DNA of 63,000 nt, the filler included, from Reclinomonas americana ATCC 50394 (Eukaryota): NCBI GenBank assembly GCA_048213135.1. It is 15 parts of 15 records of this genome, joined end to end, with 100 filler letters (N's around TTAATTAATTAA, not from the genome) between each part and the next. Parts side by side here need not be neighbours in the genome. Positions count along the whole stretch, not along the records: positions 1 to 15,122 come from AFZH01017705.1; positions 15,223 to 17,130 come from AFZH01017706.1; 13 more parts are not named here. One strand, written 5' to 3'. Made by a program: the position numbers and the translations under genes. This document shows, in pieces, positions 1 to 63,000 of this stretch. The notes beneath the pieces were generated by a model that ran no database searches, had not been told where the DNA came from, and saw nothing but the letters and a program-made list of their open reading frames with translations. Positions within the stretch are counted from its first letter, which is position 1. Each line of letters begins with the position of its first letter.

Positions 1-98
1 TGTGCCTCCGCCGACCCGAGACGGCAGACCGCTGATGTTGCCTTGTAGTTGTTGTTGGTGCAGCGCACGGTGATGATGGTGCCCCGAGCGCGCGCCAT
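1..98 (-). CDS. 5' end of an unknown gene (MARARGTIITVRCTNNNYK...), cut off by the window edge
   Basis: ATG at 98, 42 nt downstream of the HPS3 stop; frame is open to the edge; no recognisable motif. Confidence 0.3.
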   Translation of the reverse strand, partial: MARARGTIITVRCTNNNYKATSAVCRLGSAEA

Positions 99-140
99 TG
101 TCGGCCAGTGGATCACTGCCTGCTCGTCCAATTTCCAATA

Positions 141-3100
141 TTAGCGCCGCATCAAACCTACAAGAGTGCAGAGCGCTCTTTCTCGCGTACCTTGCACCTC
201 GCTGGCAATGGAGCGCCACATGGAAATCTCCTTGCGCGCCATAAAGCACGTCTCAATGTACGGCAAGAAGAACTGCATGTCGCCATCCTCCGGGAGCATC
301 TGCACGAATGCCGACGGTGCCACGCTGCGACACAAGTGCTCCAGGCACCGAATGTACGTCTTGCCACATCGGTCTCGTGCCTGCTCGTGGGTGAGAGTGA
401 GGGAATGAGGAGAGGGAGAGAAAAGAGGAGAGAGCGCGACGCACCGTGGCCTGCAGCTGCTGGTCGAGACTCAAACGCCGTAATCTCGTCAGGAGATCCT
501 TCCACGACTCGTGTGCCTCCTACAACCATCGGTGAGCAGAGAGAAAGCGGTGAGCTGCATGTGTGCTCGACACACAAACCTTGCCAAAGAACGTGCATGC
601 AATGTCGAAGACCAGTTCGCAGTGATCGGACTCGAGCAGCAGACTGAAAATGGCATCCATGGCACCGTCCATGGCCAGGCACAGCACGCGAATGGAGGTG
701 GCACCCGCAAACGGGGCGACGGCATCCAGGTCGCGCAGAATGTCGGCCGCATGCACTCGGTATCGGCGGGAGCCTGCTTGAGAGCCGCGTGGCAACGAGC
801 AGCGAATGAGGAAATTCTGCAGCTCGCATAGCGTCTGCGAGGGTGTGTCCTTGGTGCCCGTCGGCGACGCCAGCATGTCGAGCCACTGATATCGCTCCGC
901 TGTGGGCCGCAAAAGGTTGAGGACGCTCTCACTCGCCACCCTCGACTCCCATCCCTCCTCCAAGTCCTCGTTCGGTGAAGTGGCGGCGGACGAAGGACCG
1001 GCTGGGGCGGCAGCAGTTGCGACACGTCGACTCGTCTGCAGACATGCACACTTTGTCAGCAAGAGATGGCACATCAACGAGTCAGCATTGTGAAAAATAC
1101 AGGCACAGACCTCGACAGCATCCGACGCGGCCGAGCTGGAGGGCAGCAACAGACTCTCCAACACGTAGCTCATCGTCAGCGCATCGCTCGAGGAATCGTC
1201 CAGCACCTGCGACGACGACTGTATGACATGCTGGTCAGCGTGGTACGTGGAGCGCACACGCAAAAGTACCCACGCACACACGCAACAGATCGCGGTGTGT
1301 CTGTGGGTCGGCTCTGCTGCGATGCGAGCAGCACCACCAACAGGCGCGCAAACAATGTGCAGACGTCGGTCGACGTCAGACCGGCCTCCACATCTTCCCA
1401 GCCGCCTCCCACCGCGGCCAGCAGATACACCTCCAGCGGGCTCCTGCAAGCAAAAAAGACGAGAGTGAGGCAAGTCACGGTCCGGCCACACGCGCCAAGT
1501 GACGAGACCTTGGATTTTCCGGTGTGCTGGTCAGACTCATCAGGAAGAGTCCCACCGAGAGCGGAATGCGGGGATACAACTTGCAGCACAAGGAGCACAG
1601 CACCCACGGGGCGCACTCGGCCAACAGCTGACCCAAGGTGATTACGCCGACGTTCTGGAAGAGGCGCGTGAGATACATGACGAGGATGACACACATACAG
1701 TGGCTCATGGAAACCTCTTCGAGAAGCATGCGTGGCAACCGCGCATCGCTCTGCACCACCACATTGCTGAAGAGTCGGGCATCACTCGGCAGGTTGAACA
1801 GGCATTTGGAGAGTGCTTCGGGTTGCGCAGAAGTCAGCACAACCACGGGGTGGGACGAACACGGACAGAGAGAGTGCGTACCGATATCCGGCTCCCAGAT
1901 GCTCCGATACGTGCAGCCGAACTGCATTAGCAAGTGCTGGTCCAAATCGGTGAGGCACGAGGTGGCTGCTGCGGCATTGTCGATTTCCAGGTACATCAAG
2001 CACAATGCAAAAGCGTCGAGAGGCACCACGGAGCCCCAGTTGGGAAACGAGTGCGGCGCGTGCACATCGTCATCGAACCCCGAAAACGGATCGGCCGCAC
2101 GAGCCGTGGCTTGTCCACGCTGCGCACACGAACAGAGACGGTGAGAAAGCTGGATTTCGAAACGAGCTCGCAGCTACAACGCACCGCGCACAGCCGTTCG
2201 AGCACGCGAACACCGAGATCAGTCGACAAATGCGGCAACTGACTCTCCAAATACAGTGTCGACATTCGGTGTGGAAGGTGCGTGGCGTACAACTCGCACA
2301 CGCGGTAGCACAGAGTGGCATCGGCGTCGTCCAGCACCGACGTGTTCTGCGACAAGCATGAGCACACCTACAGCTCACGGAATTCTCCATGTGTGGCTCG
2401 CAACTTCCTTGTCGAACACCACCATCTCCAGGTAACCGAGCAGAGCCTCGGTGCGCCCGGCCAGGCGATCGATGACGTAGCCGAGTTTGCGGTTGGAGCA
2501 CGAGAAGAAAATGGCGCTCTCCGAGTAGTTGCCGGAGCGCAGATAATACTGGCAGCCGTGCACACGTGAGTTGCGGCGCTCAACGAGTGACACACTCTGC
2601 GCTGAGCAACAACAGACCTCGGCAATCAGGCCAGAGCTGCGGCGGAACAAAGCCAACAGGTCCTGTTCTTGCAGCCGAGACACCACGGTCTCTTGTTGAT
2701 CTGCTCACGCGATTTGAGTGGCAGTGAAGAGTGGAGGCCGGAAAACCAAAATGAGAACGCAACTCTCCGACTTGCGACCAAGGACGGTGTTCAGCCGGCC
2801 CTTGACCAAAAAGTGCGCCTCAAATAGCAGCTTGAAGTAGACCGTGTCTCCACTCTGCAAGGGCGCGCGACAGCAGATGATCATCAGGGCGTGCATGCCG
2901 GCGCCAGGCGCAGCAGCAGAGCAAGAGTCAAACCTCGGCATGCATCTCTGCACTCTCCAACATCTCCTCAAACATGCGCTCGACTGGCGCCAAGCGAATC
3001 AAGTAAAAGTTCCAGTTGGCCTCCTCGTGATCATCATCGTCCTCATCCACAGCTCCCACATCAGCGCTTCTGCATTCATCGCAGCGCGTGAGTCCATCAT

Positions 3101-6100
3101 CCGCACCGTAAGCAAGCAACATGTGACGTACATGTCGACACTCTGGTCCGCATCGCGCTTGCCACCATTGGGTGGAGGGGCGCGTGGTGTCGCCTGCACG
3201 GAAAAGATACAAGGGTAGGGTCGGTTACCGCCAGAAGAAGCATCCACACACACAGACACACAAGAGGAACCCACCTGCCGTGCCGGATCTCGTGGGGTGC
3301 CTGCGTGAACACACATACATGCACATGCGTGGGTGAGAGCGGTGTACACATACGCATCGATGCAAGTGCACCCTCCACCCACCGCTCTGCGACCCAAACG
3401 TAATCGACGATACGTGACCACGACCAAGCGAACTCACACCGGAAATGTCGGAGCAAATGAGATCTGGCAGGAGAAAAGTCGAATTTAGAGCGGCAGAGAC
3501 ACCCGATCGACGCGACACCAGCACACACCCCAGTTGCCACTGCCTTCGACGGCCGACGCGCGACCACGTACAGCCTCCATCACACCATCTTTTTCGGTGG
3601 GCGAACTCGGCTTGCCAAACACCGCGGCCACATGCACTCGCTCATCGTCGCCAAATCTGCCACCAGCCTGTCAGCACGTGCACACCAGCAAAACAAGGGT
3701 GGCACGAAGGAAAAAGCAGGCTCAACTTGCACAAGACCACGGCATGATCGTCGGTAACCGCCAGCTCCGAGATGCCAATGAATGGTCGAATGGAGACGAG
3801 CCACTGGCTGCTGCGCAGCGACCACACTTCCATGCCTGCACGCGACAAGTGTCAGTGGAAGACACGACTGGAAACAACCCTGCTCCGACAACTCACCGAC
3901 GGCACTGCACGAGAAGAGAAACAGCGAGTTGGCGTCGACGTGCACCGACTTGCTGGAGAATGTGTACTCGACGCATGGGTCCGGTGACAGCAGGTCGTAC
4001 AAGTAGCCCTTCTCCGCCGTCGCAAACAGGCACTTGGGAAACAGATGCGGGTTGTGTGGCAGTGTCACTTGACTCCCGCTGAAGCCTCGTGGTGAGGTGG
4101 CGCCTGCCGCCGAGTACCTCGCCGACGTAGCATTGGCATTTGTCGCCGATGGGGACATGGGGTTGGTGCTGGCCGACGTGGCCGACGATCGCAGTCCGCT
4201 CTCAAACAACTTGAGCGTATGAATCGAGGCTGGTCGACGGATTTTCCGATGCACGACCATGTGCACGACCACGATACTGCGAGTTCACGTGAGTGGACAA
4301 TATCAGTGACAGGAGACAAAGGGCAAAAACCGAACCCCACTCCCGAGGCCAGCGAGGAGAGCTGGTGACCGGCCTCGACGCGCGGTCCGCAAATCTCAAA
4401 CTCGCGTGGTCGCGTCGATCGCGTTCGTCTGCAGAGCGGGGTGAGTGGAAACACGGGATGGAGCGCGTGATGGCGTGGCAACTCAACTTTTCCAGTCGTC
4501 CAAGCATGCCCGAGCTCGAATCAATGGTCAGCTGACGATTGCGGTCAAACGCCAGCGTCACACACATGTCGGAGACCGTGGGCGTGCTGGGCTCTTGTCC
4601 CACATACGTCGGAGCACTGCGTCGTCGCTCGTGACTCGTCGGATTGCTGCGAGCCGATGTCACCGATGGACAGTACTGGCCGCTGAGCAAACTAAACGTG
4701 CATCCACCGCTGAGTCGCAAATCAACGTGCAACACGCGAACTTCATGATGCGAGCCGTATGCTGTGCGAGCGGCGACTAAGAAAATGACAAGCATACAAT
4801 TCCATGCAGGTTCTCCGACTCACCCACATAGGCGCCCACAACAGAGACGAACGACACGCGCAGATCGCACGTGTAAATGTCCAGCACCTGGAGTGGACTG
4901 CGTCCCACGCGATCACGGAATCGTTGTGCCAGCGCTGCGCAGAAATACGCATCGGTTGTTCAGCGGCTACCAACTGCGAACGACAGACAGATACATCACG
5001 CCCACTCACCCATGTTGCGGTCGAATGCTTCACGCTCACTGGCCGACAGCGACTCCTCCGGGAGCTGGAAACGAAGCACTCGCTCAATGTGCAAGTACCA
5101 CGCCACAGGATCCACTGCGCGGTGGTGAGCGACGAAAGCAATCACGAGCTGCCACGGAGTGCACGCACCAATAAACATGCGGACTCCAGACTTGTAGCCG
5201 ACCACGAGAATGCCCGAGGATGCATCGAGACCGACACACCGCGGGCTCATTGGCACGCGCAACGTGTCCACGCGAAGCGACAGGTCCGATCGCGGACTCT
5301 GCACACACGAAGTCAATGCAGAGCGCCAACAACAAGCCCGGCATGCACCGCACCTTTCTGCCATCAGGCACCGGCAGCGGCTCCGCACGACTAACAGCCT
5401 CCGACCACCACGGCTGCAACATCTCTGCAACTGCATGTGAGTGGCGGCACTGGCACAATGTCACTTGCATAAAAACACAGGAGCAACGCACGCTCAGTCG
5501 CTCTCCGGTCGAAATGATACACACGAACAACGCGCTCCGTGCGCTCCGCATTCTCCTCCAGCATAATCACACTAACAACGCAGCTCTCAGTGACAGACAG
5601 AGAGAGAGGCACACAGAGAGGCACACACTCACCCTCGTGCGCGTTCCAGACAATGCACTGAAATGATTCGCGGCCACGTGGTGCGGAACGAGTACAGAGG
5701 CACGTTGGTGTCAAACGGAGTAAACACACGCACTTCACCTGCACACACAGAGCATGAGACAGAGAAAGAGAAAGAGAGAGTGACAAAATGTGAGCAGTAC
5801 CTCCGCGCATCACATAGACTATAGTGTCGACTGCAGTGGCCACGCGCGTCGGCTCAGCAGGCGCCGACAAGATCCTCTGCTCATCCAGCACGCGAAAGTA
5901 CGGCAACGCAGTCGCACTCTGACACACACACACACACACAAATGAGCTCAAACTGCGCGCGTGTGTGTCTCTCTCACACACAGACCGGTGAGGTGACTCG
6001 ATGGTGGCCGCGCGACCTTGCGCGTTTCCGTTGTTTTGTGGCAGGTGGCAACTGCACGCGTCTCTTTGTGGAGGTGGTGTCGCCTTCTTCTCCTCCGCCT

Positions 6101-6231
6101 TCCTCATACTGCTCATCATCATCATCGTCATCATCGTCGTCGTCGTCATCGTCGCCTGCGTCGTCGCCTGTGTCGTGAGGAGGCGGAGAGAGGCCGCCGA
6201 CCTCGAGCGCACGCGGAGGTCGTCTGCTCAT
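141..6231 (-). CDS. HPS3: Hermansky-Pudlak syndrome 3-like BLOC-2 subunit (multi-exon)
   Basis: Spliced C-terminus SWKDLLTRL...YIRCLEHLCRSVAPSAFVQMLPEDGDMQFFLPYIETC resembles the HPS3 terminal motif (F..VLPEDG...FFLPYL..C). N-terminal exons resemble the HPS3 propeller (LEENAE..VVRVY; PMSPRCVGLDASSGILVVGY). TAA at 141-143; first exon has an acidic D-run. Confidence 0.75.
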
Positions 6232-6306
6232 ACTGACAGGAGAAAGAGTGGAGACAAATCACGGCGAGGACATCTGTGGGGGGTTCATTGGCGACATGTG
6301 CGACGT

Positions 6307-8074
6307 TCACAGCTTGGCTTGGATCTTGCCCTTGGTCAGCAGGCGGAGCAGCACTTTGGGGCCGTTGCCGAGCATCCACTGTGTATGAGAGCTGGAGTGA
6401 GCTGTGCGGCGAGACTACGAAGGTGACAGCGAATTGGGAGACCTGACCGCCGTCGACAATCATCAGCGTGCCTGCATGTGCGTGTGTGAGAGCAGAGGTG
6501 GACTGTGTGTATGTGTGTGCTGGTGGAGTGTGGTGCATCGTACCGGTTTGGTAGCTGGCGGCGGGGCTGGCCAGGAAGAGCGCAGCATCGCCAATGTCCT
6601 GTGAAAGGAGTGAGCGAACGACGGGAAGAAGAGCGAGTTGATGCTGGCGTGCAGATCGACCTTCTTTGTTCCTGTGCATCGTCGAGGGTGGAGTGAGTAA
6701 CGAGATGTCATTTCGTGTATGCAGGAGCGAGAACACACCAAAGCGAGCAATCGGCAGCGCCTGGATAAACGACTCGGGGACGCCAGGCAGCAGGCGAGAG
6801 GCACCCTGTGCACATGCACATGAGTGTCTTGGCAGCACGACAAAGTACCAACTGACGGCGCCTACAATACCTCCGTGTCGGCAATGAGACCCGGTGCAAT
6901 CTACAAGCCGCACGGAATGTAAAACACGACAAGCTCGACCACCGTCACAAAGCACGATCGCCACGCCACGTACCGCGTTCACTCGCACGCCAAACTCGCC
7001 CCACTCGTTGGCCAGAACTCGTACCTGCGCAATGCATTCAACGACAAGTCGGCGATTTTCTCATACACACGACAACAATCGCACCAGCGCATCGCACGCG
7101 GCCTTGGCGCTCGACACGTGCAACTGATCCGGCATGCCCGTGTAATGCAGCGTCGCACTGATGTTGATGATATTGCCACCGTTTGCCTACGCACTTGTCA
7201 GCATAAAACGACCACGCTGCAACGAAGCGGAAGACGCGCCTTCATCCACGTCTCGAACGCGGCCTTGGAGCAATTCCACGTTCCCAACTGCACAGACCGC
7301 AGCGTTCAATCGCGCGTGTTTGTTTGATTTGCTAACAAAAGGAGCACTGTCTGTAACGCACCGTGTCGATCTCCATCACCGTTCTGCATATATGATGCGT
7401 GTTTGGCGATCGTCAGTGAGATGCATCAGTTAGTTGCTTGCTTGCTGGCCTGTTCAACGCAACTTGAACGCGTTCGACGAAAGCTTCTCTGCAGCACACA
7501 AGAAGTTCCCCGCTGCTCCATTGATCAGCACATCGATGCGGCCGAGCTGGTCCACAGCAAAGCGCATCACACTGTCGACGACTCACTCTCAGTCACACAC
7601 TAAGAACAGACTTGCAAGTGACACACGCACTCAACTTCTGCACGCTCTCATAGTCTCTCACATCGGCCTGCACATAGACACAGCGACGACCGGGCACTGC
7701 AGCCTCGAGCTCACTGGCTGCACGCTGCAGCACATCAACCTGTGTGCACACACACATTCAGAGAGAGACTGCGCGCGCGTGTGTTAGTGTGTGTGTGTCA
7801 CCTTGCGCGAAAAGATGCAGGCGTTGGCTCCGTGCTGGGGTGTCATGCAGTGAGTGATAGTGGCAAGGAGCGAGAGAGGCAGAGAGAAGGAGAGAGAGAC
7901 CTCCATGAAGAGCTTGGTGATGCCATAGCAGATGCCGGTGCCTCCTCCAGAGACCACCACGACTTTGCCGGCGAACAGATCGCGACGGAAGCAGCTCTGT
8001 GACGAGTCAGTGAGTGACTGAGAGCGAGAGAGAGGCAGAGAGGGAAGGCGATAAACCTCCTCTGCTGATGACAT
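6307..8074 (-). CDS. DECR2: Peroxisomal 2,4-dienoyl-CoA reductase (SDR family)
   Basis: Spliced motifs [65 protein letters not shown]; ends KIQAKL-TGA (PTS1). Confidence 0.92.
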
Positions 8075-8388
8075 TTCGTTGTTTTCTTGCAAGTGCAAAC
8101 TCCGTCCCAATGTCCGTCGTTTGTTGGGGAGTTTCGAAGTCCGTCCGTGCATGCACTCTTCTTCTTCTTCTTCGTTCATCATCGTGGAGAGTAGCCTGTT
8201 GGATCATCGCTCTTCGCGTAACAGTATTCCTCTCACCGAATTCACTCCATAAACATCTCCTAAAGGTACAACAACTTCTCTATCACACACACTTGTATGC
8301 ACACCTACCTGTACATGTACACACTTCCCCGTTAGTAGTTATACAACACACAATTAGAAAAAAAGTAAAAAATCCCCTCCTTCTCCCA

Positions 8389-11300
8389 TTACGACGACGG
8401 CACAATGCGCAAGGCCAGCACGCTTTCCACGACGTGCTCCGGCTGGCACACCTCCACTGCCATGTGGAGTCCGCGAGTGGTGCTGGACGGATCGCGCGGA
8501 CTCTTGGCGGTACTCGATGCCCGGCGGATGTGCACGCCGGTGAAACAGGCTCCCAGGCCGACGTCGTTGATGAAAAACTGGATGGTACCGGCGGCCAGGT
8601 CGAGCAGCACGCCCACGCGGTCGCCCTGTCCAAATGCACGCCCGTACTGCCAGCTGCGCCCGCTGTGGCGAGCCTCACCGTCGCTGGTGAAGGCTGCGCA
8701 AGCGATGAGGTGAGACGGCGTCGACGACCATGTAGTTCAGTGTTTGTATTACGTACCCCAACTGCTCTCGTCGGCACCGATCCACGAGTCGAGATGCACA
8801 CTTCCGTCGCCGTAGCACACGCCCACCTGTGTCACGATCATGATCGTGGTTGAGAAGACCATGGAGTGTTGGCACTGTGTAATACACATACCGCCACTGG
8901 GTGCATCTTGATGGTCGACACCACGCGAAACTCGACATACAGCGCTCCAGTGGTGACGGTCGGCGACGCAAGGGCGATTCCTCGACCACCACGACGCTTG
9001 CAGCTCACTCGCAGACCGCCGGTCTGGTCACGCGCGCGCATACAAATGAGAAGACCATCGACGCTGAATGAAAATCAATGTCGCCTTGCCAAAAAACACA
9101 CCGACACATCCAGCCGCTTGCCGGCCAGCTGTGCACTAAAGTGCAGCAGCGGTGCCTCCGCGGTCTCTGTTCCACGAGGGAACGAGGCAAGTCGGCTCGA
9201 AAAGACACTCGCAGGAACCGTCAGCAGCGAGTCGCGCGGAGTAAACCATCCATCACGCCGAGGACTGGAAAGATCGCGCGACGCTGATCGCGGACTGCTG
9301 GTTGTGCGCATCCCCTCGTCAGCTTCACAAAACAATATCAGAGCACACGACACAACCTTCCACACACACCTTGGTGACTCGGGTGAATGACTGCGTCCAC
9401 TGCAAAAGGTCCACGAGTGAGTATAAACAAAGCAAAAGGCCCTCCACAAGCAACGACTCACTTGGCGACAACATCGCCCTCCGACGCCATGCGCAGCGGC
9501 AGCTGCAGGCGTGGAACGACGGATGGTGTGGCTGGTCTTGCCGGCGCAGAGGATGTTGGTGAATGCGACACCGAGTTGGCGGTGGCCGAGTGTGACTCGC
9601 CGTTCTGGTGCACCAGCTGCGACGTCACCTCCGGCCACTGCAATTCGCCATCCTCGACCACAGTGCACTCGTTGGCGAGGTGTTCCACCTGCAGCACACA
9701 GAGTGAGCTGCGAGCACTCCCTACAGCCATCTTCGATGATCGCACTCACCAATGTTTCGCCGCGAATGCGCATAAACGCCGCCGAGCGTGGTAACCTAAT
9801 CGGTGGCGTCACACGTCGCACACATTCAAACAGCGAGTTGACCTGCTCTCGCGACAAATCGTAGCCCTCCGCGTGGAACATTGCAAACAGCACAATGATT
9901 CGAATGGCATTCTCCTCCGTCTCTTGCGTGGCCGGTCGACGTGCAGCACGCAGCAGTCGATACCTTGATGCAAAGCATAAAAACGTTGTGAGCCCCAAAG
10001 CCACAAACACAACTCACCCACAAACGCAACAGCCAGTCAAAAGGCAGCGCTCCGACAAACGGCTGGCAGGATGCGTCGAGCAGACCCACAAAAGTCTTTC
10101 CCGGATTCTTGCTGGCCAGGTTGGCCAGCTGGTCGAGTGCATTCGGCCACCCTCCACGACGATAGTGACACACATACACAAGCGGAGCAATATCGACAAG
10201 ATCGACCTCGCACCCTCGTGCGAGTGCAGTGAGACGCTGCAGATCTGCACTCGGGATCTCGTTCAACGTATCCGAAGCCCACCGTTGGCGCACGTAAGTC
10301 GCCACCGCCGAGGCGTGCTCGTTGCCCACTTCAGTCCGGCACGACGGGTGTTGGAGAACCTGTGGCGACAATGACGTGAGAAGTGAGTGGAGACAGATAT
10401 GCAGAATGAGATACTCACCGCCAACAGCTCGTCAAGGGTGAGAAAGCGCAAACGTGCGTCACGCATGAACTGTGGGAGCCCCTCGGCGAGCACATCGATT
10501 GCCTTGTCGTACAGTGGAAGCATGAGGGGGGAGTAGGAGCTGGCCTGCCGCATCATCCACACCGGGTGCAGCTTGCCACTCTTCAACAACGACTCCATCA
10601 GGCGCTCCAGCACCGTGCACAGCTCGTCGCACTCAATATCGTCGGCCAACTTCAGCAACGCGGGCAGGTACACACGAGGGCACTTGGCCATGGCCTTGTG
10701 ATTGGAGAGAGGGGAGATGAGCGCACAGATACACGCATAAAGCCTAGCCTTTGACAAATGTGGACGCACCTCGTGCCGATAGGAGAACAACTGCCGGTCG
10801 ATGCAAGCCAGCACCACATGGAACACGCCGTGTGGATCTCGGATACCAATGTCGACTTCGTACGCCGGCTCGTCGGCGTGCTCGGTAAACGCCATGCGCA
10901 GCTTGCGACTGAAGCGCGAGACGAATGCCGGATGGCACTCGTGCAGCACTCGAAGCCACTCGTCGACGGTGCGCCGCGGCGTGGTGCTAAACATGTCGGC
11001 CGCAGCGGCAAACGGTCCACTGGCGGGCACGTACACAATGACGGCCGGGTGGTCGGCCGACACTTCGCGTGCGTGGGGCATGTCGACCTCTACAAACTGC
11101 TGCGCATCCGGAGCTGCAGACAAGCACGTCAGAAAACGCGGTCGCTGTCGCGACGGAGAATGACAACTAACCTCTGTCATGCGCGGCACGAAGAAGCCGT
11201 CGTGCTCGCATCTGCGCACCACTGTGCAGCAGCGTCGGTGGGAGGGCCGATTTCGAACCGGACGACGAGTACACGGGTCGTGCGGTCGGTGGCGGCGCCG

Positions 11301-12656
11301 GCTCCGCCTCCTCTCCCTCCATGAACGACGGATGCAGCGATGCACCGGTGAAGCCACCACTGGCGAATCCGCGCATGGCTGTCGCTCTTCTGCGCTCGGC
11401 GATCTTCTGCTCCTCGAGAAGCCGCTGACGCTCCTCCTCTTCCTCGTCGCGCTTCCGCGAGCCGGTCTCCTTGGTAAGTTCAACGACTGACGGCACTGGC
11501 GAGAGGCCGCGTGAGCGTCGTGGCGAGAGTGGCGGCGGCACGGCTCGACCCGCCGACAAGGCCACGCGGTGTGGCGAGGGTGGTGGCGACGTTGGGTCGG
11601 CCAGCGGGAATACACGCGGACTCGAAGATCGCTCCTCGTCGTAAAACATTTCTACAGGTGCAGCCGAGCGAGCGAAACGCGGCGACTCCGGTTCCAGTGG
11701 CAACTCTGGCTCCGCGGTGCCGAGTGTCTCAGTGTCGACCACCACAGCGGGCAGAAACAGTGGCGACACGGCGCGACTCGGTGGCGGCGTCATGGCGGGC
11801 GTGGGTGGCGCCGAGGGTGGCGGTGAACCGTTCTCAAGTTCCGGTTGCATCACCAATTGATGTGAAGAGCAGGGGTCGGAGGGCAGTGGTGGAGGCCATT
11901 CGGGAATGGCCTCCAATCTGGGGTTGGGGGGCGATTAGTTGAAGGACAAGGGAAGAGACCAGGCAGATAACACAACTGCAAGTGTGCCATGGTGATGACC
12001 ACTGGCGCAGATTCACGAACTGCACTGTTGGCGTCGGCAACGAGATCGTTGGGTGGCGGTAGCGGGGAGCAACTGACAGAAGGTGCAGCTGGCGTCGCGG
12101 CAGCAGGCAGCGACATGGGAAGCGGATCACGCTCAATGCTCTCGTCTGTGTGTGCGCGCGTGAGTATACAACAAATCACATACCCATGAATGATGGTGAG
12201 AGCTCACCATCGACGGCAGGTACTGGCGACTGTGCTCTTGGTGAAGCCATGGGCGTGTCGATAGGCGACGGTGCCAAGGTGGCCACCACAGCGACACTCC
12301 CAGTATCGGTGTAGGCGTCTGCGGCCATGGCCGGTGGCAAGGCGATGGAGCTCGCCTCGTCGACCGCTGTGGCCGCGGTCTCGGTCTGCGTGTCTGCAAT
12401 TGCTTCTGTCGCCGCATCGTCCGCCGGTTCGGGCAGCAGTGGCTCCACAGGAGTGGTGGCGTACGGCGGCGGCGAAGCGACCACTGGCGTGGGCGACACT
12501 TGCGGCACCTCTGTGGGGGGCATTTCGGGCGACGGCGCTTCGACAAACACCGGCTCTGGTGGTGGGGTGGCGGGCAGTGATAATGGTGGTGCAGGCAAGG
12601 CACCTGCGCGCGAGGGAAACGCATGAGCACACTGCGAAAGCCACAGAGATAGTGTA

Positions 12657-12690
<34 letters not shown>

Positions 12691-12727
12691 GTCGGTGAGC
12701 ATTTCTGGAGGCAGCAGCGGTTTCATG
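8389..12727 (-). CDS. Pro-rich N-terminus, BTB/BACK-like region and C-terminal SPRY domain
   Basis: LLKLADDIECDEL...LPQFMRDARLRFLTLDELLAVL is BACK-like; LYVEFRV...YGRAFGQGDRVGVLLDLAAGTIQFFINDVGLG is SPRY; start codon uncertain. Confidence 0.6.
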
Positions 12728-12827
12728 TCATCGAGTTGCAATCCGCGTGGTCTCCGCCGTGAATCAAGGCTGGCAAAACGAGGCGAAAAGCTGCACACAC
12801 ACACACACTGTGAGATCAGCACGTCTT

Positions 12828-13919
12828 TCAATCACGGTACAACGATGCGCACCAGGAGCACTCAATGAGTCCGCGCATCGCCACCACCATGAGTACGGGA
12901 TTGTCGGGAATGAGGGTGATGGAAAAGGCGGTCTGCCGTATGTCCTGGATGGTGACCACACCGTCTCGGTCCATGAACACCTCCAGCCACGGATGAATGT
13001 CGTACAGCGGAGACACTTGCACGCTGTGCCGACAACAGCACCACCATCCACCGGTCGCGTAATCCGGATGCTCCCAGAACGAGTACGCCTCCGGCAGCAC
13101 GTGCAACTCGAACGGAAAACTGGCAGGGGCGGAGGTGAGGGACAGCGAAACATGCAAAGACTGCTGCACCGATACAAACCATTTCTCCACCACCTCCGCC
13201 GCATCCACATGCCTGCCATTAGCGTGAGTACAGCACTCAGTCACCGACACTGGCGGTAGAAAAAAGCTACGCAACGCATCAATCCCCGGCAACACCAGCT
13301 CCTCCCCGCCCAGCACCAGCGCCATTGTGGCAAATCCATGTCGCAGGTACCGTTGCAGCAAAAGAACCTCGTCCGGTCGCACCACACGCGCCGCTTGCGC
13401 CTCGACCACCAGTTGCCGCACCAGCTGCTTGCGCAACGATCGCAAATCGTGTTCCAGTCGGCCTCCCATCTGCAGCACAAAAGACTGATTAGAAGGAGAA
13501 GGAGGAAGAGTGAGGGAGTGAGAGCATCAATGCACACCGATCGCGGAAACAGGTCATCATCGTCGTCGATGATTTCCAGTCGTGAAGGCGGTCGGAAGCC
13601 GTGCGGCAATGGCTCCACGCTGCCGACCGCCGTGGCACGTCGATATCGACTCGGCGGCACAGGTACCACCGAGGCCAATGGCGATGACGTGGCGGTGGCC
13701 ATGGTCCGTGACCAAGGCGAGTCAACGACGATCCGCTCCCCATTTTCGTCGACATCATCATCATCATCATCGCTCAGTGATCGCTGAGTGAGAACGAATG
13801 GAAGTGATTGTGACTGATGTGCGTCGGTGGTGATGAGACTGGCGTTGAGGAGATGCGTGGGCGGCGATGGAGTCAGCGAGAGATGTGGATCGGAAGGTGC
13901 GACTCGGCTGCTCATCATG
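12828..13919 (-). CDS. Hypothetical protein (low-complexity N-terminus, globular region of about 200 aa)
   Basis: Long open exons 13919-13530 and 13470-12828 with protein-like composition; family not recognised. Confidence 0.5.
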
Positions 13920-14109
13920 ATTCTTCTTCTTCTTCTGTTGCTGCCTCCTCCTCCGCCGCACGTGTGCTGGCATGTACCGGAGACGCGTGCAGTCACACGC
14001 GCGTGTGTGCGTGAGGGGTGTGTGGCAGAGTCGGAAGTTGAAAGATGAGACGCCGGACAATTGCCGTATTCACGACGTCGATATCGGGGCGCAACAAAGA
14101 AGGTGATGA

Positions 14110-17014
14110 CTACGTCCAACCCTGTCGCTTTTTGACCAGTAGACTTTGACTTCCTAGGCTGCCAAGGGTCAAGGGTTCGAGAGTGAAGAGCACGAGGGTC
14201 GCGACGTCAACAGTTGAGGCATAGTAAGGTTGCCGTTGGAATGCAAGCGAAGAGGAGACGTAGGTTGCCGAGATCACGCGCTCTTCGACAAAGACATGGT
14301 CTTTGGACACAGCAAGATCTAACACTTTTCATTATCACTATACCCGCACGTACACCAGATAATCTGCGTCCAACAGAGTGAGTACCGCGAACGAATTGGA
14401 ATACAAAGTGAGGCGAAGGACGACGCACGAGGAACGGCAGTGGGATCGGGAATGTGCTCGCCCACGGCAGTCGCCTCCGACACGCGATGCACTCGCTCGT
14501 CGTCCATCACCAGCCACGTGCGCAGGCTCGGCGGTCTGACGTACACAAAGTTGTGACCGTCCAGCTCGAATCCCGTGTGCATAATGACGCTGCGCACAAG
14601 GAAGAAGAGGAGGTGAGGAGGAGGGCCAACTCCCGCATTAAAGGAGAATACGTAACGCTCGCAGCTCGTAGCGTGCATGCATCGGCTCGGCGCCGCCACG
14701 GCGAAAGTACAACATGGGTGGTCGAATGAAACCCTGGCCGCGCGAACAGTGTTTCTGCGTCATTGCAGATGGTGAGAGAGCGCAATGAGACACCATCATT
14801 CGCGCACGCTGTGCGAACACACCTTCCGCAGTGCGTGCTCCGTCACGTGCTCCATAAAACTGGCGCTCTCGTACCAACCAGTCACGAAACAGCACAACAC
14901 CGGCGGCATCTCCCACAGCAGCATCACGTGACTGCCACCGACCTATTCACACTTGCGCATTCAGCATCCCCAAATAGGGTAGAGTGCACCGTTGAGCGCT
15001 ACACACTCACCATGTGAGGCTCTTCCGGTGGTCGCGCATCGTCCCACATGGTATCCGTACATTCGACGCCAATCGCCGCGTTGAGATAAGGCGCTAGCGC
15101 CCGAACCAAATGTCCTTCCTCANNNNNNNNNNNNNNNNNNNNNNNNNNNNNNNNNNNNNNNNNNNNTTAATTAATTAANNNNNNNNNNNNNNNNNNNNNN
15201 NNNNNNNNNNNNNNNNNNNNNNTGCACTGGCACGTACTCGGTGTGCAGCATGGTCTGTGCGACACATTGGTGAGCACAACGTGCATGACTCACGGGTCCA
15301 GCCACACGCTCGCACCTGCAGCACACACGCGGCGTAGCAAATGGAGCCTGTGGGATTGTGCAAGCCGCGGAATGGCATTTCGTATCGCGGCACATGACGC
15401 AGTGGAAAGTCGGCCATCACCACCACCGGTCGCAACTGTCGCACCGCCGCGGATCGCTGATGTGCGCGTGACAGAGCCGCAAATGCGCCGTCACCAGCAT
15501 GCGAACTGCACGCGAAGACAGCAACAACACGAATGAGAGAACAAGCACGACCACCGTGAGTGCAAGAGCTTCCACGAACCTGCCATCGTCGGGAATTTCG
15601 ACGCGCACGAGAGCCTGCGGTACTTGCAACGTACGATTCTCGCCCTCCTCCCACGTCAGATCCTTCCACGCTACCTCTGCGCGCGCACCTCTTGCGGTGC
15701 ACACGGCGTACTTGTATCTGGATGGAAGAAGACATAAGCAGCGAGAATGAAGAAACACATCTCCACGGCCAACGCAACTGCGCAGAACCGTCGTCCACGG
15801 CAACCGTGGGTAATGAGACACAGCAGTGCCACACTCCGCCGTCGCCCAGTGGCGCCAGTTGAATGCCGGGTGGTGAACGGCTGCCCCAGCAACCTAATCC
15901 GACACAAGTGAGCTTGGTGTGCAGGAACGGACTCCGTCACAGCACATGCACACACCAAGTGGCTCCAGTGTTCCTTGCAGCACCACCACTGGCCACTCAT
16001 CGTCGCCACGAGCGTGTCGCACCACTTGTGAGCACTGCACACGAACATACGTCGCCACCTGCACGTGGACTGATTCAGCGACACCAGCGAGGGCTGGAGC
16101 GGTCGGAAAAACCACACAAGCACACACCAACGACTCATCGCCCAGTTCATCCTCCGACATCATCGACACAGTCGCCAGCACTTCATCCAGCGACACTTGC
16201 AGCTCCGACGATCGCCAAAACTGTGCACGCGGTGAGTCGCTCGGAGTAATAGGACCATTATAAACACCGCAGCGCAACATTCTCCGCGCCAGACTCCACC
16301 CAATGATCGCGAATGACAACTGGCCAAGACAATGAGTGCGCGCACCAACCAAACATAGGAGGGGGAGGAGGAAGAAGAACGCACAAGGCGACAAAACGGG
16401 CGTGGCGACCCACAGCGACTCATGTGCCAACAGTTCCCGATCGAGACCATAGGCACCCTCCCAGACGCATCCATCGCCTCCGTCATGCTCTTGTTGCGCC
16501 CCCATCACACAGTACTTGTACACCACCAGTGGTAGCGCAGCAGTGTCGGCGAACTCCTCCGCGTGATCATCCACAGTGAGCTGCACCTCGCTGTTTGTTG
16601 TCCACACAGAGCGAGTGAGTTGTCTTTCTCTTCTCTCTCTCACACACAGGCTCTCAGGCTCTCTGTTCTCTCGCTCTCTGTCCCTCATTCTCTCTCTTTA
16701 TCTCTCTCAATCTCTCTCTCCCTCTTTATCTCTCTCTCTCTGCACTCAACTCAGAGGTCCACCAGTCACCCGCACTCCAGTGCAACTGCACTGCGCTTTC
16801 GTGTGGATTCCACGAGAGAGGATGCGAGGTGTGTGTGCGAACACTGCCCAACTCGCCACACAGTCGCACCTTTGCAAGCATCATGTCAGAGAGAGAGAGT
16901 GAGAGAGAGAGAGAGAGAGAATCACAGTGTATGTGGAGAAGTACATGTGCCCACCTCTTGACCAAAGGCCACAGCGCGTTGAATGCACCAACGCACTCGG
17001 TACACTCTCGGCAT
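14110..17014 (-). CDS. Tandem CBM20 carbohydrate-binding modules fused to a USP (peptidase C19) deubiquitinase; spans the gap at 15123-15222
   Basis: CBM20-1: VRWCIQRAVAFGQEVRLCGE...SWNPHESAVQLHWSAGDWWT...YKYCV...VWEG..DREL. CBM20-2: VVLQGTLEPLGCW...GVWHCCVSLP...QYKYAV...WEEGENRTL. USP Cys box GLHNPTGSICYAACVLQ, His box GHNFVYVR..WLVMDDERV. TAG at 14110. Confidence 0.72.
15123..15222. other. Artificial contig linker N44-TTAATTAATTAA-N44 (first of 14; others at 17131, 26988, 29924, 34431, 36478, 40058, 44062, 46806, 49858, 52038, 54075, 56293, 61105)
   Basis: Identical 100-nt spacer each time, with stops in all six frames. Confidence 0.98.
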
Positions 17015-17848
17015 TGCAGCAGTCAAGTTGTCAGGCACGGACATAGGCTCAAATCCGTTCAACTTCGACAGTGGCGACGAGCACGCAAGGCATGCACAGG
17101 GCAAGCCTCGTACACCGCTGCTGCGTGATTNNNNNNNNNNNNNNNNNNNNNNNNNNNNNNNNNNNNNNNNNNNNTTAATTAATTAANNNNNNNNNNNNNN
17201 NNNNNNNNNNNNNNNNNNNNNNNNNNNNNNTAATTCGCATACTACGTACACGGGCGCAACTGCAGCATCCTCGGCGACGCAAAAGTGGCGCATCTTGCAG
17301 CACCTTGGCACTGTGCTCTCCAGCTTGCCACTCCATTGCACCTTGTCGGGCGGCGGAGGCAAGGCGCTCTTGGCCAACGCCGGCGACCATCGACACTGAT
17401 AGAACTCCACCACCGAGCTCATATCCTCGCGCGTGCCCTCCTGCACCAGCCGCTCCACCATCGATCGCACATGCCACCAGACCATCACTGGAGGCACACA
17501 TCCCGCCACGAAAACCCCACTCAAGATCCACTCTAGCGGCCACTGAGCGACACGTGAGTGAGTGAGGCACAGCAGAGTGTGTGTTGCACGCTCACTGACC
17601 TCAAACTGCCACCACATGACACTGGCCACTGCGAGTATGAACGCATACAGACGCGCAATGTGCCACGTGAGGAACATGTGACGGGTGACCAGTGCAGTGA
17701 GCTCGCGCACTCCCGACGACCACACGCGCGTGCATTCGCCATTGTCGCTCTCGTCCACTGCGCACTCTCGCACGCGAAACAATGCAGAGGAGGAGGACGA
17801 AGAGGAAGGCGAGGATAAGGTGTCGCTTAGGCGACGTCGGCTCCTCAT
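17015..17848 (-). CDS. NAT8/camello-like membrane-associated GNAT acetyltransferase (middle part lost in the gap)
   Basis: FRVREC...TRVWSSGVRE, hydrophobic hairpin, EDMSSVVEFY, HFCVAE; after the gap AAAVYE|LNGF matches GNAT motif B (A..LY...GF) via a GC-AG intron at 17106-17063. Confidence 0.6.
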
Positions 17849-17907
17849 TCTCTTTTTATGACTGACTGTCACAGAGGACACTCACTCAGTGGACTCAGTG
17901 ACAAAGA

Positions 17908-18213
17908 ATGGAGAGCGAGGAAGAGGAGAGACGCATGCGCAAACGCGAGCTGCTGGATGGCATTGCTGTGGTGCGCGCCCTTTCTCCTCTCACACACACA
18001 CTCTCTCTCTCTCTGTTCTCTCACTTGTGCATGCAGGGTCTTCATCGCACTGCGCAGCACATGAACCAATTGCATGTCAATCTGCGACAAGTGCTCACCA
18101 ATGCACAGGCGATTGAGCGGGCGGCTGAGGCGTGGCTCTCACTGGTGCGCGACATCAATGTTCATTACTTGACAAGCTCGTCGTCGTCGGTGGCGTCGAG
18201 TGCGGGCGATTGA
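17908..18213 (+). CDS. Small helical protein resembling a DASH/Dam1 complex subunit (Dad1/Dad4-like), 79 aa
   Basis: Two exons (17908-17970, 18037-18213): RKRELLDGIAVGLHRTAQHMNQLHVNLRQVLTNAQAIERAAEAWLSLVRDINVHYL; heptad pattern and terminal W as in Dad1/Dad4. Confidence 0.5.
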   Translation: MESEEEERRMRKRELLDGIAVVRALSPLTHTLSLSLFSHLCMQGLHRTAQHMNQLHVNLRQVLTNAQAIERAAEAWLSLVRDINVHYLTSSSSSVASSAGD

Positions 18214-20450
18214 TCGGCGGCCACTAGTGTGTGCACACTGAGTGCGTCGTCTTCGTCGTCGTCCTCGGTGGTGAGCAGAGAGACGGCGGTGGGGTAGTCA
18301 CCGTCGTGTTGGTGTTGGTGGTGGTGAAAGGGCAGTGACAGGGGAGTCAGCACGCCACCGTTGCTGGAGGAGGCGTCGTCGTTGTCGAAGCTGTGGTGGC
18401 CATTGCTGCATGTGACACTTCCCCGAGTGAATACATCTGTCTGTCTTGCGTGTGTGGTTGTGTGGCTGCGACGCAACATGTATTTGCGGTCGAGGGGAGC
18501 AGGTGGTGGCGTTCGTGTGCGTAGAGTGCGACGCGTGGTTGGGTGGCGGAGAGGAGGTGCGGATTGCGCCTGTTGCGTCTGCAGCAGCGATTTCGGGGAG
18601 AGGTACGACGAGGTGATGGGCGGTTGTGGGCGGCCGCGTGATGGCTGGTGGTGCGGGAGTCGCCGCTGTGGAATGTCCACGTCCAGACCGCACACCTCGA
18701 CCGGAATGTGCTCCGGCGATCGCGTCAAGTCGTCGGCGTATCCGGCCTCGTAGCCTGCCACCTCCACCATGTCGTCGTCATCGTCCGAGTCCGCGACCAT
18801 CACCGCCGTCATTGTGGCGACGTCGGTCTGACCGGTGCGACTGTTCCGTCGATTGCTCACGGCAGCAGCGGCCGCAGCGGCCGTGGTGGCGGCCACTTTG
18901 GCAATAATGTCGGGCGTCGGCGGCAAGTATCGTGATTGGCGCGACGGTGGTGTGGAGGCCGACGACGGGTGCGACTGTGGTGACTCGGATGTCGCCGACG
19001 CCGGTGGCGACGCCGATATGATGTCCGACACTTCGTGGAAGGCCACAAAGCGCGCTTGCAAACAAGGCTGCCCGGTTTCGTCCGCCATCAACTCGGCCAC
19101 GGGCGATCCTCGGACATCTGTAGCGCACGATGTGTGAGCGCCTCTCCCTCCCCATTTCATAGCACAGAGAGAAACGCACCTGTGCTGGCACCACCCTGTG
19201 CATGAGGCACGGCGACACTGTTCAGAGAGACAATTCTTGACAGAGGGCAAGTGGGGGGATGGATCGCAAACCTCTCGACTGTCTCCCTCCTCGTCGCCGT
19301 CGTCTGTCGTGTGCCACAAGGTCGCGCTCGTCAGGGGCTGCACGCGCAAAGTGTCAGAACGCCACACATTTTCCCCCCGCACTCAATGCGGGCGACTGCT
19401 GCGCCTCACCAACTGCATGGCGTCCCCCACGAGGTACACGGCGGCGGCCGGTAATCTCAACAACACTCCGGAGTTCCCGAGAATCGACACCAACTCGCGC
19501 TGGCGATCAATGGCATGCACAAAATACGGCCGGCCGTGCTGCACTCCGAAATCACCGCCACGCAAGGAGACCTGATCGCGGAGCGCAACCAGACGCACTT
19601 CGCGCAGTGTTTGCGGCAACGCGGCTGCGACAGATCGCGGTGAGGCAGGTGAAGCCAACGAAACGAGATGTGAGAAACAGTATAAAAAAACACCTTCCAC
19701 AGCCATGCTGCGACTCACACTTCGCATGGTCACCTACATGAGACGAAATGAGGTGAGCACAAGGTGGGAAAGACAAACAGCTGCACAAAAGTAACCTGCT
19801 CGGGCGGTCCATTGCACAAGCTGAAGAGATCGTGCGCCGCACCCTCCACCTTCACGTCCTCCCGCGCATTGATCAAAAGCGCCGGCGATGTCGCCGTCAG
19901 CACGTGCAGCACATCGGAAAATGGAAGGAAGAGAGGTCGGTAGCGAGTATCCTGCGGCAGGGGGTGATGAGGACGAGGGTGGAACACGAACCGGCTCTTC
20001 AAGCACGACGCAACTGGATTGCCGGTCTCTCCCGCATGATGTGGCGACAGGGCGTGCGATTGTTCCAGTACCAGCACTCTGCGCGTCACGTGAGTGAGAC
20101 CAACACGACAAGCAAGTGGCCATGGACGGAACAGGCTCACTCTTCTCGTTGCAGCATGCCAATCATGAGCATCTCGGACGACGCCTCGTGGGCGTGAGTC
20201 GGATGTGACCAGGGGATTACCTACCAAGACAACACATGTTAGCAGTGGCACCAGGCGCTTCTAGCATATGCAACCAACGCAACGAGATGCCAGTCCGAGT
20301 GCACCGCCTCATCGCGGAGCGACAAGCCACCATCGGTGACCGACACGGCAAAGGTGAGCGTCTGAGTTTCGTCCGGACACCGCGTCAGTGTGTGCACTCC
20401 AAGCAGCTCGCCTTGCAGAGCTCTGATGCAAACATCAGCACTCGCGTTTG
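18165..20450 (-). CDS. Hypothetical multi-exon protein with a disordered S/P/D-rich C-terminus (may continue the gene at 20600-23738)
   Basis: Series of open exons with GT-AG introns; TAA at 18165-18167. Confidence 0.45.
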
Positions 20451-20599
20451 AAGACACCGCCGGGAAACAGTGGACGCAACAGAGTGCCAGAAGGTTGTCT
20501 CCTTGCCCTCCACAAGCCGAGGGCGGGATACGAGAGCTGTAGACCGCGCGGTCGTGTGACGGTCACTGTCAGTCGCCGGTGGACGAGCGCGCCATAGAT

Positions 20600-23500
20600 A
20601 CCGGCCTGTCGCACACAGGAACGTTGAGTGAACCGAAAGAATCAAGAGTGAGCAAGCAAGTCACCACTCACCACAGGCCACGAGCGTGGAGTATCGCGCA
20701 TGGCGGCGGCAATGGCCGTGGCGGATGACGACATGCCGTACTCGGGCATGCAATAGATGCGACACAGCCGATCGGCCATGGTGCTTTCGGGAGCGCAGCG
20801 CATGCTCAGTGCGCGACCAAGAGGAACCGTGCTCTCGACAGGCACCGATGAGCTGCGCAGCAAACTCAGGCAAGAGGGCAGCACATGAGATGAGTCGGCG
20901 GAGCCACAGCGCAACTGTGCATCGTCCAGTTGCTGCCGCAGCGCCAGCTCCGCTCGCACGACTCCCGACGACGCCGCCATGACTGGGATGTTGACCACCA
21001 GCAAGTGGCGATGACGAACCTGACCGAATGCAGCACGCGTCAGTTCCACCCTGCGTCTCACACGAGAGAGGCGCACATGCTACACACCGTCAGGACGTGC
21101 TGTGCAGAAATGTGCTGCTCTGCGACGACGCGGCCGCTTGCATCCCGAATTCGCACCGAGTCGGCTGCATCAAACAGAGAGCGGCGGCCAGGCAGCGCCA
21201 TGAGCTGTGATGGAGGCGACGGCTGTTAAGCAGATGCATGCATTGCATAGTCATAGACTCGCTTGTTCCCACCAACACTGCTGACGACATGTGCGACGGC
21301 GCCAGTGCCTGAATGAGGAACGGAGTCCGGAACATGGACCACAACTCCAGCAGAACGGCGACCGGCAGCGGAAAACTGGCACCGAACGGCGACGCGGAGG
21401 CCATTAGGAGCACTGACAGTAACACGTGAGGGTGAGGAAATGGAGAAACGGTGTGACATGAGCGTGACACGCAACAGTCGTCCATCCAAGCGCCATTTTC
21501 GTAGAGCGGCTCGCCCTTTGGACTGTCTGGATTCAGGCACCAGCGAAGGAACGTTGCGAGGCCGTGCGCATCCTGTGTGCAACCAAATAAATGCATGAGA
21601 ACCAGTTGTGCGGAGATGTGGCACAGCGATCGTCATCGAAACTCACCGCCGTCGCATGGGCAGCACTCAATGGTCCAGAGTTCACCGAAGCGTTTGACTG
21701 CAACTCGGACATGTCACCGCCATAACCGAGTGCATCCGTGAGAATGACCAGTGCGCGACGAAGGCGATCCTGCACATCCAGCAAGCGAGAAAAATACGCG
21801 GTGCTGGCACGCTGTGCTGCGTCATTCCACCGTGGTACCACCTGCGGGAGTGTGAGCAGGGCGAGAGACAGATGAGCACAGAGAGCTGTAGAGAAGACGC
21901 CACCTCTGCCAGTGTCTCGAGAATCTTGGTCATAGTCGGCGGCTCGCCACCGAGTCGTTGCACGAGTTTGGGGAAGCAGTTCACTGCCGAGAGGAGAAAG
22001 GTGAGGCGTGCCTGACAGGGTTCTTCGTTTCTCTCGTCCTCAGCCACACAGTGGACGAACCAAACCAATTCACGGCTGGGCCAAGAAAGCGATGCAGGTT
22101 GGGCCAGTCGGGTGCACCCACCGAGGTGAACATGGTCGAAGCCAGCGACTGCAGAGAAAACAAGTGAACGAAATTGAGCATGAGGGCAATTCCTCCTCCG
22201 CCCACACAAAGTCACGCACTCTCAACGCCGGCTCGCCCATCACCAGTCCTTGTGCACTCATCAACACTCGCTTCTCGTCTGCAGTGTACAAGGGTGTGAG
22301 CGCCGGCAGCACAAACAACAGCACCCCAAGCGGCACTCTACCTTGCACGAGAGAAGCCAGCAGCGCCAGCAAGCCGTCGGCGTCGGCCAGTCGTTGTCCG
22401 ACAGCACGGTGCCTCTTCTGAATGAGCTCCTTGAACTCGACGTTGCTCACCAAATCGGTGGCGTGCATCTTCTTGAGCGACCTGCTCCACGAAACAGAGT
22501 CAGCTTTCTCTACTGTCCCACCCTGCGAAGCCCAGATGGCCGAACCGCTGCAAAAGTCGCTGCAAAAGCACACACGGATCGCTGTCGTCGCGGGGATAGC
22601 CCAAGGTCGGATATCCGCGCAACAGAGCATGTCGTGCCGGCTCGCCGTCGTACTGGCGAGCAGTGCGCATGAACGCAAAGTACGCCCTCTGTAGCTCGCT
22701 AAAGCAGACGTATTTTTGCTGCACGCGCACACATACACACCGTTGAGTTGAGATGCGCTGCGAGTGTCACACTGTGCGGCACAGCACACACCGTCGGCCC
22801 GACTTTCGAGTTCCAAAAGGCGGCCACGGCCGGATCGTCGAACAACAACGCCGTGTTGAAGTGACTCCGCAGCTTCAGCACCTCCACCATTGTCGGCACA
22901 AACACCACCGCGCCATGCAACGCGTTCACAATGCCCTCCAGCGCCACCAGCTCTGCGCGTGCACAAAGTTGAGAGACTCGGTCGCTCACTCGCCCAGGCA
23001 ACGAGTGCCGCACCTTCGTCCACCTGCAGCGACAGCCTGCGCATCGTCGGGGTGTCCTCGACAGGCGATCGTCCACACGAGAACAAGCGAAACGAGCTAC
23101 GGGTCGATTCCATCTCCACTCGCATCGCCTCGACACCAACGCCAATGTCCGTCAGCGCCGATCGCAAGTACAACATGATCTCGGCCACCGATCGCCCCAG
23201 CGTTTTCATCGGTGACTCGCTCTCTGTGTGTCGCACTGCTGTGTGAGCTCCATCGAGCGTTGAAGGAAGGTGAGAGTGAGAGTGAGAGAATACGCACCAT
23301 GAGTGTCGTCTGCATGCACGACCTCCAGCACAGTGGCCACATGCAACTGCAGACGTTCTCTGCGCGGAGTGGTCTCACTGGCGTCGAGTCGAGGAGGCTC
23401 GCGGATCACCAAGTCACTGAAGAAGTCGCTGGGCAGCGACAGCTGTTGATAATCATTGTCAGTGAGAGAGTGACACACAGAGTGCATGGTGCTGCGCGCG

Positions 23501-23738
23501 AAACGTTCATGAGTCGAAGAGCCTCCAGCAGTGAGCGCAGCAGAGCAGTTAGTCGGTTGCTCAGTGGCGTGGGCACACCGTGTTCGTCTGTGTGTGCGCG
23601 TGTGCGTGTGTGTGTGAGAGAGAGATGGAAGAGAGTGAGTGGAAAGGACTGACCATCGTCGAGTGCGCGCAAGAGCAGAGTCGCTTGCTGCCCGAGCTTA
23701 TCGCGCGCTTCTTCGGGACGGAACGAGGCAAGCGCCAT
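20600..23738 (-). CDS. Large hypothetical multi-exon, mostly helical protein
   Basis: ATG at 23738 (MALASFRPEEARDKL...) followed by many Leu-rich open exons; 3' end unresolved. Confidence 0.5.
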
Positions 23739-23830
23739 CACCTCGGCGACCTGCAGTTGGTGAGGAGTGATTCCCGCGCAAATTTCGTTACATCACTGGC
23801 ACCTCAACTTGGGTCAAGTTTCGACGTGAT

Positions 23831-24003
23831 TCGGTCGGCATTCATATCTCTCGGTTGGGGTTTACAACAAATCTCGGCTGGGGTTTACACACCTCGGTTG
23901 GGATTTCTTATATCTCGGTTGGGATTTCCATAAACCTCGGTCGGGATTCAACAACTTGGGTTGGGATTTCTTATATCTCGGCTAGGATTTCGACCGGGAT
24001 TCA
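23831..24003. repeat. Degenerate tandem array of about 9 copies of a 20-23 nt unit (TCGGTTGGGATTTC core)
   Basis: Units start at about 23831, 23851, 23874, 23894, 23915, 23937, 23957, 23978 and 23990; intergenic, just upstream of ATG 23738. Confidence 0.85.
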
Positions 24004-24022
24004 TCCACTCCCAATCAGCGCT

Positions 24023-26596
24023 TCATTCTCTTGCTGTGGGTCTCGGGCGCTTCGTGCCGGCCACTTCTGTCTTCCGCGGTCCGCGCTTACCGCCGCCACC
24101 ACCTCTGGTAGCTCTGTCGCCCATGCCGCTAGAATACGACCTGCTTCTCGATCGGTCCTTTTCGCCACCTCCACTGCGTCCAGTGCTTTCGTTGATAAAG
24201 TGCCTGCATAACGGAGAGTGAGCGTGTCGGCACGATTGCATAGTCACTGCATTCGCTGCGCTCACCGCTTCCTCTCGGCACGCTTCAGATCCCAGTCGGA
24301 GACGGCGGAGATATTGTCGCGCTTCACCGGGAACATACTGCGCTGCTTCTTGACCATGCCACTGTGACAATTGGCGAAGGAAGTGAGACGGTGCGCGGTG
24401 ATGGCTCACAGGTCGCGCCACGCGTGCGTAACTTGGGTTTCCGCAGCTGCAACATCCAGTCGGGCACCTCGCAGCCACTCGATTGCACCACATTGACAAT
24501 CGATCGCAGCACCTCCGCATCCTCGTCGGTGAAGAACGTCACAGCCTCGCCCGGGCGGCCGGCACGACCCGTTCGACCTGCGCGCATCAAACAGCAGTCA
24601 GATCACCAGTCCATCGGTACTCTCCACAATCTCCACCATCTTCCTCACCAATGCGATGAATGTAGCTGGTGGCCGACTGTGGGAAATCATAATTGATCAC
24701 CAGCTGCACTCCCTTGAAATCCAGTCCTGCACGGCGGAGTGAGACGATGACGACGCGTCACCACCTCCCACCACTGCGCACACACACCTCGCGACAAGAG
24801 ATCGGTGGCCACCAAGAACCACGTCTTCCCTCGACGGAAATTCGCCACAGCCTCGTCGCGCTCCCGTTGCGAGCGTTCCGCATGAATCACATCCGTGCTG
24901 AGACCCTCATACGCCAACTCCTGGTACAGCTGCTTCGCACGGTCCACACTTTGCACAAACACAATCACTGGCGGCCGCACTCCCTGCGCAATCAACTGTC
25001 GCATGGCCAGCAGTTTGCCATCCTCCCGTCCGACGTAGACGAGACGCTGCTTGATGGACTCATTGGCCGTGTTCCTGCACATGCACGCACGTCAGCAAGG
25101 TCACGACAGCGACAGGCACCTGCTCGTGCGTGTGTGGAGTCGTAACTTGTAGCCCACAATGACGCGCACGGGATCCACAAGGAACGAACGCGCCATCTCC
25201 TCCACACCAGTCGGCAGCGTCGCAGAAAAGAGACTGCGCTGAATGCCCGTATTCGAGCAGGCATGAATGATCTCGTCGACCTGCTCCAAAAAGCCCAACT
25301 CGAACAGCTTGTCGGACTCGTCGAGCACCACACGCTTCACACTGTGGTGCGTGACAGTGAGTAAGTGGGTGCAAAGGGCACGGCATGGTGCAGACGTGCG
25401 AAACTTTTGCAGCTTGATCACACCGAGACGCAAGAAATGCGCCAACTTGAGCGGTGTGGAGATTAGAATGTCTGCATCGCGCACACTCTTTGTGAGTGCC
25501 GTGGATGTTATTGCAGAGGGTGAAGAGATAACACACGCAAACCTTGCTTCTTCGACGACAAGGTCGCACTCGACGTGCTCTTGTGGGTCAACAGACAGAT
25601 GCGCCACTTGCGACCGCGTGCAAAGTGCACACACTCGCGGTACGTCTGCTCCGCCAGCTCACGCGACGGCGACAAGATGAGCGCGCGGAAGCCTTCCTCG
25701 GCCGGCGCCTGCAGTGCCACACATGGTGAGTGACCTTGAGATGAAAAATGATAAGAGATCGCAAGCGTGCATGCCTTCAAACTGGCCAGAATCGGCAACA
25801 AAAACGCCAACGTCTTGCCGCTTCCCGTGGGTGCGCAGGCCAGCAGCTCGCGCCCCGCAAAGATCAACGGAATCGCTTGCATCTGAATGGGTGTCGGCTC
25901 GGTGAAACCCCCCTCACGAACATTGCGCAGCAGGTAGTCCTTGAAGCCGAGTCTGTCTCTCCCAATGAGCACGCGACCAGCCAACCAGAAACGCACACCG
26001 CCCGCATGTGTACGCACTTTGCCAGCTCATCAAACGACGAAATCGACAACGGCACGTCGTCGCCTTGCACCTTGACACGAGCACGTCGTTGCAGACCTTT
26101 GACCTGCACAAACATCAATACCCTGTGCTCCTGCCGAGGTCGACGCATCACACAACGCAACGTGCTCCAGCGACAGCGCATCACTCAACCGCCTCTTCTT
26201 GCGCGCAGGCTGCTCCTCCTCCTCCTCCTCCTCCTCCTCACTGTCATCATCACTCGACTCCTCATCTTCCACCTCCTTCTCTTTCCGCTCCCGACTCGTC
26301 GGCAACGTCCCAAAAAAGTCCAACTCGCGCTCCGCCTCCGCCGACAACGCAAACGGATTCGCCTGCAGCTCTTTTCGCGTCAGTCTCGTGCGTGTGCGCT
26401 TGTGCATGTGAATGTGCACTTGCGACAAAACACACACACACACCGTGCCTCGCTTTCCTCCGCCTGCACTCGACTTTGCCGCAGTCGTCGTTGTTGTGGT
26501 AGTAGTGGTAGTGGTAGTGGTGCTGCTGCTGGCTGCGGCAGTCGCACGATGCTTGTTGAATCGCGCGCCACGTGCAAGCGTCGCGAACAAGTCCAT
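24023..26596 (-). CDS. DDX52: DEAD-box RNA helicase DDX52/ROK1
   Basis: [100 protein letters not shown]. Confidence 0.93.
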
Positions 26597-26603
26597 TCTC
26601 TTC

Positions 26604-26890
26604 TCAGCGAGTCTCAAATCCACTTATGTGGAGAGTCCGTTGCGCGCTCAGGCGTGCGTGATGATGTGAGATGAAAGTGCCTTTAGTCGATCGGAATGGG
26701 ATGGTCGATTCTTGCACGCTCGTGGCGTTGTCGTTCTGAGCACGGCGGTCGGTGGATAGCACGCAATACGTGCTTCTCTTGACGTCGATCGCTTCGCGTT
26801 GATTGCGATCTTCGTCAAGTAAAGCTGAAAGTGCCTTCCGTCGGTCGGCTGGACGGTCAATCTGCGTTTTTAGCCAATCGGTGAGACCGC
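26604..26890 (-). CDS. Probable 3' end of an unknown gene cut off by the gap
   Basis: Open frame LTDWLKTQIDRPADRRKALSALLDED... ending in TGA at 26604, 7 nt before the DDX52 ATG. Confidence 0.3.
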
Positions 26891-27124
26891 GCTTCGTCTC
26901 TCTATCGCGTTCTCTCTCTTGCTCTCTGTCTCTGCCACTCTCTGCTCGCTGCACACTGTCACACACACACACAACGCGCATCTTGTCNNNNNNNNNNNNN
27001 NNNNNNNNNNNNNNNNNNNNNNNNNNNNNNNTTAATTAATTAANNNNNNNNNNNNNNNNNNNNNNNNNNNNNNNNNNNNNNNNNNNNGCCAGCCGCTCAC
27101 CCGAGCCGCCTGTGCCGCGCTCCA

Positions 27125-29923
27125 ATGGCACAGCTGTTGCGTACCTCTCGTCACTTTCAATATTCTCATTCTGTTATCTCACGTGAAAAATCATCTCGTG
27201 TGCAGGGATCACCGCCGCGTGCCATCTCCATGTTGCGCAGCTTGCGTGACTCGGTGCGTTCGTGGAAGCAGGACGAACTGGGCATTGCTCCGACGCGAGC
27301 GAGCCACGCTCGGTCACGCTCGCCTTCCCCCGACTTTGATCGCAGCGGCGGCAGCGGCCTCATCTCCTCTGGTGCCGCCAACGGACACGCCAGAAAAGGA
27401 AATGTGCGAATCGATGGCTCTGCACGTCATAGTGAGATGGTCGACCCTTACCGCATGATCCAGCAGCGTGTGCGTGGCGAGGGCCGCGATCGTGATCGCT
27501 GGGAGGATGCCAACACGCGCTCGGCGCTGACGGCACTGGCGGCGAATTCGTCGGCCGACATGGCGTTTGCGCTCGAGGAACCGCTGAGCCCGTACGGTCG
27601 CAAGGACGCCGAGGTGTATCAGCCACACGACAAGTTTGCCGACATGCCCGAAGGTTTTTTTGCATGTATTTAAGTGTCTTTTGTTTTTTCTTGGCGAAGC
27701 TCACCCCTCCCCCCTCCCTCTTCGCAGCGTCTCCGTTTGACGCCGAGTTGCGGCAGCGTGAATTGGAGATTGAGCACCTGCGCAGCACGATCCGGGCCTC
27801 GTCGGGCAGCTCGACGCCGCGCTCTCGGACGCCGACGGCCGATCTTTTGCGCGACGATGCCGGCAGTGGCGGATTTGTCGGAGCCAGCGCCGCGGCGCCT
27901 GCTCGTGCTACAGCCGGCGGAGAGCGACCGAATGAGACCCTGGCGAGCTTCATGCAGTCACGCTCTACGCAAGGCGGACCTCAACAGCAGCAGCAGCCAC
28001 CGCCGCAGTCGGTGCACTTTGACTCGAGACCGCAGTCGAACCTCTTTGGTGGTCCGGCCGAGTTTGGTGGCAGCGCACGGCCGCAGTCAGCCATGTACGC
28101 CGACCAGGCATATCAGCCACAGCCGCTCAGCCAGCATTTCGACGGCAGCGGCTACCCGCAGCACGCGGACTCACGGCCTCCGTCGACCATGTATCCAGAG
28201 CCGAGTGCGCACGGTGGATCACGGCCACAGACGGCCATGTATGCGGACCCTGCGCACCAGCCGCAGCCCATGAGCCAGCACTATGGTAGCAACGGATACC
28301 AGCAGCCGCAGCCAGAGTCGCGACCGCCGTCGGCGATGCACTTTGGACAGCCACAGTCTGGCCAGTATGGTGGTCCTGCCGACCAGTCCCGTCCGCCGTC
28401 GGGCATGTACGGTGAACCGCAGTATCAACCGCAACAGCAGCCACCGCAACAGCCTCAGCAGCCGCCACAGCAGCCGCCGCAATCGATGCGATTTGGCCAA
28501 GCGCCGCATGATGCACAGTACCCACCGCTGGCTGCTCAGCCACCCTCCCAGCAGCAGGCGCCACAGGCGCTTCCGTCTGGTTACCGCTTGCCGCCTGGCG
28601 ACATGGGTGGACAGGCCGCCGATGAGCACTCGCACCACAGCCACCCGAGCCAGCGTGCTGGTGCGTTCCAGCCCGTTGCACCTCAGCCGGACCACCCGGC
28701 GTACCCGGGACAGCAGCCGGCGCCTGCCACGATGCCGCCGACGGCCGTGCCCTACGATCCAAGAGTGCACGAGGCGCTGTTTGGTGGCCCGAGCTCGCAG
28801 CCACCGATGTTGGCACCGGAGGAGCATCACGACGCGGACGACACATCGAATGACATTGCGGGCGCCCCCGACCGATCACACGCCTCGGCGCTCCACTCGC
28901 AGGCGGAGGAGACGAATAATGCATTCGAGGTGCACTCCTTGAAGGCGCTGTACGCTGGCGACTGGCTGTGGAAGCACCAGTTCAACAAGAAGGTGTCGCG
29001 TGCCAAGCGCTGGGTGCAGCTCTCACCCGACGGCAGCGTGTTCTCCTGGGGTTCCTCCAAGGGCTCCAAGTCCTCAACTTGTTGCGTTGCGCTCCCCGCT
29101 TCGTACTTGCTTTGTTCCACTTCCACTCATTCTTTTTTTGCATTATACGCACAGTGCCGGTGAACCAAATTCAGCAGCTGCATTTTGGTGCACAAACGGC
29201 CGTGTTGCAAGCGTGGTTCGCCGACAAGCGTCGTGAGGGCAAGCCGTATCACGCCTTTTCTGTGCAAACCGAGAAGCGCACGTTCGACTTTGTGGCCATG
29301 AACGATGTGCAGGCGACGACCTGGTTTATCGGTCTGCAAGCCATTGTGGTGCCCGACAAGCGACTGGTATGTGCATTCTGGCGACAATCCATTCGTGTGT
29401 TTCCCAGCCGTCTCATCGACGCGATTCCCCTTTTTTTCTTCTTTTGTAGCGCTACACCCGAGCTGCCGTATTGTGGCAGCGTGCACGCATGAAGCTGGAG
29501 GAGCGAGCCGAGCAAGTGGGCGAAACCAAGTTGATTGTGCTCATGCGCGAGATCGTGGCTGCTGGCGAGGCCGAGCGTGCCAACCGTGGACAACCGTGGC
29601 AGTTTATGATGCCGGATGGCGGTGGCTGGTCGCAGCCTGTGCCGCAGGCCGTGGCTGCTGATATCGGCATGCAGCCGGCGGTTTCGCTGCCGTCGGCATC
29701 GATGGGTGGTGGCCCTGCGTATTCACCTGCACCGCTCAGCGCTGGCAATGTCGGCGCCTACAGCGGCTACGGAGCGTACGGCGCAGGTGGCAGCGGCCCC
29801 ATGATTTCCGACGTGCCCCCAGCGCCCGCGTCGCAGTTTGGCTCGTCGCAGCCGGCGGCGCCCGCACAGGGTCCCTCGACGTGGGGTGGCAGTGCCCAGC
29901 AGCAGCAGCAGCCACAGCAGCAG
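27125..29923 (+). CDS. P/Q-rich repeat protein with a PLC-delta/Mcp5-type PH domain (3' incomplete)
   Basis: AGDWLWKHQFNKKVSRAKRWVQLSPDGSVFSW...VPVNQIQQLHFGAQT...AFSVQTEKRTFDFVAMNDVQATTWFIGL. Confidence 0.7.
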
Positions 29924-30128
29924 NNNNNNNNNNNNNNNNNNNNNNNNNNNNNNNNNNNNNNNNNNNNTTAATTAATTAANNNNNNNNNNNNNNNNNNNNN
30001 NNNNNNNNNNNNNNNNNNNNNNNATAGTTAGCTAAGCAGTCTGGAGACTGTATACAATGTCGTCGATGCGTGGCGGGAGAGATTCATTGTGTGGTTGACG
30101 CGCCAACGAGGCGGGGAGAAGCTGGCGA

Positions 30129-31488
30129 TCAAAATTCGTTGTACTTTTGGCGTCGGCTCCTGGCGCGCTCCGCCGGGTACTTGACGGCATTCTGCAACGG
30201 CACAGTGTGTGCAGAGGACAAGACGCAAAGCTCACTAACTACCGATGCACGCAACGGCAGCGACTTTCTTGGGGATTGCTGTCGACAAGTCGATTCTGCA
30301 AGCATGGCATGCACAGTGAGCGGCGGCAACAACACAAACACAGCGTGCAACTACGCAACCCCGCCACATCCGCCATGCGCACGAGCAGCACCATCACATC
30401 GCTCATCTCCTCCGCCACGCGTTCCTTTTCCGCTGCACCACCAAGCCATGAACAGTCAAGAGGGAAAACGAGAGATGAGTGAGTGCCATCATGCATACCG
30501 ACAGAGAAGCCAGGCAGCCCCGGTGCAGCCTCTTGATCCGTGCGCCACTGAAACAGCTGCGCAAGCAGTCAGTCTGATGACCAGGTGGACAGACGATCTC
30601 GTTCCACAAGCAGCACCTCGGCCAGTTCACCCATTTCTCCGACCGCCGCCAGCAGCAGGTTGCGCGGATTGTGATATTGGTGCCAGTCGCGCTCGTCCGC
30701 AAATCGAAACTGCGCCGCTCGGATCTACCATCCCACACGAGTGAGAAACGCACGCGCAGAAGACACAAAAGGCAGTCATCGATGCCGCAACATCTTCCAG
30801 ACTCAAGTTGGTGGAAAACGCTCGTCCACCTCCACTCCCACTCGACGACGACGACGAAGCCGACGACGCAGCTGGTGGTGCAGGTGGTGGTTCGCTCACT
30901 GCGGCAGCAGCAGCAGTCGGCCTGGTCGCTGCTTGTCTGTGCTGCTGCTGCTGCTGTTGGTGTTGGTGTTGCTGAGGAGGAGCAGGCGCACTGTGACAGG
31001 CGCATAGTGAGTCGCACAGAGAGACACTGACTGCAAGAGCGCATCTCACCGCATTGCTGTTGCTGTCGCTGCTGTTGCTGCTGGTTTCCTCTCTTCTGTC
31101 TTGGCTGGTGAGCGCTCTCGCTTGCCACTTCCGCCACCTTTGCGTGTGCATGCATGTAAGAGTAAAGAGAGAGAGAGACACACACACAAAGAGAGAAGAG
31201 CGCAACGTCGTCTGCTCGAGCCCTCATCTCCACCTCCGCCCCACAGAGCAGCGGCAGTTGATTGTGTCACAGTGAGGTGACCAGAGACAGGCGAGGTGCC
31301 TGCACGCACGTGTAAGTGTGTGTGTGAGTGTGGGAGAGAGAGAGAGAGTGCGTGTCACCTGTGAGTGGTGTTGTCGCGGTTGCAGCTGGTTTGTTGACTG
31401 CAATGGGCGCGGAGGAAGGTGGCGTGCTGCCAGGCACCGCAGGCAGCTCGTCTTCTGTCTCGTCGGCCCACTTGTGTGCTCCGCTCAT
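30129..31488 (-). CDS. DCTPP1: dCTP pyrophosphatase 1 (MazG-like) with a low-complexity N-terminal extension
   Basis: SLED|IRAAQFRFADERDWHQYHNPRNLLLAAVGEMGELAE...EEMSDVMVLLVRMADVAG..IDL..NAVKYPAE. Confidence 0.88.
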
Positions 31489-31809
31489 TGCAAATTTCTG
31501 TCAGATATCACAAAGCAGGACACAACTCACTGTCGTTTTCTGCTCAAGCAGCTACTGGCGTGGGAGGAGAGACGCACAAAGATTGGTGTTCTTCTGATCC
31601 GCAGTTGTCTGCATACGCGGACTTCCAGCATGCGCAGCAGCAGAAGAGGCAAGTCGTGGAAGTCAACTTCGCGGTTTCCGCACTTCAACGCGCTCGTTTC
31701 TTACACTTTTCTCTCTCTCTCTGTCCCTCTGTGTTACGAGTGGCGCTTACATGCTGCAGTGGGCTGTGGTTGAGCTGTCTTCCATCCATGTCCTGCAGCG
31801 ACGTTTGCC

Positions 31810-32489
31810 ATGGATCGCGCCTTGCACGCAGAGATCGCGCGCATTTGCGATGAAGAAGGTCTCACAGGCAGACAGACACACCCTCACAAAGTCACTGTGT
31901 TGCTGACTCGTTTTCTCATCTCTCTTAGCCTCCACGCGCGGAGGATTCTCGTTTGACAAGAAAGCAGTGTCGGCGATCACTGAGCTGCTGGGTGGCATCA
32001 TTGGTGCGTCGCAGACACACACACACACTCTGACAGTCACACACAGTGACTCACACATTGCGTATGCTGCAGACGTGCTGGCCAGTGACCTGGACGGTGA
32101 GCGATCAAATTGTCGAAGACAAATCGATGTCGACTCACTGTTTTGTTTCGTCTCCGCCGTTGTGCAGCCTTTGCGCAGCACGCTGGACGCAAGACGGTGA
32201 CACCCGACGATGTGCGTCTGTTCTGTCGTCGCAACTCGGCCTTGTCGGAGTTCGTCAGTGGCATGATTGAGGAGAGGAAGGCGGCGGCCACGGAGAAACC
32301 AAAGCGCAAGCCGGCGGCCAACAAGAGACCAGCCACTGCGGCTGCCTCGGTGGGCTTTGTGTGGAGCCCAACTCCCTCTCTGTGTGTTTCTTTCCCGATG
32401 TACTGATTCCTCAGTGGCAGGGTGGACCGTCGGAGAAGCGTGGGAAAAAGGCCGCACGACAGCAGGCAGAGGTTGTGGACGATGACTGA
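31810..32489 (+). CDS. CENPS: Histone-fold protein CENP-S/MHF1 (start uncertain)
   Basis: Spliced LHAEIARICDEE...FDKKAVSAITEL...VLASDLDAFAQHAGRKTVTPDDVRLFCRRNSAL; TGA at 32487-32489. Confidence 0.88.
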
Positions 32490-32730
32490 GTGAGTGGGGG
32501 TGCCAGCAACCACTTGCCTGCTGCGTCGGCGACTGATGCAGTCGCGCTCACGCGAAGAGACGCAGAGGGACAAAGAGACGTCACAAAATGGGAACATGAA
32601 CAAAACCCACCACGTTGTCTGTGTTGTGTGCGATTGATTCACTCGCCAAGCCCCACCATGCTGGAAATGTTGTTGTTGTTGTTGTTGTTGTTTCGTCTCC
32701 TATCCCATCTCTCCCCCAACTCTCACAAAG

Positions 32731-33064
32731 GTACGACGAGCGAGTGCCGCGCTCACATGCCCTGGCACACGCGAGTTGCGCGCGTGGAGATTTGCTCCAC
32801 CCCCCGATTCGTACCAAGCCGCGGTTGCCGGTCACTCTCCCCTCGCTCGTCCCCCACCCTCCGACACCAAGATGGTGGAACCTGTGCATGCAGTGAAACC
32901 GAGACACGGTGCGCCAACGTAACTTTTTGAGCAAAACAGGGGGGGCGAGGGGGAGAGCGACCGTGCAACCTGCGACTTGCCGCACGCTGCAGTAATCGGG
33001 GAGGGCTCTCCACAGCGCGCGGTTAGCGGTGCAGGGCACGGCAGGCAAGCTCGCGTCGTCGTAC
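32731..33064. ncRNA. 334-nt rod-like imperfect fold-back (candidate structured ncRNA or non-autonomous fold-back element)
   Basis: Colinear helices: 32731-39/33056-64, 32740-44/33050-54, 32758-64/33032-38, 32778-83/33015-20, 32784-90/33007-13, 32802-09/32994-33001, 32815-22/32972-79, 32823-28/32965-70, 32829-42/32950-63. Confidence 0.6.
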
Positions 33065-33184
33065 AAAGAGAGAAAGAAGAAGATAATAGAGGAATACAAG
33101 AAAGGTCAAGAGAGGAGAAGGAACAAGCGGAAACTTGGTGTTGGTGGTGCTGGTGACGGTGGTGATGGTAGTGGTGGTGCGGAA

Positions 33185-34353
33185 TCACTCTTCCGGTAAT
33201 CTGTTGACGTACTCGGCGAGTTTGACGCAGTCGAATCGTGGTGTGTTGCGAGGTGGTAGGGGGACGCCGAGCTCCAACAGCCAGTCGCACAACAGCGCAT
33301 CAGTGTCGAAGGCCAGCTCTTGTTGCAGGAACGACAGGTCGAGCGTCGGGCGGTAACTGTGTGCGTCAGTATGAGGAAAGTGTGTTGGCGTGGCTGCAAT
33401 CAAGGCAACGCGCGCGCGCACACGCACACACACCATCGTGACATCATCTTCAGTGCGCGCACTCGTACTCTGGAAATAAACACGTCAATCAGATAGCCTC
33501 CCATGTTAGGCGCTGTGCGATACAGTCGGAAGAATCTGCGATTTTCCAGCATTGTGAGTGTCTGTTGACTCGTCTATCACTCATTCTCTTGGCACACAAC
33601 TTTTGATAGTCCAGGATGCCGGGGAACTTCATGTCTGCGGGGCCGAGGGCGGCGCGCACCTCCAGAGCGTGCTTGATGGCTTCCTGTTTCTTGTCTTCGG
33701 CCGACAAGGATGCAAGCAAGAGAGTGGCCTCTGCGCCCAATTTTGAGCAAGGCGACTGATGATTCAACGTGGTGCATGCAACATACCTCGTGCCGATTTG
33801 GAATACAGCGAGTGCAGAATGCGATACGCCGTAAACTCCACCACGTGCCCGTCGAGGCCACTGCTGTACAGAGAGAGCAGCTGGCCCAGGCACTGTGTGT
33901 ACTGGCCAACGTCGCCCTGCAGTGCGGCATGAGCACCGAAACACAGAGGGGGAGAACGCATCGGCGACACACACCTGCTCCAAGGCGATGCGTGCGTGCG
34001 TTTCGTAAACTTCCACTGTGAACTCATTGCGAATGCGTTGTACCTGAGCAGCGGAGTACACAATGAGCACGAGAAAGTGCATCCAACCGACACAAAAAGC
34101 ACGCAACGGTGAGATCCTGTCGAATGCTCTTCAGCTGGTGCCACGCGTACTTGTAGTTGTGATCCTCTCGCCACTTGCGCTTGACCAGGCGGAGACTTTG
34201 CACGAGGATGCGTTCGGGGCGCACCTTGGTCGGGTCCGGCACATCTGTGAGGCGCAAGTATTCCTTTTCGAGATCAGTCGAGGTGCCGACAATCACCGAG
34301 TCCATCATCAGTCCGTCGTCGTCGCCACCGGCGCTCACGTCGGACGATGACAT
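33185..34353 (-). CDS. LENG8: SAC3/GANP-domain protein LENG8/THP3 (5' incomplete)
   Basis: IVGTSTDLEKEYLRLT.VPDPTKVRPERIL...[47 protein letters not shown]..LY...EFTAYRIL. Confidence 0.9.
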
Positions 34354-34530
34354 GGGCTGCACAAACAAACAAACACGCACAGGCGATGTCATTTCACACA
34401 TTCCGCACACACACATATCCCGTGCACACGNNNNNNNNNNNNNNNNNNNNNNNNNNNNNNNNNNNNNNNNNNNNTTAATTAATTAANNNNNNNNNNNNNN
34501 NNNNNNNNNNNNNNNNNNNNNNNNNNNNNN

Positions 34531-34563
<33 letters not shown>

Positions 34564-34692
34564 GAGAATGAGTTGTCTCTGCGCGTTCTCACCTCATTCA
34601 ATCGTCACCGATCAACGGAAATGGATCGGTGCTCTTTACTTTAACTTTACTTATCTTTACTTATCTACTCAACTTCAACTCGGCCTGCGACG

Positions 34693-36267
34693 ATGTCTGG
34701 CGGCATGGAACGCGTGATCACAATGCGCGAGAACCTTCTGTTTCGTTCCCCGCTTCCTTTTTGGTCGCCTTTTTGTGTGTGTGTGTGTTTCATTGCTGAT
34801 TTGTTGGTTTTTTAGCTCGCCTGACACGTGCGACAAGCTGGCACTGTTGGAGAAGCAAGGCATTCGCGAGTTGTTGCGTCTGCGCCCATTGTTTTCTCGA
34901 AAAATGTGAAGAAAAAACGCGCTTACATGCTGACACACAGTGAATCCAAGGGTCCTCCTCTCTTACGCATACACTCTCTGTGTGTCTGTGTATGTTGCTC
35001 ACACTCGCGCGCACAGTCATTGTTCTGGGGGACTCGGAAGTCGGTAAAACCTCGCTGCTCAGATGGTCTGTGTTTTTTTGCTGTCATTTTTACATCAATG
35101 AGAGAGAGAGCTCATGAGAGAAAACAAGGTTCATGCAACGCAAGTTTGAGCAGCATTACAAGAACACCATTGGGGTCAGTTGCCTCTCACAGTCCCTCAC
35201 ACAATCTCTGACGTTTTCTCACTCGTTGATGCGTCTGTTGTTAGGCCGAGTTCTCGATCGCCAAGGTCCTTTCAGCATCATGTCCGCCTCCTCTGTTGGT
35301 CTCTTCGCCCACTGTTTCTCTCTCTCTTGTGCAGTTCTTCTTCATGGGCAAGCTGCTCAAGCTGTCATTGTTGCGTCTGTGCGATAGTGTGTGTGCCTGT
35401 TGTTGATCACCGACTGACACTGTGGCGGACACAGAGTGGACACTGGTTGGTCACGCTCTCTCTCCCAGCCATCGCTTGATCGCTTGGCTGTTTAACTCTC
35501 TCTCTCTCTCCCTCTGCCTCTGTTCCTCTTGGCACAGCTGGACAGGAGCGGTTCCAGTCCATCTCGCAAGTGTACTATCGTGGAGCTCGTGCTGTGCTGC
35601 TGTGCTACGATGTGACGAATCCGACGACGATTGGTGGCATTGATCGGTGGCTGGAGCAGGTGGAGAAGTATCGTGATCGGGAACGTGATAACATCCTTAC
35701 GCCAGTGGTCGGGTGCAAGGAGGATGCTGTTGCGTGGGGGAGTGCCCGCTGGCCTTTGCCGGTGTGAGGTCTGAGGTTTTTGTGTGTGTTGCTGTGGCAG
35801 TTGGAGGATCCGGCGGAGCTGCAGGTGGCCACGGAGCGTGGATTGCGCAAGGCCAAGGAGCTGCACGCGTCGTTTTACACGACCAGTGCCAAGACGGGAG
35901 ACGGTTGCGTGCATTCCTCTCGTGCACTAGGACCAGGTGGAAGGGGTGGCTCACGCGTGCCGTGAACTGCGGGCAGGTATCGATCGATTGTTTTCCGATT
36001 TGGCTGTGCACTTGCTGGAGCTGGAGGTAGAGGAGCGATTCCGACCGCAAGCCGCGGCCGAGCGAGGAGGAGGCAGTGCGTCCGACTCTACACGGATTGC
36101 TGGTTTCGTTGTGATCCCATCTTGCCCTCTTCGCCCACTGTTCTGTCATCCATCGCCGTTCCACAGTGAATTTGATGCCGACGGATGCCGATGTTCTGGA
36201 AGGTCGTGGCGGTCGCGACGCCGATGGCGACAGATCGCGACCGGTGAAGAAGAAAGGCTGCTGTTGA
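34693..36267 (+). CDS. Divergent Rab GTPase (Rab34/Rab24-like features)
   Basis: SKVIVLGDSEVGKTSLL, YKNTIGAEF, VDTAGQERF, YYRGA, VGCKED, TSAKTG; ends KKKGCC-TGA. Confidence 0.88.
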
Positions 36268-36381
36268 CAGGGCCTGCGCCAGCCTCGAATCTCTCTGTTT
36301 TCCGCACACCACGAAACAAAATGTATTCTCGCTCGTCTCTGGTGCCGAATAACAACAACATTCATCTATGGCTGCCCAACC

Positions 36382-38265
36382 TCACTGCGCACTCTTCAGC
36401 AAATTGCGCAGCACAAAGTGCAGGATGCCGCCGTGCGCGTAGTACTCCAGTTCTACTGGCGTGTCGAACCGGCAAACNNNNNNNNNNNNNNNNNNNNNNN
36501 NNNNNNNNNNNNNNNNNNNNNTTAATTAATTAANNNNNNNNNNNNNNNNNNNNNNNNNNNNNNNNNNNNNNNNNNNNTTTGCCATCCTCCCAGGCAATGG
36601 TAGCACGCTTCTCCTGCTGATCAGGCGGCACCGCAAAGCCCTTGTGGCCGAGACGGTTGCTGAGGCACTGCAGGAAATCGGTCTTGACGTCGGTCAGTGG
36701 CACACGATCCTGCGGGCGCTTGGGTCCCGCCACACACGGCACGACGGTCGACAGGTCCAGCTCCAGCACCTCTGAGAAAGTCGGCTCGGGAGAGTCGTCC
36801 TCGCGGAACAGACCCTGCGCACGCAGGTAGCGGCCCACCATCGACACGGTCTCCTCCGAGCGGCCTGCCAACGCACCACAAAGCAAGTTTTGAGATGTTC
36901 TGCGTCGACACACTCTGCTCAACAATGATATACGCACCACTCTGGCGCAGGTAGCCCAGCGTCTGCTCATCCACCGGGAAGAAGCCGACAGTGGCACCGT
37001 ACTCGGGAGCCATGTTGGCCAAGGTCGCACGATCGGCAATGCTCAGCTGGTTGACACCGCTGCCAAAGAACTCCACAAACTTGCCGACAACTCCGTGCGC
37101 GCGCAGCGCCTGTGTAATGGTCAGCACCAGATCTGTGGAGGTGGCCTGCGGCGCCAGGTGGCCGACGAGACGGTAGCCGACCACTTTCGGCAGCACCATT
37201 GAAATCTGGTCAGGCCAGCACTGGATCAGTATGGGGGAAGAGAAAACGGCAGTGGGGAGGTGAGTGACTATTGTGCAGACGCACCGGCTGGCCCAGCATG
37301 CTGGCCTCGGCCTCGATGCCACCAACACCCCAACCCAGCACTCCGAGACCATTGATCATCGTGGTGTGCGAGTCGGTGCCGACCAGGCTGTCGGGATACA
37401 GCAGTCCGCCGCTCTTGAAGACGACGCGCGCCAAGTACTCGAGGTTGACTTGGTGCACAATGCCCGCACCGGGCGGCACAATCGTCAGCCCATCGAAAGC
37501 GTGCGCGCCCCACTTGAGGAAGCGGAAGCGCTCGACATTGCGCTCGAACTCACGCGCCTGATTGATCTCGACGGCGTCGGGAGTGCGCGCCGCATCCACT
37601 TGCACCGAGTGATCAATCACCAGATCGACGGGCACCAGCGGGTTGATGCGTCGCGGATCGCCACCCAGTCGCACCATGGCATCGCGCATGCCCGCCAAGT
37701 CCACGATTCCCGGAACACCGCTGCGCAAAAAGAAAAAAAGTTACTATCTTCTCTCACAATCGCGCACGAGGGAGATGGGAGAGAATGCACGTAAAGTCTT
37801 GCATGACAACTCGGGCGGGGCGGAACGGCACCTCAATGTCCTCATGCGACAGGCGCTCCCAGTCGAGAATGTTCTGCACGGCCGATTCATGCACCGTGAA
37901 ATTGTCGCAATTACGCACCGACGCCTCCAGCAACACACGGATCGAGTACGGCAATCGATCTGCACTTCCCAGGTGAGAGACGCGGACATGTTATTCACCA
38001 CCATGTCGAAACACTCGAGTCCTCACCAACACGAGAATCTTCGAGTGCGCGCAGACTGTAGAACTTGGCACCGCTCTCCGCGTCCTCCACCAGCACACGA
38101 TCAAACGGATTCGCTGGGGGGCACACACACAAGCACACGCGCGCAATGAGCAACACAGAAGCGCATGAAATGCACTTTTTTCCGCACGTGCACATATGTA
38201 CAATGCAGGCACGCCATACAACACACAAAGAGAGAAGACAAGAATTCGCGAATTCGCTTACCCAT
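36382..38265 (-). CDS. ACO1: Cytosolic aconitase / IRP1-type AcnA (middle hidden in the gap at 36478-36577)
   Basis: [77 protein letters not shown]-terminus [22 protein letters not shown] on the adjacent contig. Confidence 0.95.
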
Positions 38266-38411
38266 CACACACGCGTCGTCGTCGTCTAAGTGACTTCCAC
38301 CGCCCACCCCAATCGACGGACATTGGCTGCTGGACGTTTTCTTGTGCGGCGTGCCATCGCACTCGTCTCTCTCCTTCTCCTTTCTCTCCTTTCTCTCTTC
38401 TCCCAGCGAGA

Positions 38412-41400
38412 ATGATGGAGTCCGCGTCATTCCGTCCGTCCACACGGACAATGACCGACGCCATGCTGTTGGCGGCGGGTGGTCGCGATGTGTCTGATTT
38501 GGTCAGTGAGGCGACTTTGGTCGACTTCTTCTTTATCTTCTCTCACACATACATGTGTGTCTGCTGTCATCAGGACCGAGAGCACGCGCTGAACACGAGT
38601 GTGGAGAGCACACTCCATCGGGCGTTTGAGTTGCAGAGTCTGGAACAACTGCACTCGGCGTTAGAGTTGCGCTGAGTGCGTGTCTGTCTGCTCACAACAC
38701 ACTCTCTCACATACGTAAACACACAGCCTGTACAACGATGCCATTGAGTGTTTGAGCATGTCGGCTTCGTCGTTCCTCAACAAGTCGCCGTACAATGTCG
38801 GAGTGCAACCGGAGCAGGTGACTCTTGTTCTCTACAATCCTCCCCGCCCGCACTCCTTTGCACTCACGCGACGTGGTGTTAGCTCTCCTGCTCGTACTTT
38901 AACCGCGCGCTCATTCTGGACCGCTTGGGCAAGCCGCAGCCGGCTGAGAACGATTTGGATCTATCGATCCGATTCATCCCGTCGCAGGTCGCTGCGTACC
39001 TGTACCGTGCGTTTCTGCGGTTGCGTCGTGGAGCCGATGAGCTGTCGAAGCAAGACATTCAGCAAGCGTTGCATATGGATGGCGATCATGTTGGCGCCCT
39101 CAACATGTGGGCCATTTGGTGTCACCACTCGGACGCCAAGGAGCAGGCGATTGAGATTGCCACGCGCTCGATTGAGGTGGATGGTGGGCCCACGAACGTG
39201 CTGGCGTTTCTCATTCGCGGTGATTCGGTCAAGTTCTCCGGTCGTGTCGACCAGAAAATGTCGTTTGAGGACTACCGTACGGCTCGTCGTTTTGCTCCGG
39301 AAACCATCAAGCTGATTGGTCGTGGCTTTCGTGCGCACTCGACGACAGAGAACAAGATTGGTGCGTCGGACCGGTTTGTTTGTTGTTTACCCAGTCGGTT
39401 CCTCAAAATTGTTTGTCGGGCGCAGAGCACTTTGTTATTGTCGTTCGTTCGTACTTGCAAGGCTTGAAGGTGCCACCGATCCCGGGCTCCTTGTACCGCC
39501 CCGAGTACCCTCCACCTCTGGCTCCCATTCGAGAGCCAATATCACCGCCGTCGCCGCCACCTTTTGGTGCGTCGCAAGCCGTCAGTCCGGGTGTGCGGCG
39601 TTAGTTTCCACGTCTCAATTCATTCTCCACACACACACACGCACACTCACAGATCCACCACCATCGTCACCGCCGCCACCTCTGCCACCACCACCGATGC
39701 GAATGTCACCGCCGATTGTGGAGCGACAGGATGATGATGGAGCCGACATGGACCTGTCGTCTCTGTACGACAATCGCGTCGATCAGCGTCTCCGTTGGAA
39801 GGACGGAGAGTTTGATCGCGACTACCGGCGACCATGGGACGAGAATGCTGATCTCGGAGCGCACGAACCCAAGCGCATTCAGGCGTGTGTGTGTGTGTCG
39901 TCGCCACCTCTAGCGTCTCATGGATGCTGACTGCTACTACTACTGCGTGGCGCCTGTTGCAGATGTTTTATCCGTTCAAGCCAACAGGAACGCAGCGTCC
40001 GTACGATAAACCCTGGTTAACAGCGTCGCAACCGGCCCCACGATCCCGGTCGGTATCNNNNNNNNNNNNNNNNNNNNNNNNNNNNNNNNNNNNNNNNNNN
40101 NTTAATTAATTAANNNNNNNNNNNNNNNNNNNNNNNNNNNNNNNNNNNNNNNNNNNNATTGTCGAGCAACCGGAGACACTAGAGTTGTTGGAGGCGGCGC
40201 TGACTTTCGGCAGCCCCCGTTCAGCCCTGGCCAACGCCGACCACACCGCCGGAAATGCCACGGAGTTGCCTGCGCTCTCCTTGTGCTCGCCGCTTTCGAC
40301 GCGGATGCGTGTGTCGCAGATGCTTGGAGTCGTGTTGCCGCCGTCGTCGGCTCTTGTCAGTCCGCTCCAGTCCAAGAGACCATCAGCTACGCCCTCCACC
40401 ATGGTCACACCACGTGACTCGCGATCCGACGCCACCGCCGACGGTACCGCAACCGCCAATACCGGCGCCACACAGCCATTGAATGGTATGTGCGCGTCAA
40501 TGTGGTTGTCCCGAGTATTCTTCACTCGTACTTATTGCGTGCGTAGCAGGAACCATGTCGCCGAGGCGGTTCGATGCAACTGTAAAGGATACTGCGAGTG
40601 CCACGCGGTCGCCGAATCCACTACGCATGCATCGACCGCTGGTGAATCCGCCTCGCGAAGTTGACCCCGCAGCCACTCTCCTCCCGGTGTCGTCGCCCGA
40701 GCCCGTGCGACCCGCCTTTGCTTCCCCGCCACCCGTCAACAGCATGCCCGGCTCACCGTTGGGCAGCAATGGTCGCAAGTTGCTGCGGTTGCGCGTGTAC
40801 AAACCGGGTGAGCGTGAGCGAGTGGAGGCAGCTGAGGAATCGCTGGCGGCGTCGCGGCGAATTGCGGAGATTGATGTGAGCGACGCGACCGATGCCGAGT
40901 TGTCTGCCAACCGCCATATTGCCGGTGTGCGTGATATTCTCGGCTCTGTTCGCTCTCCGCCATCGGCCAGTGGCAGTCGATCTGTGCGCCTGTTCGATGG
41001 TTTGGCTCGCTCTTGTGTTTGTTTTATATTTGCATTCGAGGTTCGCGTCTCACGCAGGAGAGGGTGGTGCAGAGGACGGAGGGTCGGCAGCCTCTGACTT
41101 TGACAAGAACGAACTGCGCGAATCGAACCGCAATCGATTCCGTGGCAAGGAGCGACTGGCTCGCAGCGCTGCTACCGTGCGCCATACGGCTCTCGTGGAA
41201 ACCGAGATGCCCGACGGGGTGGAGGCGCCGGGTTGGGAGTGGTGGCGTGAGGAGAACGTGCGGAGCCCGTCGCCGGTGAGCAGTGCATTCTTCGGTGTGT
41301 GTGTGTGTGTGTGTTTGTGTGTGCGTCAATCTAATTGTCGTACGCGTGTCGCAGCTTCCGCCGCGACCACAGTTGCCGCCGTACGTCGACATGACTGGTG

Positions 41401-42049
41401 TGTACTCGACCTACAACACGATTGAGAAGGTGCCAGTGCGTTTGGCCGACCAGGATACGCCGCTGTCACCGCGTCGGCGGTGGCCCGATCTTGCCAACGT
41501 GCCTCCGCTGCTGGCAAAGACATCTGGCACCGTCATGGACGACACAGACGACATGGTGAAGGACTTTGAGGACCGCGGATCGCCGACGAGTCGCAGTGCC
41601 GGCGGCAGTCGGCCGCATACGCGAGAGCAGTCGGTAACCGTGCCGCGATTGGACGTGTCTGCGGTTGCCGGGTACCGTGGACACATGGTGTCCACTGACC
41701 GTGCTGCTGCCGCCGCCGCCAGCGCACGGTCCCTCAACACCTGGCGCTCGTCGACCATCCAGCCAGCGCCGTCACTGTCGGCTCGCAGTGAGAAACCAAA
41801 GGTCAAGAAACCGCCAAAGTCTCGGTATGTGCTTGCTGCGTTTGTTGTGTTCGCGTTTCCTGTGGAACACTGCTCAAAACCTCGGTGCCCGTGTGCAGAC
41901 GCAAGACTCATGTCAGCAGCCGGCTGTACAATTTTGCACAGCCGACCGAGGCCAGCAACTACGAGGTCGACAAGTTCATTCGTCGCTCACGCAAGTCCAC
42001 CATGAATTTGATCGTGTCACCTCGCGGATCAGCTGTGCCACCCCGATAA
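38412..42049 (+). CDS. TPR-repeat protein with a long disordered C-terminal region (assumed continuous across the gap at 40058-40157)
   Basis: SYFNRALILDRLGKPQPAENDLDLSIRFIP; AYLYRAFLRL; LAFLIRGD...EDYRTARRFAP; downstream S/P/R-rich exons on the same strand end in TAA at 42047-42049. Confidence 0.6.
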
Positions 42050-42161
42050 ATGACGACCTCGGTGGTCAGCACGACTGGTGAACGTCTCTCTCAAACAAAT
42101 ACACGATAATTTCTGTTTTGCTGAAGATGCCCCGTCGACACGCGCCAATGTCATCCTATCA

Positions 42162-43862
42162 TCAGCTGACGTTGAAGGGCTTTTTCAACAGCAGTCGCCG
42201 CTGTGCGCAGTGTGTGAGCACGATGGAGAACGTGCGGCAACAATCCATGCAGAACGAACCCGCGAAGAGCTCTTCCATACGTGCGAGTCGGTGAGATAGG
42301 CAGAGGCGGCGGGCATAATGGCACTGAGCTTGATGTCGTCGGGAATCAAATTGCAGACCGCCGCACGACCCAGGCACTGCTTCGACAGGTGCGGATAGCT
42401 GACGCAGCGGAAGAATGCACTCGCCCACTGCTCCAGCAGCTCCGCCACAGAGGAGGAGGAAGAAGAAGAAGAGGAGGACGGTGGCGCGGGCGACGACGAT
42501 GACGAGGGCACAGCTGGAGGAGGAAATAGGTTAGTTGGGGGGGGTGGGGGAGGAGACTGAGACGGAGGATGAGTAATGCACACGAAACATGCTGCACTGG
42601 CGGCCGCCGTCGCCGACGCTGACTTTCGCGGTCCAGGTGAGGCCGACGCGCGCTTTGATGGCGTGGCATCCTTCTTGCCAGTCGACTGCTCGCTCTTGCC
42701 GGCCGCGGATCGCGTCAGTGACATTACTCTCTCCACAAAATAGTACACCTGCATCGTCGCGGGCGTGGGCAAGACATCGCAATAACGAAGCGCACCACAG
42801 AATGGTCACACTGCGAACCACATCCTCATTCGCCACGGCCAGCTCCGCACTCGCCAGCACCCGACAAAACTTCTCCAGCGAGGTAGCCGCCATCAGGTCA
42901 CTCAGCATTGCGTCGGAGATCTCGGCTGGTGGGTGGTGAATCAGCAGCGTTGTGGCCGCGGCCATGGTCTCGTCAGAGCCGTGTGAACTCTGTTCCGCCA
43001 GCCACAGGTGAGCGACCGTCACAACACGCAAACTCAAAGCAAGACCAACCTGCTTGAACATGATTGCCACATCCTCCGCGCTCGGGCGCAACGCCACCGT
43101 GTTGATGATTTCGCCAAGCAGCTTCTCACTCAACTTGCGCATGAGCAGAAAATCGGCAATGAAGGTGAGGAGCACCAGGTCGCGTCGATTGTAAGAAATG
43201 ATGCCTGCACATTGACAAGTGAGTGTGTGTATGAGAGAGAGAGAGAGACAAATCGTGTGAGCACGCACCAGTGTACATGTAGCGAAGTACGTCGGGAAAC
43301 AGCCGCTCGCAATCCTTGTGTGGCATCTCCATCGACATGCCGTTTGGCACCTCAGCAAATCGCGCTTTTGACGGCTGCAACTCAGAGGAGTGAGAGCCAC
43401 CACCACGACAACTGGAACTCGCCGCGGAGCGACGCGACGCAACTCCCAGAATCATGTTGAAGTAGGCGGAGAAGAAATCCGAGTGCGCCAGAAGAATGAA
43501 GCGATGGGTTGCGTAGTCCTTGCCGGCAACTGTCAGTTCAAAGTCGCTCAACGCTGAAGAGGAGTAGTTAGCGCGGTGCCAGAAAAAGAAAAGAAGGCGA
43601 ATGAGTAGGGCACCTGCCGAGTCCAACAGCGCGGAAAAGTCGAGTTGCTGGATGCGTTGACCAATCACACTGCGTGGCTCCACTGAACTCGAGCCGGGAC
43701 CTGTCGTCACACGCGACATGTGAGTCACATTACACCAAAGAAATATTGCTACGATTACGCTCTTCACCAACAGAGTCGACAGGCAAGCCGAGTGCTCTCA
43801 TGCGCGCCACCTCAAAAGGCTCATTGACAATGCACTGAATCCAGAAGCCGAGCTCGGCCTGC
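42162..43862 (-). CDS. BTB/POZ-BACK protein, possibly preceded by a PH domain (5' incomplete)
   Basis: LSDFELTVAGKDYATHRFILLAHSDFFSAYF...FPDVLRYMYTG.I...LTFIADFLLMRKL; LASAELAVANED; upstream ELGFWIQCI resembles a PH terminal helix. Confidence 0.8.
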
Positions 43863-44161
43863 GTGTCGTGGAAAAGGCAAAGTGGGTGAGAAGGAGAGAG
43901 AGAGAGAAGGAGAGAAGGGAGAGAGAAGAGAAGGGGGGGAAGAGATGAGAAGAGATGAGAAGAGAGAGAGAAGAGAAGAGAAGAGATGAGAGCAGAAGAC
44001 GAAGAGAAGCTCACAAACTCTCTCTCTCATTCTCTCTTACCTCGATTCATCTCTCCCTCCCNNNNNNNNNNNNNNNNNNNNNNNNNNNNNNNNNNNNNNN
44101 NNNNNTTAATTAATTAANNNNNNNNNNNNNNNNNNNNNNNNNNNNNNNNNNNNNNNNNNNN

Positions 44162-46202
44162 GCTCTTTTCCTTGCAGTCATCCGTGGCCGATTCGTCGAG
44201 ATTAACATGTTGCGTTTGTGCGTGTTGTGATTGTCTGTTTATTGTGTTGACTGGTGTTCTCACACGTCTGTCTGTGTGTACGCGCGCGCAGCGAGTACCG
44301 TGCACTCGGCGTACATGACGGGCACGAACCCTGTGGGCGACGAGGAGCTGTGGAGACCCGTGAAGAGGTACCCGGCATTGCCGCCGGGTGGAATCCCGCG
44401 GCCTCTGTTGGTGCACGAGCGAAAATGGCAGCGGTGAGAGAAGAAGCTCTCTTTTTATGTAAAGTGCAGAAGAGCAGCAGGTGGGCACTGACGCTGCGAT
44501 CTGTTAGGTTTTGGATGGAGTTTGTGCCCATTTTCGCGGTATTGTTCTTGCCTTGCTTGTCGCTTGCTTGCTTGGTTCAGCTTCTGACTTTGTGGTGTGC
44601 AGGGACTGAGTGTTTTCATTGCGCTGGCCACGTACTATATCATTGGCTTTGTCAATTCGCAGGATAATCCCGTGTGGCAACTCGAGGTGTGTGCCTTTCC
44701 GAAAGGCGGCGCACATGCTCTCTTTCTCATCTGCTTCCCTGCCGTGCAGACAACTCGGTTGAAGAACATTTCTTTTCCTTCGTTTCGTCGTCATCGTTTT
44801 GGTGCCGAGTTGCCTGCTGGATGAGGGAGAGAGAGACTGACGGTGTTCGTCGACAGAGCACTCATGTGCGCCCTGGGAGAGCCGACCAGCACCGGCTGCT
44901 TTTTCCAGGGAGCGCCCGTGGACCACTGCGCCACGCCACAGTTTGTGTGGAATCAATATGAGGCCAATGTCAGGTTTCAATGGTGAGTAACACATGCCGG
45001 AACCGCATGCAGCAGGAGTGCTTCCGTCGCAGTGCTGACAGGCGTTACGTCTCTCTCTCTTCCCTCTATCTCTCCCTCTTCTCCCTCCCTCTCTCTGCGC
45101 AAAGGACCTGTTGGGTGGTGAACCCGCTCGGATCCATCTCTGCTGGAACAGAAAACGACGAAATCACCAAGGGCCTCCTGTCCATGGAGGTGTCGGGTCT
45201 CTCCAACACTCTTGTCGGTTTGTGCGATCCGTTCTTTGCTTGTCATTCTTGATCCAGAGGCATTCACTGCTGGTCTGTGCGCAGTGTACAACACGTTCCA
45301 GCGCAACCCCAATCTCAACTTGAATGCTGTCTACGATGTGCGTCGTGCTGCTCCCCCCTCTCCAATCAGCGCATTCACTCACCACCTCGTCCCGGGTGCA
45401 ACAGGCTGCGGCCAATGGAGCCACGGTGCGGCGCGTTCTTGTCCACACTGCACAACGTAGTCCCTGCATTCATCAGTTTTTGGTTTCCATGTTTAGGGTC
45501 TCGAGTTGGTGGCCTTGCTCGCCAAGACGAGCATGTCATTCACACAATACTTCCCCGAGGTCGGCGTGCTGACGCGCATTCGCCTCCAAGCCAACATGTA
45601 CTCCTTCCTCAACTCCACCAACGATTACATCTATTACTATGGTGCGCGCTCGGTACTCCTCTCGGCCTCGTGGAATGTCAGTCACTCACTGCCCCACTGT
45701 CCACGCAGGCATCCCAAACACCATTTCGCACAGCTTTGACTCGGCGTCGACCATTGTCAGTCTCGAATTCGACACGGCACAGGTACGCGCGACCATGCAG
45801 ACTGACTCTCTGTCACTCTCCAGTCTGCTCACACGCTGTCCCCAGTTGCTCGACTACAAAGAGGCACATGCCGTCAGTTTTCTCAATCTTGCAGCCAATC
45901 TTGTGCGTCTCTGTGCTAGTGCGCACTGTCTGTTCTCCGTCTCACGTGTTGCGATTAGTTCTTGTCCACTGGTGGCGCCATGTCGGTGATTCGTATGGTT
46001 CACTATATCGGCAAGTGGATTGTACACTATCGCAGACGACGATGCTTGACTCGGCTTCGCGAAAGTGGTACACCTGTGTCCCGTCATCGCTGTGCGCATC
46101 CACGTAAATCCCCTCATCTCATTCTCTCTCAACACAGACACGATGCATCAACCATTACTCGGCATGGACAATGAAACCAATGGCAAGGAGGCAACTGAAT
46201 AA
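44162..46202 (+). CDS. Two-TM protein with a beta-rich ectodomain, DEG/ENaC- or PAC(TMEM206)-like channel (5' incomplete)
   Basis: TM1 FVPIFAGLSVFIALATYYIIGFV, then NPVWQLETTRLKNISFPSALMC (cf. FPAVTxC); IVSLEFDTAQLLDYKE precedes TM2 SFLNLAANLFLSTGGAMSVI; TAA at 46200-46202. Confidence 0.5.
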
Positions 46203-46242
46203 AAACGACCAAACACCTCCTCTATTGTATGTATCACTGAAT

Positions 46243-49200
46243 TTAAAGCTCCTCGTCAAACACAGCCGCATTGTCGGCGTCAAAGTCGGCGTCGATTGCA
46301 GTGGCATGCAGCATCGCATACGTCAACTGCCGCCGCAGGATCTCTGCACTCGTATACCGGGGCAGATCAATGGAGAAGAAGCACGTGTGGCTGCATGCGA
46401 GTCGTGCAAGTGAGAGGCGTGACACGCTACAACGTACACGACCGCACTGCCGCACGCACCTCACAGGCAGGAATGTGTCGGGATCGCCAGACGCATGCAT
46501 CTGCTGCAGCGACATGCTGTCGGGGAAGTCGTCGGCATTTCGCGGCAGTCGACTTCGGCCCCATGCAAACCTGAATAGGTGATGCCGTGCGTGAGACGCC
46601 ACCACCACACACACACGCGCACACGCACACACAGATATGCGTGCGAACGTACTTGAGGAACTGGGAACGCTCTTGCTGATCAAACTTCTCCATCACCTCC
46701 CAAAAGTACTGCACACGATGCGTCAGGTAGGTTCACACACCAGCAAACGCAGACAGGAAAAAATACACTCACCCGAATCACTGGATCGTCAGCACTGTAC
46801 AGCAGNNNNNNNNNNNNNNNNNNNNNNNNNNNNNNNNNNNNNNNNNNNNTTAATTAATTAANNNNNNNNNNNNNNNNNNNNNNNNNNNNNNNNNNNNNNN
46901 NNNNNCAACGACACAATGTAGCAATCGATGCCGTCAAGATCCTCCATGGTCGGCTCCTCGCCCATCTGCACATATTTATACACACACATGAGAACGTGTG
47001 AGAGGAATTATTATTCCTCATGCAGTCGGTCGCAACGATCTGACGCCAGGTGAAGGACGGTAGGTTGAGCGCAATCGGACTCCTGGTATGCAACGCCATG
47101 CCGATCAACTTGCCGACAAATTTGTACAGCTCCAGCATCCACTCCGAGCGCGCTGTGCGGCACGCCACACACAGTGTGAGCAACATTAGATCTAACAAGG
47201 TTTGATCGCACAAACGGACCAGAAGGGTTAAGAATGCGCTTGTCTCTGTTGATGCCGCTGTCGCAGATGCCATTCGGACACTGCCCCGACGAGAACGCAA
47301 TCAGCGCATGTACCCAACGAAAACCCCACCCACATTCACACACACACACACACACACATGCCTTGATGAACAGTGGAAGCACATCCGACATCATCTCCGT
47401 CACCATCTCGCTGACACTCTCCGAGTACGGTCCACCAGCATCCTGCAGTACAACGTGAGTCAGCTGTGCGGTCGAGGTGTTCGCAATACATAAATACACA
47501 CCGTGCTGCCTTCGCCGAGGAAGCTGACAGAGTAGCACTGATGTACGAATGCACAGATGACAACAGAAAATGAGACAAGCCAGCTGCGCTGTAGTTTGCG
47601 TGCACGCCGAGACGCACCTGCGTGGCAGACCACAGACGACGAGAGTCCAGATAGCGCAAGGCGACAGCAATCTGCCCGGTAAGTGTTCGCTTGAACAGTG
47701 GATCGCATCCTGGGTCTGCGCAACATATTGGTGGTGACTGTCAGAATGCGCGCACACCAGGTCCTGCCCCGCACTCTCCGCCGAAACTTTCGCGCGCGCG
47801 CTGTGCCGCCACTCGATTGACAGTAATGGTGCACGCATAGTCGTTCTGCAGCGGCGACAGCACACTCTTCATGTGATCATTCTTGCACTCCAGCGACACC
47901 AGAGACTGTCATTGCGAGTCAACACGTCTGAGCGCCGAAGGACAGACACTCGCGCGCACATCACTTACCCGCAGGGTCACAAGTGACTGAGCAAAGCACG
48001 CAGTGCTGTCGCGACTGCGATCGAGGTCGGCATACGCGATACTGTTTTTCACCCACGAGTTGAACAGAGCCACCAAGCCGAGGCGAGCACGCAGCAGTGG
48101 CAAAGGCTGTAATGACAGCTTGGGGAACTTGCTCAACACAGATGTGTCGGGGCAAAAGGCTGGAGACGACACGGTCTCCAACATGTCGCGCTGCTCGGTG
48201 ACGACGTACACACAGCGCGTTACAATTTCCCACACGAATGAATTCACACTTCGTGAGCACCGCACACACCTTGGCGTGTTGGCTGAGAGCGTCAATGAGT
48301 GCCGCCACTTCGACGTCCCGATCTCCGCTCCAGTCCTCCGGTGGCGCACACACCAGGTGCCTCAGCTGCGCTCGACTTGTTGGGTCCATGTCCGCCTGCT
48401 CGCACCAACAACTCAGTTCGCCGGGCGGCGCACCCAAAACACGCCCTCGGTCGCAAACACACACACACACACCACTTGCTCGCCGGTACCAGAGTTGGCC
48501 GCTTGCAGCTGCTTCGTCAAAGCATGTGTCGGCGGGTAGCCAGTAGCGCTAAAGTAGAAGAGTTGAAGTGAACCCCTGGTTGACCTCGTGTCGATGATCT
48601 CTGCATTGGGAGTCAGACACACACAGTACACGCCTGTTGAACACCGCACGCACGACGCAACTGAATGCGAGCCAGCGCACAAGTCGCGGTTTGTCGAGCA
48701 CAAAAGTGTGCCGTAGCATTGGCATTTCTGCAAACGCTAGCGGTTTCCACGCATGACCCTACACGTGTGCGTACGAGAGTGAGGAGGGAGGAGTGCACGG
48801 ACGGAATTCAAGTGATACACACAATCTCACCGATTCCAGTGCTGTCTGTGACATGGACGCAAAGGTCTCGGCTGAATCACAATCATCGAAAACTGACTCT
48901 TGTGCCGTGGGCAGTTTCTCTGTGCACACACATGAGCACCCACACGTTTTTGCAGCACTGGCTCTCGAATTCTCTCCCTCGCACCGTCGTCGCTGTACAG
49001 GAGCACAACATGGCGGTACGGCGCACGTGAACCGCCGCGTACAGTCACCGTATCAACGCGGAATAACGGACTCTGTGGCGACCTGTACGCACAAACGAGC
49101 AGTGAGGTGAATGACACTCACGGAGGCTCGGGAGGGAAAGAGTCCACACACCGCGAACTGTACTCCAGTCCACCAGAGATTACATCGAGACCGAACACAC

Positions 49201-49857
49201 TGCACACAAAAAGGGAAAGCGAGCGAGGGCAGTGAGTGAAAAGCATCAAAAAATGCACCTCCCAGTGTGCTGGCTGGCGAACGCACGATGTCACTGCCAG
49301 AAAGAGTCCAAATGAGATCAACTACAAGTAAGATGAAGACATCACAACAATTGAAACACACACACCATTTGCCATTTCTGTGCAACGACGGGAACAAAGT
49401 GAGTTTGTCGTGGTGCCGCAGGGAGAGAAAGAAGAAGACGAAGAAAAATGGACATACCGTCAAAGTCGTGGCATGAGGTGTTGTCGTCAGTCATGCAGCA
49501 CTCGGTATAGTAATCGAGCGAGTCATCAGAGCTGGCATACGGATGCAGGGTCAAAACGGGTGCCGCTGCACAGTTGTCGTAGGAGAGAAAAAATGAGTCG
49601 GCAGCGCAGCGCATGACACACAAACACATGCGCGAACGCCAGCACGTACTGTTCCACATTGCAGACGACACATCCATGCCGATTGCCGGCGGCAGACTTG
49701 CACTGCGTTTCCACGCCTCGGCAAACTGAACAAGCGAGAGGGCAGAGCTGAACCATGTCGGACCCGAGATATCCAACACGGACGGCACGGCCATGGGCAA
49801 GTAGCCGTCGGGGAGCGAGCTACGTGGCATAAATCCATGTGGAGTCCATGAGATATA
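46243..49857 (-). CDS. HECT E3 ubiquitin ligase, HERC1/2-type HECT domain (5' incomplete; spans the gap at 46806)
   Basis: FLGEGSTDAGGPYSES, LPLFIKCPNG, FVGKLIGMAL, YFWEVMEKF..QERSQFLKFAWGRSRLP, LP.SHTCFFSIDLPRYTS...IDAD. Confidence 0.92.
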
Positions 49858-50077
49858 NNNNNNNNNNNNNNNNNNNNNNNNNNNNNNNNNNNNNNNNNNN
49901 NTTAATTAATTAANNNNNNNNNNNNNNNNNNNNNNNNNNNNNNNNNNNNNNNNNNNNGGTTGCTTATGAGTTCAGCGCACTTGTCGCATTCCCTCCTTTC
50001 CCTTCCTTCCTCCTCCTCCCTCCCTCCTTCGCTCCTCACCCTTCCCCTCCTCCTTCTCCCTTCCTTCACTCACCTAG

Positions 50078-62956: not shown

Positions 62957-63000
<44 letters not shown>

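Follow-up and report, generated by a model that had tools for sequence, protein, structure and literature searches.

Do glucan-binding CBM20 modules and a ubiquitin-specific protease (USP) domain occur in one protein of Reclinomonas americana and, if so, what role might such a protein have? The question is raised by a locus in the window (the whole 63,000-nt stretch of DNA analyzed, spacers included) from strain ATCC 50394, where an earlier note had proposed a deubiquitinase with two CBM20 modules. In this window, contigs are strung together with fixed 100-nt spacers; they are drawn from an assembly of 108 Mb and 16,441 contigs. This assembly is intron-rich and eukaryotic, and many of its loci are present twice. 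In searches for its lineage, profilin gave no match, nor did the controls, and the scores of an actin exon against many PDB actins were nearly alike.

Gene model

The CBM20-USP gene is split over two contigs of the window (15223-17130 and 1-15122). Its model, spliced by script according to coordinates and from genomic DNA alone, has 15 exons on the minus strand (17014-14338) with one assembly gap inside and the domain order CBM20-CBM20-linker-USP (Table 1). The N-terminal part comprises ten exons (365 codons) that begin with an ATG at 17014 and run to the end of the contig at 15223; the C-terminal part comprises five, from 15121 to a stop codon at 14340-14338 (171 codons). The gene ends at this stop codon and not at 14110, as in the span originally proposed (14110-17014). 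All 13 introns are of the GT-AG type and measure 58-160 nt, and haplotype 2 (contigs C3442 and C3443) retains both ends of each. For intron 4, the choice of donor is ambiguous (16278 or 16299). The 74-nt intron described in the earlier note joins the second module to the linker in frame exactly as claimed. The intron after exon 5 is not readable through, because it carries a 2-nt indel between the haplotypes. For 14300-17130, a look-up listed no RNA sequencing run, which speaks neither for nor against the model.

The first four residues of the model are shared with a second CBM20 protein of the genome, and the same frame upstream of the ATG is shut by a stop in haplotype 2. A fusion with the membrane-protein ORF located upstream (17846-17231) was considered and set aside, since all three frames are closed before the ATG (the CBM20 frame by the stop in haplotype 2). 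Splicing from further upstream into the stretch before the ATG may occur. The neighboring genes are unrelated to the CBM20-USP gene.

Table 1. Features of the CBM20-USP gene model, with positions in the window.
Feature	Position	Strand	Evidence
Exons 1-4: start Met and first CBM20 (model aa ~3-136)	17014-16955, 16869-16751, 16590-16385, 16319-16279	-	CBM20 profile 11.9 bits
Exon 5: acidic linker between both CBM20s	16128-16220	-	Spliced model
Exons 6-8: second CBM20	16058-15956, 15893-15779, 15717-15580	-	CBM20 profile 17.9 bits
74-nt GT-AG intron, second CBM20 to linker in frame	15506-15579	-	Haplotype 2: both ends conserved, 4 substitutions inside
Exon 9: conserved ~45-aa linker and USP Cys box	15505-15316	-	44% identity to P0001 over 59 aa
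Exon 10: truncated by contig end	15254-15223	-	Spliced model
Artificial contig spacer, inside USP domain	15123-15222	.	Fixed 100-nt joint
Exons 11-13: USP fingers/palm	15121-15011, 14942-14823, 14754-14657	-	7 third-position haplotype differences in exon 11
Exons 14-15: His box, Asp motif, last strand, stop	14589-14429, 14363-14338	-	UCH E 0.0039; His-box profile 24.3 bits

CBM20 modules

Each CBM20 is split across three to four exons, and the gene was missed in a CBM20 family search of the genome. On unspliced exons, Pfam CBM_20 (PF00686) returned E values of 0.013-0.058, with a best score of 15.7 bits (exon 8 alone, one of five CBM20 exons) compared to a gathering score of 23.3 bits. Because Pfam saw only such fragments below its cut-off, profiles were derived from the assembly itself. 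Profile A3 was built from six other CBM20s of the assembly and matches 44 CBM20-bearing sequences of the PDB. Applied to the spliced model, it finds exactly two domains (aa 14-91 at 11.9 bits, aa 197-275 at 17.9 bits), while the best of 1000 shuffles scored 5.4 bits. Both modules lie where the earlier note had placed them.

In STBD1, the sugar-stacking site 1 is reported to consist of W293, K322, W334, and N339 (PMC11406230). The equivalents are W210, K248, W268, and N273 in the second module, where all four agree, and W40, K85, W103, and D110 in the first, where three agree and Asp110 replaces STBD1 Asn339. The first tryptophan and the lysine were assigned by profile column and the last two residues by motif. 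These canonical residues point to ordinary alpha-1,4-glucan as the predicted ligand.

Protease domain

The Cys box (GLHNPTGSICY), the His box, and the MDDERV motif all occur in the model at the positions previously assigned. The Cys box contains the catalytic Cys348 (codon 15339-15337), an Asn at the oxyanion position (Asn342), and a one-residue insertion that also occurs in two metagenomic USPs (L099 and L112). A Cys-box profile of seven paralogues gives 2.0 bits, which is not significant alone, as shuffles reach up to 4.1 bits; support for this box therefore rests on its conservation in a metagenomic relative, P0001, described below. The ESM Atlas offers a lead only, in the form of UCH clusters at 0.85-0.89 for the Cys-box region. 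The His box (GHNF, His codon 14555-14553) retains the H-x-G-x4-G-H spacing including the upstream His, and a profile of six paralogues scores it at 24.3 bits compared to 8.5 for the best shuffle. Pfam UCH scores the unspliced His-box exon at E 0.0039 and 17.3 bits (cut-off 23.9). The first Asp of MDDERV is encoded at 14504-14502. In the domain check proposed in the earlier note, the home-made CBM20 and His-box profiles score the spliced model above all shuffles; Pfam CBM_20 and UCH stay below cut-off on single exons.

Several positions that contact ubiquitin are altered. The K/L/N-R-F motif before blocking loop 1 grips the ubiquitin tail; its column holds VTGW in the model, whereas R-F is present in six of six aligned paralogues. 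Directly after the catalytic His stands an Asn, in place of the Tyr found in all 14 paralogue His boxes checked. In ubiquitin-specific USPs, this Tyr is reported to bond Leu73 of ubiquitin, and it is Phe in the SUMO protease USPL1 (PMC8983731). In addition, the Asn that follows the catalytic Cys-Tyr is replaced by Ala, and no finger-tip CxxC was found in the visible fingers region. As judged from these boxes, the domain is a USP-fold protease by descent that lacks two marks of the canonical ubiquitin-specific group. It may cut a ubiquitin-like tag or be weak, because it has GHN for GHY and no KRF-type motif. The catalytic triad had been described as looking intact. Its Cys, His, and Asp are indeed present, but this does not amount to activity on ubiquitin: other residues stand in place of the Tyr after the His and of the KRF-type motif, and over 100 residues of the domain lie out of view.

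Continuity across the assembly gap

Both CBM20s and the Cys box are carried by a single contig, so the link between them depends on splicing only. The His box lies across the spacer, and the middle of the USP domain is missing from the assembly because the artificial joint sits there. The hidden middle would include the Gln-Asp-x-x-Glu box, which belongs to the thumb and fingers of USPs, and would measure about 110-150 aa, judging from paralogues; in two of them, the distance from the Cys to the next helix is 147 and 176 aa.

Gap filling, suggested in the earlier note, failed to recover this missing portion. The 18 bases with which contig C2239 ends were found just at the ends of the two allelic contigs, with no third contig, and the same two allelic places were the only matches when P0001 was used as the query. 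Both haplotypes break at the identical point. Each of the two contigs is cut within an exon, and the halves of the domain that they carry complement each other. Beyond its allele, the assembly yielded no further close copy of the His box. Seven consecutive contigs of the window match a scaffold of the second haplotype in the same order and orientation (three at first, then four of ten tested); no match in that scaffold was found for the other six of the ten, for a 528-nt contig between two matches, or for two contigs beyond. This agreement is good evidence but not fully independent, as both scaffolds come from one assembly. From these observations, we infer that the Cys-box and His-box parts join across the gap, and the CBM20s and the USP very probably form one polypeptide.

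Allelic variation and selection

Over the whole model, 25 synonymous and two non-synonymous changes separate the alleles, and there are no indels in exons. The pattern is similar in the N-terminal part (13 synonymous, one non-synonymous; pN/pS 0.025; binomial p about 1e-7) and the C-terminal part (12 and one; pN/pS 0.026; p about 3e-7). The introns, in contrast, accumulated 75 substitutions and many indels in 962 bases. Such synonymous-dominated, indel-free exons next to variable introns support both the choice of exons and a functioning gene. The gene is under strong purifying selection, in its CBM20 half as well as its C-terminal lobe.

Relatives in other sequences

A full HMMER scan of 1.84 billion protein representatives yielded one match, the distant relative P0001 (E 1.7e-4). 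This metagenomic singleton originates from a 1368-nt ENA contig and has the same order of CBM20, linker, and Cys box in one open frame. Aligned with the spliced model between the second CBM20 and the Cys box, it has 58 of 180 residues identical; in the linker and Cys box the figure is 26 of 59 (44%). P0001 keeps the W, K, W, and N of the second CBM20 as well as the Cys and Asn of the Cys box. Its first 125 residues, which lie outside the stretch through which it was discovered, score 14.0 bits against the second CBM20, a narrow lead over the best of 2000 shuffles (10.7); its CBM20 part scores 9.8 with the CBM20 profile, the best shuffle 8.8. P0001 is probably a read-through of introns at matching places. 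Its AlphaFold model has a pLDDT of 32, too low for use.

Other homologue searches were blank or nearly so. Word-index searches retrieved none of 2168 candidates with the ORF at 15224-15936, P0001 only among 3181 with alignment A1, and none of 57 with the His-box exon. A metagenome scan with A1 gave none of 259 candidate stretches, and a viral scan none of 37. These blanks carry little weight because all the queries were exon fragments. A degenerate DNA pattern of the Cys box retrieved 42 metagenome loci, two of them USPs by eye and profile and none with a CBM20 or the linker. When the His-box exon and A1 were compared with PDB sequences, only designed Pizza repeats matched. Among the matches listed by the ESM Atlas, which comprise clusters of at least 50, none combined CBM_20 and UCH. 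The CBM20-USP occurrences found are two, this gene and P0001.

Alpha-glucan genes and a CBM20-RING protein

The genome contains an intron-split GT5 glucan synthase, phosphorylases, a triple-CBM20 gene, and another CBM20 gene that we take to resemble DPE2. Given this set, the organism makes alpha-glucan. A search of the genome for GT3 glycogen synthase gave no match, which does not imply absence.

Contig C927 encodes a 435-aa model of six exons, all joined by GT-AG introns, that carries three CBM20s followed by a C3HC4 RING at its C-terminus (E 4e-12). The CBM20 profile scores are circular for two of its modules, as both sat in profile A3; Pfam passes them independently of that profile. In the first four exons, its allele differs by 17 synonymous and nine non-synonymous base changes and two in-frame insertions; the RING exon of this allele was not found. 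The 3xCBM20-RING protein is a plausible writer counterpart of the USP, and it could also be one product of general domain shuffling. No physical link between the RING and USP genes was found.

Predicted function

We propose that the gene encodes one cytosolic protein of roughly 650-690 aa. Its N-terminal CBM20 pair would dock it, through the site-1 tryptophans, on the alpha-glucan particles of the cell itself, resembling glycogen or amylopectin, where the divergent C-terminal USP would remove ubiquitin. The likeliest substrates would be the synthase, phosphorylase, and DPE2-like transferase bound to the particles, with the glucan itself a less likely one. Protein substrates are the safer assumption, since lysines are the usual targets of RING ligases. 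HOIL-1L, the known sugar ligase, is by contrast reported to be an RBR that forms oxy-esters (PMC13345935). By opposing the 3xCBM20-RING E3, the USP would set the turnover rate of the particles or their enzymes, and the occurrence of both proteins suggests a dedicated on/off ubiquitin switch on storage-sugar particles. We stand about evenly balanced on this picture of a glucan-docked ubiquitin eraser opposing the CBM20-RING. Of the glucan-targeted eraser envisaged in the earlier note, the targeting has gained ground through the site-1 Trp, Lys, and Trp in both modules, the alpha-glucan enzymes, and the CBM20-RING counterpart, but the eraser function, substrate, and localization stay at the level of prediction. 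The same holds for the binding of glucan, the catalytic activity, the identity of the tag as ubiquitin, and the partnership with the RING protein.

A bolder version, which we consider improbable, is that the two proteins form a self-contained writer and eraser pair, with the altered tail cleft of the USP being a specialization for a tag on the polysaccharide, either ubiquitin in ester linkage to glucose or a ubiquitin-like protein dedicated to this use. If true, the protein would act naturally as a glycogen deubiquitinase, and the control of storage glucan by ubiquitin would have arisen outside animals with purpose-built enzymes.

The same fusion and targeting might instead serve a USP that prefers a ubiquitin-like modifier, in the way that USPL1 is specific for SUMO, or one that acts on glucan particles as an adaptor, being a weak enzyme or pseudo-enzyme. 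The GHN sequence, the missing KRF-type motif and finger-tip CxxC, and the altered Cys box fit such a protein, and a change at the same Tyr is reported to accompany SUMO specificity in USPL1 (PMC8983731). Yet the Cys, His, Asp, oxyanion-position Asn, and upstream His are all kept, the Cys and Asn also in P0001; the C-terminal lobe is under strong purifying selection; and the Cys-box insertion recurs identically in L099 and L112. We hold this alternative to be somewhat unlikely. It is more doubtful still that the CBM20s recognize glucan that is foreign or damaged (glycogen from prey or from endosymbiotic bacteria, or polyglucosan), with the USP and RING tuning a coat for xenophagy or quality control like that of RNF213. 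Such a coat has a precedent in RNF213 itself, a CBM20-bearing E3 reported to coat pathogens (PMC11549300), and quality-control and catabolic glycogen ubiquitination are described as separate (PMC13345935). The assembly also includes a contig, probably bacterial, that exceeds 1.69 Mb, is lower in GC, and has glucan genes without interruptions. However, the CBM20 half has one non-synonymous change in 365 codons, unlike the positively selected CBM20 of RNF213, and the site-1 residues point to an ordinary alpha-1,4-glucan that the host makes itself.

A different doubt concerns the model itself, which was derived from genomic DNA and has a gap of indefinite size within the catalytic domain. Scaffolding may have brought together two genes, one with the CBM20s and Cys box and one with the His box, or splicing may have attached the CBM20s to a USP from which they are separate. 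We judge this very improbable in light of the single contig carrying the CBM20s and Cys box, the in-frame GT-AG introns of both alleles, the one open frame of P0001, the complementary mid-exon breaks, the collinearity of seven contigs, and the lack of a second close His-box copy beyond the allele.

Comparison with known systems

The laforin-malin system, in which laforin is reported to bring malin to glycogen (PMC9844227), has its CBM20 on a separate glucan phosphatase and a RING-NHL E3 as its enzyme, whereas two CBM20s are here in one chain with a USP-type protease. RNF213 does hold its CBM20 and its ubiquitin enzyme within a single polypeptide (PMC11549300). It is, however, a giant AAA+/RING/RZ ligase with one positively selected CBM20, whereas the protein here is a small protease whose two CBM20s look canonical and are under purifying selection. 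Point mutants of the CBM20 sugar sites of RNF213 are reported to be recruited as before (PMC11549300); when a CBM20 is part of ubiquitin machinery, it hence need not act through glucan.

Glycogen is itself reported to be ubiquitinated in vivo, which drives its lysosomal delivery, and to rank among the major substrates of ubiquitin in the liver of mice (PMC13345935). Ubiquitin is placed on it by HOIL-1L/LUBAC and its level is affected by a deubiquitinase, OTULIN, a likeness to the scheme proposed here (PMC13345935). In the accessible part of that report, OTULIN is unable to cut the ubiquitin-glucose bond, USP10 and USP21 were assayed on ubiquitinated glucan substrates, and pathway-specific ligases and deubiquitinases for glycogen are described as expected and yet to be identified (PMC13345935). 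HOIL-1L needed an engineered CBM20 dimerizer to reach glycogen, and a natural glucan-docked deubiquitinase does not appear in that part of the report (PMC13345935). With the USP family (Peptidase C19, Pfam UCH PF00443), the domain shares the His box, the Asp, the order of the boxes, and the residues of the Cys box, whose profile score lies within the range of shuffles; it differs in its ubiquitin-tail contacts and its N-terminal CBM20 pair.

The earlier note knew of no described CBM20-USP architecture, and a literature search by title and abstract returned no combination of CBM20 with a deubiquitinase or with a RING (InterPro, subscription reviews, and supplements being outside its scope). The architecture is provisionally regarded as undescribed. 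The parts and the logic of CBM20 targeting are already known; new are its placement on the eraser side and within one chain. The known links between CBM20 and ubiquitin (laforin-malin, RNF213) are all on the ligase side, and the CBM20-USP protein is a testable candidate for an eraser. If the proposal is true, glucan-directed ubiquitin control extends beyond animals, and the protein might become a tool to strip ubiquitin from glycogen or polyglucosan.

The modules themselves have familiar counterparts. A survey of 74 animals distinguishes three CBM20 clades, and the word ubiquitin is absent from its main text (PMC12913940). The site-1 Trp-Lys-Trp(-Asn) is shared with STBD1, GPCPD1, and DPE2 (PMC11406230, PMC9069913), the last of which is also reported to carry tandem N-terminal CBM20s (PMC9920598). 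In these proteins, CBM20 is partnered with an autophagy motif, a phosphodiesterase, and a glucanotransferase, respectively, whereas the partner here is a protease.

Other CBM20 genes in the genome

The genome encodes further CBM20 proteins (see table), one of which combines this module with a ubiquitin ligase domain. The gene on contig C927 is predicted to encode three CBM20s followed by a C-terminal C3HC4 RING (Pfam zf-C3HC4_3, E 4e-12), and an allele is found on C2460. Its product is a candidate glucan-docked E3 ligase. The triple-CBM20 gene of C4533 and C4421 has no obvious catalytic domain within the stretch read; its product is possibly a glucan adaptor. In the CBM20 gene of C4029 and C5150, the module is followed by sequence resembling what we take to be the start of a DPE2-type 4-alpha-glucanotransferase, after which the gene is cut off by the contig end.

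Features identified in the genome, the window, and metagenomic DNA
Feature	Location	Strand	Details
CBM20-RING gene	C927:6940-8727 (L022:933-2720)	+	six-exon model, 435 aa
Triple-CBM20 gene	C4533 and C4421, about 5975-7200 (L011, L019)		
CBM20 gene	C4029:1323-1708 and C5150 (L013, L014)		
GT5 glucan synthase	C365, C129		intron-split, two copies
Phosphorylase	C5509, C1112/C1113, C139, C156		two genes, two copies each
Metagenomic USP Cys box	L099:479-520	-	one-residue insertion
Metagenomic USP Cys box	L112:1891-1932	-	one-residue insertion
Short-chain dehydrogenase exon	window 6149-7060	-	
Conserved ORF with hydrophobic stretches	window 17231-17846	-	best Pfam DUF7758, E 0.019
Short coiled-coil ORF	window 17905-18210	+	weakly resembles the DASH/Dam1 subunit Dad2 (E 0.035, short of the cut-off)
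DEAD-box helicase exons	window 25104-26026	-	
DUF3648 match	window 27674-28270	+	E 1.5e-4

Alpha-glucan enzymes

Synthase and phosphorylase genes were both identified. The search of the assembly returned no match for a GT3 synthase, which does not in itself show absence. Contig C2, which exceeds 1.69 Mb with a GC content of 47-49% in the stretches read, carries long glucan genes without interruption and is probably a bacterial genome within the assembly.

Genomic surroundings and related USPs

The helicase, dehydrogenase, and DUF3648 assignments come from a scan of 94 ORFs. Directly upstream of the CBM20-USP gene lies the conserved ORF, which extends into the spacer separating it from that gene and matches no Pfam family above cut-off. 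In the second scaffold, the other haplotype of this region, the small contig C3440 (528 nt) is flanked by two contigs that are collinear with the window but itself has no match there, which suggests that the spacers conceal short real sequence.

The Cys-box insertion of the two metagenomic USPs is the same as that of the CBM20-USP gene. No CBM20 was found beside either within the available stretches of DNA; the L112 USP also contains a His box.

Follow-up and report, generated by a model that had tools for sequence, protein, structure and literature searches.

A 334-nt fold-back between convergent CENP-S-like and LENG8-like genes that looks most like a worn miniature transposon

Made1, a palindromic MITE of the human genome, measures ~80 bp, is flanked by a TA duplication and occurs in thousands of copies. 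The arms of Foldback (FB-type) transposons consist of tandem subrepeats, extend over kilobases and are accompanied by 9-bp duplications. Hairpins of MITEs are known to have given rise to miRNA genes, and Made1 is the source of hsa-mir-548 (PMC1784062). In the Micromonas pusilla introner IE1, the splice donor is carried by the element and the acceptor is co-opted from the target-site duplication (TSD), as the excerpts of PMC11282704 describe it. The same excerpts characterize the non-conventional introns of euglenids by non-canonical borders and by pairing of positions +4 to +6 with positions -8 to -6, usually as CAG/CTG (PMC11282704).

Here we examine a 334-nt imperfect fold-back, at 32731-33064, that lies in the spacer of two tail-to-tail genes. 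It had been singled out from the sequence by an earlier reading, hereafter the original prediction, and was analysed within the window, that is, the whole 63-kb stretch of DNA considered. Real but fairly ordinary, the fold-back most resembles an aged and worn miniature transposon and less a structural RNA, whether of a known family or under selection.

Fold-back structure and genomic setting

The locus comprises the following features, in order of position.

32415..32489, plus strand: last coding exon of the CENP-S-like gene with its TGA stop (32487-32489), from exon/intron frames read by hand
32490..32541, plus strand: putative intron of 52 nt adjoining the CENP-S stop, GTGAGT...CTGATGCAG, with motifs as in 12 other hand-read introns
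32727..32730: left AAAG, candidate copy of a target-site duplication, by direct reading
32731..32856: left arm of the fold-back, C-rich (40% C), beginning GTACGACGA, from the helix lists of both strands, composition and arm alignment
32857..32938: apex, non-palindromic, 82 nt, with small local hairpins including CACCA-AGA-TGGTG, from the folds of both strands
32924..32928 (T5, plus strand) and 32934..32937 (T4, minus strand): T runs in the apex, from sequence reading
32939..33064: right arm of the fold-back, G-rich (42% G), ending TCGTCGTAC, from helix lists, composition and arm alignment
33065..33068: right AAAG, candidate copy of a target-site duplication, by direct reading
33185..33356, minus strand: last exon of the SAC3/GANP-type, LENG8-like gene with its TGA stop (33187-33185), from tblastn and sequence reading

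The original prediction had claimed a colinear fold-back and had named the folding of both strands against dinucleotide shuffles as its check. Folded as RNA, the plus strand reached a minimum free energy of -178.6 kcal/mol against a mean of -136.6 (sd 5.4) for 100 dinucleotide shuffles (z -7.82), and the minus strand reached -190.6 (z -7.72); on either strand, none of the 100 shuffles equalled the element. With DNA parameters the plus strand gave -101 (z -7.27). Since the skew of the arms could inflate the signal of the element as a whole, the left arm, the apex and the right arm were also shuffled apart, a control that keeps the C-rich/G-rich contrast. Against these arm-wise shuffles (200 each) the z-scores were -7.8 and -8.2, and the best shuffles reached only -151.8 and -157.1. 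The unchanged z indicates that the fold is sequence-specific rather than a product of composition, which rules out a composition artefact and bears out the claimed fold-back. In a 340-nt sliding scan of the plus strand over the entire 63-kb window, the element ranked first of 666 windows.

The closing stem is perfect at all nine terminal pairs (GTACGACGA/TCGTCGTAC) and is followed by a 1-nt bulge and then by 5-6 further pairs. On the minus strand, 11 colinear helices of 9, 5, 9, 6, 7, 9, 5, 8, 6, 14 and 5 bp, plus shorter ones, make up the structure, and the rod contains 100-107 pairs. Overall, ~70% of the bases are paired and the G+C content is 62-64%. By the helix list, the termini are the best-preserved part of the element. 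Within the apex, whose fold differs between the two strands, both the hairpin CACCA-AGA-TGGTG and a CTGT/ACAG fork were seen, so that the perfect 9-bp termini and the apex hairpin plus fork of the original prediction are both present. If transcribed, the element would be expected from these folds to yield ~100 bp of double-stranded RNA.

Apart from the element, the long inverted repeats of the window are only N-linkers and microsatellite pairs. Smaller, unrelated hairpins were noted as a clean 16-bp stem at 23865-23910 (z -6.9), a 116-nt hairpin at 13925-14040 that consists in part of CA/CG repeats (z -5.2) and a CT/GA microsatellite hairpin at 60330-60405 (z -6.2); none of the three has sequence in common with the 334-nt element.

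Upstream on the plus strand, the ORF at 32101-32406, the exon before the last one of the CENP-S-like gene, matches Pfam CENP-S (PF15630, E 1.3e-08), and four GT-YAG introns were read by hand in this gene. The putative intron at 32490-32541 would be either a 3'UTR intron or the mark of an alternative C-terminus. For the gene on the minus strand, tblastn aligned two PF03399 proteins (P0121/P0122) along the LENG8-like exons, with their C-termini on the last exon; the Pfam SAC3_GANP match to exon 1 is weak (E 0.0019, below the cut-off), and a protein search with a LENG8-like exon returned two distant proteins. Further into the same gene, at 33434-33731 (minus strand), the intron between ...ALEVRAAL and ...LENRRFFRLY was not placeable by eye.

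The two stops are separated by 695 nt (32490-33184), in agreement with the ~700 nt originally claimed, and the element is 241 nt away from the CENP-S-like stop and 120 nt away from the LENG8-like one. For comparison we took the convergent pair formed by a Rab-like gene (plus strand, ending KKKGCC*, stop 36265-36267) and an aconitase gene (minus strand, stop 36384-36382), which lie 114 nt apart. The accompanying claim that convergent gaps are short elsewhere thus stands for this pair, the one checked. The genome is very compact and the CENP-S-like/LENG8-like gap is unusually long, six times longer than the Rab-like/aconitase gap; the presumed insertion makes up 338 of its 695 nt. At 36265-36384, the 114-nt spacing means that the convergent 3' ends there must be very short or overlap.

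Introns are small and uniform in this part of the window: the 13 read by hand between 31859 and 38026 measure 52-79 nt, begin with GT and end in YAG (12 CAG, 1 TAG), and most carry a CTSAY-like branch motif no more than 30 nt from the acceptor. Simple repeats lie on both sides of the element, a (TGT)8 microsatellite at 32668-32692 to its left and a TGG-type repeat at 33136-33180 to its right. The 3' flanks of the CENP-S-like and LENG8-like genes are each rich in pyrimidines on the sense strand of the gene to which they belong.

The contig around the element is uninterrupted from 30024 to 34430. Across the window there are 14 spacers of the form N44-TTAATTAATTAA-N44, from 15123-15222 to 61105-61204 and including 29924-30023, 34431-34530 and 36478-36577. 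The core TTAATTAATTAA is a six-frame stop linker, and linkers of this type are a common means of joining contigs. Aconitase runs across the spacer at 36478-36577 on one strand, with residues 4-416 on one side, residues 864-894 on the other and ~450 codons missing; we accordingly read the spacers as gaps of unknown size rather than as random joins. The best database identity of the aconitase exons (36587-38111, minus strand) is ~80%, with Andalucia at 82%, Acrasis at 79% and Euglena and Diplonema at 77% each, and with Cavenderia also among the relatives. By these identities, the source organism appears to be without a close sequenced relative in the protein collections searched.

Flanking repeat and arm divergence

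AAAG abuts both ends of the element exactly, at 32727-32730 and 33065-33068, as had been claimed. A 4-mer match at the spacing of the element occurs at 374 of 60,022 window positions, a chance of 0.6%, although the weight of the repeat is modest, as it was spotted post hoc and the right flank is purine-rich.

Alignment of the left arm (126 nt) with the reverse complement of the right arm gave 99 matches, 12 mismatches and 15 indel events, the arms being ~89% matched. The mismatches comprise 10 transitions and 2 transversions, and the indel events span 30 columns. Indel events therefore outnumber substitutions between the arms, which is unusual under plain neutral decay.

The original prediction had pointed to three pairs, 32757/33039, 32819/32975 and 32834/32958, that are G.U on the minus strand, and had taken them as mildly in favour of a minus-strand RNA. 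The three pairs are as described, but the bias does not survive a count over the whole rod, which has 7 G.U pairs on the minus strand versus 5 on the plus strand. Such a near-even split is expected from random transitions in a DNA palindrome and not from a single functional RNA strand, and a minus-strand bias was ruled out.

Decay was also simulated by introducing random transitions, transversions and indels, in the observed numbers, into a perfect hairpin (n=120). The simulated hairpins had mean energies of -198 (plus) and -206 (minus) kcal/mol versus the observed -178.6 and -190.6, and 97% (plus) and 92% (minus) of them were at least as stable as the real element, with the caveat that the arm alignment may undercount changes and so leave the simulated hairpins too stable. 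Because most simulations were the more stable, the changes in the element do not appear to have been placed so as to spare the structure.

Coding, known-RNA and copy searches

ORFs across the element have a flat G+C content by codon position (0.53-0.62), compared with 0.6-0.7, 0.35-0.45 and 0.7-0.78 at the three positions of real exons nearby, and no ORF overlapping the element matched Pfam. The lack of both a Pfam match and a codon-position periodicity in G+C rules out a coding exon.

Scanned against Rfam at E values up to 10, the region 31500-34500 returned no model for SRP RNA, RNase P/MRP, telomerase RNA, U3, ribozymes (hammerhead, HDV, twister) or viroids. This agrees with the absence of a ribozyme core noted in the original prediction, and it extends to the conserved motifs of viroids. 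The same scan leaves the suggested SRP-like RNA unsupported, since no SRP family, with its Alu and S domains and helix 8 motif, appeared even at E = 10. Four matches were obtained in the region, all far below the gathering score and one of them outside the element; the only ones on the element are to plant miRNA-precursor models, MIR1023 at 25 bits (gathering score 90; E 0.022) and MIR5380 at 19.5 bits (gathering score 150). These sub-threshold scores reflect hairpin shape only. Over the whole window, an Rfam scan at the gathering score found no family, and a tRNA/tmRNA search found none. The promoter and terminator scan was of a bacterial type and is uninformative for a eukaryote. A run of four or five Ts of the kind found in the apex would stop RNA polymerase III; with T5 on the plus strand and T4 on the minus strand, this polymerase would thus terminate within the hairpin on either strand.

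Other copies were sought within the window and beyond it. With a word size of 7, blastn of the element against the 63-kb window recovered only the element itself, including a 43-nt arm-to-arm match, and chance matches of at most 36 nt. The best of the chance matches, a 15-nt exact one at 14489-14503, sits in coding-looking sequence, and the 18-nt terminus, allowing up to 3 mismatches, matched itself alone in the window. No transposase-type domain was detected among the 102 window ORFs of at least 165 aa. TRF found no tandem repeat inside the element, which rules out an FB-type element with tandem subrepeats in its arms.

Outside the window, a 39-mer had no match in viral contigs, an exact 27-mer had none in metagenome contigs and blastn had none in phage and plasmid records. 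A degenerate pattern fitting both termini occurred at at least 118 metagenome loci, with one match in each of the 80 inspected. These loci were discarded as copies: blastn of the element against the 118 listed loci aligned at most 34 nt and never extended beyond the 18-34-nt seed, as expected of chance. None of the collections is known to contain the source organism, and the blank searches outside the window are therefore weak evidence that the element is single-copy.

Origin of the element and comparison with known systems

The original prediction had left two readings side by side, a small fold-back mobile element with a 4-bp target-site duplication and a structured ncRNA under selection. 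The former fits best. The latter has gained no positive support, as there is no Rfam family and the stability is not above that of a randomly decayed hairpin. Our preferred, though still tentative, reading is that the element goes back to the insertion, with a 4-bp duplication, of a non-autonomous MITE-like fold-back that is now solitary, aged and without demonstrated function; we infer both the transposon origin and the absence of a present function. A fold-back DNA element belonging to the MITEs or palindromic MITEs would have inserted between the convergent CENP-S-like and LENG8-like genes, duplicating the 4-bp target AAAG, and would afterwards have decayed through transitions and small indels. 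A read-through transcript from either gene would fold into an imperfect ~100-bp hairpin, which could in turn be cut by RNase III-type enzymes.

Judged by the properties that define MITEs, the element has terminal inverted repeats (9 of 9 terminal pairs), a candidate target-site duplication (AAAG on both sides, spotted post hoc) and a small, non-coding body (334 nt, no Pfam match, no codon periodicity), and for the multi-copy family there are 0 further copies in the 63-kb window. Insertion is preferred over local inverted duplication because the termini are the best-preserved part and the 4-bp flanking repeat is direct. Against a MITE stand the failure to find a second copy, a family being what defines a MITE, the lack of a transposase-type domain and the excess of indels over substitutions. 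Survival of the element in a genome with 114-nt convergent gaps could hint at retention by selection. If the MITE-like reading is true, the locus is one more worn miniature transposon, chiefly a matter of annotation, and the insertion explains why the gap is six-fold longer than that between the Rab-like and aconitase genes.

The alternative that survives best, an unlikely one in our estimate, is an inverted duplication in situ, in which fold-back priming or template switching during the repair of a spacer break copied one arm from the other, the AAAG repeat is coincidental and decay came later. Such an origin would suit an element that is single-copy in every collection searched and that has an 82-nt non-palindromic centre, which is typical of fold-back priming. 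Long palindromes are unstable, and the 15 small indel events fit this instability. Each arm also shares the pyrimidine-rich sense composition of the adjacent 3' flank, and the wobble pairs are without strand bias. What duplication in situ does not predict is an exact AAAG direct repeat, with its 0.6% chance: copying into the flank by fold-back priming would probably have yielded CTTT, so that the direct repeat fits a staggered-cut insertion better. The best-preserved termini, too, resemble transposon ends.

Somewhat less probable again is a functional long-hairpin locus, whether an hpRNA, a young miRNA-like precursor or an RNase III-dependent element of 3'-end formation or termination, which may have been exapted from a MITE or from a duplication in situ. 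The rod offers ~100 base pairs on either strand, is reachable by read-through of both genes, at 241 and 120 nt from their stops, and has been kept in a very compact genome. Its sole Rfam matches are to miRNA-precursor models, led by MIR1023 (25 bits, E 0.022), but these lie far below the gathering scores (25 versus 90 and 19.5 versus 150) and follow from hairpin shape only. The G.U pairs are without strand bias and the stability is at or below neutral expectation, both of which argue against a selected RNA. A general requirement for such a hairpin at 3' ends is contradicted by the Rab-like/aconitase gap, whose 114 nt leave no room for a 334-nt hairpin. Should small RNAs arise from the hairpin, its length and its site between convergent genes in a very compact genome would suit it well to trigger RNA silencing or the cleavage of 3' ends.

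There is a slim chance that a mobile fold-back leaves the transcript or the DNA as an exact 338-nt unit made up of the element and one AAAG, either as a spliceosomal introner outside the coding region or in circular form, an AAAG loop then capping the 9-bp terminal stem. In the introner version, to which we likewise assign a low probability, GT would come from the element and AG from the downstream AAAG, and removal of 32731-33068 would restore the pre-insertion sequence CACAAAG/AGAGAAAG in the 3'UTR of the CENP-S transcript. The start GTACGA resembles local donors (GTGCGT in 3 of 13), and a putative intron already follows the CENP-S stop. In the excerpts of PMC11282704, a donor within the element and an acceptor from the TSD are likewise the design of Micromonas IE1. 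However, the unit of 338 nt far exceeds the 52-79 nt of the 13 hand-read introns, its acceptor is AAG where all 13 local introns have YAG (12 CAG, 1 TAG), and its last 30 nt hold neither a CTSAY branch-like motif nor a pyrimidine tract. Nor does the element lie within a coding region; the searches turned up no family of copies, blastn revealed no similar introns in the window, and the GT/AG coincidence was spotted post hoc. The euglenid non-conventional pattern, as excerpted, does not apply either: pairing here starts at +1/-1, and positions +4 to +6 read CGA instead of contributing CAG/CTG pairs with -8 to -6. If a family with GT...(TSD)AG ends existed, it would bear on the conversion of transposons to introns; if the excisable 338-nt unit were true, the locus would present a recognisable ancestor-state of that conversion in a deep-branching protist with tiny, uniform introns.

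It is very improbable that the locus is a gene for an already described structured RNA, such as SRP RNA, or that it was copied into DNA from a viroid-like RNA circle with a rod fold. The rod-plus-fork shape, the length of 334 nt, the G+C content of 62-64% and the ~70% of bases paired recall such RNAs, and the AAAG redundancy could equally be a circle overlap; for the viroid-like version this would give a 338-nt unit, the element and one AAAG, closed by an AAAG loop. Both versions conflict with the Rfam scan, in which no model for SRP, RNase P/MRP, telomerase, hammerhead, HDV, twister or viroids came up even at E = 10, with the apex runs of T5 (plus) and T4 (minus), with the symmetric use of wobble pairs, with the lack of matches in viral contigs, phages and plasmids and with the location in a nuclear scaffold among intron-bearing genes. 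If the MITE-like reading is true, the hairpin should not be called an SRP-like or viroid-like RNA. Least credible of all is an assembly artefact, a chimeric fold-back read or contig in a fragmented assembly (14 gaps in 63 kb), as amplification or ligation chimeras give perfect inverted copies whereas here 12 substitutions and 15 indels separate the arms, a unique centre of 82 nt lies between them, and well-formed gene ends follow on both sides.

Set beside described systems, the element shares its size and its rod with a forked end with SRP RNA and viroid-like rods, and differs from them in its lack of a covariance-model match, its internal T runs, its symmetric wobble pairs and its integration in nuclear DNA. 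Like hpRNA and young MIRNA loci derived from inverted duplication, it is a long imperfect inverted repeat with the capacity for ~100 bp of dsRNA. Those loci are defined by small RNAs mapped to their arms and often show similarity between an arm and a target gene, whereas the arms examined here have no other match in the window. In Foldback (FB-type) transposons, too, long inverted arms dominate around a unique centre; the tandem repeats that TRF would register in such arms are missing from the element.

In contrast to euglenid non-conventional introns, the local introns are conventional GT-YAG introns. Introners, as far as the excerpts of PMC11282704 and PMC12130899 describe them, resemble the element in being MITE-like, with terminal inverted repeats, a short TSD, a GT in the element and an AG in the TSD, and in that excision restores the original sequence, as removal of 32731-33068 would here. 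They are, in those excerpts, multi-copy families of spliced introns in genes, whereas the element is a single copy that does not lie in coding sequence and has ~4 times the length of even the longest of the 13 local introns; its acceptor is AAG, and it lacks a branch motif.

The element differs from Made1 in its 334 bp, its AAAG repeat, its arms, ~89% matched with many indels, and in that no second copy was found. What it shares with palindromic MITEs, as exemplified by human Made1 in the excerpts of PMC1784062, is a small, non-coding body that forms a full-length hairpin from terminal inverted repeats, together with a short flanking direct repeat, a site near gene ends and a potential hairpin RNA.
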